From the NCBI GenBank assembly GCA_050250895.1, contig JBFWNU010000009.1, positions 102,488 through 166,487 on the forward strand: a stretch of 64,000 bases of DNA, read 5' to 3'. The position numbers and the translations under genes are program-made. This stretch comes from Vulcanimicrobiota bacterium (GTDB taxonomy: Bacteria; Vulcanimicrobiota; Xenobia; Xenobiales; JADMJV01). Positions 1 through 64,000 of this stretch are shown here, piece by piece. Positions within the stretch are counted from its first letter, which is position 1. Each line of letters starts with the position of its first letter. The notes under the pieces were generated by a model, which was not told where the DNA came from, ran no database searches, and worked only from the letters and a program-made list of their open reading frames with translations.

Positions 1-129
1 GGAGCAGGCCCGTTCTGCCGGGCTGGGGCGGGTTGCTCCCGCGAAAACTCGGAGCATGCTCCCACAAAACCCGGGAGCAGGCCCGTTCTGCCGGGCTGGG
101 GCGGGTTGCTCCCGCGAAATCACGGAGCA
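1..129. repeat. REP-like palindromic repeat cluster (TGCTCC-N11-GGAGCA units; 46-bp direct repeat), truncated by the window start
   Basis: Units at 34-56, 57-79 and 107-129; 1-46 is repeated exactly at 74-119. Confidence 0.8.
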
Positions 130-138
130 AGCCAGGCG

Positions 139-909
139 CTAGAAACGAGCGGGGCGCTTTTCTTGCACGGCCCGCACGCCTTCGACGAACTCGTCGCGGG
201 CGTAGCTGCGGGCCTGGGCTTCGGCCTCGCGGGTGAGGGCGGCGTCGAGCAGCGCCGGATCGCCGCGCAGGTTAGAGAGGACTTCGGCGATAGCCTGGGG
301 GCCGCCGGCCAGGATATCGCTGGCCATCTTCGAGGCTTCTTCGACCACCTGGCCGGGCTCGCTCAGGCGAGCCACCAGGCCCAGGCGCAGGGCTTCGTCC
401 GCTTTGAGCATGCGGCCGGTCAGCATGAGATCGCTGGCGATGGCGGTGCCGACCGCCCGGGGCAGAAAGTGGGTCGCGCCCATGCCGGGAAAGAGCCCGA
501 GGCGGGCAAAGGGGGCCGAGAAGCGGGCCGAGGGGTCGGCCACCCGCAAGTCGCAGGCGGCGGCCAGGCAAAAGCCGGCCCCGACGGCATGGCCGTTGAT
601 GGCCGCGATCAGGGGTAGGTTCAGCTCGCGCATGCCCAGGAAAGAGCGATAGAAGACCAGCATGCGACGGCGGTTCTCTTCGAGGTCGAGCTCGTGCTTG
701 GCCAGCAGCATGTCGAGGTCGCCGCCAGCCGAGAAGGCGCGGCCGGCGCCGGTCAGGATAATGGCCCGCAGTTCGCTCTGGAGGCTCAAAGCGTTGACCA
801 GGGCCGAGAACTCCTCGGCCATCGGCTCGCTCATGGCGTTCAGGCGATCGGGATCGTTGAGGGTGATGCGGCCCAGGCCGCCGGTTTGGTGAAAGTCGAC
901 TAAAGGCAT
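139..909 (-). CDS. Enoyl-CoA hydratase/isomerase family protein
   Basis: AFSAGGDL and IAAINGHAVGAG crotonase motifs. Confidence 0.93.
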   Translation of the reverse strand: MPLVDFHQTGGLGRITLNDPDRLNAMSEPMAEEFSALVNALSLQSELRAIILTGAGRAFSAGGDLDMLLAKHELDLEENRRRMLVFYRSFLGMRELNLPLIAAINGHAVGAGFCLAAACDLRVADPSARFSAPFARLGLFPGMGATHFLPRAVGTAIASDLMLTGRMLKADEALRLGLVARLSEPGQVVEEASKMASDILAGGPQAIAEVLSNLRGDPALLDAALTREAEAQARSYARDEFVEGVRAVQEKRPARF

Positions 910-3900
910 TAAGATATCGTTTGCAGCAGCTTGATGGTTGGCATGGCGGCGCTGAGGGTGATGAAGCCGACCACAATGCCCATCACCAGCATAATCATCG
1001 GCTCGAGCATCGAGGTGAGTGTGGCCAGGGAGTACTCGACCTCTTCCTCATAGTAGCGCGCCACATATTTGAACATCTTGGCCAGGTCGGCCGATTCCTC
1101 CCCCACGCTGATGAGCTGCAAAGCTCCCGGGGGAAACACCTCGTGAGCGCTCAGACATTCGTAGACGGTCATGCCGTCGGCCAGATCGCCGCGAGCCAGC
1201 CGCAGCCGATGAGCCACGAACTCGTTGCCGGCCGCGTTCTCGGCTCGGGCCAGGGCCTGGGCCATGCCGATACCGACGTCCAACATGCTGGCCATAGCGT
1301 AAAGCACGCGAGAAGTTATGACCTTCTCGACCGTCTGTCCGATCATGGGCAGGCGTAATGGAATCGAGTGCAGCTTGCGCCGAAACTCGTGTCGCTTGCG
1401 CAACTCGCGCTCCCAATATGGTCGGAAGATCCATATCTCGAGGGCCACCAGCAAAGTGCCGAAGAAGGCGATAGGTATCCCCCGGCGGCTCATGATGAGG
1501 ATCCGTGTGGGCAGAGGCAGATCGATCTTCATGCTTTCGAAGAGCGGCGTGATGGTCGGCAGCACGAAGTAGACGAAGCCCATCACGCCGATGGTCGCCA
1601 CAATCATCAGAATGGCCGGATAGGTAAGGGCGGCCACCACCTTCTTTTTCATGGCTACCTGGCGTTCGAGCAACTCGGCCAGCTTCAAGAAAATCTCGGA
1701 TAGCTGTCCCGACATCTCGCCGGTCTGCACCAGACCGATGAAGACCTGGTCGAAAACCCGCGGATAATCGCGCATGGCGTGGGATAGGGCAATTCCCGAC
1801 GAGACTTTGATGGCGATGTCTTCCATCACGGGCGAGAGCTTGCTCTCACCGTCGATGCAGAACTCGAGCGTCGAGTGCACGGGAATACCGGCCGCGATCA
1901 TGGCGGCCATCTGGCGGGTCAGAATGGCGATGTCCTCGCGCGAAGCTCTGGGACCGTCGGAGCCCAACATGGCTTTGAAGTGACCTTTGACGAAGGTGGT
2001 GGACTCGCCGGTGTCGGCGGCCGACACCCCCTTGGCCGGTTTAGGAGGAGGTCGTGGCGGCGCCTCGCGATCAGCCACCGCGGCGGCCGCCGTCATCACG
2101 TGCGAGCGGCCCTTCTTCTGCTCCTGGCGCAGCTCGGTGATCTGGGTCGTCGAGCGGACCCCCTCGGGGGCGGGCGGGTCGGGCTTGACCACCTTCATCT
2201 TCGAGGTCTCGAAGACGTTGACGGGCTTCTGGCCGGGGGTTACCACCTTCATTTCGGAGGTCTCACGGGGGTTGGTAGCCTGAGCCTGGGGAAAGACCAC
2301 CTTCATCTGGCTGGTTTCGAAGGGATTGGCTCGCTCGGCCACCGGGGCGGTGGCCGGGTCGAACTTCAACCGTTCTTTCTTGGGCGGCGGGGGCGGCGGC
2401 GGGGGCTCTTTGGCAGCCGGAGGCGAGAACCCGCGGGCCGAGCGGATCATCGGCACCGCGTCGCGGTCGAGGTCCCCGACACAGACGGTGTCGTCGTAGG
2501 TGTCATCATCGATGATGATGCCGGGAGAAGGTTCGTCGAAGGCTTCGGGTTCGACCGGCTCGGGTTCGCCAAACAGCGAAGGTGGTTCGGGCTGACGAGC
2601 CCTTTGGGGCTTGGCCGCGGCCGGCGCCGGTTCGTCGAAGAGAGAAGGAACGTCGGCGAGCGGCGAGCTGGCCGGCTCGAGGGGCTCTCCGAACAATCCG
2701 CCGGCGGCCGGAGGCGGGTCGGTGGTCGGTTGGGCAAACACCGAGGGAGGCTCGGGCGGAGCCGTCAAGAACGAAGGGGGCTCTGGCTCGACGGGCTTGT
2801 CGGCGAACAGAGAGGGAGGCTCATCAAGAAGAAAGGTGGGCGGCTCGGGTTCCTCGGCTCTGGCTCCGAAAAGCGAGGGCGCTTGCGTTTCGGTCGCCGG
2901 GGGGTCCGAGAACAACGACGGGGGTTCCGGCACGGCCGGCCTCTGGTTCAGAAAGCTGGTGCGGGGCGCGCTCGTCTCCTCGAGGGGCGGAGGCGGCTCG
3001 AGCATCTTGGGCTTGGGGGTGGGAGCTTCGAGCGGCGGAGGGGGCTCGAGGGCCCTGGGTTTTTCGGGTTGGGCTTTGCTCTTGGCCTCGAAGAACGAGG
3101 GCAAGCCGAGCGCCGGCTTGGCCGGAGGCTCGGGCGAGGTCTCTTCGGCCACTGGCTCGGGCTCATCTCCGAAGAGCGAGGGAAACTCGAACGCCTCGGA
3201 CTTCTTGGAGCCGCTCGAGGGCGGCTCGAGCCGGGCGGCCGGGAGCGGTGGAGCCTTGGGCTGTTCGCTCTCGAGACGTTGGAGTTCTAACGAGAGGTCC
3301 GGCAGGGGGGGCAACTGTTTGGGCTCGGACGGAACGACCGGGTCGAGCAACCGCAGCTCGTCTTCGAGGTTTGGCAGCGGCGGCAGAGAACGAAACCGGT
3401 CCTCCTCTGAAACCGGCTTGAGCGGACCCAGCTCCGGGGGAACTTCCTCGAGTCTGCGTAACTCCTCTTCGAGGTCGGGCAGAGGCGGCAGGGTGCTCTC
3501 GGGAAAGAGGCCCGCCCCGAGGTTCAGCACCGGCTCGGCCTCGAGTCGTTTGAGTTCTTCATCGAGATCGGGTAGGGGGGGTAACTTCGACTCAGGGAAG
3601 AGGGATGCCTCATGGCTCTCGAACTTGGGCAGCGCGTCGGGCTCGGTATCGAGTCGCTGGAGTTCCTCGTCGAGATCGGGCAGCGGCGGTAGCTCGCGCC
3701 GGCCGGGGACGGGCGGGTCGAGACGCCTGGGCCCCTCGGGCCCAAGGCCCGGAAGGCCGAGTTCGAGGGAAAGGTCTGCCTGAGAGGCCGGCCTGGGTGA
3801 TTCGGGGGGCGGAGGGGGGGGCGTCCGGCCGAGATCCAGCAACTCGTCGTCGAGATCCGGCAAGGGGGGAAGCTCGCGTCGAGGCAATAGGGGCAGCCGG

Positions 3901-3983
3901 CTACCGGGATCCGAGACGTCGGACCTGGAAGCCCCGGCGATGGGCCAGCCGTCGTGACCCTCCTGCGGTTTTGGAGGTTCCAA
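909..3983 (-). CDS. pilC: Type II secretion F / PilC family platform protein with a ~680-aa Pro/Glu-rich repetitive N-terminal extension
   Basis: C-terminal TRQMAAMIAAGIP...GEMSGQL...ALTYP...VGEES...LEP T2SSF repeats; TTG start uncertain. Confidence 0.85.
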   Translation of the reverse strand: MEPPKPQEGHDGWPIAGASRSDVSDPGSRLPLLPRRELPPLPDLDDELLDLGRTPPPPPPESPRPASQADLSLELGLPGLGPEGPRRLDPPVPGRRELPPLPDLDEELQRLDTEPDALPKFESHEASLFPESKLPPLPDLDEELKRLEAEPVLNLGAGLFPESTLPPLPDLEEELRRLEEVPPELGPLKPVSEEDRFRSLPPLPNLEDELRLLDPVVPSEPKQLPPLPDLSLELQRLESEQPKAPPLPAARLEPPSSGSKKSEAFEFPSLFGDEPEPVAEETSPEPPAKPALGLPSFFEAKSKAQPEKPRALEPPPPLEAPTPKPKMLEPPPPLEETSAPRTSFLNQRPAVPEPPSLFSDPPATETQAPSLFGARAEEPEPPTFLLDEPPSLFADKPVEPEPPSFLTAPPEPPSVFAQPTTDPPPAAGGLFGEPLEPASSPLADVPSLFDEPAPAAAKPQRARQPEPPSLFGEPEPVEPEAFDEPSPGIIIDDDTYDDTVCVGDLDRDAVPMIRSARGFSPPAAKEPPPPPPPPKKERLKFDPATAPVAERANPFETSQMKVVFPQAQATNPRETSEMKVVTPGQKPVNVFETSKMKVVKPDPPAPEGVRSTTQITELRQEQKKGRSHVMTAAAAVADREAPPRPPPKPAKGVSAADTGESTTFVKGHFKAMLGSDGPRASREDIAILTRQMAAMIAAGIPVHSTLEFCIDGESKLSPVMEDIAIKVSSGIALSHAMRDYPRVFDQVFIGLVQTGEMSGQLSEIFLKLAELLERQVAMKKKVVAALTYPAILMIVATIGVMGFVYFVLPTITPLFESMKIDLPLPTRILIMSRRGIPIAFFGTLLVALEIWIFRPYWERELRKRHEFRRKLHSIPLRLPMIGQTVEKVITSRVLYAMASMLDVGIGMAQALARAENAAGNEFVAHRLRLARGDLADGMTVYECLSAHEVFPPGALQLISVGEESADLAKMFKYVARYYEEEVEYSLATLTSMLEPMIMLVMGIVVGFITLSAAMPTIKLLQTIS

Positions 3984-4122
3984 CGTGTCTTTCGACCTGG
4001 TCGCTCCTCGATGGCTCGAGGAATCCCTTTCCTGATAGCCTAGCTTCCGCGCCGCCCGGATGTTCTCCTGGAAAGCAAATGGGACGGGTAATGAGAGGCC
4101 GTGCGGCGAAGGTAGCTGAGGA

Positions 4123-4599
4123 ATGCGCAGAGCCTTTTCGACCCTCGAGATGGTGACCGGTCTGGCGGTGGTGGTAATGGTGGTAGCCCTGTTCGTCGAC
4201 CAGACCGGTATCCGGCATCGCGTGCTGGTCGGGACCAGCGCCCGGGGGCTGCAAACGGCCTTCGAGCAGTGGAAGGCTCAGGCGTCGGTCGACGGCACCA
4301 TCAAGGTCGTATTTCGCCCTCGTGGCGGTCCCTATCAGAGCTTCACCCCTTCGCAAGGCGGACAGCCCGCCAGCACGCGGAATCTGCAGCGAGGCGTCTT
4401 CCTGCTTAACACCAACGGCCTGATCATCAACGACGAGATCACTCTCGACGCTCAGGGTCATCTGCTCGACGATGAAGGCAAGCCTCAGCCACTACCCGAG
4501 AGCCCGGTCTTGACCGTGGTCAGCAGCCAGTGCGACACGGTCAGTCACCTGCTCTTCCAGGCAGAGAGGGGGATTCTCGTTGGGTCCGGAGGATCTTGA
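4123..4599 (+). CDS. Prepilin-type (class III signal peptide) pilin/pseudopilin-like protein
   Basis: MRRA|FSTLEM with Glu at +5 followed by a hydrophobic helix; divergent from pilC. Confidence 0.7.
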   Translation: MRRAFSTLEMVTGLAVVVMVVALFVDQTGIRHRVLVGTSARGLQTAFEQWKAQASVDGTIKVVFRPRGGPYQSFTPSQGGQPASTRNLQRGVFLLNTNGLIINDEITLDAQGHLLDDEGKPQPLPESPVLTVVSSQCDTVSHLLFQAERGILVGSGGS

Positions 4600-4903
4600 C
4601 GCGCTCGAGCAGGGTGTTGGCTACGCTATCGGGAGGGATGAGCTGGGCTCGCTCTTCACCCTCGGTAAGAATCGTCCGGCGGGTCGTGTCGATGACATAG
4701 ACGCCCTGATTGGCATCGCAACGCAGCCAAAATCGCGTCCGCTCGGCGTCTAACGGCTCGAGGCTGCGCTCGTCGAGATAGTAGTGATGCCCCTCGCGAT
4801 CGCTTGCGACATACGCCCAGTGCCGGCTGCGCCCGCTCAGGAAGAGGGTGAAGAAGGCGGCCAGCAAGACCGTGATCAGACCCTGGCGCCAGCGCCGCTT
4901 CAC
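4541..4903 (-). CDS. Hypothetical exported protein
   Basis: Basic N-terminus plus hydrophobic segment; start overlaps the kinase stop codon. Confidence 0.6.
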   Translation of the reverse strand: MKRRWRQGLITVLLAAFFTLFLSGRSRHWAYVASDREGHHYYLDERSLEPLDAERTRFWLRCDANQGVYVIDTTRRTILTEGEERAQLIPPDSVANTLLERVKILRTQRESPSLPGRAGD

Positions 4904-6582
4904 CGAATGACCTCAAAGGCTGCCAGCCGGACGGACTTGCGCGGCGATTCGGGTAGCGGCACCAGAGCTCCGACCAGACGCGCCCGAGGCGACACCCCAA
5001 GCCGGTGAGCCAGGACCTGTTGCCTGACCCCATCGGCCGGGTCCATTGCCAGCCGGCACGACCCCTCGTCGCTTTCAGGCAAGAGGAGCTCATAGGTCAC
5101 CTTGTCCTGATAGGTCACGATGGCCGGCTGACCGACCAGGCGATAGGCCACAAAGTTCAGCAGATGCGAGGGTTGAGACGTGGGAACAGAGACCTCGGCC
5201 AATTGCAGGCGCAGTCGATTAGCGGCCGGGTCATCAGAAAACAACACTCCGGCCGAGCCCAGAAAGACCAATGTGGTGGGCTCGCCGGCACCCATGGCCA
5301 GACGAAAACGCAAACCACCCGACGAGGGTGTCGAGAAAACCACGCCGGAGCGTTTTGCCTCGACGGTCTCGACCACCAGCCAGTCCTCCTCCCACCCCAC
5401 TCCGCAAGCGTCGAGCGCCACCGCCCCGGTGCGCACCATGAGCGGCTCGGCCAGGGCCAGGGCGTGGGCGGTTCGATAATGACGGCAGCCCGAGCTGACC
5501 CCCAGCAGCAAAAGGCCGACCAGCAGCAACTGTACGGGCAGCATCCTCCACAGTCTAACCCTTGAATCGAGGTCCTCGATGTCGCTCAGGTCAAGCTCGC
5601 TCTGGGTCCAACTGCGCCGGTTGCCTGCGAACGCCTCAGAGGCCACCGCCATCTTCTTGACCGGTCTGTCGACTTCGGTGGCCGGCAGGCTCGGGGTCAG
5701 TGTGGGAGCCGCGTTCGAGGCCTGTAGAAAGGTGCTGTTGGAGTGGAGCTTCGGCATCACGGCCACCAGTGCATGCCGCATCTGGCCGATGTCGTCGTAG
5801 CGGTCCTTCTTCAGCACCGAGGTAGCCCGCTCGATGATGGCGGCCAAGTCTGGATGGATGTCCGGATGGGTCAGGCTGAGCGGTTCGAGCTGGATCGAGG
5901 GCGACTCGGCGGTCAGGAGGTGATGCATAGTTGCGCCCAGCGAATACTGATCCGAACGGGCTTCGGGCTTCCCCTCGAACTGCTCGAGGGGAGCGTAGCC
6001 GATGGTCCCGACCAGGGTCTTGGTATGGTCGGTGCCCACCCCTCGAGCCAGACCAAAGTCGACCAGATAGACCTGGCGGTCTTGGCGACGCAAGATGATG
6101 TTGGCGGGCTTGACGTCGCGATGGATAATGGGCTCGGGTTGCTGCTTGTGGAGATATTCGAGAATGCGACAGAGTTGGATGGCGATATCGACCACTCGCT
6201 CGGCCGGCACCGGTTGACCAGTCAAGCGAAGATAGTCGTGGAGCAGATGCTGAAGGTCTTCTCCCTCGATGAAATCCATGACGATACAGCGAGCACCATC
6301 ATGCTCGAACTCATCGACGAAGGAAGGGATACCCGGACAGTCCAGGCGGCGCAGCATGGCCACCTCTTCGTCGAACTTGCGCATCAGCAGTTCGAGGGGA
6401 GACTCGTCTTCGTCCTCCGAGATAGTGGCGGCGGCAAAGCGGTCGAGCAGCATGCGCTTGAGCGCGACGGTCTGCCCGGTGGTCTGGTCGAGGGCCCGAT
6501 AGACCTCGCCCATACCACCGGCCTGGATGGGGGCCAGGATCTCGAAGCGCCCCCACAGCACCTCTCCTGCCTGCAGTGCCAT
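4900..6582 (-). CDS. Membrane-anchored Hanks-type Ser/Thr protein kinase
   Basis: GGMGEVY, VALK, HRDVKPAN, DFG and GYAPLE motifs; single TM segment then a C-terminal domain. Confidence 0.93.
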   Translation of the reverse strand: MALQAGEVLWGRFEILAPIQAGGMGEVYRALDQTTGQTVALKRMLLDRFAAATISEDEDESPLELLMRKFDEEVAMLRRLDCPGIPSFVDEFEHDGARCIVMDFIEGEDLQHLLHDYLRLTGQPVPAERVVDIAIQLCRILEYLHKQQPEPIIHRDVKPANIILRRQDRQVYLVDFGLARGVGTDHTKTLVGTIGYAPLEQFEGKPEARSDQYSLGATMHHLLTAESPSIQLEPLSLTHPDIHPDLAAIIERATSVLKKDRYDDIGQMRHALVAVMPKLHSNSTFLQASNAAPTLTPSLPATEVDRPVKKMAVASEAFAGNRRSWTQSELDLSDIEDLDSRVRLWRMLPVQLLLVGLLLLGVSSGCRHYRTAHALALAEPLMVRTGAVALDACGVGWEEDWLVVETVEAKRSGVVFSTPSSGGLRFRLAMGAGEPTTLVFLGSAGVLFSDDPAANRLRLQLAEVSVPTSQPSHLLNFVAYRLVGQPAIVTYQDKVTYELLLPESDEGSCRLAMDPADGVRQQVLAHRLGVSPRARLVGALVPLPESPRKSVRLAAFEVIR

Positions 6583-6601
6583 AAGAGACGCACTTCGCCT
6601 T

Positions 6602-6632
6602 GAAACAAGAGAGCCCCCTTTCGGGGGCCCGC
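6602..6632 (-). terminator. Putative intrinsic terminator after grxD
   Basis: Minus strand GCCCCC-GAAA-GGGGGC hairpin followed by TCTCTTGTTTC. Confidence 0.55.
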
Positions 6633-6633
6633 T

Positions 6634-6972
6634 CTACTTGGTGGCGACTTTGGGGAGGTCTTTTACCATTTCTTGCAGTTCACCGCTCTCGTACATCTCC
6701 ATCAAGATGTCGGAGCCGCCTACGAACTGGCCTTTGATATAGACCTGGGGAAAGGTCGGCCATTCGGAAAAAATCTTCAATCCCTGGCGCAGGGCGTCGT
6801 CGTCAAGAATGTTGAAATCAGCGAATCTCACGCCCACAGCCTTGAGCACTCCAGCGGCGCGAGCGGAAAACCCGCACATGGGGAAGTCGCCGGTTCCTTT
6901 CATGTAGATGACCACGTCATTGTTCTTGACGTCGGATTCGAGTCGAGTTTTCAGTTCAGGAGACAAACTCAT
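6634..6972 (-). CDS. grxD: Monothiol glutaredoxin (Grx4 family)
   Basis: KG...PMCGFS, WPTFPQ and GGSD motifs. Confidence 0.95.
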   Translation of the reverse strand: MSLSPELKTRLESDVKNNDVVIYMKGTGDFPMCGFSARAAGVLKAVGVRFADFNILDDDALRQGLKIFSEWPTFPQVYIKGQFVGGSDILMEMYESGELQEMVKDLPKVATK

Positions 6973-6987
6973 GGCATTACCAACTTT

Positions 6988-7218
6988 CTATTCCTGGGGG
7001 ACCTGTGTCTTGAGTGCCAGCGCGTGGAGCGGCCCATCGAACGAGTCTCCGAGCGCGGCATAGACCATCTTATGCTGCTGGATCTTCGTTTTGCCTTTGA
7101 AACTGGGACTGATCACCAGGGCCTGGAAATGAGTGCGATCGTTTTGCGGGTCCTCGACCTTGACATCGGCATCGGGGATTCCCTGCCTAATGAGACGTTC
7201 GATTTCCTTGACTTCCAT
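6988..7218 (-). CDS. bolA: BolA/IbaG family protein
   Basis: HF...F.GK..IQQHKMVY...LHALALKT; adjacent to grxD as is typical. Confidence 0.92.
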   Translation of the reverse strand: MEVKEIERLIRQGIPDADVKVEDPQNDRTHFQALVISPSFKGKTKIQQHKMVYAALGDSFDGPLHALALKTQVPQE

Positions 7219-7305
7219 CGCGTTCCTTTCAGGCCCGGCCACGCCGGCACCAATCTTTGTTTCCCACCGCGGCGATTATAGAAACCCGCACTAGAAAAGT
7301 CAAGT

Positions 7306-8112
7306 TTAGTGGAGACTCTCGGCACTCATCAAGATGACTTCCATCTCGTTGGTGATCTCTTCCTGACGCAACTGATTGCGGCGTCGAGCCAGCTTTGCGG
7401 TTTTCTGCTCGAGATGGCGCAGGGCTCCCTCGAGATGCATACTGCGACGGCGGTTCTCGGCCATCAAAGAGTTATAGAATAGTTGCTGCAGCACGGCCAG
7501 GAGATAATGCTCCATCAGCTCCGCAAACGCCTGAGGCGGCGACAAGGTCAGGTCCGGCGGGTAGCCAAAAGATTGGGCCTGCTCGCCCACCGGCAGCGGC
7601 CACACCCGCTCTCTCACCACCTCCAACTCCACCGGATGATGGGTCAGGGCTTCCAGGCGAAAGGTCCCTCGACGGCTCAGACCAGTCAGAGCCTGGCTGA
7701 GGCCGACCAGGGCCCGGGTCACTTCTTCCGCCGTCACCGGACCGGGAAGAAAGGTGGTCAGCGGTCGTCCGGCCAGCCGCTCGGACAGCCTGGTGCCCAC
7801 CACCAGAGCGGGTCCCTCAAAGCCCTCCAAGTTAGCCACCAGGGCGCTGTTGAAATCGCCGCAGAAGCCTCGCTCCGAGCCCATCACCAACAGAACTCGC
7901 ACGGCCTCCTCGGGCCAGGCGTCGAGAGTAGGATTGAAGTGGACCAGGTCTTGAAGGGGAGTTCGAATCGCTTCCACCACCGCCGACTGGTGCTCTAGAT
8001 AGCGAACTAGTCGGCGAGTCTCGATCAAGGCCATGGTCTTGAGGCTGTCGAGGATATCCCCGATCTCGGCCAGACTCGAGAGTCGCTTGCGAAGCTGCTG
8101 TAGGCCGCTCAC
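7306..8112 (-). CDS. atpG: N-type ATPase gamma subunit
   Basis: [18 protein letters not shown]; last gene of the operon. Confidence 0.92.
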
Positions 8113-9566
8113 GTGGGCTCCGTGGGCCAGAGTTTTGCTAGCCAGTCGAGCCAGGCCTGGCGGCCCGAATCAAGCTCAAGCGAACATTCGTCGAGCAGGC
8201 CCTGCAGACGGCGCAGTTCGGACATGGCCTGATCGGGCTCGAAACGGTCGAGTAGCCCCGCGTTGAAAGCCGTCATCTGAGCCAACTGAAGGCGGATGGA
8301 CTGGGCCGCGAAGCGCTCCTGGCCAAGCATGGCTCGCAGTAACCCTCCGCGCTGCAAACGGGCTCGCATGGCTGGTTCGACCCGAGCTCCAAAACGGGTG
8401 AAATTCTCGAGTTCGAGAAACTGTAGGTATTCTAGCTTCATGCGACCGGCCTCGCGGTTGACCTCGGGATGCTGAGCCTTGCCCCCGATTCTCGACACCG
8501 AGCGAGAAATGTCGATGGCCGGGCGAAAGCCAGCCGAGAAGAGATCGCGATCAAGGAAGATCTGGCCGTCGGTAATGGAGATTACGTTGGTGGGAATGTA
8601 GGCCGAAATCTCACCCTGCTGGGTTTCAACGATGGGCAGGGCGGTCAGGCTGCCCCCGCTGGCCAGTCGGGTGGCTCGCTCGAGCAGGCGCGCGTGAAGC
8701 GAGAAGATATCCCCCGGATAGGCCTCGCGGCCGGGTGGGCGTCGCAGCAGCAAGGACAATTCGCGATAGGCTCTGGCATGGGTTGACAGGTCGTCGTAGA
8801 CCACCAGGGTGTGGCGTCCTTCGGCCATCAGACCTTCGGCGATGGCACAGCCGGCGAAGGGAGCCAGATAGATCAGGCCCGGCAAGGCGCTGGCTTCGGC
8901 CATGACTACCACCGTGTGGGCCAGGGAGCCAAACTCCCTGAGCCGTTGAAAGACGTCCATCGCCGCCGACTGTTTCTGGCCGATGAGCACATAGACGCAC
9001 ACCACCCCCTGGTCTTTCTGGTTAATGACCGTATCCAGAGCGATGGAGCTACGCCCGAGCCCCTGGTCCCCAATCAGCAGTTGACGTTGCCCACGGCCGA
9101 TGGGCAAAAGGGTATCGATGATCTTGATGCCGGTGTAGAGCGGCTCGTGCACGAAATCCCGCTGCAAAATGGAGGGCGAGGGAGCCTCCAGCGGTTGATG
9201 GCGGCCACAAACAGGATCCGGTTGACCATCGAGGCCCCGCCCCAGAGGGTCGACCAGTCTGCCCATCATCTCCATGCCGGAGGGAATCGAGAGGGCTTTA
9301 CCGGTCAGGCTGGCCGGGGTTCCGGCCGCCAAGCGGACCGATTGGTGCAGTAAGATGACACCGACCTTCTCCAAACCGAGATGGAATACCAGCCCCTGGC
9401 TGCCCTCGCTAAAATGCACAAACTCTCCGATGGTGGCCGAGGGCAGGCCGCTAACCCAGGCGATGCCATCGCCCACCGACACCAGCGACCCCCGCTCCCA
9501 AACCCGCAACTCGGGCCGGTAGTCGCTCAGCCACCGGGCCTGGCGTTCGAGCAGATTATCGCCCAT
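8109..9566 (-). CDS. atpA: N-type ATPase alpha subunit
   Basis: [37 protein letters not shown]. Confidence 0.95.
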
Positions 9567-10254
9567 TGGTCGCCTCCACGAAAAGGGCCAGTTCGTCGCG
9601 CAGGTTGGCACCCAGAGAACGGGTGCCCCCCTCGATGCGCAGGCCGGCCAGCAGTTCGAGATCCTGCTCGAAATCGACCGGTCCCAGCAACGAACCAAGT
9701 CGCTTCTGCTGTTCGGGGCTCAACTCGAAGGCGCTGGTCACTCTCACTCTTGCCTTGGAGCGCACGGCCTGCAACACGGGTGCTTCCAGGCTGGCGATGT
9801 CCTCGAGCGCCATCTCCACCAGGCCGGCCTCCACTTCGGGCCGGGCCAAACGAGCCAACAAGCGCGACACGAAGACTGCGCCCTGCTCGAGAGCCTGGGT
9901 CTGATAACCGGCCAGGAGCGACTCCAACTCGCGCAAACCGGCCGCCCTGGCCTTCTCTCGCTCGGCCTCGAGATCCGTCTTGAGCAACTCCTTTTCCTGG
10001 CGCAACTCCTGGCGAAGCTGCTCGTGGGCCTGGTTACGCTCCTGCTCCCAAGCCTTGAGGCGGTCCTCGTACTGCTGGCGCAGGGCCTGGGCCTCGGCCT
10101 TGAGAGCCTCCGCCGTCGCCGCCTCGGCGACCATGGCCGCCCGCCTGCGGTCGATGGACTCGAGCACTGGCTTATAGAACCAATGCTTGAGCAGGGCCAC
10201 CAGAATCAGAAAGTTGATGACCTCCAGCCCGAATGTGGTGGGGTTGAGTTCCAT
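9556..10254 (-). CDS. atpF: N-type ATPase b subunit (long, with delta-like C-terminus)
   Basis: N-terminal TM ([15 protein letters not shown]), coiled coil, extended C-terminus. Confidence 0.9.
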
Positions 10255-10255
10255 A

Positions 10256-10522
10256 TTATCCGTGACCCAGCAGTGCCAGCAGAGGATTTCTAAACAACAC
10301 GATCAGTACCACCACCAGACAATAAATGGCCAGCGATTCGATCATGGCCAGTCCGATAAAAAGAATGCGCGAGATGGACTTCTCGGCCTCGGGTTGTCGC
10401 CCCAGCGCGTCCAGGGCTTTGTAGATGGCCAGCCCCATGGCCGCCGCCGGGCCGAACACCCCGAGCGCGATGGCCACGAGCGCTGTCACCGTCGAGGCGG
10501 TTACGAATTGGGTCATTTCCAT
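10256..10522 (-). CDS. atpE: N-type ATPase c subunit
   Basis: RQPEA loop; GLAMIESLAIY with the conserved Glu. Confidence 0.95.
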   Translation of the reverse strand: MEMTQFVTASTVTALVAIALGVFGPAAAMGLAIYKALDALGRQPEAEKSISRILFIGLAMIESLAIYCLVVVLIVLFRNPLLALLGHG

Positions 10523-11199
10523 CAGTTTGTCTCCTCCAGGTTCTCTTTCTGGGTCTGGACACCGCCAGCGATATAGACCAGAGTCAGCACCCCGAAAATG
10601 TAGGCTTGCACCAGGGCTTCGATGATGTGCAACATCAAAATGGGAATGGGAGCCAGAAAGCCGGCCACCATCAAAATCAGTAGAGCCGTCATCTCCAAAC
10701 TCATGACGTTTCCGAACAGACGCACCGCCAGCGCCAGGGTGCGACTCACTTCCGATATCAGGTGAAACGGCAGCAAGATGGGATTGGGGTGCAGATAGTG
10801 GGATAAGTACTTGCGCATGCCCACCGCCCGAATGCCGAACCAGTGCACCGAGAGAAAGCTGAGTACGGCCAGGGCGGCGGTGACGGACAGATCGCGAGTG
10901 GGGCTGTGCAGCCCCGGAATCAAACCCACCAGATTGGCCACCACCAGGACGATCCAGAGGGTTCCAACGAAGGGCAGGACCTCACGATGTCGCTCGCCCA
11001 CGATGCCCTCGATGGCGCTATCGAGCGAGGCCACCAGACCCTCCACCGCCGCCTCGCGCCCGCCGACGGGCTCCGCTCCAGGCCTGACCAGATAGGCCAG
11101 GCCCACCAGGACGCCCGAGACCAGGTAACTGGTCACCACCGACCCCGTCACCTCGAGCGGTCCTAACTGGTAGGTTGCCTGACCGAGCATCGAGTCCAT
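10522..11199 (-). CDS. atpB: N-type ATPase a subunit
   Basis: SRTLALAVRLFGN, VQAYIF. Confidence 0.94.
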   Translation of the reverse strand: MDSMLGQATYQLGPLEVTGSVVTSYLVSGVLVGLAYLVRPGAEPVGGREAAVEGLVASLDSAIEGIVGERHREVLPFVGTLWIVLVVANLVGLIPGLHSPTRDLSVTAALAVLSFLSVHWFGIRAVGMRKYLSHYLHPNPILLPFHLISEVSRTLALAVRLFGNVMSLEMTALLILMVAGFLAPIPILMLHIIEALVQAYIFGVLTLVYIAGGVQTQKENLEETN

Positions 11200-11466
11200 C
11201 AGACACTCCCCCTGACAAACAGATAGACGTTGATAAAGCCCACTACCACACCGCAAACCAGCCCCATCACCGTGCCAAAAGCAGAGTATTCCGCCTGGTG
11301 GCGGTCATACCAGAGCCCGGCGTAGGCTCCCAACACGATGGGCAGGGCCAACAGCAATCCGAGGGTGCCGAGGTAGCGGGTCTGAGCCAGCAAAGTGGGC
11401 CGCTCACGCTCCTGGCGCTTCATCCGCTGGGCTCTCAAGCCCACCTGTTTCTTGAACTCGCCCAGG

Positions 11467-11474
<8 letters not shown>
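11199..11474 (-). CDS. AtpQ/AtpZ (AtpI-like) N-ATPase accessory membrane protein
   Basis: Two TM helices (LGTLGLLLALPIVLGAYAGLWYD); position between atpC and atpB. Confidence 0.85.
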
Positions 11475-13316
<1,842 letters not shown>

Positions 13317-13326
13317 CTAGTGTTCG

Positions 13327-14127
13327 ATGGCGATTCCCAAGATCAACGATCTAGACAACAAGCAATGGAAAGACTACGGCGACATCCTGACCGATAGCCT
13401 CTGGCTCATCAACCGCCGTGACAACACCGGCTCGCACGCGCCCGACTACTGGGGCAACTACATTCCCCAGATTCCCCACCAGATGATGCGGCGCTATACC
13501 CGCAAAGGCGACTGGGTGCTGGATCCCTTTCTGGGGAGCGGAACCACTCTCATCGAGGCCCAGCGAATGGGTCGCCACGGCCTGGGAGTCGAGTTGCAAC
13601 CGCGGGTGGCCGAACTGGCCCAAGAGCGCATCCAGGCCGAGAAAAACCCTCACGCGGTCAAAGCCGAGATCGCGGTGGGCGACTCCAGCAGCTTCAACTT
13701 CAAAAAGCATCTGGGCAAGCTCGGGGTCAAGTCGGTCCAGCTCGCCATGCTACACCCTCCCTATTTCGACATCATCCAGTTCAGCGAAGACCAGCGCTGT
13801 CTTTCCAACGCCACCGACATCGACAGCTTTCTCGAGTCGATGCGAAAGGTGGTGGCCGGCTGCAATAGCGTGCTCGACCCGGGACGCTTCCTCTGCCTGG
13901 TCATCGGCGACAAGTATGCCAAAGGCGAATGGATCCCGCTGGGCTTTCTGACCATGCAGGTGGTGCAAGAAGCCGGCTTTACCCTCAAAAGCATCGTCGT
14001 CAAGAACTTCGAGGAGACGGCCGGCAAGAAAGGAGCCCAGCAGCTGTGGCGCTACCGGGCCCTGGTTGGCGGCTTCTACGTCTTCAAGCACGAATACGTC
14101 TTCGTCTTCCAGAAAAACCGCCGTTAG
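13327..14127 (+). CDS. Orphan amino (N4-C/N6-A) DNA methyltransferase family protein
   Basis: DPFLGSGTT SAM-binding motif followed by HPPY; no adjacent nuclease. Confidence 0.85.
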   Translation: MAIPKINDLDNKQWKDYGDILTDSLWLINRRDNTGSHAPDYWGNYIPQIPHQMMRRYTRKGDWVLDPFLGSGTTLIEAQRMGRHGLGVELQPRVAELAQERIQAEKNPHAVKAEIAVGDSSSFNFKKHLGKLGVKSVQLAMLHPPYFDIIQFSEDQRCLSNATDIDSFLESMRKVVAGCNSVLDPGRFLCLVIGDKYAKGEWIPLGFLTMQVVQEAGFTLKSIVVKNFEETAGKKGAQQLWRYRALVGGFYVFKHEYVFVFQKNRR

Positions 14128-14130
14128 GTA

Positions 14131-15053
14131 GGCGCTGGCTGGGTTTAACCCGGGGACGTTGGCGCTTGCTGGAGTTTAACCCGGGACGTGCGTGCTTGCT
14201 GGAATTTAACGCGGAGATCAAGGCGTTCTCGGAGGGCGCGGAGAGGTTGGCGCTGATGCGGGGGAGGCGCCGGTGGCGTCGGCGGCGGCGAGTTGTGCGC
14301 CGTACAGTGACGATTTGTGAGTGTACGGCGCAAGTGTGCGCCGCACAGTGGTCCTGGTGGTGTGTGCGGCGCACACCGGGCTGGTCCAGCTGCACCGCGT
14401 CATTAGTCGCCAAATGCCGCCCCCGCTGGGGCGGACCTGGTGAGGCCTGTGACCCGCCCCGACCCCGGCTCGCCGCCGTTCTTCCGCACGGAAGAAGCAT
14501 CTTCCAGATGGAAGTGGGAGGTGACCTGGCCAGGCGAGTACGGCACCACCAGGTGCCGAATTCGGCGCTACCCGGCGCCGTACTCCGAGCCCAACCCGCC
14601 AAACCTGGCCAAAGCCGCTGCACCTGCACCGCGCCAGTAGTTGCCGAATCGCCGCCCTCGCTGGGGCGCACCTGGTGAGGCCTGTGACCCGCCCCACCCC
14701 CGTTGCGCCGCCCCGGCCGTCGCCGCGCGCCTCCACCCAAATCAAATTCATGTCCGTCCCAGGATCACACTCCTCCGCGGCCCGCCGCGGATCTCCCAAA
14801 TCGAGCACCCACCTTCGAGATGCCCCCACCCCCTCAGCGCCTTTGCGAACTCGGCGGTTTCCACAACCAGCGCTCCCCTCGGCCAACGCCCACTCCTCCG
14901 CGGCCCTCCGCGGTTTTCCCCAGGTCGAGCGCCCACCTCCGAGAAGCACCACCCCCTCAGCGCCTTTGCGAACTCGGCGGTTTCCACAACCAGCGCTCCC
15001 CTCGGCCAAACGCCCTCTCCTCCGCGGCCCACCGCGGATCTCCGCGGTTCCCC
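14131..15053. repeat. Intergenic mosaic of tandem, direct and palindromic repeats
   Basis: 3x ~30-bp tandem (14131-14220); two palindromes with 15-nt spacers (14296-14376); ~70-bp direct repeat (14390-14460 / 14624-14695); ~123-bp tandem x2.3 (14770-15053). Confidence 0.85.
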
Positions 15054-15066
15054 CAACCGGCGCGCG

Positions 15067-15744
15067 TTAGTTCTTCCGCTGGATGCGGGCCAGCAGCTTT
15101 TTCAGGCCGCTGGTGGGTTTGACCAGATCCTCGGCCAACTGATCCATCTCCCGGGACCGAATGGGCTCGAGGGTCTCGCTCGCCTCTTCTTCCAACATGC
15201 CCTGTTCGCCCGCGGACCGCTCTTCGGCCCACTCCAGCGGAGGCAGATCGTTCAGGCTGTTGAGCCCAAAGTGGCTTAAGAACTCGGGGGTCGTGCCGAA
15301 CTGAAAGGGGCGGCCCGGCACCTCGGCCCGGCCCATCTGGCGCACCAACTGCAAGTCGACCAGTTGAGCCAGGGTGCGGTCGCAGTTGATGCCGCGATAG
15401 CTTTCGAGTTCGGCCCGGGTGATAGGCTGTTTATAGGCGATCACCGACAGCACCTCGAGTTGAGCCCGGGTCAACCGTTTCTTGGTCTGCACCCGCAGCA
15501 GCTTTTCGACATAGGGAGCCGTCTCGGGGCTGGTGACCAGGCGCAGCGACCCGGCCACCCGTTGCAGCTCGATGCCGCGGCCTTCGAGGGCATTGGCTAG
15601 CCTTTGCAAATCTTGACTGACCAGCTCGTCGTCCCAACCGGTGGCCTCGGACAGATCCTTTACGCGCAGAGGCCCGGGGCTGGCGAACAGCATGGCCTCG
15701 ATGGCCCGCACCCGCTCGCTGGGGGGCGGTAGCACTTCACTCAT
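15067..15744 (-). CDS. scpB: SMC-Scp complex subunit ScpB
   Basis: IEAMLFAS, LEVLSVIAYKQPITR, GRP..FGTT.EFL.HFGL.SL.DLP. Confidence 0.95.
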   Translation of the reverse strand: MSEVLPPPSERVRAIEAMLFASPGPLRVKDLSEATGWDDELVSQDLQRLANALEGRGIELQRVAGSLRLVTSPETAPYVEKLLRVQTKKRLTRAQLEVLSVIAYKQPITRAELESYRGINCDRTLAQLVDLQLVRQMGRAEVPGRPFQFGTTPEFLSHFGLNSLNDLPPLEWAEERSAGEQGMLEEEASETLEPIRSREMDQLAEDLVKPTSGLKKLLARIQRKN

Positions 15745-16493
15745 GCGCTCTCCTTGTGTTCGATCTCGATGTCCTCCTGGTAGGACTCCTGATGGAGAGT
15801 CACTCGGCCGCGCCGAGCCAACTCGAGCACGGCCAGGAAGGTCACCACGATCAGGCCCTTCGACGGGTTACCCCCGAGTAGCTGCCGGAAGAAGGCTTTC
15901 GGTTTTCCGCTCAGCCAATTCCAGATCTGAGCCATTCGCTCGGGCACCGAAATCTCGATCTTCTTGAAAGTCGGAGCCGGTTTGAACGGCTCGCCCTTGG
16001 GCTTGAGCAGGCGCAGACTGGCCGCGTGCAGCGAATTGAGCGAGACATCCAGAGCCGGCATGTCGAACTCGGGCAGCTCGCATGGGTGGGGATAGCGGGC
16101 CAGGCTGCGTAGCTCGCGCTCGCCCAGAATGTCCGAGATCTGCTTCATCAGTTTGTACTCACGCAGGCGCTCGACCAGGTCGTTCGGCTCTTCCTCCGAG
16201 GCCTCTTCGCCCATTTCTTCGGCGCTCAGCGGCGGCGGCTCGGGCAGCAAGGCCCGGGACTTGATCTCGAGCAGTTGGGCGAAGACCACCAAATACGAAC
16301 TCTCGATCTCGATGTCGAGGTCTTGCAGGGTCTCGAGGTACTGCTGATACTGCCCGGCCACTGCTGCCAGCGAGATCTCGGTGATCTCGAGTTTGGCGTG
16401 ATCGACGAGATGAAGCAGCAGGTCGAGGGGGCCCTCGAAGGCTGGCAGCTGGACTCTGTAACCGGTGCTCGGCCCCTGCGGCTTTTTGAACAC
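15741..16493 (-). CDS. scpA: Segregation and condensation protein ScpA
   Basis: FEGPLDLLLHLV, VVTFLAVLEL. Confidence 0.95.
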   Translation of the reverse strand: MFKKPQGPSTGYRVQLPAFEGPLDLLLHLVDHAKLEITEISLAAVAGQYQQYLETLQDLDIEIESSYLVVFAQLLEIKSRALLPEPPPLSAEEMGEEASEEEPNDLVERLREYKLMKQISDILGERELRSLARYPHPCELPEFDMPALDVSLNSLHAASLRLLKPKGEPFKPAPTFKKIEISVPERMAQIWNWLSGKPKAFFRQLLGGNPSKGLIVVTFLAVLELARRGRVTLHQESYQEDIEIEHKESA

Positions 16494-17117
16494 CTAGGTC
16501 CCCGTGAAGAGCCCGACCAGCGTGCGCAGCACGGGCTGGAAGATGGGGTCGCCGATAAACTGAAAGCCGACGAAGAGGATGATGACGGCCCACATACCGG
16601 CCGCCTCTTCCCAGTCTTGCATCTGATAGGCGAAGGTGCGGGGCACCACCACCTGCACGATTTTCCAACCGTCGAGGGGCGGGCACGGGATCAGGTTGAA
16701 CAGCCCGAAGCCGGTGTTGGCCAGCACGAACACATAGAGAAACGTGATCAAGGTCGGCTCGTGGACGACGGCGAGTAGCAGCGGCAAGCCGCCCAGAAAG
16801 GCCAGCACGAAATTCGAGAATGGGCCGGCGAAAGCTACCAGAGCCGCGTCGAGAATCGGCTTTCTAAAGTTGTCTCGGTTGATCATCACCGGCTTGGCCC
16901 ACCCATAGACCAGTTGGCCGTGACTCATCATGATCGTGAACAGCATCACCAAAGACCCGATCGGGTCGAGGTGAACCAGCGGGTTGAGCGTCAGCCGACC
17001 CTCGTATTTGGCGGTCGGGTCACCCAACTTGTAGGCCATCAAGCCGTGGGCATACTCGTGCACGGCGAAGGCGACCAACAGCGCCAGAAATGCCGAGATA
17101 AGGACGGTGATGCTCAC
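16494..17117 (-). CDS. Site-2 protease (M50) family membrane metalloprotease
   Basis: HEYAH, AGPFSN, FNLIPCPPLDG. Confidence 0.93.
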   Translation of the reverse strand: MSITVLISAFLALLVAFAVHEYAHGLMAYKLGDPTAKYEGRLTLNPLVHLDPIGSLVMLFTIMMSHGQLVYGWAKPVMINRDNFRKPILDAALVAFAGPFSNFVLAFLGGLPLLLAVVHEPTLITFLYVFVLANTGFGLFNLIPCPPLDGWKIVQVVVPRTFAYQMQDWEEAAGMWAVIILFVGFQFIGDPIFQPVLRTLVGLFTGT

Positions 17118-17227
17118 CTGTTTTGGGTTCGGGTCTGCCTTCGGGCCTTCCTGCGAATGTAGGCTCGGCGGGCTTGGGTGAGAGGGGGGTCCGAACCGGC
17201 GGAAGAAGGAGCCTCTCAGGAGGTTTG

Positions 17228-18694
17228 ATGGCCCTCTGGAACTTGTTCGCCTCGTTCTTTCGGTCTCCGTCCAAAGAAGAGCGCCGCGCTTACCGGCATT
17301 CGGCCAAGAAGGAAGAACCGGTCCGCGTCGACACGCTGCTGAAGAAGGTCGAAAGCGAGCTGAAGTGGTCGGTCGACCTGTCAGCCGTCCCGACCGTGGC
17401 TCCTCGACTGCGACTTGAACTAGACGGCAGCTTCAAGCCTTTTCTCTTCGAGGACGGGCTCTTCGTGGTCCACGGTTCGGTCATCAAGCGCTTTGACTTC
17501 GATGGCCAGCCCACCGGCGAGCTGGCCGCCCCGGTGGCGGGGGCCAAGCCGGTGCACGCTATCGATCCGGACCGATTGGTGATGCACGCGGACCCTCAGT
17601 GGTTCGTGTGGACCCTCTCGAGCAACCGCTGGGACCGGGTCGACCCCGCCTGGGAGAAACTGGTCGCGATCGGCTGGGTGGGCGAAAAACTGGTGGGGTT
17701 TAGCCACGAAGACCGATCGGAGCGCTCGGAAAACTACGACTCCTACGAGATAACCTGGCTGATCAACCCGACCAGCTGGAAGCTGCGCCGGGCCCCGGAC
17801 CCTTCCCTGGGAGGCAAGCTCAAGGCCAGTATCACCAACTACTTCGGAGACCTGCACACCGACTACCGCCGTTCCAGCCTCAGTCGGATAGAGTACCGGG
17901 CGCTCTCTCTGCTCGGAGAAAGAGAATCGAATCCCAACGAGCCCGGGGGAGACGGAGCGACTTTTTCGCAGGGCGAGAGTATCGCCAGGCCGCCCTTCCA
18001 CTGGTCCGCCTATCCCGAGCACCACGAACCGAAGAAGGATGCCTTCTCGGTGCTGGGGCGCCAGGGCGCCTTGTGCGGGACCCGGCCGGGCGTGTTCCTC
18101 TATTGGTATAATCCCGGACTGGTCCCAATCCGCTGCGCCGATTGCGACCGAACCGTGCCGCTCACCCGCCAGGCTTGCGCCTGTGGGGCTTCGTTGCCCG
18201 AGGGTTCGGCCCGCCCGGGGCCGCGATTTTCGGGCCAACTCGAGGCCCAACCCGATTTCTGGCAGCGTTGGCACGGGGCCGCCCGGCTCGATGGCCTCAT
18301 CTCGCCAGGTCGCCTGACGGTATCCGACGACGAAGGCGTCATTCTGAGCGCCGAATTCATTCAGGAGAGGAGCCTGCCCAACGAGGTCATCCTGGCCCAG
18401 AGCCAGGCCCGGCTCTATCTCGTCTGGGCATCCTCGCTCACTGACGGTGGCCGGCTGGCCGAGTATCGACTCGACCCAGAATCGCTCGCCCGCCCGCCCC
18501 AGTTCTACCAGCTCTTCAATCGACTGGAGCGAACGGTCCAGGGTGGGCCCGCCGAATTCCCCTGCGACCTCCGCGGCCTCGTACTCGAGGGGAACCATCT
18601 GTGCCTGGATACCATGGCCGGGCCCCAGCGCCTGCGCATCGAGCCTGAGGGGCTCGTCCTGGAGGCTAACACTCCATCAGTAGCAGATCATTGA
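17228..18694 (+). CDS. Hypothetical protein with a Cys-rich zinc-ribbon-like insert
   Basis: Long open ORF with AGGAGG-like site upstream; CADC...CACG. Confidence 0.65.
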   Translation: MALWNLFASFFRSPSKEERRAYRHSAKKEEPVRVDTLLKKVESELKWSVDLSAVPTVAPRLRLELDGSFKPFLFEDGLFVVHGSVIKRFDFDGQPTGELAAPVAGAKPVHAIDPDRLVMHADPQWFVWTLSSNRWDRVDPAWEKLVAIGWVGEKLVGFSHEDRSERSENYDSYEITWLINPTSWKLRRAPDPSLGGKLKASITNYFGDLHTDYRRSSLSRIEYRALSLLGERESNPNEPGGDGATFSQGESIARPPFHWSAYPEHHEPKKDAFSVLGRQGALCGTRPGVFLYWYNPGLVPIRCADCDRTVPLTRQACACGASLPEGSARPGPRFSGQLEAQPDFWQRWHGAARLDGLISPGRLTVSDDEGVILSAEFIQERSLPNEVILAQSQARLYLVWASSLTDGGRLAEYRLDPESLARPPQFYQLFNRLERTVQGGPAEFPCDLRGLVLEGNHLCLDTMAGPQRLRIEPEGLVLEANTPSVADH

Positions 18695-19862
18695 CGTTAG
18701 TGCCGGTGGGGCCGGTCTTCAAGTGGCCGCCGGCCCGCTCGAAGAAAGCGTACGAGTCGTGAGCCTCGAGATAGAGCGAAGCCTCGAGGCCAAGATCCAG
18801 AGCGGTGGTCACCGTGGCCCCGTCGACCATGGCTCCGGCCGCGTCGGTGGGTCCGTCGGTCCCGTCCGAGGCGCCGGCCAGCAAGCGCAGGCTCGTGTCC
18901 TGAGCGGCCAGGGCGAAGGCCAGAGCCAGCTCCTGGCAGCGTCCGCCGCGACCCGAGCCAGATAGGGTGACGGTGGTCTCGCCGCTGGCCACCACCAGAC
19001 CGCGCCAGCCACCAGCCTGGCGGCGTCGCCCTTCGGCGGCCAGTTGCTCGGCCACCAGCCGGGCTTCGCCCTCGACCCGGTCCGACCACAGCTCGACCCG
19101 CTCGAAGTGGTCGCGCCCAGCCGTCAGGGCGGCCTGAGCCAGAAGCCGGTTGTCACCCACCACCCGATACAGCGAGCGAGAAAAGACCGCTTCGTCGCCC
19201 TTCGGGGTCTCGCGCATCGGCAGCTCCAAGCCCATCGAGTCGGCCAGCGTCCGGGCCTGGGCCAGGGTCGAGCGGTCTGGCACTGTCGGTCCCGAGCCGA
19301 TCACGTCGGCCGGGCTGCCCACCACGTCGCTGAGCGCCAGGGTCACCAATGGGCCGGTCACGCGCAGGGCCAGCTGCCCCCCTTTGACTTGCGAAAGGTG
19401 CTTGCGCACGATGTTGACCTGCTCGATGGTTGCGCCGCTGGCCAGCAGTCGCCGGTTGACCTCGGCCAGGTCAGCGAGCGTCAGGCCTGGGACCGGAGCG
19501 ACCAGCAGCGAAGAGGCTCCTCCGCTCAGGGCCACCAGCACGCGCTGATCCCAGCCATCGAGCTGGCGCAAGATGAACTCGGTGGCCTCGAGCCCGCGCT
19601 GGTCGGGCACCGGGTGGGCGGCCTCGAAGAGAGTCAGGCGAGGGTGGACAAAGGTGCCCAGGTGCTCGTCTTTGGTCAGAACCACGCCCCCCGCCAACTG
19701 CTCGCCCAGCTGCTCGGCGCAAGCCCGGGCCATGGCCGGGGCCGCCTTGCCCACCGCCAACAGCCAGGTCTGGGCTGGGCCAAGCTCGGGCCAGTTGGAA
19801 ATGACGGCCTGGTAAGGGTCCACCGCCTCGAGGGCTTGGCGAAAGATCGCTTCGAGGGGCAT
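18666..19862 (-). CDS. Glycerate kinase type 2 (DUF4147/MOFRL)
   Basis: GKAA, HPVPD, SGGASSL, KGGQLA, GRCQE, DGTDG, TGTNVND. Confidence 0.93.
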   Translation of the reverse strand: MPLEAIFRQALEAVDPYQAVISNWPELGPAQTWLLAVGKAAPAMARACAEQLGEQLAGGVVLTKDEHLGTFVHPRLTLFEAAHPVPDQRGLEATEFILRQLDGWDQRVLVALSGGASSLLVAPVPGLTLADLAEVNRRLLASGATIEQVNIVRKHLSQVKGGQLALRVTGPLVTLALSDVVGSPADVIGSGPTVPDRSTLAQARTLADSMGLELPMRETPKGDEAVFSRSLYRVVGDNRLLAQAALTAGRDHFERVELWSDRVEGEARLVAEQLAAEGRRRQAGGWRGLVVASGETTVTLSGSGRGGRCQELALAFALAAQDTSLRLLAGASDGTDGPTDAAGAMVDGATVTTALDLGLEASLYLEAHDSYAFFERAGGHLKTGPTGTNVNDLLLMEC

Positions 19863-19951
19863 GAAAGCCCATTCCCATCGGCTCAAGAACTCCCTGCCCA
19901 GACTAGAACATGTATACCAGGAACCCATCCCGAGAGGGCGAAGCTGGGCAC

Positions 19952-20614
19952 ATGGCTAGCGAGCACATTCGACTCATGATCGTTGACGACCAGCGGCTCT
20001 TTCGAGAAGGTATCAAGAGCCTTCTCAAAACCCACGATGGCATCGAGGTCGTGGCCGAAGCCGAAGAGGGCCAGCAGGCCGTCGAGATGGCGCCAGACTG
20101 CGCCCCCGACGTGATCTTGCTCGACTTGAACATGCCCGGGATCGACGGCATCGAGACCTGCCGGCTGCTCAAGACCGAGCTGCCCAGCAGCCGCATCGTG
20201 ATCTTGACCGTTTCGAAAGAACTGGCCTCGATCGTGAGCGCGGTCAAGGCCGGGGCCAGCGGCTATTTGACCAAAGACACTCCTTCCGAGAAGGTGGTCG
20301 AAACGGTCAAGCGCGTCTATCGCGAGGGCAACATTCTCGAGCCGTTGCTGGCCGACCGGTTGCTCGACGAGTTCACCAACTTCACCGAAAAGAACAACCA
20401 GGCCCCCGAGGCCGGGCTATTCGCCAGCCTCAGTCCGCGCGAAAACGAGATTCTCAAGTTGGTGGCCGGGGGACGCCCCAACAAGCTAATCGCCGCCGAA
20501 CTCAAAATCTCCGAGCACACCGTGCGCAACCATATCTCGAACATCTTCCAGAAGCTGCAGGTCAACAACCGCACCGAAGCCACCGTGCTGGCCATGAAGC
20601 GAGGCCTGATCTAA
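19952..20614 (+). CDS. NarL/LuxR family response regulator
   Basis: REC (VDD...LLDLNMP...K) plus LSPRE..IL...NK.IA..L.ISEHTV HTH. Confidence 0.95.
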   Translation: MASEHIRLMIVDDQRLFREGIKSLLKTHDGIEVVAEAEEGQQAVEMAPDCAPDVILLDLNMPGIDGIETCRLLKTELPSSRIVILTVSKELASIVSAVKAGASGYLTKDTPSEKVVETVKRVYREGNILEPLLADRLLDEFTNFTEKNNQAPEAGLFASLSPRENEILKLVAGGRPNKLIAAELKISEHTVRNHISNIFQKLQVNNRTEATVLAMKRGLI

Positions 20615-20662
20615 GACCGCTCGTGGCAGGTTCTACCAGTAGCCTCACTTAATTAACCTAGA

Positions 20663-21760
20663 GTGGGCAGTTATGCAGACGATCTTCGGCAGCAGCTCAG
20701 CGAGCTATTGCCGACCAACCGACCGCCCCGGGCCAATCAAGAAGAGCTGACCACGTTCACGCGGCAACTGGCGGCCATGCTCGAGTCGGGCATTCCCCTC
20801 TTTCGAGCCGTCGACTTCATGGCCGATAGCCTCGATGACAACGGGCTACGGCGCGTCTTGCGCGAGGTGGCCTCGGATCTAGCGGTCGGCAAATACTACT
20901 CCAAGGCTCTCTCCAACCATCCTCAGGTCTTCAAAGAGGCCTACTGTGCGGTGGTTCAGACCGGTGAAGCCTCGGGCCAGCTCTCGACCGTGATGGTGCG
21001 CCTGGCCGACCTGATGGAGCGGCAGCTGCGCATGCGCAAAAAGCTCATCTCGGTCTTGACCTACCCGGCCGTGCTCACTTTCGCCTCGGCCGCGAGCATC
21101 GTCTTCTTCATGGTCTTCCTGTTGCCCCAGGTTCAGACCCTCTTTGACGGCCTCAACGTGCGCCTGCCGCTGCCCACCCGCATCGTGCTAGGAGCCCGAG
21201 CCTGGATTATGCCCGGTCTGACCGTGCTGGCCCTGGGGGCGGTGGGTCTGTGGCTGGCCCGGCCCTATCTGCGCAACCGGGCCGACCTGCGCCGTCAAAT
21301 TCACAGGTTCTGGCTCGAGCTACCCATCATCGGCACCCTGGCTCACAAAATGAGCATCGCCGAGGTGCTGGTGGCCTACGTCACCATGCTCGAGGCCGGT
21401 CTGACCGTGGTCGACGGCCTCACCCGAGCCGCCTCGACAGCCGGCAACTCGTGGGTCAAACACCAGATCCTGGCCTCCCGCCAGATGATGTTCGAGGGTG
21501 AAAATCTTTCTGACGCCTTGCGCACGACCGGGGTGGTGCCCGACATGGTCTTGCACCTTCTCACCGCCGGCGAAGAATCCGGTGACGTGCCCCTGATGGT
21601 GCGCCACGCGGCTCATATCTATGAAGAGGAAGTCGAGCTGTCGCTAGAGTCGTTCTCGGCTCTGCTCGAGCCGATCTTGATGGTGGTCATGGGCCTGCTG
21701 GTGGGCTTTATCGTGCTGAGCGCCATCTTGCCCACCGTCGAGCTGATCAAGAGCTTCTGA
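20663..21760 (+). CDS. pilC: Type II secretion F / PilC family protein (standard length)
   Basis: FTRQLAAMLESGIP, GEASGQL, LTYP, GEESG, LLEP. Confidence 0.9.
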   Translation: MGSYADDLRQQLSELLPTNRPPRANQEELTTFTRQLAAMLESGIPLFRAVDFMADSLDDNGLRRVLREVASDLAVGKYYSKALSNHPQVFKEAYCAVVQTGEASGQLSTVMVRLADLMERQLRMRKKLISVLTYPAVLTFASAASIVFFMVFLLPQVQTLFDGLNVRLPLPTRIVLGARAWIMPGLTVLALGAVGLWLARPYLRNRADLRRQIHRFWLELPIIGTLAHKMSIAEVLVAYVTMLEAGLTVVDGLTRAASTAGNSWVKHQILASRQMMFEGENLSDALRTTGVVPDMVLHLLTAGEESGDVPLMVRHAAHIYEEEVELSLESFSALLEPILMVVMGLLVGFIVLSAILPTVELIKSF

Positions 21761-21761
21761 G

Positions 21762-23168
21762 CTAGAAACGAAGGCGGACGGGCCCCGACCGCTTTTCTTG
21801 AGCCAGCACGCGCTGACGCACCGTGGCCGCCTGGCCGGGTTCGGGAGTGGGCTCTTCCATGAAGATCAGCCGCAGCGAACGCAGTTCAGAAGAGCCATCC
21901 CAGTGGCGGGCTCGATAGTCGAGATAGGCGACGCCCAGCTCGGGAAAGTCGTCCTGGGCGAGATTCTGCAGCCAGCGCCGCCAGCGTTGATTGGGAAACT
22001 GCCCGGCCATGTTGGCCGGCTTGGACAGGTCGAGCGGCCTGGGTGTTCGGGTGAGGTCCCATGCTTGCCCGTTGGCGTCGACCGCCTCGACCACGAACCA
22101 ACCGTCTTCGCGAAAGGGCTCGGGCCCAAACAAGCGCCAGACCTGCTGCTCGCAGGTTAGCAGACCGAACCAGCGCATCACGGTCGGGGCGCGGCTGTGA
22201 CTGGGGTCGAGCATCCACAGATTGATGGCCACCAGATAGGCGCAAGTCAGCGCCAGGAAGGCCTGCAGACCAACCGGAGGGTTAGGGTAGTCTTGCTCTG
22301 GCTCGAGCGGCTCGGGCCACCAGTTCGAGGGGATGAGCGCCAGCAGCGAGACCAGGGCGATAGGCATGAAAAGCCCCAGGTGCAAGGTGGCGGCGATGCC
22401 CAGGTGAAAACACAGCGCCAGGCCCAGAAAGATGGTGCGCCAAGTCTTGACCCAGAACGGCAGCAGCAAGAGGACCGGCAAGGTGAACTCCAGAGCCAGG
22501 ACGGCGAAGGTCAGGGCTTTGAGCACGCCCGGATAGCCTAGCAGCCACAGTCCGAACCGAGTAGTGAACTGCTCGATGCTTAGCGTATAGTAGAGGGCTT
22601 CGCCGGTCTTGCGCCAGACATCGCCAGACTTGTTCAAGGCTGCAAAGAGATAGAGCAAGATGACCTGCAACACATAGCCAAAGCTGGCCCATCCCAGGTA
22701 GAGACCGCGCCGGGGTGGTTGGGGTTCCGTCGAAAAGCGGGCTTCGACCGGCAAGAACATGGTCCAAAAAAGCATCACCCGCAACAGCTCGTCGCCTCCG
22801 TCGAGCACCAGCGGGTTGCGCAACTGCAACGAGCAAACCATGAACCAGGTGGCCAGACCCGCCCAACGGGGGTGATAGCCCAGGGCCAGAGCGGTGGCCG
22901 CGGCCGCTGTCAGGGCAAAGAGGATGGCCTGCCCCAGTGCACTGCCGGCGGCCAGAAACAGGTTATAGCGAGGGACGGCCCAGGGTTGAGCCAACAGCAG
23001 CGCTCGAGGCAGCACCCCGGCATCGGTGTAGAAAACCGTCAGGTCGCGCAGGCGAAGGATCACGTCCAGGCACACCATAAAACCCAGCCCTGCCCGCCAC
23101 ACAGCGATCGAGCGCGGGTCGAGAGCGAAAGGGTTGGGCCCGCGGTCTGGTCTAGCCTCGCGCGCCAA
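21762..23168 (-). CDS. HTTM-domain membrane protein (vitamin K-dependent carboxylase/SdpB-like)
   Basis: LDPRS.A..R.GLG, FYTD.GVLPR, RNPLV..GGD, YLFAALNK...W, Q.W.LF.P, RWRRW; TTG start inferred. Confidence 0.82.
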   Translation of the reverse strand: MAREARPDRGPNPFALDPRSIAVWRAGLGFMVCLDVILRLRDLTVFYTDAGVLPRALLLAQPWAVPRYNLFLAAGSALGQAILFALTAAAATALALGYHPRWAGLATWFMVCSLQLRNPLVLDGGDELLRVMLFWTMFLPVEARFSTEPQPPRRGLYLGWASFGYVLQVILLYLFAALNKSGDVWRKTGEALYYTLSIEQFTTRFGLWLLGYPGVLKALTFAVLALEFTLPVLLLLPFWVKTWRTIFLGLALCFHLGIAATLHLGLFMPIALVSLLALIPSNWWPEPLEPEQDYPNPPVGLQAFLALTCAYLVAINLWMLDPSHSRAPTVMRWFGLLTCEQQVWRLFGPEPFREDGWFVVEAVDANGQAWDLTRTPRPLDLSKPANMAGQFPNQRWRRWLQNLAQDDFPELGVAYLDYRARHWDGSSELRSLRLIFMEEPTPEPGQAATVRQRVLAQEKRSGPVRLRF

Positions 23169-23838
23169 CTCTTGACCGCAACAGCAGATAGTAGCCGGTG
23201 GGTCCGGTGTCATTGGGGTTCCCCACCTCGAGGGCGACATCGAAAGCCCTTTTAGCCGTCGTGGCGGTACTGGTGCCGGGCAGGATCCCCGCAGTCGGAT
23301 CATAATCTGAAATGGTCAGCGACTCGACGTCGCTAGCCACGATCCGGGCGTCGAGTCCGGCCGTCGAGGCAAAGTAATTGGTGTCGCGGCTGCCCATGGC
23401 ACTGGCCACCGTGGTCGGACTGCTGTCACCGTTCACGCTTCCTCCCCCGCCCGGCAGCAGAGTCGAGCCGGGAACCGCCTCTTCCTTGCGATACACCTTG
23501 CGCTCAGTCGCGTCATAATAGTAGCAGATGAAGCGCTTCCAGATGATGCGCGAGTCGGCGCCGTAATGAATCTTGCCGTCCTGGCCCACCGGTGAGGCAA
23601 AGACCAGACCGGGATAAGGGGCCGCGTAGCTTTCGATCAAGTCTTCGCGGGCGCTGACCGCTTCCAGGGTCATCTTGTTGAGAAAAATCAAGGCCGAATT
23701 CTGGGCGTCGACGGCCCGCTGATTGGTGCGGAAGTACTGGGCTCCCTCGCGAAAGATCTGATAAGCTCCGTAGACCACGATGGACATCACGAAAGAGGCC
23801 ACCATGACCTCAAGCAGAGAGATACCTCGACGTTTCAT
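23152..23838 (-). CDS. Minor pilin, PilW-like
   Basis: MKRRG|ISLLEVMV class III signal peptide. Confidence 0.8.
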   Translation of the reverse strand: MKRRGISLLEVMVASFVMSIVVYGAYQIFREGAQYFRTNQRAVDAQNSALIFLNKMTLEAVSAREDLIESYAAPYPGLVFASPVGQDGKIHYGADSRIIWKRFICYYYDATERKVYRKEEAVPGSTLLPGGGGSVNGDSSPTTVASAMGSRDTNYFASTAGLDARIVASDVESLTISDYDPTAGILPGTSTATTAKRAFDVALEVGNPNDTGPTGYYLLLRSRVGARG

Positions 23839-24287
23839 CGCTGGGCTCCCCGATAGATCCAGGTGGCATAGGTGACCTGATTGTTGTTGCCCCCACCAAC
23901 GTCGCTGCCTCGCTCGCTGTGCCACGAGACCGTTACGGTCAGCTTGGAGAGCTGTTGTGAAAGGTCGGGTATGATCTGGGGGGAGCCGTTGTTTTCGAGG
24001 GTCTCCCATTCGAACTCGAAGGTGGTCTGCCCCGAGCGAGACCGGATCCTTCGGTCGAGTTGGATCGAACCCGTTCCGTTGGGATTGGCCACCAGCCAGT
24101 CATACCCGTTGGCAATACAACCTTCAGCCACGCTGCGGGCCACGTGATTGGCGGCCAGCCGGGTGGCCGACTTGGTGAGAGCCGAGTCGTAAAGAGCCCA
24201 AATCGTGGTCAGGAAGATGGCGACCACCACGAAGATCGAGGCTGCCACGATAGCCTCCAGCAGGCTGTGTCCACGAACTCTGGACAT
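23835..24287 (-). CDS. Minor pilin, PilV-like
   Basis: RG|HSLLEAIVA class III signal peptide; C-terminal KLTVTVSW strand. Confidence 0.78.
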   Translation of the reverse strand: MSRVRGHSLLEAIVAASIFVVVAIFLTTIWALYDSALTKSATRLAANHVARSVAEGCIANGYDWLVANPNGTGSIQLDRRIRSRSGQTTFEFEWETLENNGSPQIIPDLSQQLSKLTVTVSWHSERGSDVGGGNNNQVTYATWIYRGAQR

Positions 24288-24289
24288 GC

Positions 24290-25741
24290 TCAAACGCTGG
24301 CGTTGACTTTCATACTCCCGCCGCCGCAGCCGCAGCCACCCGTGCCGCCGGTCCCGCTCGTGCCCCCGGAAGTTCCCCCCGAGGTGCCGCCTGAGGTGCC
24401 CGAGGTTCCCCCTGAGGTGCCCGAGGTCCCTCCCGACGTGCCCGAGGTCCCTCCCGACGTGCCCGACGTGCCCGATGTGCCCGATGTGCCGCCGGTGGCG
24501 GTGATGGGAGCTAGCAGGGTGGGTAGCGGCACCGACTCGCCAGCAGCCGCCGTCATGCCGATCAAGACCAGATCATAGATCGTCCCGAAGCGAGCCGGAT
24601 CGGCCAGCGTCCGGTCATAGTGCAGGGTCCCATCCAGGTTGACCGTGTCGGCCATCACTGCCCCAAAAACCTCGGAACCGGCCGCGACGTCAATGGTGAA
24701 CCCACCGTTGCCGGCGGCCACGAAAAAGCCACGAGTGGCGGTCACCGTCATGGATTTGGTCGGGTCTAGCCCAAAGAACTTCAGGCGCTCGGGCTTCTGT
24801 TCCGGAGTGAGAGCCGGGTTGCCGTTGAGATTGATATTGCCGGTAGCCATGACGATGGCGTTGCCGATACCCGTAACGTTGATGGTGACTCCCGAGAGAG
24901 TAAGGTCTCCCGAGTAGAGATAGACGGTGCCGCCGCTGAGGTTGATGGTGGAGGTGATGGGGGGGAAGCTGACCGCCCAGGTGGGAGGAGCGATGTTCGG
25001 AACTTCCTTGGCCTTAGCCATCGAGTCCAAAGACCCGGCGATGCCCGCCTGGGGAGCCGCGTGTGGGGCAGCCATGGCCCCGCCCATGGCGCCCACGCCC
25101 AACAGACCATCACCCGCCACCGGACCCGAGGCGGCTAGATCGCCAGAGGTGGTGGAATTGGTGGCCACCGGCGCCAGGGGCGGCGAAACCCCGGGCACTG
25201 GCGGAGACACGTCGGAATCGTACCAGTCGACCACTCCCCCGGCCCCCACCGTCACGTTGGAGTTGCCGAAAATGGCGTAGTCGAGAATCGGAAAACCGGG
25301 AGCGACCGAAGCTCCCATCGACGACGAAGAAGCCTCGACGGCTTCCCCGACCTGACCCACCGAGACGATATAGAAATGGTTCTCGGGAATGGGAGTGCCG
25401 TCGTCGGCCACGGCCGTTTGCCCGGCCAGACCGGCGATGTTGTGATAGATCCTGGCGTTGGCCGTAACCCCATTGCGCAGGTCGGCGACGATGCTGGGAT
25501 CGATGGCTAACCAATCGACCGGAAAGGAGGCGGGACGTTCGCGTAGCGCCGCCAGCGCAATGTTGATGCCCGAAAAGGCTGCGTAATGAGCCTGATCGAC
25601 CTGGCTCTCGCGGGTTACGCGTCGCAGGCTGGCGGCGGCGTCAGCACCGATAATCCCTGTGAAGGTGGCCAGGATTGCAGCCACCCCGAGAACCACGACG
25701 ATACCGTACCCCCTGAGTTTTTTTCGGAGAAACGTTGCCAT
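24290..25741 (-). CDS. Large PilX-like pilin with a Gly/Thr/Ser repeat tail ending GCGC
   Basis: RG|YGIVVVL without E5 (PilX-type), QAHYAAFSGI; C-terminal (G)GTS repeats. Confidence 0.72.
   Translation of the reverse strand: MATFLRKKLRGYGIVVVLGVAAILATFTGIIGADAAASLRRVTRESQVDQAHYAAFSGINIALAALRERPASFPVDWLAIDPSIVADLRNGVTANARIYHNIAGLAGQTAVADDGTPIPENHFYIVSVGQVGEAVEASSSSMGASVAPGFPILDYAIFGNSNVTVGAGGVVDWYDSDVSPPVPGVSPPLAPVATNSTTSGDLAASGPVAGDGLLGVGAMGGAMAAPHAAPQAGIAGSLDSMAKAKEVPNIAPPTWAVSFPPITSTINLSGGTVYLYSGDLTLSGVTINVTGIGNAIVMATGNINLNGNPALTPEQKPERLKFFGLDPTKSMTVTATRGFFVAAGNGGFTIDVAAGSEVFGAVMADTVNLDGTLHYDRTLADPARFGTIYDLVLIGMTAAAGESVPLPTLLAPITATGGTSGTSGTSGTSGGTSGTSGGTSGTSGGTSGTSGGTSGGTSGGTSGTGGTGGCGCGGGSMKVNASV
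24319..24499 (-). repeat. Coding tandem repeat (9/12-bp units encoding GTS/GGTS)
   Basis: Repeated gtgcccga / gaggtgcc units on the plus strand. Confidence 0.8.
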
Positions 25742-25758
25742 GTGGCCACCTCGCCTTA

Positions 25759-27180
25759 CTATTCTTCTCTGTCGGGGGCTCGACTCCTGTCAGACGGCTC
25801 AACCGAGCCGCGCCAGAGCGTTCGCGACTGCAAACTGCCGTCGGGCTGGCGAAATTCAAAGCGCAGCGTCACCTCTCGCACGATTTGGTGGGGATGCGCC
25901 CGTCGGTAGCGCTCTACCTGGTAGTGCACGTAATTCGCCACAAATGGTTCTCCCACGGGGAAGAGGAGAGTGATGGAGAACATCCGCCAGCGATGGTCGG
26001 GAAATAAATTATGCTGACGATCATAAGTAACCGGTCGGTCGCGCAGCAGGTCGATTCCCTCGGGCACCGCCTCGAGCACGAACCAACCGTCATAGGGCGG
26101 CAGAGGCCCGAAAAGGTCCCAGTGTTGCTCGAGCCGTAACAGGCTCCCGAAGGTCTTCAGCGGCTCGGGGATGCGTCGCGAGTCGAGCTCAGGAAACATC
26201 AGCAGGTTGCAAACCAGGGTGTAGGCCACGCACACCGCCAAAAAGACCTTCTGGGCCCACCCCAGCGAAGGCAACGAGCGGGGCGAGGCGGGGCCAAACC
26301 GTCTCTCCAGATGCGAACTCAAGAACACTCCCGACCGCGACTGCCAGAACGAGGGTGGCAACAGTCCTAGAACGGCGATCAGGGCGATGATCGGAAAGAT
26401 GCCCAGGTGGAACAGCAGCCCGATGAGGAGGTGGAAGACCACCAGCGCTGCCACCGTGAGGTTGCGAGTCTCTTCGATAAAAGCCGGGCTCAACAGCAGA
26501 AAGCCCACCATGATCTCGCCGAAGACAAGCACGTAATTGAGAGGGTGCAACAGTTCGGGATAGGCCGAAAGAGCCTGGCCCAGCCCGGTGGCAAACAGAG
26601 CGCTGCGTAGCGACAACCATAGCCCCTGGCCATTCTCTGACCAGGCCTGACCGTGCTTGAGCAACCCCGCGAAGAAATAGACCTGAGCCAACTGGAGGGT
26701 GAAAGCCACCGTGGCCACATTGCGAACCACGTTGGACTGCTCTGGCGGCGCGGGGCTCTGCGACCAGCGGCCGTCAAGCGGCAAGAAGAAGCCCCAGAAG
26801 AGAACCAGGATCAGTTCCAGGTCGCCGCGGTCGGCCACCAGAGGATTTCGCTCACAAAGCGAGTTCACCAGCAGCCACAGAGCCGCCACCATCCAGCGCG
26901 TCTGCCACCCTCGGATCAACTGCCAGGCACAGGCGGCCGTCAGCAAAAAAAGCACAGCCGCCGTAGGCCAGCCCCCTCCCCCGAAGTAGAGGCTAAACCA
27001 CAGATCGGGAAGGTCCGAGGTTAGCAGGTCGCGCCGCGAGAGCACGCCCTGGTCGGTATAGAACACTACCAGATTTCGCGCCCGCAAGCTCAAATCGAGA
27101 AGGATGACCAAGCCCAGGCCGATGCGCATCAAGGCCAGCGAACGCAGGTCGAGGTGAAGATAGGGTTTTTCTTCGGTCAT
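25759..27180 (-). CDS. HTTM-domain membrane protein (paralog of 21762-23168)
   Basis: LDLRSLAL.RIGLG, FYTDQGVLSR, RNPLVADRGD, YFFAGLLK...W, QHWDLFGP, HRWR. Confidence 0.85.
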   Translation of the reverse strand: MTEEKPYLHLDLRSLALMRIGLGLVILLDLSLRARNLVVFYTDQGVLSRRDLLTSDLPDLWFSLYFGGGGWPTAAVLFLLTAACAWQLIRGWQTRWMVAALWLLVNSLCERNPLVADRGDLELILVLFWGFFLPLDGRWSQSPAPPEQSNVVRNVATVAFTLQLAQVYFFAGLLKHGQAWSENGQGLWLSLRSALFATGLGQALSAYPELLHPLNYVLVFGEIMVGFLLLSPAFIEETRNLTVAALVVFHLLIGLLFHLGIFPIIALIAVLGLLPPSFWQSRSGVFLSSHLERRFGPASPRSLPSLGWAQKVFLAVCVAYTLVCNLLMFPELDSRRIPEPLKTFGSLLRLEQHWDLFGPLPPYDGWFVLEAVPEGIDLLRDRPVTYDRQHNLFPDHRWRMFSITLLFPVGEPFVANYVHYQVERYRRAHPHQIVREVTLRFEFRQPDGSLQSRTLWRGSVEPSDRSRAPDREE

Positions 27181-27267
27181 AGGGGCAAAGCAAGATTTCG
27201 TGGAGCCCTCTCTCGCCCCTGTCGGGGTCGCACAGGACCAGCGAACACAGCTTGAGAACAGTCGATT

Positions 27268-27759
27268 ATGCGAAAGAGACTGGCCCTACTTGGATTGCTG
27301 TTGCTGCTGGGTGCTTCCAGCCGCCCGGTCGCTTACGAGGACCTGACCATCGCCGGTTTGCGGCCGGGTCACAAGCGGGCGAAAGCCGAGCAGACCACGC
27401 GCGGTTGGGGCAAGCCCACCCGCAGCGCCGGCCCGCTACGGGCCTGGGGCGATAAGCCCAACGACAAAGGCTATACGGCCTCGGGCGACACCTACAAGGT
27501 ATGGTCGGTGTGGGGCCCAGAACTTGACAAGAAGGGCAAGCCGTTCCTCAAGGCGGGGGCCAGCGAGGCGAAGGTCAAGAAGGCCCTGGGAGAACCCTCC
27601 AAAACGGTCGACGAGACCGACTACCGAGTGTTGGAATTCTGGTTTTATGACGATGGTCAGGTCTTGAAGGTCACCTTCGTGGACGGACGCGGCGCGGTGA
27701 AGTACGCCCTCACCGATCATGGCCTGCTGGGGCCGGGCCGAGTGCCACCCAAGGACTGA
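27268..27759 (+). CDS. Hypothetical exported protein
   Basis: Signal peptide MRKRLALLGLLLLLGASS; V...LGEPS motif. Confidence 0.7.
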   Translation: MRKRLALLGLLLLLGASSRPVAYEDLTIAGLRPGHKRAKAEQTTRGWGKPTRSAGPLRAWGDKPNDKGYTASGDTYKVWSVWGPELDKKGKPFLKAGASEAKVKKALGEPSKTVDETDYRVLEFWFYDDGQVLKVTFVDGRGAVKYALTDHGLLGPGRVPPKD

Positions 27760-28022
27760 GGGGGTGGTGCATCTCGAAGGTAACGGTGGGCGCGGCGACC
27801 TGAAATCGAGGTAAAAATCCGCCACGTCCTCGACCCGATGGCATCGCTGAAGCTCTGGTCGGCCCGACCAGACCCTGGCCTTGCGAGCAGCCCAAAACCA
27901 GCAGGCACGAACCAGCGGCGCAGGCAGCCTCTGACGAGCCTAGCTCAAGCCGAAAGAAACCGATATGACCGCGATCAGCCAAACCGCAGGGTGGCGCGCA
28001 CCAGTGAGGGAATGGAACATCT

Positions 28023-28838
28023 ATGGGATTGCCCGCGCTTGAGTATCCCCGCCTGGCGGCCACCGCCCGCCAACACGCCCTGGAATTCGTCGCGGTCTTC
28101 GGCTCCTCGACGAACGCAACTTGCCGCCCGCCGGCCGATTTCGACCTGGCGGTGATGCCGCTGCCAGGCCACTCGCTCGATCGAATCGAGCTCTTTCGGG
28201 ACCTGTCAGACCAACTAGAACGCAGCGACATCGATCTGGTCTGCCTGCCAGGAGCCGACTGGCCGGTGTGTGCTCAGATTGCCCGCACCGGAGCGCCCCT
28301 CTACGAGCACCGTCCCGGTGCCTTCCGAGATTTCGTGCTGGCCAGCTACTGGCGCACGGTCGATAGCGGCATCTGGCGCAGGCGCAAGCGCGAGTATTTA
28401 AAACGATTCCTGGAACGGAGGCTCAGGATGGAGCGAGATCTGATGGTGGAGCGCCTCCTTCGGATGTCTCAGTATCTGGCCGAATTAGAGCTGGTTCTGG
28501 AGCAAGAAGAGAGTGCCTTTCACACAAACCCGCTGCTGCATCGCACCGCCGAGCGGGACATCGAACTGCTGGTAGAGTGCGCCGCCCGCATCAACACCGA
28601 GATCGGCGAGTCGAAAGGCATACCCCCCTCCGACTATTACAGTTCCTTCTTTGCCTTGAAAGGTCTACTCGGAGACGCGAAACTGCGTCGCCTGGCCGAT
28701 AGCGCTCGCCTTCGTGATCTGCTGGTGCATCAGTACGAAAAGGTCGACCTGAAGGAGGTTTACGCCACCGTCCGAGAGACGCTTCCTCTCTGGCGCGACT
28801 ACATCGACAAAATCCAAGAATTCCTCGACACCCCTTGA
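28023..28838 (+). CDS. Fused MNT nucleotidyltransferase - HEPN/DUF86 RNase (MntA-HepT-type toxin-antitoxin in one ORF)
   Basis: GS-x10-DFD in the N-terminal half; R-DLLV-H-Q-Y in the C-terminal half. Confidence 0.8.
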   Translation: MGLPALEYPRLAATARQHALEFVAVFGSSTNATCRPPADFDLAVMPLPGHSLDRIELFRDLSDQLERSDIDLVCLPGADWPVCAQIARTGAPLYEHRPGAFRDFVLASYWRTVDSGIWRRRKREYLKRFLERRLRMERDLMVERLLRMSQYLAELELVLEQEESAFHTNPLLHRTAERDIELLVECAARINTEIGESKGIPPSDYYSSFFALKGLLGDAKLRRLADSARLRDLLVHQYEKVDLKEVYATVRETLPLWRDYIDKIQEFLDTP

Positions 28839-28919
28839 GCGCAAATCTTCGCCATCTGCTCCTATTTCTGGCTGTCCCTTCACGAGAGCGCTCTCGTGGC
28901 GCGTTGGTGCCTATTCAGG

Positions 28920-29420
28920 AACCGCCGAGGTCGCAAAGGCGCCGAGGGGGTGGTGCATCTCGAAGGGTCGCTCTTGGGGAAAACCGCGGGGTTCCGCGGG
29001 GGGCGCGGAGGTGTAGACTTGCGGCGCGGGCCTTGCCACGGCGCGCGCACAACCCCGCGCCCAGGCAAAGCCTGTCAAGCCCCACCAGCCCAGGCCAGGC
29101 CAGCCTCACTTGCAGTACCTGACCGACAGGAGAAAAGGAGAACACGGAGATATTTTATGAACGAGCGGCGTCACGGTAGCGCCACGCTGGCCGTGGGCGT
29201 AGGCTGGAGTCTTGACGCGAGGGTAGGCGCAAACTGGTGTTTTTCACGCGGAGTTCAGCGAAGGACGCAAAGGTCGCGGAGGGGCCAGGACGCTCACCCC
29301 ACGCCCCTCACAACCCTCTCCGCGCCCTCCTGATCTCCGCGGTTTATTTCTCAGGCACACCGACCTGTGCTTCGACCACGCGCCGCGCCGCAACGCCCAC
29401 TCCTCCGCGCCTCCCCCGAG
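28920..29420. repeat. Copies of the dispersed repeat family also found at 14207-15053
   Basis: 28921-28966 is the reverse complement of 14812-14858 / 14936-14981 with few mismatches; 29391-29409 equals 14884-14902; ~29316-29345 resembles the reverse complement of ~14208-14245. Confidence 0.8.
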
Positions 29421-29428
29421 CGCGCACG

Positions 29429-30969
<1,541 letters not shown>

Positions 30970-30973
<4 letters not shown>

Positions 30974-32868
30974 ACCGGCTCCAGGCGCAGACAGGCGCCG
31001 GCCTGGTGGATGGACCAGCCCGGCGGCACGAAGGTGGTGGTGTCATACTGCAGGAGCACGGCGGGTCCGGCCTCTGGTTGGGCGAACAAGCCGCGCTCGA
31101 AAAGTCGGCACTCGAGTTCTTGCCCGTGGTGCCACACGGTCTGGCTGCCGACCAGCCGAGCGGGGTGGGCGGGTGGCTCGAAGGTCGGCACCGGGCGGGG
31201 CTGGCTGGCTCGCACCCGCAGGGTGACTCGCTCCACCGGAGTCTGGGCCCGGTGATAACCGTAGCGTTGTTGGTGGGCCTGGTGAAAGCGCTCTTCGAGC
31301 TGGTCGCCCAGAGCCAGGGTGAGTTCTGAGCCCTGACCGCGATAGCGCAGGTCGACCATACTCTCGAGTTCGACCTGGCCCATCTGGGCGAGGGCCTCGG
31401 CCCGCAGTTCGGCCTCCACTGGCTCGAGGTCGGCTCCCAGCACCGTGCGCGAGAACTCGCGCAGCCACGGGGCCACGGCCGCCCCCAGGGCCGACAGTAC
31501 CCCCGGCGAGGGGGCCAACAAGACGGTCTTGACCCCCAGGCGCTCGGCCAGCTCGCAAGCCTGCAAGGGCCCCGCCCCACCGAACGGCACCAGGGTGAAC
31601 TGGCGAGGGTCAAAGCCACGCTCGATGGAGATTACCCGCAGAGCCCGCTCCATGTGAGTGGCGGCCACGCGCAACACCCCGGCGGCCGCCTCTTCGGGCG
31701 AACAGCCGAGGGGTTCGGCTAACTGGGCCAAGGCCTGGCGAGCCCGACCCCGGTCAAGCTTCACCCCGCCGGCCAGCTCGATGGGCAGACGACCCAGCAC
31801 CAGGTGGGCGTCGGTAACGGTGGGACGGTGGCCTTTGCCGTAAGCAGCCGGACCGGGGTCCGAGCCAGCCGATTCGGGCCCGACCTGGAGGGCGCCACCG
31901 GCATCCAACCAGGCGATGGAGCCGCCGCCGGCACCCACCGTATGGATGTCGATCATGGGTTGGCGCACGGGCACATCCTCGAGGCTCGACTGGGTGACGG
32001 TAGCCACCCGTCCGGGGCACAGCGAAACGTCGGTCGAGGTGCCTCCCATGTCGAGGGTGAGCAACTGAGTGTAGCCGCAGGCCGAGGCCACCGTGAAGGC
32101 GCCCCGCACTCCGGCCGCCGGGCCCGAGAGTACGACGGCGTTGGGGGAATGGCTGGCTTCGGCGGCGGTCATCACCGCCCCGGCCGAGTGCACCACCCAG
32201 AAACGGCGGCTCCCGCGCCCGGCCAGTTGCTCTTCGAGGCGGCCCAGATAGCCGGCCAGCAAAGGCTGCAGGTAGGCGGCCAGGGCGGTGGTCGAAGCGC
32301 GCTCGTATTCGCGATACTCGGGCGAGATATCGCTCGAGAGTAGCGCCGTCAGGCCGCGGCGACGCAGGGCCTGGCCCACCATCTGCTCGTGCTCGGGATA
32401 GCCAAAGGAAAACAGCAGACAAACAGCCACCGCCTCGACCCCCAGCTCGCTCAGGCGGTCGGCCACGGCCTCGACCTCGGCCGGTTGCAGGGCGCGCAAG
32501 ACCTGGCCTTGAGAGTCGACCCGTTCGTCGAGTTCGAGACAGACTTCGGGCAACGGTGGGCGGCGGCGGGGATGGATCGCGTAAAGCTCGGGCCGGGTGC
32601 CGCGCCCGAGCACCAACAGGTCGGCAAAGCCCCGGGTGGTGACCAGGGCGGTGCGCGCCCCCTTGCGCTCGAGCAAAGCGTTCGTGCCCACGGTGGTGCC
32701 GTGGGCCATCTCGAACTCGTGGGCCAGCCGCAGTTGGTCGACGGCGGCCAGCACTCCCCGCCCCGGATCGGGGCGGGTGGTGGGCACCTTGAGCACCTTC
32801 AGCCGACCGGCTTGATTGACCACCACGTCGGTGAAGGTGCCGCCGGTGTCACAGCCGAGAACGGTCAA
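30970..32868 (-). CDS. Hydantoinase A / 5-oxoprolinase ATP-binding subunit
   Basis: DTGGTFTD, HGTTVGTNA, SGPAAG, DMGGTSTD, GAGGGS; TTG start overlapping the upstream stop. Confidence 0.94.
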
Positions 32869-34265
32869 TCCAGCACGAAGGTGGGAACGACTCCTCCGCC
32901 GGCCGTGACGTTGCACAGGGCGGTGGCCGAGAGTCTGGTCAACAGGCCCTCGATCTCGCCGTGAAAGACGAACGGATCCAGGTCGACCGAATACTCGCCC
33001 CACTGGATGTTCGAGCCATCCCAGGTGGGATAGTGGTCGCGGGCCACCTCGACCCGGTTCTGGACCAGGTAGAACGATTGCAGAGCGGTCTGGATGGCGT
33101 TGTCCCACTCGCGGTCGTCGAGTTCCCAGCCCACGAAGATGCCCTTGCCGCCGTACTCGTCGTTGGGCTTCATCACCAGCTCGTGGCGGTTCTTGCGAAT
33201 CCAATAGAGCAGCTCGATGTCCTTGCCCTCGAGATCGGTGGTCCGGGTGTCTTCGACCTTACGGGTCCACGGCACGTGAGTATAGACCGCGAAGAGCTGC
33301 TCGGGACTCATGCCATCTTGATATTTGGGGTCGGTAACCAGCGCGAAAATGGCCTTCTTGTGGAGATATTTGGAGCGAAAAGAGTTGACCACGCAGGCCG
33401 TCCCGTCGGCGTAGGCCTCGAAGATCGGCTTGGCCTCTTCGTAGCGCTCGAGAAATTCGTTGATTAGCAAGCGACGGTAGACGAGGTTGATGACCTGCCC
33501 CTGGAAGGACAATTGCCGGTTCTTGTATTCGAGGGTGGTGGGGTCGGCCACCACCGCCTTGTAGCCCCGTTCTTCAAAAAAGTCCTTAAGGATCTCGAAC
33601 TCGTGGCGAGTAGGCAGACCGGCGTAATCGACGATAGCGATGACCGGGTCGTCTTGGCCGCCCCAGCGACGATAGGTGTCGATGAGCGCGGTCAACAGGC
33701 TCTCGCTGGTGTACATCGGCTGGAAAGGATAGTCGCGAGCGAACTGCTGCACGAGTGGCTGATTCAAAAACGACTGCATCATCTGGTCGTTGTAGCCGAT
33801 TCCGGCTGGACACTCTGCGTTGTATTCCACGAAGCGCACCTTGCCACCCAACAGGAAGCTATCCAGGCGACTGGTAACCGACAACTCGGGATAGCCCGGC
33901 TCGGCTGCCGCCAGGCGCCGCTCGGCTTCGGTCAAGCCCAGGAAATCTTGCAGCTCAGGCTCGTCTACGATGCGAGGGGCGAGCACATTCATGGCCCCTA
34001 CCACTCCGCGCACGGCCGAAGCCAACAGGTCGAGTTGCTCCCGGCCGACGAAATTGGGACGCAGAAACGGGCAGAGCGGTCGGTCTCCGAACATGGCGCG
34101 TCGGTTGCGCATGTCCTCCTGGAGGCTTTGGGAGAACTCGGCCAGGTCGTATTTCTCGAGCAGGGTGTTATAGAACGACACGGCTTCGATGCGATGGCCT
34201 TCTCGGGCCGCCGCTCGCAGAGCAGCGTCCACGCCATCGGCTTTGATCTGTTTGAGCAGTGACAT
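32865..34265 (-). CDS. Circularly permuted ATP-grasp / glutathionylspermidine-synthase-like peptide ligase
   Basis: RLD, FVEYNAECPAG, VMKPNDEYGGKG, CNVTAGGG. Confidence 0.85.
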   Translation of the reverse strand: MSLLKQIKADGVDAALRAAAREGHRIEAVSFYNTLLEKYDLAEFSQSLQEDMRNRRAMFGDRPLCPFLRPNFVGREQLDLLASAVRGVVGAMNVLAPRIVDEPELQDFLGLTEAERRLAAAEPGYPELSVTSRLDSFLLGGKVRFVEYNAECPAGIGYNDQMMQSFLNQPLVQQFARDYPFQPMYTSESLLTALIDTYRRWGGQDDPVIAIVDYAGLPTRHEFEILKDFFEERGYKAVVADPTTLEYKNRQLSFQGQVINLVYRRLLINEFLERYEEAKPIFEAYADGTACVVNSFRSKYLHKKAIFALVTDPKYQDGMSPEQLFAVYTHVPWTRKVEDTRTTDLEGKDIELLYWIRKNRHELVMKPNDEYGGKGIFVGWELDDREWDNAIQTALQSFYLVQNRVEVARDHYPTWDGSNIQWGEYSVDLDPFVFHGEIEGLLTRLSATALCNVTAGGGVVPTFVLD

Positions 34266-34274
34266 AGTACCGTC

Positions 34275-35213
34275 CTAGCTTTTTGCTTTGGTATTGGAGA
34301 GGTTCTTGCTCCGAGGGGAAGGGGTAGCCTCTTTCGGAGCTTGGGGTTGGCGCTGGAGGCGCTCGATGGCCAGATCGGCCACACTGGCTACCAGATGGAT
34401 AAACAGGTCTTCGGATAAAGCCCACCAATCGAAGGTTGGGCAGGCGTCGAGGTCGATGAGATAGAGGTCGTGCTGATGCACGGCCAGTTCCACGGAGGCC
34501 ATGTCCAGCCCCAGGCTGGCCACCAGTCGACTCGCTCCCTGACGGGCCCTCGAGGCCAGGCGCGAATCGAGTTTTTTCTCGATCTGATAGCGGCGAGCCA
34601 CGGCGTCGTAGGCCACCGGGTAAGTGGCCTTGCCCACACAGAACACCGCCACAGACTGATCCCGGGGAATGGTCTCGGTCAACTCGGCCACGGCCTGGCC
34701 GGTTCGTCCATAGGCCTCCCACAGATCTTTGAGGTTATTGACGCGAGCCGCCGCGGGGCGTTCACCCCGGATGGGTCGCACCAGCGCCGGCAGCCCTACA
34801 TAAGCGAGCATCTCTTCCCAGGGTAGCGGATAGACCAGGTTGCTTAGCGCGGGTCCGTCCAGGCCGGCCGGGTAGTCGCAGGAAGGAAGCAGCACCGAAC
34901 GGGGCACTTTGAGGCCGGCCTGTTGGCCCAGACGCGCCCGCAGGAAGCGGTTGTCCTGCTCGACCCGGAAGGGGTCGTTGATACAGAGGGTCTGGCCTGT
35001 AGCCACGGCAAACTTGAGGTAGTCGCGATAGAAGTTGACCCGGTGTGACATACGGTCAACGATCAGGTCGTAGCCCACCGGCTGATCGGCCCGGACCCCG
35101 CCCACTCGAACGGCCTCGGCCACCACCCCGGCCTTGCGGGCGTTGACCTCTTCGATAAAGGCCGTGGGGAAGGTCTCTTCTTCACCGTGCAGCAATCCGA
35201 TCAGCTTGGCCAT
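34275..35213 (-). CDS. RimK/glutathione-synthetase-like ATP-grasp fold protein (ATP-binding loop looks degenerate)
   Basis: IGLL.G.E..FP, DRMSH, INDPF, NL.YPL.W, DMASVELAV. Confidence 0.72.
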   Translation of the reverse strand: MAKLIGLLHGEEETFPTAFIEEVNARKAGVVAEAVRVGGVRADQPVGYDLIVDRMSHRVNFYRDYLKFAVATGQTLCINDPFRVEQDNRFLRARLGQQAGLKVPRSVLLPSCDYPAGLDGPALSNLVYPLPWEEMLAYVGLPALVRPIRGERPAAARVNNLKDLWEAYGRTGQAVAELTETIPRDQSVAVFCVGKATYPVAYDAVARRYQIEKKLDSRLASRARQGASRLVASLGLDMASVELAVHQHDLYLIDLDACPTFDWWALSEDLFIHLVASVADLAIERLQRQPQAPKEATPSPRSKNLSNTKAKS

Positions 35214-35406
35214 GGTCGGGCTGCGTTCGCCCTGGGCTGGTTGGGAACCTCTCATCGGCGTTTCAGCAGAGTGTTTACAGTCTCGTTACAGATTTTGCTT
35301 TTTCTTAACACTCGGAGTGTACTCCGGAGTCCTCGAGAGGCATACTCTTGAATCATCCTCGACTCGCCCCTCGAGAGGCGAGCGAAGAAGAACGAAGGAC
35401 CAACCA

Positions 35407-36192
35407 ATGCCAAAAACGCCCCCTGCCGGGACGCGGACTCAACCACCGCGCGTCTCTCGCGCCGCCAAGCCCAAAACACAAAAGCCGGCGGCTGCTCCCA
35501 AACCCTCTGCACCTCAAGATACCAATGGAGTGAAGGCCCCCAAAGCCGACAAACCCAGCACCGGCGGCAAGAGCCTGTTCGGTGGTATCATGGACACGTT
35601 CGGAGGCCTGGGGCGTAAAGCGGCTGGCTCTCTCAAGCCGCTTGACCTCACTGCCGATCAGAAACGGGCCGGCCAGGAGGCGAGTGGGACGCTCGACCGC
35701 CTGGCCGGTCCGGATGGCCAATGGACGGCCGACGATCTGGGCCGCAACTTTGCCCAACTCCAGTTCCCTCGGGGCATCAAAGGCGTGGCCGCCCGCGGCA
35801 TCGCGGCCGGCCGGCTGATGGAAAGTCACGGCCTGGACCGCAATGACAACGAACTGCGCAACAAGATCATGCAGCAAGGTCGCGATCTAGCCGAGGCCAA
35901 TCCCGACATTGCCAAGCTGGCCAAGCTCGAAGGAATGGACACCTCGAAATTTACCGACGAGCAGCGTCAAAAATATGATAGCCTGGTCGATCCCCTGCGC
36001 GAGTCGCTGGGTGAACAGGGCCTGCTGCCCGTCACCCTCGACCAGATGCAGGATTTCGGCGACAGCGCCGACGTGCTCAAAGAAAAGCTCCAAGAGCGTG
36101 GCATCGACCCACCGCCGCCCGGCACACCGGTGGACGCCGGTCAATTCCGCGGGCTCTTTGAAGGCAAACCGCCAATCCAGACCATGTTCTAG
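35407..36192 (+). CDS. Hypothetical protein with a Pro/Lys-rich N-terminus
   Basis: AAGGAC RBS upstream; host-like codon usage; downstream terminator. Confidence 0.75.
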   Translation: MPKTPPAGTRTQPPRVSRAAKPKTQKPAAAPKPSAPQDTNGVKAPKADKPSTGGKSLFGGIMDTFGGLGRKAAGSLKPLDLTADQKRAGQEASGTLDRLAGPDGQWTADDLGRNFAQLQFPRGIKGVAARGIAAGRLMESHGLDRNDNELRNKIMQQGRDLAEANPDIAKLAKLEGMDTSKFTDEQRQKYDSLVDPLRESLGEQGLLPVTLDQMQDFGDSADVLKEKLQERGIDPPPPGTPVDAGQFRGLFEGKPPIQTMF

Positions 36193-36261
36193 GCAGTCCG
36201 GCGCCGTCTGCCATCGAGCGCCGAATCGCCTTGACTGTGTGCCCCTGTCGTGTCGTGTCCG

Positions 36262-36297
36262 GGCCGGGGCGAGCCTAACCGCTCGCCCCGGCCTTTT
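36262..36297 (+). terminator. Intrinsic terminator
   Basis: GGCCGGGGCGAGC-N6-GCTCGCCCCGGCC-TTTT. Confidence 0.8.
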
Positions 36298-36333
36298 CCA
36301 TGGTTTTTAAGACCCGCCCCTTAGGCTAAGAGG

Positions 36334-36816
36334 ATGAGAATCCACGCCTTTCGACCGCCAGTGACCGCCGCCACCCCCCGCAAAGATCCCGTCGAGGAAC
36401 TCCGCGAGGCCATGCGCTATCTCGAGGAGAACCCCGACGCCACCTTTGAAGAAGCTTATCTGGCTCCCTATAACAAGGCTTGCAAAGACAGCACCAAGGT
36501 CGTCGACCAGCCGGTCATGCGTCTCAACGTGGCCCTGATGGGCGGGCTGGCCACCCTGCACCCGCTCTCGGCCTTTGCCTTCGGCACCACCACTGGCCTG
36601 GGCGTGACGGCCCTGGGAGCCCTCGAGGCCATCGAGGGGCGCCGCGACAATAACCCTTTCATGGTCAAAGCCGGCCTCTTCAATGCGGCCATCGGCCTGA
36701 GCCTGGCCGCCACTCCCTTCGTGCCCCCGGCGGCCCGGCTGGTGCCGCTGGGCCTGATGGGCCTGCGCGAACTCTGGATCCGCCAGGCTGCCGACACGGT
36801 GCAACTGCCCAAATGA
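36334..36816 (+). CDS. Hypothetical membrane protein
   Basis: Several Gly/Ala-rich hydrophobic segments; ATGA overlap with the next gene. Confidence 0.7.
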   Translation: MRIHAFRPPVTAATPRKDPVEELREAMRYLEENPDATFEEAYLAPYNKACKDSTKVVDQPVMRLNVALMGGLATLHPLSAFAFGTTTGLGVTALGALEAIEGRRDNNPFMVKAGLFNAAIGLSLAATPFVPPAARLVPLGLMGLRELWIRQAADTVQLPK

Positions 36817-37676
36817 TCTCGCCCCTGCGCGTCGAGGTAGAGCAACGAGGCTGGCTGCGTTCGAGCTGGTCCCCGGTGCCTACCGAGCAACTCGACCAGC
36901 TGGTCCACGACGGCTACGCCGGTCGGGTGGCTGTGACGACCGACCATGGCCGAGTCGAGTTCAAGTCGCCCCAAACGGCGGCCCTGCTTTTTGGCGAAGA
37001 GCCTCCGGCCGGCGCCGAGGGCCGGCTGGGCCGGGCCCTGGGCAACCTCGACCGGGCCGGCTGGCGCTTCATGTCGATTCGCAACGACGAGGGCTTCGTG
37101 CAACCGCTGGATGCAGGCCAGGCCTACCAGTATCTGACCGGCAAGCGCAACACCAACCTGCGCTCGGGGGACCGACTGCTGTTACTCAAGCCCGAGCATC
37201 AAGACTTTTCCAACCCAAAGACCTACTTTCATGTGGTCGACCACGAAGAGGTCGGAGCGGTCGACTTCTTTCGGGGCACCGGCGACCCCGAGGTGGTAGC
37301 CCGCCCCGAACTGGCCAGGCAACTCAAGACCCTCGAGGGCTTCGAGGTGGGCATGCGTAGCGCGTCCAAGCGCTATCCGTTTCACCGCGGCGCCCTGCAG
37401 GCCTATCTCGGTTTCTGCCGCGAGAGTGCGGCCGAGTTCTCGTATGGTGGCAACCCCCTCGGCCCCGGCCCCCTTCAGGCCAACCAGCTCGACGAGCTGG
37501 GCGCCCTCGGTCAGCTCGAGCACATGGAGCCGCTAGCTCGTAAAGAGTTCCTCACCAACTTACTGCTGGGGGCCAACCCCAAGCAGGCCCTGGCCAGCCT
37601 GCAACCAGTCGCCCTCGAGCAGTTCGACACCCATCTGGTCATCGACGGCATCTCCATCGACATCAACCAGACCTAG
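36813..37676 (+). CDS. Hypothetical protein with a conserved-looking C-terminal motif
   Basis: Open ORF; ends [22 protein letters not shown]. Confidence 0.7.
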
Positions 37677-39328
37677 CCGGCTTCTACCGAAAAGAGCGAG
37701 ACGTTGGTATGCAGGGTCTTGGCCGTGCCTCCCAGCTGTTGAACCGACAGGTTCGACTGTCTCACGGCGTCGGCCGTTTGCTGGGCCACCTGGCCCAGTT
37801 GACCCATGGCTTCGCTAATCTGCTTCGAGCCGAGCAGCTGGGTCTGCATGCCCTGGTTGACCATGTCGAGCCGAGGCGAGAGGGTCTCTACTTGCTCGAT
37901 GATGGTCGATAACTGCTCGGCCACCTGGCGCACTTCGCCCACTCCGGTCCGCAGCTCTTCCGTGAACTTGTTCATTCCACCCACGGCGCTCGACACCGAC
38001 GACTGAATCTCGAAATTCATCTGCTCGATGTCGAGGGTGGCCAGGGCGGTCTGATCGGCCAAACGGCGAATCTCGACCGCCACTACCCCGAAGCCGCGGC
38101 CGTACTCTCCGGCCTTCTCGGCCTCGATGGCGGCGTTGAGCGAGAGCAGGTTGGTCTGGTCGGCAACCTTGCTGATGGTGGTGGTCATCGTCGTGATGTT
38201 GGCCGCCTTTTCCGAAAGCACGGCCAACTTCGAGGTGATGGTGCCGGCCGCCTCGAGCATGGTGTCCATGCTGGTGCGCATGGCCGCCACCCCTTCGCGG
38301 CTCTGGCTGGCCACCTCGTGGGTCTGGTCAAACACCTGGTCGACCTGGGCGATGGCATCCACCAGTTCCTTGGTCGTGGCCGCGATCTCGCGAGCGCTCG
38401 AGACCACCTCCATGGTGCTGGCCGCCTGCTCTGAGGCCGACGCCTCTTGCTCTTTGGCGGTGGCGGCCAACCGGGTCGAGGCGCTGGCCACCTCGATGCC
38501 CGAGCGCTGAACGGCCAAAATCAGTGCGGCCATGCGATCCAGAGCTTGATTGAGAGAGGCACCCAGGCGACCCATCTCGTCCTGCGAGTCCACCTTCACC
38601 CGGGGGGTAAGGTCGCCGGCGCTGATCTTCTCCAGCACCTCGACGTTGCGGTTGACCCTCTCGCAGATGTTGCGACTGATCACCAGCCCCAGCCCCGAGG
38701 CCAGCACCACGAAGCCCAGGCCCAGCGCGAGCAACCAGCGGGTGCGCTCTTGAATGTGCTGGTCGGATTCCGCCAGCAGGCTGGCGTCGGCGGCCACCCG
38801 CTCGTTAGCCAGCCGCACGATTTCGTCGACGGCCGCGCGGTGCTCGTCATAAATCGGCTTGAGCTTCTCGAGGGCCAGCTTGCGAGCCAGATCCCGGTCG
38901 CCCCGACGCAAGGCGGGGATCACCTCCTGGTCGCGCACCGACAGAAACTCCATGGCCGAACGATAGGAAGTCGTGACCATGGTGTCGCGCAGCAAGCCGG
39001 GCTCGAGGGTCTTCTCCCAATGGGCGTGGCGATCGAGATACTCGACCCGCAACTGCTTGGAGCGCTCTTGCAGGGCCAGAAGCTCGGCCGAGTCGGTCTC
39101 GTTGACCATCTGAAAGACCAGCAGATACGACTCGACTAAATACTCGGGCGGGGGCAAAACGTCGGCCACCACGTCTTTGCCCTCGACGATCCGTTGATAG
39201 AGCGGCCCGTTGACGCGGTAACGCCCCAGCGTCTCCATGGCGATGCTACCGAAGACCAGAAATCCGACTGCGAAGACGGCGATCACCAGGAAAAGCTTCC
39301 AACCCACCGGCAGGTCTCTAAAATTCAT
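37673..39328 (-). CDS. Methyl-accepting chemotaxis protein (WspA-like)
   Basis: Two TMs, [27 protein letters not shown]. Confidence 0.94.
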
Positions 39329-40298
39329 ATTCGCCACTTCCATCCTTTTCCGTAGTGCTGCGGGCAAGCCGGCGCTGCAAAGCCTCCGGAATGGCCCCGA
39401 GCGGCAAGACCTGGCAGGCCGCTCCCAATTCGATAGCTGCCGCCGGCATGCCGAAGATGGCCGAAGTGGCTTCATCCTGGGCGATGGTGTGGCCACCTTG
39501 CTGGCGCAATCGCAGCAGCCCCTGAGCCCCATCCCGGCCCATCCCTGTTAGCAGCACGCCCAGACAGCGGTTCGGCCAGTGCTGGGCCACGCTCTCGAAG
39601 AAGACATCGATGGAAGGACGATGGATGGTGTCGGGCTCGGGCTGATAGGCCAGCGACCCCTCGGGCGTAATCACTAGATGAGCGGGCTGAGCCGCCACCA
39701 GAGCCTGCCCGGCTCGAGGATACTCCCCGCCTTCGGCCACGGCCACCTGTAAAGCGGTTTGGTCGTTGAGCCAAGAGGCCAGACCAGCTGAAAAGCCCGC
39801 ATCGATGTGCTGAACGATTACGATGGCCGCCTCGAATCCGGCCGGGAGTTGGCCCAGTAACTCGGCCAGGGCGGCCGGGCCCCCGGCCGAAGACCCGATG
39901 GCCACCAGGGGGCAGCCGGAGGAACGAGCCGGTGGTTTATCCTCGATTAGCCGGGCCACCGTTTCCAGGCTGGTCAACAACTGAGACTCGGCGCCGGTGG
40001 GGGCCTCGACCGCATCCAGAGCACCCGCGCTCATGGCCTCGAACACGGCCCCTGAAGCCCTCGAGATGGAGGCCGTGGCCACCAAAACAGAGGCCGGAGC
40101 GAGTTGACGCTGTAGTCTCAGGGCGCCTGGAACAGCGACATCGAGAAGGATCAGATCGGCCGGCTCGAACTGGCTCTGGGCCAGAGCCTGCTCACAGTCG
40201 AGAGCCAGCCAGGCGACCTGATGGCGGGTGTGGGCGAGAATGCTCTCGCTGAGGCCGTGGGCCACCGTATAGCTGTGATTGAGAATGCCGATCTTCAA
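39318..40298 (-). CDS. cheB: Chemotaxis methylesterase CheB (WspF-like)
   Basis: REC-like N-terminus; GSSAGGP, VQH, TGMGRDG. Confidence 0.92.
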
Positions 40299-42451
40299 GT
40301 CTCCGGGCCCCCGATCAGGTCGTGGACGGCGCGGATGAAAGCGCCCCGGTCGAAGTCTTCCTTGGCCAGAAAATAGTCGGCGCCCACGTCCAGTCCGAGC
40401 AAGCGGTCCTGGCCTTCTTCCCGCGACGAGACGAGCAGAATGGACAGCCCGGCCAGGGTCGGCTCGCGCCGCACCTTCGTGACCAGCTCGAGTCCGCCCA
40501 GGCGAGGCATCTGGACATCACAGACCAGCAGGTCGAAGACTCCCGAGCAAAGAGCCGTCCAGCCTTCGATGCCGTCACAGGCCACTTCGACCTCGTAGCC
40601 CTCGGCTTCGAGCAGCTTGCGCTCGGTCTGACGGCTCAGCAGCGAGTCATCCACCACCATCACCCGCTTGTGGGTCGAGACGGGCCAGTCTCGGACCGGG
40701 CCGCACTGGAACTCGTCGAGCCTGGCCACCAGCTCCTCGACGTTGAGAATCAGCACCGGGTTGCCATCGTCTAGAATGGCGCCGGCAGTAACGCAGGGAA
40801 AGCTGTCGAGCAACCGATCCAGGGGTTGGAGCACCAGCTCTTGCTGACCCACCAAACGGTCGACCACCAAGCCCACCCGCCTGGGGATGTGGCCGAGCAC
40901 CAGCACCTCGAGTTCGCTGCCCAGCACGCTCGAGCCCCACCCCAGCAACTGGCTGGCCATGGCCAGCGGTAGCATCCCGCCGCTCCAGGGCACGTGGGGC
41001 AGGCCTTGCAGCTCGACCAGGTCACGGCGCTCGAGCCGGAACAACCGCTCGATGCGGCTCAGGGGCAGGGCGAACGGCTCGCCGGCCACTTCGACGATGA
41101 GACATCGAGTCACTGAAAGAGTGAGGGGCAAAAACAGGTGGGTGCGCATGCCTTGCCCTGGCGTGGTGCTCAGCCTGACCCGGCCCCCCAGCTCGTCCAC
41201 CACACTGCGCACGACATCAAGCCCAACCCCCCGCCCCGAGTACTGGTCCGCCTGCTGGCGAGTGGTGAACTTGGGCACGAAGAGAAACTCCAGCAGGTCT
41301 TCGTCACTGAGGCGCTCGGCCGCCTCGGCAGCCACCAATCCCTGGTCTACCAGCCTCGGGCGCAACTGATCGAGGTCGAGGCCGCGTCCATCATCCTCGA
41401 TCTCGATGACCAGCCGGCCGGCCCGATGGGCAGCCCTCAGCACCAGGCGTCCAGAGCCGGGCTTGCCGACCCGCTGGCGGTCCTGGGGCGACTCGATGCC
41501 ATGGTCGACCGAGTTGACCAGCATGTGGTTGAGGGGAGCCTCGATGCGCTCGAGGATATCGCGGTCAACCGGTGTCTCTAGTCCCTCGATAGTGAAGTCT
41601 ACCTGCTTGCCCAGATTGCGGGCCACATCTCGCAGCATGCGGCTAAAGTCGGACACGCCCTCGGAAAAGGGGCACATGCGCGAGCCCATGACCTCCTGGC
41701 GCAAGCGACTCGACAGGTCGAACATGCGTCGGTCATAATTCTCGAGGTCGTGGATGCCGTGGCTGGTCAATCCGTTACAAACTCTGACCAGCCGGTCCAC
41801 GCTTTCGAGGGCCGTGGCCAGCAGCGGCTCGGCCCCCTCCAGCCGAGCACCCAACTCGTGGGTGGCGCTGGTCAACTGAGCCATCTGGCGTTTGAGGGTC
41901 AACATGGTGGAACGAAAGCCGGTCAACCAACCACGCGAGACATGCACTTCGCTGGACAGGCCGATGAGCGCATCCAGCCGCTCGGCCGAGACCCTCAGGC
42001 TGCGGTCACCAACAGCTTTGCGGGGGCCGGGGACCAGTCCGGCCGAGGCCCCGGTCGAGGCCACCGCCGGGGTCTCGGCGACTTCCATCGTGGCCAGAGC
42101 CCTGAGCCTGTCGACCAGGGGCCCGGACTCGACCGGCTGGTCGGCCAGGGCCAGGGCTTTGATGGCGTCTAGCCCCTCGAGCATGGTATCGATGTGGTGG
42201 CTGGCCAGGGCCGTCAGACGGCCCGGCCCTCGCATCAAGACCTCCTCGAGAGCATGGGCCAGCTCGGCGATGGCCTGGATCTCCATCAGGCGCGCTCCGG
42301 CTTTGATCGAGTGGGTGGCCCGCAGCATCGGCTCGAGCGACTCATCGGTCAGACCCGATTTCTCGAGGGCCAACAAGCCTTCGGTCAACACTCCGAGATG
42401 AAAGCGCACCTCGTCTTGAAAAAGTTGGAGTAGTTCGGGGTCGTGACTCAA
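40295..42451 (-). CDS. cheA: Hybrid CheA histidine kinase (WspE-like: Hpt-HATPase-CheW-REC)
   Basis: HSIKAGA, NSVDHGIE, DDGRG, SGRGVGLD, C-terminal VVDDS...D. Confidence 0.93.
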   Translation of the reverse strand: MSHDPELLQLFQDEVRFHLGVLTEGLLALEKSGLTDESLEPMLRATHSIKAGARLMEIQAIAELAHALEEVLMRGPGRLTALASHHIDTMLEGLDAIKALALADQPVESGPLVDRLRALATMEVAETPAVASTGASAGLVPGPRKAVGDRSLRVSAERLDALIGLSSEVHVSRGWLTGFRSTMLTLKRQMAQLTSATHELGARLEGAEPLLATALESVDRLVRVCNGLTSHGIHDLENYDRRMFDLSSRLRQEVMGSRMCPFSEGVSDFSRMLRDVARNLGKQVDFTIEGLETPVDRDILERIEAPLNHMLVNSVDHGIESPQDRQRVGKPGSGRLVLRAAHRAGRLVIEIEDDGRGLDLDQLRPRLVDQGLVAAEAAERLSDEDLLEFLFVPKFTTRQQADQYSGRGVGLDVVRSVVDELGGRVRLSTTPGQGMRTHLFLPLTLSVTRCLIVEVAGEPFALPLSRIERLFRLERRDLVELQGLPHVPWSGGMLPLAMASQLLGWGSSVLGSELEVLVLGHIPRRVGLVVDRLVGQQELVLQPLDRLLDSFPCVTAGAILDDGNPVLILNVEELVARLDEFQCGPVRDWPVSTHKRVMVVDDSLLSRQTERKLLEAEGYEVEVACDGIEGWTALCSGVFDLLVCDVQMPRLGGLELVTKVRREPTLAGLSILLVSSREEGQDRLLGLDVGADYFLAKEDFDRGAFIRAVHDLIGGPET

Positions 42452-42993
42452 CCGGTCACCCCCCCGGCCAGCCCCTCCAGCAGGCTTTCGTGGTCGAGCA
42501 GCGCCGTGATTCTACCTTCGTGCTCGAAGGTTCCCAGGATGAAGCTCAGCATTGGGGTGCTGCCCGCGCCCTCGGCGCTGAGTTCATCCTGGCTCAGGTC
42601 GTGCAGGCCCACGATTCGGGTCACGCCAAAGGCATAGCGCCGCTGCTGCTGGCGCAGCACCAGCAGGCGTTCGGGCGGGCCGCCGGCCTCGATGCCCAGC
42701 AGATGCTCGAGGCAAACGCAAAGCTCGAGCCGGCCTTGAAGGTTGATAACCCCCTGCAACAGCCCGCCACTGCGGTGGGGCAAGCGGCGCACCGGGCGCA
42801 GTTCGACCACCCCCTCGAGGACCCGGCAGGGCAGCGCGAGTTGCTCGTTTCCCAGCCCGAACATCAACACAATCGAGTGACGTCGCTCCAACTGGCGGGC
42901 GGGTTTGGCCAGCAGCTCGCTCCAGGCCTCGAGGTACCCCTGCGGGGGTGGCCGGTCGAGCAAGTGCTCGCCTTGCAAGTTGGGCTGGCTCAC
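42448..42993 (-). CDS. CheW-like adaptor (WspD-like)
   Basis: LLDRPPP..YL..W, LPHR, GVINLQG. Confidence 0.85.
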   Translation of the reverse strand: MSQPNLQGEHLLDRPPPQGYLEAWSELLAKPARQLERRHSIVLMFGLGNEQLALPCRVLEGVVELRPVRRLPHRSGGLLQGVINLQGRLELCVCLEHLLGIEAGGPPERLLVLRQQQRRYAFGVTRIVGLHDLSQDELSAEGAGSTPMLSFILGTFEHEGRITALLDHESLLEGLAGGVTG

Positions 42994-44030
42994 CAGCCGG
43001 CCCGCTCTTTCACTCGCCAGGCTCGCTGGCGCAGCCGCATGGCCACCTGGGTCCGACCGGCCTGCTCTTCATAAAGGGCCAGTTCGAGCATGGCCAGATG
43101 GTCCTCGGGATCGAGATAGATAGCCCGCCGCAGCCCTTCCACTCCGGCTCGGCCAGGGGTTGGCTCGCTCTTCACCAGGACCCGGGCCGATTTGGGCTCG
43201 ACCACCGGCCGAGGCGGGCGCGAGGCCGGCAAGCGGGGTAGCGGCGCAACCGGTTGGGCGCTCAAACGACGAAAGGCGGCCGGACCGGCGGTAGGATGAT
43301 GAACGAACAGCTGCTGGGGTGGCAAGGCCAGTTCGCACAACCCGACGTAAAGCAGGCCATCTTCGTCCAGCAAACTGTGAAGGGCCCGAAAGGCGCGCTC
43401 GCGGGCCGGCTGGTCGAGATAAATCAGCAGATTGCGACAACAGGCCAGATCGTAGGCTCCCGGCACGAAGGCGGTCGGACCGAGCAGGTTGGCCCGGCGC
43501 CAGCGAACAAGCCGAGTCAGCCGGGGAAGGATCTGCCAACCGCCTTCCACGGCCTCGAAATAAGTCTGGCGATAAGCATCTCCGCCGCGAAACGAATAGT
43601 CGCGATAGATCCCGGTTGCGGCCCGGCCCAGGGCGGCCTGGCTAAGGTCGACCGCCTCGATAGTGAAGGCCGCCTCGGGAAAGCTAGCCGCCAGCAGGGC
43701 GATCACCATGGAGTAGGCCTCTTCGCCGCTGGAACAGGGCAGGCTCAGCAAGCGCACCGGGTTGGGCGAAGACAGACGCCGACGGCGGACCTCGTCAGGA
43801 AGGTGCTCGAACAGCTGGGGCTCGCGAAAGAACCAGGTTTCGGGCACCAGAAACTCTTCGGCCAGGCCCAAGAACTCTTGCTCGTCGCCCAGCAGCCTGG
43901 CCACATAGCGCTCGAGCCCGGCCTCGCCGCGACAACGTTCCAGAGCCCGACCCAAAGCCTCGGGATTCAAGACATCCTCGTTCCAGCCGAATCGTGAGGC
44001 CAGCTGAGCGAGCAGCCACTCCTGGCTCAT
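42990..44030 (-). CDS. cheR: CheR methyltransferase with TPR (WspC-like)
   Basis: VPETWFFRE, PCSSGEEAYS, CRNLLIY, RRAIYLDP. Confidence 0.92.
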   Translation of the reverse strand: MSQEWLLAQLASRFGWNEDVLNPEALGRALERCRGEAGLERYVARLLGDEQEFLGLAEEFLVPETWFFREPQLFEHLPDEVRRRRLSSPNPVRLLSLPCSSGEEAYSMVIALLAASFPEAAFTIEAVDLSQAALGRAATGIYRDYSFRGGDAYRQTYFEAVEGGWQILPRLTRLVRWRRANLLGPTAFVPGAYDLACCRNLLIYLDQPARERAFRALHSLLDEDGLLYVGLCELALPPQQLFVHHPTAGPAAFRRLSAQPVAPLPRLPASRPPRPVVEPKSARVLVKSEPTPGRAGVEGLRRAIYLDPEDHLAMLELALYEEQAGRTQVAMRLRQRAWRVKERAGW

Positions 44031-44485
44031 GAGGCCAGGTCCGGATAGAGGATGGCGCGCACCTCATCGGTCAACAGTTCGTCGATGGACAAGAGCTGGG
44101 TTAGCCCCTGGGGGCTGCACTGCAGGCCGCCCAGAAAAGGTGGACCGTCGACTCCGGCAGGCTTGAACTCTGAGGTGTCCTGGCGGGTGGTGCGGGTCAG
44201 ACGTTCGACCATCACGCCGAGCGGCCCGGGCCCGTAGTCGACCAGCAGAATCCGGGTGCTGAGCCACGGCTCGCAAGCCCGCCCCAGGCAGAGTTGACAG
44301 AGATCGATGACGGGCAAGGCCTGACCCAGATAGTCGATAACCCCGGCCACGAACGCGGGAGTCTGGGGGATGGGTCGAGGCGCGATGGCGGGCAACACTC
44401 GCAGGACTCGCGAGGCATCCAGCGCGTAGGCTTCGTCCCCCAGCCCAAACACCAGCAAAAGTCTGCCCCGACGCCAAGCCTCCAT
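44027..44485 (-). CDS. CheW-like adaptor (WspB-like)
   Basis: YALDA..V..VLP, GVIDY.G...PVIDL, LSTRI. Confidence 0.85.
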   Translation of the reverse strand: MEAWRRGRLLLVFGLGDEAYALDASRVLRVLPAIAPRPIPQTPAFVAGVIDYLGQALPVIDLCQLCLGRACEPWLSTRILLVDYGPGPLGVMVERLTRTTRQDTSEFKPAGVDGPPFLGGLQCSPQGLTQLLSIDELLTDEVRAILYPDLAS

Positions 44486-44578
44486 GGTCGATGGTGTTCG
44501 ACGACGACCATCAATTCCTCCAGCCCCGATAGATGCTCCAAAAGAGGATTCCAGTCCGGGTTTGCCAAGACAGCCGGG

Positions 44579-45580
44579 ATGGATCTATCCCGATGCGGAG
44601 TTCTGTCCGGGGGTCGTTTGCTGGCTGTCGATGACAGCGCGTTACACCGCACCAAGTTGACGCGCGAACTCATCGCCCTGGGTCACGAAGTCGAAGGGGC
44701 CGAGAACGGTCGCCAGGCTCTTGATTTGCTGGCTGCCAAGCCGTTCGACCTGATGTTGCTCGATCTGAAAATGCCCGAGATGGACGGCCACGCCGTGCTC
44801 GAAGAGTTGCGCCGACGCGACCTGTTGCGCGAACTGCCGGTGATCGTTATCTCGGGGACCGAAGATGTGGCCGTGGCCGCCCACTGTATCGAGCTTGGCG
44901 CCGAGGACTATCTGACCAAGCCCTTCGACACCATCCTGTTGCGGGCCAGGGTGAACTCGAGCCTGGAAAAAAAACGCCTGCGCGATCTCGAGGCCGAACA
45001 TCTGCGAGAACTGACCGAACTGCGCGGCCATCTCGAAGAGCGCAACGCCGACCTGACCAGGGCCAACGAAATGCTGGCCGAGATGGCTTTCACCGATTCG
45101 CTCACGCGCTTGCCCAACCGGCGCTTCGCCCTGCAGAACCTGGACCAGATGTGGGAACTGTTTCGTCGCCGCCGCCGGCCCTTCTCGTGCGTGTTATGCG
45201 ACGTCGACTATTTCAAGAAGATCAACGATACCTTCGGCCACGACTGGGGCGATCGCGTGCTGATCGGGGTGGCCGAGCGTCTCAAGACGATGGCCCGAGG
45301 GGCTGACATCGTGTGCCGCTTCGGAGGCGAGGAATTTCTGGTGCTCTGCCCCGAGACCGAACTCGAGGGAGCCGTGCAGCTAGCCGAACGCCTGCGCCAG
45401 GGGGTCGAGGCCATCGAATTCAAAGAGCTTGAACGCACCATCACGGCCACTTTCGGAGTCGGCCAGGTGCTGCCCGGCATGGAGCGCGCCGGCCTGGTGC
45501 TCAAAACCGCCGACGACGCCCTCTATCAAGCCAAAGAGGCGGGCCGCAACCGGGTCGGGATCGCGGCGGCCGCCTCGTAG
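44579..45580 (+). CDS. REC-coiled coil-GGDEF diguanylate cyclase (WspR/PleD-like)
   Basis: VDD...LLDLKMP...TKP; D.LT.LPNRR, RGAD I-site, GGEEF. Confidence 0.93.
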   Translation: MDLSRCGVLSGGRLLAVDDSALHRTKLTRELIALGHEVEGAENGRQALDLLAAKPFDLMLLDLKMPEMDGHAVLEELRRRDLLRELPVIVISGTEDVAVAAHCIELGAEDYLTKPFDTILLRARVNSSLEKKRLRDLEAEHLRELTELRGHLEERNADLTRANEMLAEMAFTDSLTRLPNRRFALQNLDQMWELFRRRRRPFSCVLCDVDYFKKINDTFGHDWGDRVLIGVAERLKTMARGADIVCRFGGEEFLVLCPETELEGAVQLAERLRQGVEAIEFKELERTITATFGVGQVLPGMERAGLVLKTADDALYQAKEAGRNRVGIAAAAS

Positions 45581-45590
45581 GTTTTCTTCT

Positions 45591-45758
45591 TCAACCGCGC
45601 CCGGCGGTTGCCATGTAACCCAACAACAGGCCATACAGGCCAGCCGTCCACGGGTTACACATCAGGCCTCAGGTGCTGCCGACCTGACGCGAGAGAAAAC
45701 TCCAGCCCAGGCCGATCAGAAGGCCAACTCCCATACCGATCAAGGTCTTCGATGTCAT
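45591..45758 (-). CDS. Putative small membrane selenoprotein, DUF6132-like (55 aa; Sec at codon 30)
   Basis: GGAGGT RBS; MTSKTLIGMGVGLLIGLGWSFLSRQVGST-UGA-GLMCNPWTAGLYGLLLGYMATAGRG; SECIS-like hairpin downstream of UGA. Confidence 0.75.
45612..45662 (-). promoter_or_regulatory. Candidate bacterial SECIS element
   Basis: TGTAACCC...GGGTTACA lower stem; apical GGCC-TGTAT-GGCC; loop starts 31 nt after UGA. Confidence 0.7.
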
Positions 45759-45880
45759 GGCCACCTCCAAATCTAACATTCTCAATATACCAATTTGGAT
45801 GACCAAGATCAAGCCACGGCCTGCACTGGGTGACCCGCACCTGGCGGGATTCCTGGCCCCTGCGCGGAGAACACCCAGAA

Positions 45881-46315
45881 ATGCGGTGGCCAATCATCCT
45901 CTGTCTACTTTGGATCGTTCAAGGGCCGGTCATGAGTGAGCCCAGCCTGACCGGTCGTTGGGTGACTTCAGACCTGCTCTGGAAGGATCCCGATACTCTC
46001 GAGCCACCGCGCGAACTGGTTCTCGAGCTGAGCGAGGATGGTCAAGCCCGGCTGGACAGCTGCGTCATCTCCCGCGTTTATCGCACCACTGTCGAAGGTT
46101 GCTTCTTGCAAGAGACCCGCAGTGACGAACGCCACCTCGAAGGTCGGTACGAGCTGGTCGATTCGGTGTTGCGTTTCCACTGGACTCGGCCCGACCCTGT
46201 CCTGAGCCCATTTTTCGTTCTCGATGGCAACACTTATTGCTGGCCGACCACCAGCCTGTGGCCGCTCACCGTCGACCTGCCTGCGATGGTCATGGAGTTT
46301 CGTCGGCCGCGTTAG
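45881..46315 (+). CDS. Hypothetical exported protein
   Basis: Signal-peptide-like MRWPIILCLLWIV; GGAGA upstream. Confidence 0.55.
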   Translation: MRWPIILCLLWIVQGPVMSEPSLTGRWVTSDLLWKDPDTLEPPRELVLELSEDGQARLDSCVISRVYRTTVEGCFLQETRSDERHLEGRYELVDSVLRFHWTRPDPVLSPFFVLDGNTYCWPTTSLWPLTVDLPAMVMEFRRPR

Positions 46316-47028
46316 ACGAAGCGAGGAAACATCTGGCGCCAAAGGGGCCAGTCGTGGATGCCCGGATCCTCCCAGACTTCGAGGCGATGACCGATGCCCT
46401 GCCGCTCGAGGATGCCGGCCAGATTGATGGTCGGCCCCAGGCAGAAATCCCAGCGGCCGGCTCCCAGAATGATGTCCATCTCACGGAAGGCGGCCAACAG
46501 CTCGGGGTCGGTGACGTTGGGCATAAAGTGAGGCGGGCAGTTGTAATACACATCGTCGTCATAGTAGCCGTCGACGCACTGACAAATGTCGTAGTCGCCC
46601 GACATGGCGATGACGCGCTTCACCAGGCGGGGGTGTCGAAAGCTGAAGTTGACGGCGTGAAAAGCGCCAAAGCTGGCCCCCGTCACCATCAAGAAAGGGT
46701 TCTGGTTGACGCTCCTGAGATATGGCAAGAACTCGTCGAGCAGATAGGCTTCGAACTGAAGGTGGCGCTCGAGCTGGTCAAACTGGTGAGCCTCGAAGTT
46801 ATACCACGACTCGCGGTCGACCGAGTCGATACAGAACAGCTGAATCCAGCCGTTGGCTAGATGCCGGGCCACCGGCCCCAGCATGCCGAAGTCTTCCCAC
46901 TGATAGAACTTGCCTCCCGAGGTCGGAAAGACCAGCACCGGAGCGCCACCGTGACCGAGGACCAGGTGTTCCATCCGGCGCTCGAGATGTTGGCTCTCGA
47001 GGAAGCCGTAATGACGGGCGTAGCTCAC
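46312..47028 (-). CDS. Putative esterase (alpha/beta hydrolase)
   Basis: GH.G.PVLVFPTSGG, GASFG nucleophile elbow, HDWP.W. Confidence 0.9.
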   Translation of the reverse strand: MSYARHYGFLESQHLERRMEHLVLGHGGAPVLVFPTSGGKFYQWEDFGMLGPVARHLANGWIQLFCIDSVDRESWYNFEAHQFDQLERHLQFEAYLLDEFLPYLRSVNQNPFLMVTGASFGAFHAVNFSFRHPRLVKRVIAMSGDYDICQCVDGYYDDDVYYNCPPHFMPNVTDPELLAAFREMDIILGAGRWDFCLGPTINLAGILERQGIGHRLEVWEDPGIHDWPLWRQMFPRFV

Positions 47029-50000
47029 TTGGTCGAGGTGAGTTCGAGTTCGCTGAATCCATCAGACTCGGGCTGCTCGGCTGCCTCGGGGGCGGGCGTT
47101 GCAGCCGGCTGCGGCGCCTCGAGCCAGTTCATCTTGATGACGGCCCGGCGCAACACGTCGGGATTCGGCTCAAAGAAGATCCAGCGGCTACAGACGAGGT
47201 CGGCCGTGGCCTGATCGTCGGTGGCCAGCAGGGTGAGTTCGCGCAGGGTCGCGCGCAATTGGGTCATGCGAGAGGGGCGCACCTCGAGAAACGCCTCGAT
47301 GGTGGCTCGTCGCACGGCCTCCATCCGCTGTTCATGAATCGAGAGCTCGCGGATCAAGCTCAGCCCCAGGCTGGGATTCTCGCGGATCGTGGCCCGGGCC
47401 AGTTCGATGCGAGCCTGACCTGCGACGGCCACTGAACCGATCTGCTCGAGACGCGCCAGGGCAGCCTCGGTCTGGCCCAAGGCCATTTCGACCTTGAGCA
47501 GGGCGAGGTGGGCTTCGTCCGCTTCGTATCCTTTTAGCCTCTTGAGCGAGCCCGAGGCCTTCTTGAGCAGCTTCTCGACCTCGCCCTTCAGTTGCAGGCG
47601 GTTGGCCAGGCCGGCCGCCAACAGCAGGGCTCCTGATCCGGTCAACTCGAGTGCCGACAGCTGGGACAGGGCCGCAAAGGCGCGACTCAGGCATTCCCTG
47701 GCGTCATCGTGGGCCAGCAACTGGTGATGGGTCGAAGCCATGGCCACCAGCCCCTCGGCCTGCTCGGCAGCCGAGGCCTCTTCTACTGATTCGCCCGCTT
47801 CTTTGAGCAGCTGATGCAGCCGGCGGTCCTCGCCAGCCATGCCGAACTGGGTGGCCAGATTGGCCAGGGTCACCGCCTTCTGGCTGCCGTTGCTCATGGC
47901 GCGGGCAGCGGCTACCGCCTGACTGAGAAGCTTCTGTCCCCACTCGCTATCCCCCAGCCGGGACAAACTGCCGGCCAGGGTGGAAAGAGCGGCGGCCTTG
48001 AGCTGGGGCGCCAGACCGTCGGCTTGCAAGGTGGCCTCGGCGCCGACCTGCAGATACTCGGTCGAGGTCTGTTCGCTGCTCGACATCAGGGCCATCTTCA
48101 TGGTGCCGCGGCAACTATGGTCGATATCGACCGAGTGGGTCTCGACCTGGATGGAGTGATAAGCCAGATCCCGGGCCCGGGCGCGATGGCCGGTCCGGGC
48201 CACCGCTCCGGCCACGAACGACAGGGTTTCGGAGCGCGTGGCAGGGTCTTCAATGGTGAAGGCCATGGCGGCGGCCTCGGAAAAACTGCGACTGGCTTCG
48301 CGGGTCGAGCGCAAACGGTGCAGGCCCACCCCGATGTCGGCCAGGGCTTTGGCCTGAAGTGAACGGTCGTCGAAAGCTCCGGCCAGGGCTGACAGGCGCT
48401 CGTAGGCCTCGAGCGCTTTGTCGGAACGCTCCAGCCGGCTCAGGCAAGAAGAGAGGCCAAAGATGGCCCGCAGGCGCTCGGCCGGCACGTGCACGGTAGC
48501 TGCCGCCTGCACCAGTTGCAGAAAGGCCTCAGGCACCCAGTCGAAGGCTCGCACCTCAGACAGCGCCTCACCCAACTCGACATACCCGCTGACCCGGCCG
48601 GGGTCCCAGGGGCGGGCACTGACCGCCCCCAGCAGGTCGCCGAACGCCTTTTGCGGCGTCTTGGCTCGCGAGAAGACTTTGCGGTCCACGCGGTCCGGAG
48701 CCCGTTCGGGCACCGGCAGATTCTCGCCCAGTTCGGCCAACCCGCTCACCAGGGCGGCCTCACGCAGGTCCCTGGGCGGACCGGCAGGAGCCGCCTTGAG
48801 GCACTCGAGGCCGGCCTTGAAGGCCCGCTTGCGCAGCGGGTCGCCCAGCACCGAGATCCGTCCGAAGCCGAGCCAATAGGTGGCCTGGCGCAGCGGCTCT
48901 TCTTCGAGGGCCAAGAGAGCGAAGGCCTTCTCGGTATAGTTGGGATCGCTGGCGAAGTCGGCCAGGATCCGCAAGACCAGGGGAAGATCGACATCACGAA
49001 ACTGGGGTAGCGGGATGGCCAGAGCTTCGTCAAGGATGCTCTGAGCCAGCTCGTGACGACCCTCTTCCCAGGCCTGCCAGGCCAGCAGCAGAAAGGTCTT
49101 GAAGCGGCATCCTTCGGCGGCGATCATGCGGGCGTTGTCGAGGGCTCGGTCAAAGTCGCCCGAGTCGGCCTGGTGATGAGTGATTACCGCCGTCTGGTTG
49201 GCCCGCATGCGCGGCATGCCCAGGCCGTAGGCCAGGATGCGCGGCAGGTCGCCCTCTTCGAGGGCCGCCTCGAGCCCCCGATGCAGGTCCTCGAGCACCG
49301 ACCTCACCGAGCCCGTGCGGGCCAGTTTAGAGTGGATGTAGGGACCTTCGCACAGCCAGTGCAGGATGGAAAAATCACGCCGCCGCGAGGAGCGGGCCAG
49401 CCGGTCGCAATGATAGCCCAGGTACATCCAGCCATAGATGTCGTTCATCTCTTCCCAAGACGGATAGGTCTCGCGGAAGAAGGCCACCACGCGGCCGTGA
49501 GTGGCCACCAGGTCGCGGCGCAGCAAGTTCGAGATCACGATTTGCATCTGGCGCGAAAACAGGCAAATCTTCTCTCCCTGGTTGCGCAAGATGGGCAGCA
49601 TGGCCTCGAGCAATCCGTGGACCCGAGCGGCCGAAAGGCCTAGAAAATCGGCGATCGAGGCCGGTGCCAGCGGCTCGGGAGCCTCGCTCAGCAGCCCTGC
49701 CATCAGGCAGATATCGGCCTGCATGTCGGCCGGCAGACTGTGCAGTAGCTCGCGCCAGGCCAGGGCCAGGACCAGCGACAACTTGCCCGGCACGATGTCG
49801 CCTTCGGGCAGGCCCTCGCGAACAAAGTGCTGGGCCACCAGGAAGTTGCCCTGACTGCGTTCGAGATAGGTCTCGAGCTTGTCGTTGCTAAGGCCCTCGC
49901 TCTTAAGGTAGTCGCGCAGGTCCTCGCGATTGCGCTCATCGCGCGAATCGAGCGCAATCACCTCGGCGCCGCCGCGGTAGAGGGCGGCCAGATGAGCCCC

Positions 50001-50435
50001 CGGCCGGCAGGCGATGATCACCCGCACGCCCGGAATGGGCCGGTCGAGACCGGCCAAGCCGCCGGCATCCCAGAGCCAGCCGCCGCGTTCAAACGAGTCG
50101 ACCACGATGAGGCGTTCTTTCTTGCCCCCGGGAGGCAGCATCTCTTCGGCCCAGGCCACCGACTCGTGCACGGTCGAAGGCAGGCGTTTGCCCTCGAGGT
50201 CGAGCTGGGCCAGCAGAGCGTGCCAGAAGCCGATACCGACGTTCGTGCCCAGGGTGGGGCGAACCGAGACCCAGAGGCTGTCAGATTCGTCCTTGACCAG
50301 ATCGCGCAGAAATGCGGTCTTGCCCGCGCCTGGTTCTCCGATTAGAACCATCATCGGTGGTCCGTTCTTGCGCCACTGCTCCACTGCGTCACGCAGCCAT
50401 TTGCGACCGACCAGACCGGATTTCTGCTTCGCCAT
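47025..50435 (-). CDS. STAND/NACHT-like P-loop NTPase with long TPR-like helical repeats
   Basis: VGR.WL, GEPGAGKT Walker A, IVVDSFE Walker B, IACR, GNF; Ala/Leu-rich helical repeats. Confidence 0.75.
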   Translation of the reverse strand: MAKQKSGLVGRKWLRDAVEQWRKNGPPMMVLIGEPGAGKTAFLRDLVKDESDSLWVSVRPTLGTNVGIGFWHALLAQLDLEGKRLPSTVHESVAWAEEMLPPGGKKERLIVVDSFERGGWLWDAGGLAGLDRPIPGVRVIIACRPGAHLAALYRGGAEVIALDSRDERNREDLRDYLKSEGLSNDKLETYLERSQGNFLVAQHFVREGLPEGDIVPGKLSLVLALAWRELLHSLPADMQADICLMAGLLSEAPEPLAPASIADFLGLSAARVHGLLEAMLPILRNQGEKICLFSRQMQIVISNLLRRDLVATHGRVVAFFRETYPSWEEMNDIYGWMYLGYHCDRLARSSRRRDFSILHWLCEGPYIHSKLARTGSVRSVLEDLHRGLEAALEEGDLPRILAYGLGMPRMRANQTAVITHHQADSGDFDRALDNARMIAAEGCRFKTFLLLAWQAWEEGRHELAQSILDEALAIPLPQFRDVDLPLVLRILADFASDPNYTEKAFALLALEEEPLRQATYWLGFGRISVLGDPLRKRAFKAGLECLKAAPAGPPRDLREAALVSGLAELGENLPVPERAPDRVDRKVFSRAKTPQKAFGDLLGAVSARPWDPGRVSGYVELGEALSEVRAFDWVPEAFLQLVQAAATVHVPAERLRAIFGLSSCLSRLERSDKALEAYERLSALAGAFDDRSLQAKALADIGVGLHRLRSTREASRSFSEAAAMAFTIEDPATRSETLSFVAGAVARTGHRARARDLAYHSIQVETHSVDIDHSCRGTMKMALMSSSEQTSTEYLQVGAEATLQADGLAPQLKAAALSTLAGSLSRLGDSEWGQKLLSQAVAAARAMSNGSQKAVTLANLATQFGMAGEDRRLHQLLKEAGESVEEASAAEQAEGLVAMASTHHQLLAHDDARECLSRAFAALSQLSALELTGSGALLLAAGLANRLQLKGEVEKLLKKASGSLKRLKGYEADEAHLALLKVEMALGQTEAALARLEQIGSVAVAGQARIELARATIRENPSLGLSLIRELSIHEQRMEAVRRATIEAFLEVRPSRMTQLRATLRELTLLATDDQATADLVCSRWIFFEPNPDVLRRAVIKMNWLEAPQPAATPAPEAAEQPESDGFSELELTSTK

Positions 50436-50527
50436 GGGCCCTCCAGGGAAAGAGTGGGACGGTTCTTCGGGAAAGGCCGACCTAGTCCTCTGCAGGGATC
50501 GCTCGGCAATCTGCAAAGAATCGGCCC

Positions 50528-51502
50528 ATGACCAGCACTACTCCGGGAGTCCTCGAAACCACCCTGCCGGTGGTCGAGCAAGCCGACCATGTGCGGCTCG
50601 ATCGCGACCGCATCGACGCCCTCTGCCAGCAATGGCTCGACAGCTCCTTTAGCGTGCCCAACTGGGACGACGCCGTGCACTGGAGCGACGGCAGCGAGCG
50701 CACGGCCAACGCAGTGCTGCTGCTCGACGCCCTGAACTTCTGCTTCTGGCCCGACCCCGGCCAACCCAGGTGGGCCATCGACTACCAGGGGCGCCGCTAC
50801 AACGGCTATATGGCGCTGGCGGCGAGCCTCAAGCGGGCCATGGAAGAAGGCGACCCTCTCTATGACGCGGATCGTCTGGCCGAACTGTCCCTCGACGACC
50901 TGAAACATATCTTTCGGGGCGAAAACGAGATTCCGATGCTCGAAAAGCGCCTGGCCAACGCTCGCGAAATCGGCCAGGTCTTGTCGTCGCGCTGGCAGGG
51001 GCAGTTCGCCCGGGTCATCGAGAAAGCGGCCGGTTCGGCCGTCTACTTGACCGACCTGTTGACCCACGAATTCTCGAGCTTTCGCGATGTCACCACCTAT
51101 AAGGGCCAGGAAGTGCGTCTGCTCAAGCGCGCTCAGATCTGCGTCATCGATTTGTTAGGCACGTTTGGTGGCCAGGGGCTGGGGCACTTTTCCGACGCCG
51201 GTCAACTGACCGCCTTTGCCGACTACAAGATCCCCCAGGTGCTCGAAGCGCAGGGGGCCCTGGTCTATAGCTCGGACTTATGCGCCACCCTCGACAACTA
51301 TCAACTGATCCCCCCCGGGGATTCGCGCGAAGTGGAGATTCGGGCCGGCATGGTCTGGGCGGTCGAGTATCTACGCCAGGGTTTCGAACGCCTCGGCCGC
51401 GCCACTTCGGCCTATGAACTGGACTGGTTCTTGTGGAACGTCGGCCAGCGCCCGGTCGAAAACGAGCGCCCCTACCACCGCACCCGCACGATCTATTATT
51501 AG
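50528..51502 (+). CDS. Queuosine salvage protein (DUF2419/Qng1 family)
   Basis: LNFCFW, FRD, KRAQI, FADYKIPQVL, EVEIRA, HRTRTIYY. Confidence 0.9.
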   Translation: MTSTTPGVLETTLPVVEQADHVRLDRDRIDALCQQWLDSSFSVPNWDDAVHWSDGSERTANAVLLLDALNFCFWPDPGQPRWAIDYQGRRYNGYMALAASLKRAMEEGDPLYDADRLAELSLDDLKHIFRGENEIPMLEKRLANAREIGQVLSSRWQGQFARVIEKAAGSAVYLTDLLTHEFSSFRDVTTYKGQEVRLLKRAQICVIDLLGTFGGQGLGHFSDAGQLTAFADYKIPQVLEAQGALVYSSDLCATLDNYQLIPPGDSREVEIRAGMVWAVEYLRQGFERLGRATSAYELDWFLWNVGQRPVENERPYHRTRTIYY

Positions 51503-51592
51503 GGGCCGGACGGGCCCGAACTGATGGGTGAAACCTGGGAACTGGACCTTTAGCGAAGGGCCATCTTTGGCCAGCGCCGAACGGCCCAGCCG

Positions 51593-53809
51593 ATGTTTCG
51601 GTTCTCTCTCGCCGTCCTTTTGATTCTTGCCAGCCTGGCCAGCGCCCAGGCCCGTCCGCGTTATAGTGTGCGGGTAGGCGACCAGCCCGGCAAGTGGGAA
51701 GCGAGGGCGGCCGAGGATCTGGCCAGGTATCTGGGCCAGGTCATGGAGGCCGAGATGGTCGAGAGCGGCCAGGCTGAATTGACCTTCGTGGTCGGCAAGC
51801 TGGCCCTCGACGAATGCCCCCCGTTGCAGAGGAGCCTGGCCGGGCTGACCCAAAAGCCCCCCGTGATCCGGCGCGACGCCATCGCCCTCGAGCAGGTGGG
51901 TTCGACCATCTATCTGGCCGGCAGCAACGACGACTCGCACTACTTCGCCGTTGCCTATCTACTGCAAAAGCTGGGATGCCGCTGGTATATGCCGACCGAG
52001 TTCGGCGAGTATGTGCCCCGGCTGCAGCAGTGGCCGCTCCCCAAACTCTCGGTGGCCTATGCCCCCCCTTTCGAGGTGCGCACCTACTGGATCTCCTGGA
52101 ACGGCGACCGCCAGGGCTATGAAGAGTTCGCCCACCGCAACTTCTACAACCTCGAGCGCAACCCGCCCGGCGGCCACGCTCTGGGCGTCAGTCGCTTCAC
52201 CAAGGACGAACTGCCCATGGACGGCAGCTGGAACAGCCCCGCCACCATCGCGGCGGTGGCTAAATCGTTCGAGCCCGACTTTGGGGCCGGCAAGTCGTTC
52301 TCGCTGGCCATCAAGGACATGGTCCAGCGGCGCCTGGATGGCCCGGACTCGGTCCTGGGTGGAGGCCTTCACGACAAGTTTTTCCATGCCCCGGCGGTCA
52401 GCGACATCTTTCTGGCCTTCTACAACGCGGTCTGCACCGAGCTGATCAGGTTGCATCCCCAGAGCCAGGCCAAAATCGGGTTTCTGGCCTATGTCAACCT
52501 GACTCTGGCTCCTCAACGCAACATCGTGGCCGCCGCCCCGCTGGTCGCCTATCTGGCTCCCATCGATATCGACCCTCTGCATGCCATGGGCGATCCTCGC
52601 TCTCCGGAGAAATCCGACTACCAGGGCGCCCTTACGCGTTGGGCCGAGGTCATGCAGGGCCGGGTGGTCATCTACGATTATGACCAGAGCATGCTGGTCT
52701 GGCGCGACCTGCCCAATCCTTCCCACGAGGTCCTGCGCAAAGAAATCAAGCTCTATCAAAAGCTCGGCATCCTGGGCTTTGCCACCGAGAGCCGCAACGC
52801 CATCGCGACCACCTTTACCAACCTCTTCTTCCGGGGGCAGCTCTATTGGAACCCCGACTTTGACGTCGAGGGCGAGCTCGCGCTCTTCTATCGCAACTTC
52901 TACGGTCCGATGGCCGAGCCGATGTCCCACTACTGGAGCGCCATCTATGCGGCCTGGGAGGCCACTCCCCTCACCTATCACGAGTTCTTTGTCATCCCCG
53001 ATATCTACACCCCCGAGCTGGTCACGCGATTGGGGCAGCACCTGCAGGCGGCCGAGGCGCTGGCCGGCCAGCTCACCCCGCGCGAGCAACAGCGGCTGGA
53101 GTTCACTCGCCGCAGCCTGGGGCTGATCGAAGCCTACACCGAGATGGCCCGAAAAGCCGGCTCGGAATGCGACTTCAGCGCAGCCGTGGCGGCCGGTAAG
53201 CGCGGATTGGCGATCCGCGAAGAGCTGACCAAAGCCAGCGGCATCTTCACTACCTATGTCAAAATGCCCGAAAAGGGTCCGGCCTGGTGGCCGGGCGAGG
53301 TGGAGTATTACGGTCAGCTCGAGCAACTCTGCCAGGGAGCAGCCGGTCGGCTGGTGGCCCAAACCCCGCTACGGTGGAAGTTTCAAGCCGACCCCTATGA
53401 CGAGGGCTTATGGCGCAACTGGGGCGTGGATCCTCCTGATGCCGGTTGGGCTAGCCTGAAGGTCGACAGCTTGCCGCGGGCCCAGGGCGTCTACGCGTCG
53501 GACTACCACAGCCCCGAAGGGTTCGGTTGGTATACCTGCAGCCTGAGCCTGAGCAAACTCCCGGCCCGGCCTCATCTCGCCTTTCCCGGGCTATTCAACG
53601 AGAGCTGGCTCTATGTCAACGGTGAGTTGGTGGCCCACCGACCCCAACAGGCCCTGTGGTGGCTCAACGACTATCGCTTCTTGTGGGATGTCGACCTGGC
53701 CGGCAAGCTGCGCAAAGGCAACAACCAGTTCGTCTTGCGCACCAAAATCGACCGCCATCCCAGCGGCATGTTCCGGCGCCCCTTCGTGTATGAGGCGGTG
53801 GCTCGATGA
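51593..53809 (+). CDS. Secreted DUF4838-type glycoside-hydrolase-like protein
   Basis: Signal peptide; LGCRWYMP..FGE.VP, FLAY, WNP...FY..FYG, C-terminal beta-sandwich. Confidence 0.7.
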   Translation: MFRFSLAVLLILASLASAQARPRYSVRVGDQPGKWEARAAEDLARYLGQVMEAEMVESGQAELTFVVGKLALDECPPLQRSLAGLTQKPPVIRRDAIALEQVGSTIYLAGSNDDSHYFAVAYLLQKLGCRWYMPTEFGEYVPRLQQWPLPKLSVAYAPPFEVRTYWISWNGDRQGYEEFAHRNFYNLERNPPGGHALGVSRFTKDELPMDGSWNSPATIAAVAKSFEPDFGAGKSFSLAIKDMVQRRLDGPDSVLGGGLHDKFFHAPAVSDIFLAFYNAVCTELIRLHPQSQAKIGFLAYVNLTLAPQRNIVAAAPLVAYLAPIDIDPLHAMGDPRSPEKSDYQGALTRWAEVMQGRVVIYDYDQSMLVWRDLPNPSHEVLRKEIKLYQKLGILGFATESRNAIATTFTNLFFRGQLYWNPDFDVEGELALFYRNFYGPMAEPMSHYWSAIYAAWEATPLTYHEFFVIPDIYTPELVTRLGQHLQAAEALAGQLTPREQQRLEFTRRSLGLIEAYTEMARKAGSECDFSAAVAAGKRGLAIREELTKASGIFTTYVKMPEKGPAWWPGEVEYYGQLEQLCQGAAGRLVAQTPLRWKFQADPYDEGLWRNWGVDPPDAGWASLKVDSLPRAQGVYASDYHSPEGFGWYTCSLSLSKLPARPHLAFPGLFNESWLYVNGELVAHRPQQALWWLNDYRFLWDVDLAGKLRKGNNQFVLRTKIDRHPSGMFRRPFVYEAVAR

Positions 53810-54414
53810 CCTATCGCAGTCACGGTAAGCGGCTGTTCGACCTGGTGGCCGCCGGGTTGGGCCTGATCCTGTTGTCTCCGGTGTTGGCGGGGCTGGCCCT
53901 GCTGGTGCGCCAACGCCTGGGATCGCCGGTCTTGTTTCGCCAGCAGCGCCCCGGCAAAGACGGTAAGATCTTCGAGCTGGTCAAGTTTCGCTCGATGACC
54001 GACGAGCGCGACCCGTCCGGCCAGCTCTATCCCGACGAGCGGCGCCTGACCCCGTTTGGCCAGTTTCTGCGCAGCACCAGCCTGGATGAGTTACCCGAGC
54101 TCATCAACGTGCTCAAGGGCGAGATGAGCCTGGTGGGCCCGCGTCCGCTGCTGGTGAAGTATCTCGAGCGGTACAACGATTTTCAGCGACGCCGCCTGGA
54201 AGTCAGGCCCGGCATCACCGGCTGGGCTCAGGTCAACGGACGCAACGCCACCGACTGGAACGAGCGCTTTCGCCAGGATGTCTACTACATCGACCATATG
54301 TCGCTGGCCCTCGACCTCAAGATCCTGTTTATGACCGTCAAGGCGGTGGTGGTGCGCGAGGGTATCTCGCGAGAAGGCCACGCCACCATGCCCGAATTTT
54401 TGGGCGACGACTGA
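53806..54414 (+). CDS. Undecaprenyl-phosphate sugar phosphotransferase (PglC-like)
   Basis: [37 protein letters not shown]. Confidence 0.95.
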
Positions 54415-54454
54415 CTTTCACGATGGTTTGAGGGCCTCGCACTAGATTCAGGGG

Positions 54455-55354
54455 GTGAACCTCTGGCGCCTCTACCACCGTTTCACCCAGCCGAGTCAGC
54501 AACTCTCGGTGGCTCAGGCACGCCAGCACAAAGGCTTTCAGAAGCTCGAGCAAGAGGTGGCCGAACTGACCGGCGCCCTGAGCGATCGCTACCAGGGCCA
54601 GACCACCGACCTGTTCGACCCCAACCTCGACGGTTGGTTGACCCAGGCGAAACTGGTCGAGGGCCGGCCGGTCGAGGTCAAAGCCACCGGCTACGGCATC
54701 AGCTCGAGGACCGAGCTACACCTGAACTGGACTCCTTCCGGCTGGGAAGCACGGCGTCTCTATCTCTTCGAAGGCTGCGCCGGCGAGGACCTGATGGCCA
54801 CCGAACAAAACGCCCACCTGGACGGCGGACAGGTGAAGCTGCAAGAATTCGACTTCTCCGAGTCAGGCCTCTCTATCTATAGAGACCAGCGCTGGGTGGT
54901 CAACGGCCGGCGGGCGGCGCTGGCCGCCATGGTAGACCAACCTATCGACCAGGAGTGGGTCGCCCGGGCTCGCCGACTCGGGTCCGAAGAGCAAGTCGTC
55001 AAGACCTGGAAGACGGCTGTCGCTGGCCACGGGGACCGTCTGCCCGGTCTAAGCCAGTTGCTCGAAGCCGACCCGGCTGCAACTCTCGAGCAGATCGGCT
55101 CGGTCCAAACCCCGGGCTGGCCGCGATTCGAGCGGTTGCTCGCGGTTTTCGGTCGCGAGCCGTCGGGACTGCTGGCCGCGGCCAAAGGTCTGGATTGGCT
55201 CGACGCGCAACGCGCCCAGGGTCTCGACGAGAGCACCGCCTTCCAGCGATTACTGGCTTCTCACCTGCCGGCCACGCTGTCGTTCGCGAGCGTAGGTTTA
55301 AACCTGGAAGAGGACTATCTTCAGGTGGGCAGTTTCGGCCTGGACCGCCACTAG
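54455..55354 (+). CDS. Hypothetical protein with a conserved-looking C-terminal motif
   Basis: Open ORF; ends VGLNLEEDYLQVGSFGLDRH. Confidence 0.7.
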   Translation: MNLWRLYHRFTQPSQQLSVAQARQHKGFQKLEQEVAELTGALSDRYQGQTTDLFDPNLDGWLTQAKLVEGRPVEVKATGYGISSRTELHLNWTPSGWEARRLYLFEGCAGEDLMATEQNAHLDGGQVKLQEFDFSESGLSIYRDQRWVVNGRRAALAAMVDQPIDQEWVARARRLGSEEQVVKTWKTAVAGHGDRLPGLSQLLEADPAATLEQIGSVQTPGWPRFERLLAVFGREPSGLLAAAKGLDWLDAQRAQGLDESTAFQRLLASHLPATLSFASVGLNLEEDYLQVGSFGLDRH

Positions 55355-55375
55355 CGGGCCCTCGCGAGGGCCCGC
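55354..55375. terminator. Perfect 22-bp palindrome between convergent genes (possible bidirectional terminator)
   Basis: GCGGGCCCTCGCGAGGGCCCGC; no U-tract. Confidence 0.5.
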
Positions 55376-55383
55376 CAGGGCTC

Positions 55384-55614
55384 CTAGAGAGCCTTGATGG
55401 CGTCGCGGACCTCGGACCACTGGGCGTGGCGGCCGATCTTCTTCTTCGAGAAGACGCGTTTTCCGTCGACATCGACCTCGAAGGCTCCGCCGCCGGAGGG
55501 AACGAGGGTCAACCCCTCGATTTCGTCACGAAACTCCCCAATCAACTTCTCTGCCATACTGGCAGCCTGAGGAGTGTAGTTTCACATCAAGCAGAATTCG
55601 ATCTGGATCTTCAT
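55384..55614 (-). CDS. SelW/SelT/Rdx family selenoprotein (CxxU), 76 aa
   Basis: GGAGG RBS; MKIQIEFCLM-UGA-NYTPQAAS...LVPSGGGAFEVDVDGKRVFSKK..GRH; absent from the ORF track. Confidence 0.92.
55551..55565 (-). promoter_or_regulatory. Candidate bacterial SECIS apical hairpin
   Basis: CTGCC-AGTAT-GGCAG; loop starts 21 nt after UGA. Confidence 0.75.
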
Positions 55615-55666
55615 TGCTAACCTCCGCTCCTCACCTTCTCTCTGGACGGTTGGATTTCATCTTGGG

Positions 55667-56062
55667 CTAGCTAGCGCGAGCCAGTCGGTCTACGATCATG
55701 GGGTCGATCTTCTGGCGCAACTTCAGGTATTGCTCGCGGTGGCGTTCGGCCATCTCCCAGCAAAAGAGGGCTTTGCGGACCTCGTCGCGTCCCCGGCCGT
55801 CGCGATAGGCTCGCAGGTGGTCAAGACACTGCTCCAGGGCCCGACTCTCACCTTGACTATGCCGCTGGGCCCGGCGAACCGAAATCAGCTCCCCTCGGCG
55901 CAAGGGAAAACCCAGCCACATGCTGTGTTGGGCGTGCTGCTGACGAAGGTGCTGTTCAACCCCTTCGACCCTGTCCAAAAAAACGGCCACGGTCTGCTCT
56001 CCGGCCCGACCCTCGAGCACCTGGCTGCAATAAACTGGTATCATATGTATCGAGTGTTCCAT
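55667..56062 (-). CDS. Hypothetical protein
   Basis: GGAGG upstream of ATG; helical ORF. Confidence 0.6.
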   Translation of the reverse strand: MEHSIHMIPVYCSQVLEGRAGEQTVAVFLDRVEGVEQHLRQQHAQHSMWLGFPLRRGELISVRRAQRHSQGESRALEQCLDHLRAYRDGRGRDEVRKALFCWEMAERHREQYLKLRQKIDPMIVDRLARAS

Positions 56063-56199
56063 CGACCCTCCCTGGCATTGGTTGGCTTGGAACCCATCCT
56101 AGCCCGCCTCCGGGGCCGGTTCAGTGACGCTCGACGGGTGGCCCGGTGACCGCCGTCACCCTTTGAACAGGCTTCAACCAGGCCCGGCCCCGCCCCAAA

Positions 56200-56228
56200 T
56201 TGACCAGAACTCATTTCTGTGCTATATA
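56200..56228 (+). promoter_or_regulatory. Sigma70-type promoter upstream of the HNH gene leader
   Basis: TTGACC-17 nt-TATATA with extended TG. Confidence 0.6.
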
Positions 56229-56378
56229 TTAGTTGTTTTCCAGGGTTCAACGGTCCGCTTGTGAGGAGCACTCCTTGACTTATTTTCAAGCGGACACGGA
56301 AGGGAGAGAAGCCAGATTCAGGCTCCCGGCTCCAGTTGATAACCCCTGCTGGTGCCAAGAGCCTGAAGAGCGAATCGA

Positions 56379-56888
56379 ATGAACAGCTCGGTTCTTGTGC
56401 TCAATGCTAGCTACGAGTATCTCAACGTTACCTCGCTGCAGCGGGCGGTGAAGTTGCTCTACAAAGAGAAGGCCGAACTCGTCGAAACCGTCCAGGGGCA
56501 AGTCATTGGATCGGTGCGGCGGCAGTTCGGCATGCCTTCTATTATCCGCATGCTGTACTACATCCGGCGACCCTTTAAAGAGGTGCCGCTGACGCGTAAG
56601 AATATTCTGGTGCGCGACCAGCACGTCTGTCAGTATTGCGGTCGCAATGGCGACACCGTGGATCACGTCAGGCCCCGCTCGCGCGGGGGGCCCAACACCT
56701 GGACCAACTGTGTCTGCGCCTGCGCCGAGTGCAACCGCAAAAAGAACAACCGCACGCCCGATGAAGCCGGCATGCGGCTGGCTCGCAAGCCGCGCAAACC
56801 CTCGCACTTGCCCTGGGTTCGCATGAAACAAAGTTCGGCCCACCACAGCTGGGCACGCTATCTTTTCTGGGCGGGTGACGGTTTGTGA
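56379..56888 (+). CDS. HNH endonuclease
   Basis: VLVLNASYE, RD...CQYCG, DHV.PRSRGG...W.N...AC..CN.KK. Confidence 0.93.
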   Translation: MNSSVLVLNASYEYLNVTSLQRAVKLLYKEKAELVETVQGQVIGSVRRQFGMPSIIRMLYYIRRPFKEVPLTRKNILVRDQHVCQYCGRNGDTVDHVRPRSRGGPNTWTNCVCACAECNRKKNNRTPDEAGMRLARKPRKPSHLPWVRMKQSSAHHSWARYLFWAGDGL

Positions 56889-56964
56889 TCCGGTTCACAG
56901 ATCGGGTGGTCAGAATCGGTTATCCTCTGGTCAGAAGATAACTCCCATAGACACCCAATCCCCC

Positions 56965-56999
56965 AAGAACACCCCGCCCCCAACGGGGTGTTCTTCTTT
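56965..56999 (+). terminator. Intrinsic terminator (possibly bidirectional with fabZ)
   Basis: AAGAACACCCCG-N7-CGGGGTGTTCTT-CTTT. Confidence 0.8.
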
Positions 57000-57447
57000 A
57001 TCCCTCGACGTCGTCGGTCAGGGCGAACAGGAAATCGGCCCGGGCCAGTTGCTCTTCGCCCACCCGGCACACAATCTCGGTCTTGCCCATGTCCTTGCGC
57101 AGGTTGAGCATGCGAGCCTCGATGTCGAGTCGCTCTCCGGGTTTGGCCGCACGACCGAACTCGGCGTTATCGAGCGACCCAAAAAGAATGTATCGTCCCT
57201 GGCTATCAGGCTGCGAAAGAATCACGGCCGCTCCCACCTGAGCCATGGCTTCTAGCATCAACGACATCGGCATCTCGGGCTGGCCCGGGAAATGTCCCTG
57301 AAAAAAGGGTTCGTTATGGGTCAGTTGCTTGATGCCAACAGCCCGGTCGACCCCTTCTGTCTCGAGGATTCGGTCGATCAGCAAGAACGGATAGCGATGG
57401 GGCAGGTAGCCCATTATTTCTTGAATCGACAGCGCCGGCTTGGACAT
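56998..57447 (-). CDS. fabZ: 3-hydroxyacyl-ACP dehydratase
   Basis: LPHRYPFLLIDR, FFQGHFPG, EAMAQ. Confidence 0.9.
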   Translation of the reverse strand: MSKPALSIQEIMGYLPHRYPFLLIDRILETEGVDRAVGIKQLTHNEPFFQGHFPGQPEMPMSLMLEAMAQVGAAVILSQPDSQGRYILFGSLDNAEFGRAAKPGERLDIEARMLNLRKDMGKTEIVCRVGEEQLARADFLFALTDDVEG

Positions 57448-57549
57448 CCAATCACCTCCCGGTGGGGGCCCGCCATTCTACGGCTCTAACTTGCCCCCCT
57501 GCCAGGCCCGGCCGCAGGAACGCAGGCCGCTTCGGTGAACCGGCGCAGC

Positions 57550-58716
57550 ATGAAACCTGTGGCCATTCTTTCTGCCTGCCGGACCCCCATCGGGAAATTC
57601 GGAGGAACCCTCGCCGAACTGACGGCCGTCGACCTGGGCGTCGTGGCCATCGAAGAGAGTCTTCAACGAGCCAGACTGGCCCCGGCTCAGGTCGACCTGG
57701 CCATCGTGGGAATGGCCCGTCAGGCCGGCTGCGGACCCAACCCGGCTCGCCAGATGGCGGTGCGGGCCGGCATCCCGGTCGAGGCGCCCAGCTACACCCT
57801 CAACCAGGCCTGCGCCTCGGGGTTGGCCGCTCTGGCCATGGCCGCCGGCCATATCGCCCTGGGAGAGGCCCAGGTGGTGGTGGCCGCCGGGGCCGAAAGC
57901 ATGTCCAACGTCCCCTATCTGCTGCCAGCGGCCCGCTGGGGCCTGCGCCTGGGCCATCGCAAACTGGTCGACGGCATGTATCAAGACGGGTTCTTCTGCC
58001 CCCTGGCCGACATGATCATGGGCGAGACAGCCGAGGTCGTGGCCGGCGAACTTTCCATCGGACGGGCCGCCCAGGACGAGTATGCGGCCACCAGCCAGAA
58101 CCGATGCCAGCAAGCCACCGAGGCGGGCCGTTTCGAGGCCGAGCTGGTCCCGGTCAAGACCCGCAAGACGGTGCTCTCGGCAGACGAGCACCCGCGGGCC
58201 AACGTGACCGCTGAAAAGCTGGCCAAGCTCGAGCCCGTTTTTTCCAAAGAAGGCACCATCACGGCCGGCAACGCCTCGGGCATCACCGACGGCGCCTCGT
58301 CTTTGGTGGTCTGCTCACAGGAATATGTCCAAGCCCACGGGCTCAAGCCGATGGCCTGGTATACCGGCGGCAAGACGGTGGGCCTTGATCCTGTCCGTAT
58401 GGGGCTGGGTCCGGTTCACGCCATGCGGGCCTATTTCGCCAACGGCGGCGGCAAACTCGAAGACTACGACTTGATCGAACTCAACGAGGCCTTCGCCGCC
58501 CAGGTGCTGGCCTGCCACACCCAGATGCCGCTGCCGCTCGAGCGGGTCAACGTCAACGGCGGAGCCATCGCCCTGGGCCACCCCATCGGCTGCACGGGCA
58601 ACCGCATCGTGGTCACCCTGCTGCATGAAATGCAAAGGCGCCAGGTAGCCAAAGGTCTCGCCACGCTGTGCGTCTCGGGCGGCCTGGGCATCTGCGCTTC
58701 TTTCGACAACGCTTAG
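57550..58716 (+). CDS. Acetyl-CoA acyltransferase (thiolase)
   Basis: [23 protein letters not shown]. Confidence 0.95.
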
Positions 58717-58762
58717 GGCCCTTAGACCAAAAATCACAGACCGCCGCTGGTATCATGAGGAC

Positions 58763-59197
58763 ATGAAGAATCTCGCAATAGTGGTGGTGGTCGTGGCCGC
58801 GCTCATGACCGCCCTGGTTCAACTCCCCTCGCAACCGCTCGAACTGAACGGAATTCGGCTGGGCATGACCGTCCGAGCACTCGAGGACACCCGCGGTGGC
58901 GAAGCCCTGGTCAACAACGGAGTAGGCGTCTACGATGGCCAGCTCCTCTATCTGGATCAACACGACCGTATCCTCGGTGTCCTGGGTCAACGGCTCGATG
59001 ACCAGCTGGGACCACAAGCCAGCCTGACCGACGTAGAAAATCGTTTCGGCCCCGTCAAGCTACGCCGCCAAACGCGCTGGGGCACGATGCTGACTTATGG
59101 CCACGACCTGCGGGTCTGGAGCCAGGACGGCCGCGGGGTCACCTTTTATCTGCTCGGCGAGGTGCCCGACAGCGCCATCAAAGAACTCTCGCGCTAA
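58763..59197 (+). CDS. Hypothetical exported protein
   Basis: N-terminal hydrophobic signal; GAGG RBS; GIRLGMT motif. Confidence 0.65.
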   Translation: MKNLAIVVVVVAALMTALVQLPSQPLELNGIRLGMTVRALEDTRGGEALVNNGVGVYDGQLLYLDQHDRILGVLGQRLDDQLGPQASLTDVENRFGPVKLRRQTRWGTMLTYGHDLRVWSQDGRGVTFYLLGEVPDSAIKELSR

Positions 59198-59288
59198 AAT
59201 CGAAAAGTAGGGAGAACACACCTTGTAGCGCGGGCATGCACATGCTATGCTGCTAGGCAAACCTAGCAAACAGAATCGGCGGACCTGC

Positions 59289-61271
59289 ATGCCCTGGAAC
59301 GATATAGCCAATAAGCTCCTGCCCGAAGGCACCGAGCCTCAACTCGAAAGCTTGGCCCAACTACTCGAAGCCTCAGCCGGAGAACGGTTGCAGTCGCTGG
59401 CCGTGCTGCGCTTTCTCGAGAGCCTGAAAGGCCCCCTCGACGGCCTGACCGAGCGCTTTCGCTTTCTGGCCCAAACCTGCGGTAGCTGGTCGGCGGCGAA
59501 GTTGGCCCTGTCGCTACTGCGCGAGCCGCTCGAGACGCCCAGTCAAGAGTTGCATCAGGCCCTGCGCAGCAACCATTGCGTGCCGGCGGCCATTCGGCTG
59601 TGCGAGGCTCTGCGTCAAAGCGGCTGTCAAGATCAAGAGCGGCGCCTGCTGGCCCTCGAGGCGGCCGCACTGCTCAGTGACGGAGCCCGCCAGCAGGTCG
59701 AATTGCTGCAGCACTTGCTCGATTCGGCCCCGCTCGAGACCCTCGAGAGCCTGGCCTTTTTGGCCCGCCAGTTGAGGCTGGTCGGCTGGGAGGCGTGTGG
59801 CAGCTGGGGTCTGGTCGAGGATCCCCAGCGCGGCCTGGTCATCAACGACGGCGCCCACCCCGACCGGCGCGAGGCCTTCGGAATGACCTTTACCTCCGAG
59901 CCCATCAGCCTGGAAGGGCAAATTCGTAGCAAGCTTCAGTTTATGGCCAAGGTCGAAATCCTGGGGCTCACCGACCGTTGCCATCTCGAAGTCTCGAGCG
60001 ACGGCCAGGAGTGGGTCAAGCTGGTCAAGTTCGACGGCAGCCAACCGTGGAGCAGCCGCGAGGTGGACCTGTCGGCCTATGACGGTCAGACCATCCGGCT
60101 GCGCTTTCACGTCATCTCGGGCCACGACCGCCAGGGCGGCGGGGTCTATCTCGACCGTCTCTGCCTGACCGGGGTGCTGCCTGACCGCAGCCTGGCTCTG
60201 GGCTGGCAGGCCCAGGCCTGGGAAAGGGACGTCGTGGTGGCCGGCAGCGAGATTCCCTGGGCTTGTACCAGCGGCGACGACAATCACTTGACCAGCCAGC
60301 CTATCGTGCTCGACTCCATCGGTTCGCCGACCCTGTTGCTGAGCTATCGGCTGCAGACCAGCTCGCTCTACGAGCGCTGTCAACTGGAGCTGCAGGTCGA
60401 CGAACAAGATTGGCAAGAGGTCTCGGCCTTTGAAAGCGGCGAGGGACGCCGCACCATCGACCTGGCCCCCTATGGCGGAAGAACCGTCAGACTGAGGTTT
60501 TCTACCAATCTCAACCCACGCCGGCCCGGAGATGGATTCTTCTTGACCCGACTCAAGCTGGTAGGCACCGGTGCTTCCCACAGTTGCCATCGGATGGCTC
60601 CCCTCGACGGCAGCCCCGAGGACGGTCAGCCCCAACGAGAAGGTCTGCGCCAATTGGCTCTGGCCGGACGCTTCGAAGAACTCGGTCATCTGGCCCGGCT
60701 GGTGGCTCAACTCAAGAGCGTGGCCTGCGCCCTGTCCTTCTTGCCGCATCTGCAGACCGAGCAGGACCTACAGGCTCTGCTGGTGCTCCATCTAGCCTTC
60801 AAGGAGCAGGCCGGAGAGCTGTTCGAGCGATTGCGCGCCAGCAGCCGCGGCGACGAAGACCTCGAGCGGCTGGCCCGCCTGATGGTGTTGACCGGTCCCG
60901 ACGGCTATCTGGCCGCCCGCGACTTGCTGGGCGAAGGCCTGTTGGCGGCGGGCGAAGTGGATGCCAACATCGATCTCTATCTAGAGCTGGCCCGCCTGTG
61001 GGGAGTCGACCTGGCCGAAAGCGCCTTCAATCTGCTGCTGGTCCCGGTGGCCGCCGAAAGCCTGGCCGAACGACGGCAAGCCTTCGTCCAGCTCGTCCAG
61101 GCTTGCCCCGACGAGCCCGACGACGCCCTGCGCGACTGGGGTCTGGTGACCCGTTGGACGGGGGACCAGAGCCTGGGCGAGGCGGTGGGAAGTTTCGTGA
61201 CCCGGCTCGAGGCCGAAGGACAGGAAAAGGCCCGGAACCATCTGGCCCAGGCCCAAAGAGTGGCGTCTTAA
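59289..61271 (+). CDS. Hypothetical protein with two tandem beta-sandwich (jelly-roll-like) repeats between helical regions
   Basis: Twice: S.PI.L...L....L(E/Q)V..D...W.....F......(V/I)DL..Y.G.T.RLRF...G...L..L.L. Confidence 0.7.
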   Translation: MPWNDIANKLLPEGTEPQLESLAQLLEASAGERLQSLAVLRFLESLKGPLDGLTERFRFLAQTCGSWSAAKLALSLLREPLETPSQELHQALRSNHCVPAAIRLCEALRQSGCQDQERRLLALEAAALLSDGARQQVELLQHLLDSAPLETLESLAFLARQLRLVGWEACGSWGLVEDPQRGLVINDGAHPDRREAFGMTFTSEPISLEGQIRSKLQFMAKVEILGLTDRCHLEVSSDGQEWVKLVKFDGSQPWSSREVDLSAYDGQTIRLRFHVISGHDRQGGGVYLDRLCLTGVLPDRSLALGWQAQAWERDVVVAGSEIPWACTSGDDNHLTSQPIVLDSIGSPTLLLSYRLQTSSLYERCQLELQVDEQDWQEVSAFESGEGRRTIDLAPYGGRTVRLRFSTNLNPRRPGDGFFLTRLKLVGTGASHSCHRMAPLDGSPEDGQPQREGLRQLALAGRFEELGHLARLVAQLKSVACALSFLPHLQTEQDLQALLVLHLAFKEQAGELFERLRASSRGDEDLERLARLMVLTGPDGYLAARDLLGEGLLAAGEVDANIDLYLELARLWGVDLAESAFNLLLVPVAAESLAERRQAFVQLVQACPDEPDDALRDWGLVTRWTGDQSLGEAVGSFVTRLEAEGQEKARNHLAQAQRVAS

Positions 61272-61726
61272 AGCCAGCTCAGGTCGACTTCTTCAACGAC
61301 GTTCCAACCCGGGATCTGACGATTGTAGGTCGTCAGTACTCCGCGCAAGCCGCGGCTGGTCTGTTCGAACTCCAGGCAGTGCACCGAGTCGGTCGAAAAG
61401 CGCACGCCGCGCACGCTGGCCGGTCCGCTCGACAGGTGCTCTTCGCAGAAGTATCCGTCGGCCGAGGTGCCGCGGTAGCCGATGCGGGTGACCACGCCGC
61501 CGCCGCGATAGCAAAGATAGAAGGGGCGGTCGTCTTCGTCGGGCAGGGGCGAGGAGTTGTTGTCCCAGGCGGGCAGCGAGCGGTCGATGTAGCCCTCGTA
61601 GAAGTTCAGTTGGCGCTGGGCCTGCTTGCCGTTCAGCGGGGCGCGAACGAGGCTCCGCGAGGGGAGTTCGCCACGCTCGAAGCGTTCGATACCGCGTTTG
61701 ACATCCGTCCACTGCACTCTGGTCAT
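61268..61726 (-). CDS. Hypothetical protein
   Basis: Open ORF with plausible composition. Confidence 0.6.
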   Translation of the reverse strand: MTRVQWTDVKRGIERFERGELPSRSLVRAPLNGKQAQRQLNFYEGYIDRSLPAWDNNSSPLPDEDDRPFYLCYRGGGVVTRIGYRGTSADGYFCEEHLSSGPASVRGVRFSTDSVHCLEFEQTSRGLRGVLTTYNRQIPGWNVVEEVDLSWL

Positions 61727-61770
61727 AGTATGATACTACCGGCTGAGTGACAGTTACGCTGTGAGCTGCT

Positions 61771-62148
61771 TCACAAACTGTCGCGGGGCTCTAGAGCGTA
61801 TACTTTCAGACCTTTCCACTTCTTGAGCACCACCTTGCCGGCCGGAAAACCCCTCGGCTTGCTCACCTCGTGCACTCGGCAGTAGTGCACTTCTACCTTG
61901 CCACCGGCCTCGCGGGCCTTGGAGAAGTGGGCGGCCAGGCCGGCCGCGTGCGCCAGGACCGAGCGGGGAATCTCGCCCCGGTGGGGGTTCTTTACTACTA
62001 CATGGCTACCCGCGTAGCCGCCCGCGTGCAGCCAAAAGTCCTGCGGTTCGGCCACCTTGAAGGTCAGGATATCGTTGTCGCGGGCACCTTTACCGACCAG
62101 AATCTGGTATCCCTCGAACTCATAGGCTCGATAGCACTCGGCAGCCAT
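61771..62148 (-). CDS. Stand-alone NFACT RNA-binding domain (DUF814) protein
   Basis: ILVGK.A.DND.LT, DFWLHA...GSHVV, AA.LAA.FSKA, V.KP.G...G.V. Confidence 0.9.
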   Translation of the reverse strand: MAAECYRAYEFEGYQILVGKGARDNDILTFKVAEPQDFWLHAGGYAGSHVVVKNPHRGEIPRSVLAHAAGLAAHFSKAREAGGKVEVHYCRVHEVSKPRGFPAGKVVLKKWKGLKVYALEPRDSL

Positions 62149-62214
62149 GTCAGGTCTCCTCAGGGGGAGTATTTTCCCGGACTGCCAGCGTGAAAACCCT
62201 CCCCTTGCTCCTTC

Positions 62215-62228
62215 CTGATCTAGATCAT
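62215..62228 (+). promoter_or_regulatory. FNR/FixK-like box upstream of ccoN
   Basis: CTGAT-CTAG-ATCAT versus consensus TTGAT-N4-ATCAA. Confidence 0.55.
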
Positions 62229-62265
62229 CCAATCCAACGGCCGATTTGACTATGGTGGAGGTGCG

Positions 62266-63720
62266 ATGAAAGACAAGACTGTTTACTACGATGAGTCCAC
62301 TCCCCGGACTTTCGCGTTTTTCACGGTCTTTTGGGGAATCGTCGGGATGCTGGTGGGGCTTTGGGCGGCATTGGAGTTAGCTTTTTGGCAGCTCAACTTC
62401 GACATGCCGTTCTTGACCTTCGGGCGTATCCGGCCGCTTCACACCAATGCCGTGATTTTTGCCTTCGCAGGCAACGCAATTTTTGCCGGGGTCTACTACT
62501 CCACCCAGCGACTGTGTCGCACTCGCATGTTCAGTGACGCTTTGTCCAAGGTCCACCTGTGGGGCTGGCAGCTGATTATCGTACTCGACGCGCTGGGTCT
62601 TGTGACCGGTCACACGGACGGCAAAGAATATGCCGAACCTGTGTGGACCATCGACCTGCTGATCACCGTCATCTGGGTGGTCTTTGCGGTCAATTTCTTC
62701 ATGACCCTGTTCAAGCGCCGCGAGAAACACCTCTACGTGGCGCTCTGGTTCTACATGTCGACCATTATCACCATCGCGGTTTTGCACCTGGTCAACAACG
62801 CGGCCATCCCGGTCTCGCTGACCAAGTCCTACCCGATCTACGCCGGGGTGCAGGACGCCCTGATTCAGTGGTGGTACGGTCACAACGCGGTGGGCTTCCT
62901 GCTCACCACTCCCTTCCTGGGCCTGATGTATTACTTCTTGCCCAAGGCGGCCGAGAAGCCGGTCTACTCCTACCGGCTCTCGATCCTTCACTTCTGGTCG
63001 CTGATCTTTCTCTACATCTGGGCCGGCCCGCACCACCTGATCTATACAGCGCTGCCGGACTGGACCCAGAGCCTGGGCATGGTCTTCTCGCTGATGCTGA
63101 TCGCCCCGTCCTGGGGCGGTATGCTCAACGGTATCCTGACCCTCAAGGGCGCCTGGGACAAGCTACGCACCGACCCGATCCTGAAATTCTTCGTGGTCGG
63201 TCTGACTTTCTATGGAATGTCGACCTTCGAAGGTCCGATGCTGAGCATCAAGAGTGTCTCGGCACTGGGCCACTTCACCGACTGGATCGTCGGTCACGTC
63301 CACAGTGGAGCTCTCGGTTGGGTCGGGTTCACCGTCTTCGGAATGCTCTACTGGATGGTGCCTCGCCTGTGGAAGACCGAACTCTATTCGGTCAAACTGG
63401 CCACCAACCACTTCTGGATCGCCACCGTCGGAATCGTGCTCTACATCACCTCGATGTGGATCACCGGCGTCACGCAGGGTCTGATGTGGAGAGCCGTCAC
63501 GGCCGAAGGCAGACTGATGTATGACTTCCTCGAAACGGTGACCTATCTCAAGCCCTACTACATCATTCGAGCCCTGGGCGGAGCCCTCTATCTCACCGGC
63601 GCCGTGATGATGGCCTACAACCTCTTCATGACGGCGCGCAGCGGCAAAATCGCTCCCGAGCCGATCCTGCTCAAAGATGACGAAACCCCGTCCTATCACG
63701 AAGTAGGGAAAGGAGCCTGA
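62266..63720 (+). CDS. ccoN: cbb3-type cytochrome c oxidase subunit I
   Basis: GRIRPLHTN, QWWYGHNAV, WAGPHHL, GHVHSGALGW. Confidence 0.97.
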   Translation: MKDKTVYYDESTPRTFAFFTVFWGIVGMLVGLWAALELAFWQLNFDMPFLTFGRIRPLHTNAVIFAFAGNAIFAGVYYSTQRLCRTRMFSDALSKVHLWGWQLIIVLDALGLVTGHTDGKEYAEPVWTIDLLITVIWVVFAVNFFMTLFKRREKHLYVALWFYMSTIITIAVLHLVNNAAIPVSLTKSYPIYAGVQDALIQWWYGHNAVGFLLTTPFLGLMYYFLPKAAEKPVYSYRLSILHFWSLIFLYIWAGPHHLIYTALPDWTQSLGMVFSLMLIAPSWGGMLNGILTLKGAWDKLRTDPILKFFVVGLTFYGMSTFEGPMLSIKSVSALGHFTDWIVGHVHSGALGWVGFTVFGMLYWMVPRLWKTELYSVKLATNHFWIATVGIVLYITSMWITGVTQGLMWRAVTAEGRLMYDFLETVTYLKPYYIIRALGGALYLTGAVMMAYNLFMTARSGKIAPEPILLKDDETPSYHEVGKGA

Positions 63721-63722
63721 CA

Positions 63723-64000
63723 GTGAAACACCGTGAACTCGAATCCAAAGGCCTCATCATGGGTTTGCTGGCCGGCTTCGTCATCCTGATCGGCGGCATC
63801 GTCGAAATCGTGCCGCTCTACACGGTCGAGTCGTCCGTGCCCAAGATCGCCGAGGTCAAGCCTTATACGCCGCTTGAACTCGAGGGCCGCGACATCTACA
63901 TCCGCGAGGGTTGCTACACCTGTCACAGTCAGGTAGTGCGTCCCTTCCGAGACGAAACCGAGCGCTATGAAGGCCCCTACTCCAAGGCGGGCGAGTATGT
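63723..64000 (+). CDS. ccoO: cbb3-type cytochrome c oxidase subunit II (partial, runs off the window)
   Basis: GTG start; PYTPLELEGRDIYIREGCYTCHSQ. Confidence 0.93.
   Translation, partial: MKHRELESKGLIMGLLAGFVILIGGIVEIVPLYTVESSVPKIAEVKPYTPLELEGRDIYIREGCYTCHSQVVRPFRDETERYEGPYSKAGEY

Follow-up and report, generated by a model that had tools for sequence, protein, structure and literature searches.

Two look-alike 13-mers in a 64,000-nucleotide stretch of DNA (the window) are very probably the tips of standard bacterial SECIS hairpins in selenoprotein genes that are real but unrelated to each other, and their further identity is best regarded as coincidental and not as a recognition rule. Both in-frame UGAs are selenocysteine (Sec) codons (Table 1). 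The reading of both genes as selenoprotein genes in the earlier note is borne out by an Rdx domain that extends across the UGA of gene 2 and by retention of the TGA in homologues of gene 1.

Table 1 Features of the two selenoprotein genes in the window
Feature	Position	Strand	Basis or description
Gene 1, 55-aa two-helix membrane mini-protein, Sec at residue 30	45591..45758	-	Translation, homologues, predicted model
Sec-UGA of gene 1 (in-frame TGA)	45669..45671	-	In-frame TGA kept in homologues
Predicted SECIS hairpin, gene 1	45613..45660	-	Lower stem GUGUAACCC/GGGUUACAU, then middle stem, then apical GGCC-UGUAU-GGCC (tip 45629-45641)
Gene 2, 76-aa Rdx (SelW-like) selenoprotein, C-L-M-U at residues 8-11	55384..55614	-	Pfam PF10262
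Sec-UGA of gene 2 (in-frame TGA)	55582..55584	-	TGA also in orthologues
Predicted SECIS apical hairpin, gene 2	55551..55565	-	CUGCC-AGUAU-GGCAG, or CUGCCA-GUA-UGGCAG

Two unrelated genes carry similar hairpin tips

Both 13-mers lie on the minus strand, where they read GGCCTGTATGGCC (45641-45629) and TGCCAGTATGGCA (55564-55552) and form the tips GGCC-UGUAU-GGCC and UGCC-AGUAU-GGCA, respectively; the corresponding plus-strand letters are ggccatacaggcc at 45629-45641 and tgccatactggca at 55552-55564. Counted from the U of the UGA, the G of GCC comes 31 nt downstream in gene 1 and 21 nt downstream in gene 2. The tips are also read in different codon phases: GGC CUG UAU GGC encodes G-L-Y-G in gene 1, and (GC)U GCC AGU AUG GCA encodes A-S-M-A in gene 2. 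The description of two similar tips in unrelated genes, in differing phases and at differing distances from the UGA, was confirmed on this strand in every part. In gene 1, the UGA+62-nt segment folds with −29.5 kcal/mol (z −4.2; 0 of 200 shuffles equally stable), and the tip G is at +35. The gene 2 hairpin is weak alone (z −0.7 and −0.06), and its tip G, at +25, occupies the same place in four of the five Rdx genes compared. Local folds of the two hairpins reach −14.9 (gene 1) and −8.4 kcal/mol (gene 2), and constrained folds −18.6 and −9.2 kcal/mol. Neither hairpin belongs to a family in Rfam, where the search produced three noise-level matches (E 1.7-6.4). The genes that neighbor the two (CheR, a GGDEF response regulator, an esterase, an AAA/TPR protein, queuosine salvage, a sugar transferase, a FabA-like protein and a thiolase) have no link to selenium.

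Gene 2 matches PF10262 across residues 2-74 (E 9e-18; 64.7 bits, cut-off 22.6) with the UGA inside the domain, and orthologues in genomes G001, G009 and G018 carry the TGA. The SelW-like/Rdx family is listed among the known prokaryotic selenoprotein families in PMC13188914 and PMC1794560. A second Rdx selenoprotein gene is found elsewhere in the genome (C4). For gene 2, the selection on the RNA that had been suggested earlier is visible. The same-genus orthologue retains the loop AGUAU on a CCGUC/GGCGG stem, in which a U-A pair has been replaced by C-G through compensatory changes at two sites, both synonymous; the other Rdx tips are CGUGU, CGGGU and AGUCU. Between the two same-genus genes, identical codons number 5 of 8 in codons 11-22 versus 9 of 37 in the part that starts at codon 25. 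Moreover, two codons of the gene 2 tip are rare ones, AGU accounting for 9% of Ser and GCA for 4.3% of Ala.

A generic tip accompanies nine of the ten Sec genes identified in this genome

The genome has a tRNA-Sec and a selD-selA-selB cluster (SelB, 383 bits, over the cut-off; SelA, 517 bits), and selD has one in-frame TGA that is spanned by a TIGR00476 match. Ten Sec genes were assembled, in a list not claimed to be complete: gene 1, gene 2, selD, msrA, fdhA, three thioredoxin-fold genes, an AhpC/TSA gene and the second Rdx gene. Six of these were found without RNA structure, selD by family search and msrA, fdhA and the thioredoxin-fold genes by a Sec/Cys-paralogue screen, from which redox-motif candidates were chosen by eye among 76 Cys-aligned matches and 14 were then Pfam-checked. 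The AhpC/TSA and second Rdx genes came from a tip-plus-coding scan, and the window itself supplies the remaining pair. A Pfam domain crosses the TGA in msrA, fdhA, the three thioredoxin-fold genes, AhpC/TSA, the second Rdx gene and gene 2. One candidate, C5:464836, was rejected as a true stop between S9 peptidase and NMN transporter genes; five other scan candidates, which have no domain, were not supported.

The loops at the tips are UGUAU (gene 1), AGUAU (gene 2), GGUGC (selD), AGUUC (msrA), AGUUU (two thioredoxin genes), GGUCU (fdhA), GGUCC (AhpC/TSA) and AGUCU (second Rdx). Nine of the ten genes have a 5-nt NGUNN loop on a stem of 4 bp or more, versus about 3% of true TGA stops (93 of the 2863 true-stop TGAs of long ORFs). 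With a narrower window, true stops with a tip amount to 75/2863 for TGA, 62/2615 for TAG and 27/1399 for TAA. The loop G falls into two classes in this genome, +22 to +25 and +35 to +38. The flexible spacing proposed in the earlier note is therefore real, and it belongs to the generic bSECIS model. That published model also accounts for what the Sec genes have in common, namely a small loop with G-U at positions 2-3 and a spacing within 16-37 nt. A tip defined by an N-G-U-N-N loop on a stem of 4 bp or longer, and with its G 22-38 nt past the UGA, discriminates in this genome and, together with a coding filter, led to the recovery of two further selenoprotein genes.

As set out in PMC13188914, the bSECIS model of bSECISearch has a loop of 3-9 nt, a stem of at least 4 bp, an MFE of at most −7.5 kcal/mol, a G at loop position 1 or 2 with G or U next to it on the 3' side, and a spacing of 16-37 nt. 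Both window tips agree with the model in position after an in-frame UGA, loop, stem, spacing (31 and 21 nt) and MFE. A permissive coding of the model as published there fits 10/10 Sec genes and also 305/558 (55%) true stops, and thus gives no discrimination; a strict coding, with contiguous stem energy only, was dropped because it failed even both window genes.

From established knowledge of the Sec pathway, the ribosome would pause at the UGA, and SelB, carrying Sec-tRNA(Sec), would bind the hairpin tip 20-35 nt downstream through its C-terminal winged-helix domain, such that Sec is delivered. The generic core that the Sec genes of this organism share has a 5-nt N-G-U-N-N loop 18-34 nt past the UGA, in which N1:N5 are often paired to leave G-U-N, and the upper stem below it is short and consists mostly of G:C pairs.

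The additional identity of the two tips

Beyond this core, the window tips share GCC/GGC closing pairs and A-U at loop positions 4-5. GUAU is found in only 2/10 Sec tips and the GCC/GGC closure in 3/10 (gene 1, gene 2 and fdhA) versus 3.4% of background tips, an over-representation that would be expected for short stems needing stability. Across the genome, 16 of 23,669 generic tips (0.07%; 4-bp stem and NGTNN) combine this closure with AT at loop positions 4-5. At that rate, the additional identity of the window pair is unlikely a priori (about 1e-3 by our own estimate for a pattern that was chosen post hoc), and pure coincidence is uncomfortable. Nevertheless, a coincidence atop the common core and the local coding sequence is the best account of the shared closing pairs and A-U.

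An unlikely alternative, and the one that survives best, is that GUAU tips form a functional SECIS sub-class of the genus that is not required by SelB and serves, for example, read-through efficiency for small stress-related selenoproteins. Both window genes do encode small stand-alone redox-type proteins, and few background tips (505/23,669) have AU at loop positions 4-5. Outside the window genes, GUAU is seen only in the same-genus Rdx orthologue, where it sits on a different stem (GUC, not GCC). However, the search of the same-genus genome (G001, 98% complete) yielded no gene 1 homologue, which leaves the idea with three supporting sequences, including a pair of orthologues. In addition, the gene 1 homologues nearest to that of this genome (G000; at most 59% identity) carry other loops, and the AU of the gene 2 loop is set by a conserved Ser-Met (AGU AUG).

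The proposal of the earlier note, which takes GCC-N-GUAU-GGC for a lineage-specific SelB recognition motif with flexible spacing, is highly improbable. Ten specified bases are indeed common to two unrelated genes in different codon phases, the loop is kept in the same-genus Rdx orthologue, and fdhA has the near-variant GCC-G-GUCU-GGC. The motif is missing, however, from all eight other Sec genes, including selD, fdhA and AhpC/TSA, and from all 11 Sec-selD orthologues, whose loops are GGU[G/U/A]C or AGUUC; among the 29 TGA-bearing gene 1 homologues, GUAU is present in the window copy only (0/28 others). Absence from other genuine Sec genes of the genome is an outcome that the earlier note itself had named as a refutation. 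Written as GCCNGTATGGC (10 specified bases), the motif has 29 copies in the 9.5-Mb genome, both strands counted, and as about 37 are expected (63% G+C, own arithmetic), the word shows no enrichment. A scan of 41 genomes for TGA-N(12-35)-motif gave 197 matches versus 162 in the reversed control. In this genome, the TGA-preceded matches are in coding frame only for the two window genes, the rest being out-of-frame or non-coding, and the strict motif follows 1 of 2863 long-ORF TGA stops. The further suggestion that it could be used to mine the selenoproteome fails as well: this one 11-mer recovers only its two source genes and performs at about chance level genome-wide and in relatives. A pair of SECIS elements can evidently seem specifically alike through one loose rule in a G+C-rich coding context.

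Least credible of all is that the UGAs are plain stops of truncated or false genes with hairpins unrelated to recoding, which would agree with the lack of a direct Pfam or NCBIfam match, or of any match in a word-indexed protein search, for gene 1, but not with an Rdx domain across the UGA with CxxU in place, with 32/36 gene 1 family matches across 33 genomes that have one in-frame TGA aligned to the first Cys of CxxxC homologues, or with the full Sec machinery.

Gene 1 and its family

The motif of gene 1 is G-S-T-U-G-L-M-C-N-P-W (UxxxC-N-P-W), and the structure model has helices at residues 3-25 and 36-52 (pLDDT 67). Homologues are found in 19/40 related genomes, each with one in-frame TGA, and a TGA-bearing DUF6132-like mini-protein is present in 33/401 sampled genomes of the phylum. 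The DUF6132 model does not match gene 1 at E<=1. A profile of gene 1 recovers Cys proteins that match DUF6132 (P0011, 43.5 bits; P0026, 39.6; P0043, 38.3), and hhalign relates the gene 1 family to its Cys homologues with 99.5% probability, the Cys set (A4) itself having been drawn from the matches of A1. A peptide-pattern search of the genome contigs with Cys at the Sec position gave two weak matches of 11-12 residues and no new family members. One Sec homologue of gene 1 has a thioredoxin gene as its immediate upstream neighbor.

The SECIS of this family differs between orthologues. Only 3/29 members carry the canonical tip, with an NGUNN loop and a stem of 4 bp or more, and the permissive form of the published bSECIS model fits only 15/29. 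When the G000 structure was placed on 19 gene 1 orthologues, it was 57% paired, no better than in shuffled or slid controls in this covariation test, and RNAalifold retains only 4 pairs. Fold z-scores of the orthologues are negative in 13/14, with seven at or below −1.88. A tendency to fold, as opposed to a conserved register, is thus all that is claimed for the gene 1 orthologues.

Gene 1 looks like the Sec form of a DUF6132-like family, seemingly uncatalogued as a selenoprotein; no Sec form of DUF6132 is named in the list of a 2026 review. It is possible, though we put it forward tentatively, that gene 1 is the founding member of a selenoprotein family that has yet to be catalogued. Its members would be membrane proteins of ~55 aa with two helices and the motif U-x-x-x-C-N-P-W, would represent DUF6132 in a Sec form, and would act at the surface of the membrane as a redox module coupled to thioredoxin, with an atypical SECIS. 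Reviews mention "distinct classes" of bacterial SECIS without a definition, and, if this proposal is true, the SECIS of the gene 1 family could be one of them. The family is widespread and may merit a short follow-up by curators of selenoprotein families.

Comparison with known systems

DUF6132 (PF19628) comprises small membrane proteins with C-x-x-x-C-N-P-[YW], some of which are fused to thioredoxin. Gene 1 has the length, the two predicted helices and the motif of these proteins, and its Sec aligns with their first Cys. It differs from them, as does its 19-member clade, in that Sec replaces Cys and in that the Pfam model is not reached directly. Gene 2 shares the whole domain and the CxxU of SelW-like/Rdx proteins (PF10262) and, with no difference seen, is an ordinary member. 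The window tips are like generic bacterial SECIS elements in having a hairpin inside the coding region just past the UGA, G-U at loop positions 2-3 and a stem of at least 4 bp. What sets them apart, the shared GCC/GGC closure and the AU at loop positions 4-5, is nothing categorical. The type example of a bacterial SECIS is that of E. coli fdhF, and the GGUCU loop of the fdhA tip in this genome is presumably the same as that of E. coli fdhF.

Selenocysteine genes of the window and of its genome

The source genome (9.5 Mb, 17 contigs, ~63% G+C), in which the window occupies C9:102488-166487, encodes one tRNA-Sec and a selD-selA-selB cluster, in which SelB (383 bits) and SelA (517 bits) both exceed the curated cut-offs and selD, itself a selenoprotein gene, carries one in-frame TGA. 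Gene 2 of the window matches Pfam Rdx (SelW/SelT/SelH family; residues 2-74, E 9e-18) and contains CxxU. No match was found in Pfam, NCBIfam or a word-indexed protein search for gene 1, a 55-residue two-helix protein, as is expected if gene callers end at its TGA. The earlier note had observed that both genes carry like SECIS apical hairpins (tips), and every detail of that observation is borne out by the window sequence. Counted between the U of UGA and the G of GCC, the distance is 31 nt in gene 1 and 21 nt in gene 2; the tip encodes G-L-Y-G in gene 1 (phase 0) and A-S-M-A in gene 2 (phase 2). A perfect G+C-rich palindrome, probably a bidirectional terminator, lies between gene 2 and a convergent ORF; its weak Rfam match is spurious.

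Features of the window and selenocysteine genes of the source genome (loop G counted from UGA)
Feature	Position	Strand	Product, domain or plus-strand sequence	Tip (RNA sense)	Loop G
Gene 1	45758..45591; TGA 45671-45669	minus	MTSKTLIGMGVGLLIGLGWSFLSRQVGST-U-GLMCNPWTAGLYGLLLGYMATAGRG		
Gene 1 tip	45629-45641	minus	ggccatacaggcc	GGCC-UGUAU-GGCC	+35
Gene 2	55614..55384; TGA 55584-55582	minus	MKIQIEFCLM-U-NYTPQAASMAEKL...		
Gene 2 tip	55552-55564	minus	tgccatactggca	UGCC-AGUAU-GGCA, extending to cugcc-AGUAU-ggcag	+25
Convergent ORF	54455-55354	plus			
Palindrome	55354-55375		gcgggccctcgcgagggcccgc		
selD-selA-selB	C1:698421-702633	minus		selD: uggagca-GGUGC-ugcuccg	+36
msrA			PMSR spans TGA	acuccc-AGUUC-gggagu	+23
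fdhA			Molybdopterin spans TGA	ggucgcc-GGUCU-ggcggcc	+22
Thioredoxin-fold genes, two (WUGAC)			Pfam domain spans TGA	(c)uggcuc-AGUUU-gaguca(g)	+38
Thioredoxin-fold gene, one (WUPC)			Pfam domain spans TGA	variant only: 4-nt AGUU loop or bulge	
AhpC/TSA-DsbD_N gene (WUPYC)			Pfam domain spans TGA	ugcagcu-GGUCC-aguugca	+24
Rdx2, second Rdx gene			Pfam domain spans TGA	gcggcg-AGUCU-cgccgc	+25
Locus read as true stop	C5:462745-465387		prolyl-oligopeptidase, NMN transporter		

Further selenocysteine genes were sought in a screen made without RNA structure. The starting set was every in-frame TGA preceded by a start and followed by 10 or more codons, 53,271 in total. A codon-usage filter reduced it to 2,790, and the peptides that read-through would give at these sites were matched against the genome's complete set of 134,347 stop-to-stop ORFs. 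This comparison gave 76 candidates with a paralogue bearing Cys opposite the TGA, from which five with classical redox motifs were chosen by eye; a second scan, by tip and coding score, returned 85 candidates, mostly antisense noise, and added two more genes. Among 14 candidates searched against Pfam, a domain runs across the TGA in seven, one (the C5 locus) is a true stop between two genes and five are unsupported; for selD, the fourteenth, the TGA lies inside a TIGR00476 match. With the window pair and selD included, the genome has ten such genes, a count for which completeness is not claimed. In the C5 locus, the two genes share a frame with a single TGA between them and a SECIS-like tip after it; this TGA is read as a true stop, and scans by tip and frame therefore yield false positives.

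Distribution of the proposed motif

In nine of the ten genes, the TGA is followed by an N-G-U-N-N loop closed by 4 bp or more; the same holds for 93 of 2863 TGAs that are the true stops of long ORFs. Over a narrower interval, this generic tip follows 75 of 2863 TGA, 62 of 2615 TAG and 27 of 1399 TAA true stops. The loop G falls at +22 to +25 (5 genes, the variant WUPC tip counted) or at +35 to +38 (four genes) and never between; the separation of the two groups would correspond to roughly one A-form helical turn.

The earlier note had read the shared tip as a lineage-specific SelB motif, GCC-N-GUAU-GGC, usable for mining the selenoproteome. The eight other bona fide selenoprotein genes identified in the genome lack it, the very outcome that the note had named as refuting its reading: GUAU occurs in the window genes only among the ten, and GCC/GGC closure in only three tips (gene 1, gene 2 and fdhA). 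The sequence GCCNGTATGGC is found 29 times in the genome, versus about 37 expected from base composition by our own arithmetic, and lies in coding frame with a TGA 10-45 nt before it in the two window genes only. When TGA-N(12-35)-motif was scanned across 41 genomes, 197 matches were obtained versus 162 in a reversed control (our own sums), and the mining claim fails.

Of 23,669 generic tips in the genome background, 16 combine GCC/GGC closure with AU as the fourth and fifth loop bases, a rate at which coincidence for the pair is not trivial. Among real tips, G:C closure is favoured, as is a pyrimidine as the fifth loop base. In gene 2 the loop AU belongs to a conserved Ser-Met, and the pattern was picked post hoc.

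Conservation of the hairpins among orthologues

Rdx orthologues were found in three of 40 relatives (E<=1e-5), all with TGA. In the same-genus copy the loop is still AGUAU and the stem is another one (ccguc/ggcgg), in which GCU..GCA has become GCC..GCG, a compensatory change at two synonymous sites; the remaining loops are CGUGU and CGGGU. Of the 51 codons that specify the same residue in this same-genus pair, only 18 are identical, with 5/8 in codons 11-22 and 9/37 from codon 25 on. Two codons of the gene 2 tip are rare ones, AGU (9% of Ser) and GCA (4.3% of Ala). These codon and stem data support selection at the RNA level for a hairpin whose loop contains G-U. The proposal that selection acts on the RNA is supported for gene 2 as such a hairpin and not as GCC-N-GUAU-GGC.

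That motif is absent from all 11 TGA-bearing selD orthologues compared by locus, each of which has GGAGCA-GGU[G/U/A]C or AGUUC at +36 (at least 4 bp in 7/11). In a recent Cys convert of selD (genome G002), both hairpins are retained, and older Cys forms have lost the hairpin. The first hairpin downstream in selD covaries among relatives (GAUCC/GGAUC, GGUCC/GGACC, AGUCC/GGACU; loci L004, L099-L118).

In the gene 1 family, GUAU is found in the window copy only among 29 TGA-bearing members. An NGUNN tip whose stem reaches 4 bp or more is present in three of the 29, two of these being a different, proximal hairpin at +23, and other members have loops such as CUAC, GGUU, CUUC, CCUC and UCUUC. The structure of the window copy does not keep register across the family; 13 of 14 orthologues fold better than shuffles, seven at z <= -1.88 (window copy, z -4.2). 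With these genes and orthologues lacking it, and the loop AGUAU recurring only in the same-genus Rdx, GCC-N-GUAU-GGC is not supported as a lineage-specific motif.

The gene 1 family and its cysteine relatives

A six-frame search gave 20 gene 1 matches (E<=1e-3) in 19 of 40 related genomes, two of them in one genome (G015), each with exactly one in-frame TGA. A profile matched 33 of the 401 genomes sampled from the phylum, the source genome included, with TGA in 32 of 36 matches. U-x-x-x-C-x-P is invariant across the family, most often in the form U-x-[LIM]-x-C-N-P-W. One sub-branch (L072, L074, L075) reads C-G-U-x-x-Y-K-N-P-Y, with Lys for the second Cys and a Cys two residues before Sec, giving CxU rather than UxxxC. 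The gene 1 model (pLDDT 67) has helices at 3-25 and 36-52, joined by a loop that contains U30 and C34. Neighbouring genes are not conserved and are often redox-related (thioredoxin, FixG-like ferredoxin, di-haem peroxidase, rhodanese).

Searched against 1.84 billion representatives, a profile of the 19 Sec homologues retrieved 123 small Cys proteins; all 17 inspected contain C-x-x-x-C, mostly followed by N-P-[YW]. In hhalign, the Sec alignment matches 13 Cys homologues (99.5% probability, E 1.2e-22), a partly circular result given that the Cys set was taken from the Sec profile's own matches, and the Sec is paired with their first Cys.

Comparison with known families and the published SECIS model

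The Cys relatives of this TGA-bearing family of two-helix proteins of about 55 residues belong to DUF6132, and thioredoxin fusions occur among them. Seven of nine scanned match this Pfam family at E below 1e-3 (five above the cut-off, two just below); three are full thioredoxin fusions, and a fourth ends at the start of the thioredoxin domain. In the available text of a 2026 review (PMC13188914), the table of 119 prokaryotic selenoprotein families does not name the gene 1 family, and the words DUF6132, PF19628, UxxxC and transmembrane are absent from it. A full-text search for 'DUF6132' returned one irrelevant paper; supplementary tables lie outside such a search, and a listing under another name is possible. 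The families listed in the accessible portion of the deep-Sep paper (PMC12013277) are others.

Neither hairpin matches an Rfam family. The bSECIS model, as set out in the available text of the review, specifies 3-9 nt in the loop, 4-16 bp in the upper stem, G within loop positions 1-2 (mostly N-G-[G/U]-N-N, N1/N2 able to pair), a spacing of 16-37 nt and an MFE <= -7.5 (PMC13188914). The flexible spacing noted earlier, here 31 versus 21 nt, already belongs to this model. Both window genes and their SECIS elements are genuine and of an ordinary kind, and both tips fit the published model exactly.

Follow-up and report, generated by a model that had tools for sequence, protein, structure and literature searches.

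A probable unannotated selenoprotein with a U-x3-C redox pair in a 55-residue, two-helix membrane protein

A small gene on the minus strand of the 64-kb stretch of DNA analysed here (the window, 64,000 nucleotides in length) is probably an unannotated selenoprotein gene, the product of which carries a U-x3-C redox pair. An in-frame UGA occupies the position of a cysteine that is conserved in the relatives and is followed by a SECIS-like hairpin, so that the gene probably encodes a selenoprotein. Read in this way, it would be a stand-alone gene for a membrane protein of 55 residues and two helices, in which the UGA at codon 30 is decoded as selenocysteine. The features of the locus, all on the minus strand, are the following:

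45591..45758, minus strand: frame of 55 codons followed by a final TGA stop, product MTSKTLIGMGVGLLIGLGWSFLSRQVGST-U-GLMCNPWTAGLYGLLLGYMATAGRG (translation with TGA read as U)
45764..45768, minus strand: ribosome-binding site GGAGG, 5 nt 5' of the ATG (read from the sequence)
45784..45812, minus strand: promoter-like site, TTGATC (45812-45807), a 17-nt spacer and TATATT (45789-45784), with TG 5' of the second hexamer (motif scan)
45669..45671, minus strand: in-frame TGA, codon 30, proposed selenocysteine codon (translation; cysteine column of the relatives)
45657..45659, minus strand: TGT, Cys34, the partner cysteine four residues past the UGA (column invariant in 13 of 13 sequences)
45672..45758, minus strand: 29-aa form expected from gene calling with table 11, helix 1 alone (list of open reading frames; 97% identical to the database protein P0003)
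45613..45660, minus strand: SECIS-like hairpin, beginning 8 nt past the UGA (fold)
45633..45637, minus strand: apical loop UGUAU with G then U at loop positions 2-3, starting 31 nt past the UGA (fold, compared with the criteria in the Fig. 2 legend of PMC13188914)

Translation of the small gene starts at an ATG (45758-45756, minus strand), which is separated from GGAGG by a spacer of 5 nt. Codons 1-29 correspond to MTSKTLIGMGVGLLIGLGWSFLSRQVGST and codons 31-55, after the in-frame TGA, to GLMCNPWTAGLYGLLLGYMATAGRG; the second and final TGA is found at 45593-45591 (minus strand). The promoter-like site was the single one detected by the scan in the region 45400-46000, for which 50 shuffles gave a mean of 0.1. 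The GC content of third codon positions was 0.72 upstream and 0.76 downstream of the in-frame TGA, compared with 0.79 in the 34 Pfam-supported genes of the window, so that the part behind the TGA retains the appearance of coding sequence. The strong ribosome-binding site, first helix, in-frame UGA, second helix and hairpin that had been noted when the sequence was read without database searches were all found on the minus strand. The list of open reading frames made with table 11 contains the gene in two separate pieces only, one of 29 aa (within a 74-aa reading frame starting with TTG) and one of 23 aa. Truncation by standard annotation, predicted by the same reading, has a counterpart in the protein database: P0003, a protein of 29 aa and 97% identity, ends at the same codon.

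The small gene is convergent with a response-regulator/GGDEF gene ending at 45580 and divergent from an unannotated open reading frame of 161 aa (45830-46315, plus strand), which had no Pfam match and contains an internal ATG (45882), from which the N-terminus (MRWPIILCLLWIVQG...) would resemble a signal peptide. The convergent gene, encoding a receiver-GGDEF diguanylate cyclase (44294-45580, plus strand), faces a chemosensory cluster (37673-45580), the minus-strand genes of which encode a methyl-accepting chemotaxis protein (MCP) with a HAMP domain (37673-39532), a CheA-CheW-receiver hybrid kinase (40295-42451), CheW (42448-42993), CheR (42990-44030) and a further CheW (44027-44485). Within the cluster, the 762 nt at 39533-40294 have no long open reading frame. 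We take the composition of this cluster to resemble that of the Wsp system of Pseudomonas, in which chemosensory input drives c-di-GMP output. On the other side of the small gene, a reading frame of 1163 aa (47025-50516, minus strand) had only a weak match to AAA_22 (residues 52-142), its long remainder being rich in alanine and leucine; behind it, in the same orientation, lies a putative esterase gene (46312-47028).

Several other genes of the window have unusual organisation. The ATP synthase genes (7306-13307, minus strand) are arranged in an uncommon order: gamma (7306-8112), alpha (8109-9698), a (10522-11256) and a beta-like subunit (11865-13307), presumably recalling an operon of the N-ATPase type. 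An open reading frame of 271 aa (28023-28838) combines a Polbeta-type nucleotidyltransferase (residues 15-96) with a HepT-like RNase (residues 148-264), which are usually encoded by separate genes as a toxin-antitoxin pair; either the two genes are fused here or the call of the reading frame is an artefact. Another frame, of 1024 aa (909-3983), had T2SSF as its sole Pfam match (two stretches, the best at residues 689-809) and is far longer than the ordinary T2SSF protein of 365 aa encoded at 20663-21760.

Relatives of the read-through protein were searched for with phmmer among 1.84 billion representative proteins, which gave 11 matches at E <= 0.001. Seven of these were small proteins (53-92 aa) aligned across the UGA position. 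P0003, with its 29 aa, aligned with codons 1-29 (97% identity, one of 29 residues different) and shared the terminal codon, and P0007 was a fusion protein of 175 aa, matched by the window protein at E 5.3e-5 over residues 3-50. The matches P0008 (2875 aa) and P0012 (913 aa) were dropped as relatives, their matching stretches being merely 19-20 residues long. A profile search against 5.77 billion proteins returned 13 matches at E <= 0.01, five of them new. The family is thus small, comprising 13 clusters, none of which is informatively named (one is called 'hypothetical protein'); the small relatives that span the TGA position have 49-92 aa. A word-indexed protein search with the read-through protein gave no match, nor did tblastn of P0005 against plasmids. 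Among the matches listed from a scan of genome contigs, three (L001-L003) covered the first hydrophobic helix only (residues 2-35) in unrelated genera and were judged spurious.

When the window protein was aligned with 12 relatives, the UGA column was occupied by cysteine in 10 relatives and by tryptophan in two (P0009 and P0018), in keeping with the proposal of the sequence-only reading that selenocysteine stands here in place of a family cysteine. Cys34, G12, G27, G43 and G47 are invariant, and N35 is present in at least 90% of the sequences. Cys34 had been regarded as an extra cysteine of this particular protein; this does not hold, as the residue is kept in all 12 relatives, and C-x3-C is therefore a signature of the subfamily, which can be written as G-[GS]-[ST]-C-x3-C-N-P-[WY]. 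None of the relatives is annotated with a U residue. P0009 and P0018, which share 32-40% identity with the window protein and between themselves, keep the invariant cysteine, the Asn-Pro and the glycine positions and have tryptophan exactly at the UGA column, in P0018 as the sole tryptophan of the protein. Their metagenomic contigs are short (627 and 1666 bases), and on such contigs a gene caller that changes to code 4 renders TGA as tryptophan. The two tryptophans may therefore be UGA codons translated under code 4, or they may be genuine TGG codons.

Conservation on the two sides of the TGA was assessed with an HMM built from the 12 relatives, the window protein being excluded, which was compared with all six-frame translations of the window, cut at stop codons into 1656 pieces of 15 aa or more. 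First rank went to the piece that the TGA terminates (E 1.4e-8, profile positions 8-35) and second rank to the piece following it in frame (E 3.2e-7, profile positions 38-59); the third had E 0.18. Along the profile the two pieces follow each other in order, with the TGA at the position of the profile cysteine. A loss of conservation downstream of the UGA, named beforehand as an outcome that speaks against a selenoprotein, is thus not the case, since the downstream half reached E 3.2e-7 and rank 2 of 1656.

The hairpin after the UGA has a lower stem of 9 bp, a middle stem of 6 bp with three G-U pairs and an upper stem of 4 bp. In the lower stem (GUGUAACCC/GGGUUACAU) the codons of Cys34-Asn35-Pro36 are paired with those of Gly47-Tyr48-Met49. 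The hairpin lies within the coding frame, and therefore these 48 nt would serve at once as SECIS element and as coding sequence for most of helix 2. The 60 nt 3' of the UGA fold with -30.9 kcal/mol (z = -4.49), a stability reached by none of 200 dinucleotide shuffles and ranking 23rd among all TGA triplets of the window, both strands included (1572); when 21 nt of flanking sequence were added (81 nt), the signal was weaker (z = -1.54, 13 of 200 shuffles as stable). When the 20 codons were resampled with the codon usage of the window, 13 of 2000 synonymous versions were as stable (mean -20.7, sd 3.6, z = -2.81), and the hairpin therefore exceeds what the peptide requires. On the opposite strand the fold is 12 kcal/mol weaker (-18.9 kcal/mol), suggesting that the element belongs to the mRNA of the small gene and not to the transcript of the convergent gene.

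According to the legend of Fig. 2 in PMC13188914, a bacterial SECIS has a loop of 3-9 nt and an upper stem of 4-16 bp, carries a G within the first two nucleotides of the loop, the next one being mostly G or U, lies 16-37 nt from the UGA and has a minimum free energy of -7.5 kcal/mol or lower. The fit to the bacterial SECIS model that had been suggested earlier was borne out with respect to this legend: the loop has 5 nt and the upper stem 4 bp, the distance is 31 nt and the energy -30.9 kcal/mol. These criteria were applied as an approximation on minimum-free-energy folds and not with bSECISearch, and 282 of the 1572 TGA triplets passed, 121 of them with G followed by G or U and five also reaching -30.9 kcal/mol, so the fit to the model is weak evidence when taken alone. 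Rfam, at lenient and gathering thresholds, gave nothing relevant for the hairpin region or the window.

Expression of the gene might proceed as follows. An mRNA would be transcribed from the gene's own promoter and translated from the strong ribosome-binding site. To a ribosome arriving at the UGA, the hairpin, beginning 8 nt further on, would present the UGUAU loop 31 nt downstream, and by the established bacterial mechanism this loop would bind SelB with Sec-tRNA(Sec), leading to the insertion of selenocysteine. A further 25 codons would then be translated up to the second UGA, which has no hairpin behind it.

Among the 34 Pfam-supported genes of the window, 19 end with TGA, nine with TAG and six with TAA. 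General reassignment of TGA (codes 4 or 25) is ruled out by these 19 stops, and, TGA being a normal stop in the window, any recoding must be local. No other convincing read-through candidate was found among the TGA-terminated genes of the window. The 64-kb window contains no tRNAs and no Rfam family, and no SelA, SelB or SelD domain was detected among its 53 open reading frames scanned with Pfam. The selenoprotein reading predicts that the organism decodes selenocysteine.

The main rival explanation is a pseudogene, in which a family member of the ordinary C-x3-C type has had its cysteine codon, TGC or TGT, turned into TGA by mutation, leaving a 29-residue stub and, behind it, similarity that is a remnant not yet decayed. 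In favour of such an origin, TGA is reached from TGC or TGT by one base change, and likewise from TGG if the tryptophan of P0009 is a real TGG; cysteine does stand at this column in 10 of 12 relatives, and the Sec machinery is not seen within the 64-kb window. However, about 15 codons of the gene are one step from a stop codon, and a random strike would therefore have fallen on the conserved cysteine with a chance of roughly 1 in 15. Moreover, independently of the position of the cysteine, the RNA behind the stop is more stable than 1987 of 2000 synonymous recodings, and it places a SECIS-type loop at a permitted distance. A decaying gene is also at odds with P0003, which differs in one of 29 residues and has its stop at the same codon position, and with the intact state of the promoter-like site, the ribosome-binding site and the third-position GC of the downstream part (0.76). 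Taken together, these observations make a pseudogene unlikely, if still worth keeping in mind.

We regard two other explanations as much less probable. The gene might encode a 29-residue membrane peptide of a single helix, the hairpin acting as an intrinsic terminator or an RNA stabiliser, also for the convergent GGDEF gene ending at 45580. The 29-aa form is indeed present in the protein database, the hairpin lies 33 nt beyond the stop of the convergent gene, and the upper part of the hairpin was picked up on the minus strand by a scan for terminators, together with the tail TGTTGTTGGG; this tail, however, has five T in 8 nt and is broken by a G, while on the plus strand the hairpin is not followed by a T-run and the fold is 12 kcal/mol weaker. 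A non-coding terminator also leaves unexplained why the peptide after the stop fits the family profile (E 3.2e-7), collinear with the first half, and this explanation is very improbable. Still less credence is given to read-through without selenium, in which a near-cognate or suppressor tRNA reads the UGA as tryptophan (or cysteine), the hairpin stimulates the process and a 55-residue protein with Trp30 results. Structures downstream of stop codons do promote read-through, and tryptophan is found at this column in P0009 and P0018. However, these two residues, from contigs of 627 and 1666 bases, may be code-4 output for TGA; TGA is the commonest true stop of the window (19 of 34); and the replacement by tryptophan of a cysteine kept in 10 of 12 relatives, beside an invariant partner cysteine, is chemically implausible. 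A selenoprotein is thus the reading followed below.

The sequence-only reading had also pointed to a resemblance to DUF6132 (PF19628). This was borne out indirectly, through relatives, and not by the window protein itself, which had no match to DUF6132 at E <= 10 and so missed the gathering cut-off of 23.2 bits; its Pfam and NCBIfam matches were sub-threshold noise (ECF_trnsprt, E 0.035; Amanitin, E 0.16; XapX, E 0.8). P0007, in contrast, passed the cut-off for DUF6132 with 39.6 bits (E 4.1e-10; positions 6-57 of the 60 in the profile). The scan covered eight relatives, P0014-P0018 being left out, and P0005 and P0011 scored 22.5 and 16.5 bits, while five had no match at E <= 1. Homology to DUF6132 was found transitively, from the window protein to P0007 (E 5.3e-5) and from the same region of P0007 to DUF6132. 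In a feature atlas P0005 was nearest to three DUF6132 clusters (0.90, 0.90 and 0.89), a placement which is weak because its recognition value of 2245 is below the mark of 2300. Judging from these profile matches, the C-x3-C group is a divergent branch of DUF6132 or a sister to it. Proteins of both groups have about 55-60 residues, two glycine-rich hydrophobic helices and a conserved cysteine followed by a motif of the N-P type where helix 2 starts. Unlike DUF6132, the window gene has a UGA in place of the family cysteine, and its subfamily has a second invariant cysteine four residues further on. We know of no function for DUF6132. A search for relevant literature on DUF6132 or PF19628 found none, the sole text match to 'DUF6132' being spurious.

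An AlphaFold2 model, computed from an alignment of 13 sequences, was moderately confident (mean pLDDT 69.9, pTM 0.41) and contained a helix at residues 3-26, a loop at 27-35 and a second helix at 36-52. In this model Sec30 and Cys34 sit in the interhelix loop of nine residues, G-S-T-U-G-L-M-C-N. By fold, the PDB contained no match at E <= 0.001, only generic helical hairpins; by sequence it gave nothing significant, the best match being a single helix of MgtE (E 0.025). Most likely, Sec30 and Cys34 would form a reversible selenenylsulfide, a pair that would be redox-active or bind chalcogens or metals at the surface of the membrane.

Behind its two helices P0007 has a complete thioredoxin domain (E 4.2e-25), which includes the motif WCGPC. 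No other longer fused form was found; this one is represented by one cluster with one member, and the E-value of the fusion search is circular because the profile included the N-terminus of P0007 itself. Given this single fusion, the window protein, too, is likely to work together with thioredoxin. What points to a redox or metal-related function is this fusion together with the general chemistry of selenoproteins. The basic N-termini of the relatives suggest a topology with the N-terminus inside, which would place the loop outside and the thioredoxin domain of P0007 inside.

A 2026 review (PMC13188914) lists 119 bacterial selenoprotein families in its Table 1, in which there is neither a PF19628 entry nor a small two-helix membrane family; the strings PF19628, UxxxC, CxxxU and DUF61 do not occur in the accessible text of the review, nor do DUF6132 and PF19628 in the accessible main text of the BSepDB paper. 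The candidate would join the bacterial selenoproteins that have cysteine homologues and a SECIS within the reading frame, and would not represent a new kind of system. As in known bacterial selenoproteins, the in-frame UGA is at the position of a cysteine of the homologues, selenocysteine and cysteine form a pair of the redox type and a stem-loop follows directly. The U-x3-C spacing differs from that of most motifs listed in Table 1 of the review, which are UxxC or CxxU. The same spacing is found in the printed motif L-U-L-A-x-C of TsoA ('LULAXC motif selenoprotein', NF045695), a likeness at the level of the motif; the NF045695 profile matched neither the window protein (E <= 10) nor eight relatives (E <= 1).

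The candidate also resembles known membrane selenoproteins, in which selenocysteine is located in or beside a membrane segment and is paired with cysteine, and for which the handling of metals or chalcogens has been proposed. Those proteins, however, are much larger and have multiple helices, and no Pfam or NCBIfam match to them was obtained with the window protein and eight relatives. Relays of the DsbD/CcdA type offer a functional analogy only, in that a membrane cysteine pair is combined with a thioredoxin partner or fusion, as in P0007; they differ in having six or more helices instead of two, and the window protein has no sequence match to them. P0007 matched TsoB, a rhodanese/DsbD-like selenoprotein, weakly (E 1.1e-6, 27 bits against a cut-off of 805).

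More tentatively, the gene may represent a new class of minimal membrane selenoproteins of 55 residues, in which two helices of the glycine-zipper type are joined by a loop with a Sec-x3-Cys selenenylsulfide and helix 2 is mostly encoded by the protein's own SECIS hairpin, and which would serve at the membrane surface as a redox or chalcogen/metal relay with thioredoxin. We think this possible, on balance doubtful. If it is true, DUF6132 as a whole would consist of thiol-based membrane redox modules, and the tryptophan forms from metagenomes would be more hidden selenocysteine forms, in lineages that are 32-40% identical.

If the selenoprotein is real, a family would be added to the prokaryotic selenoproteome, and its product would be among the smallest selenoproteins and embedded in the membrane. 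It would also illustrate how short selenoprotein genes are lost from annotation, as the 29-residue stub obtained with table 11 is at the limit of gene callers and the C-terminal half is missed. A switch between selenocysteine and cysteine marks a redox- or metal-active residue, and the gene would thus, if real, provide the first functional handle on DUF6132.
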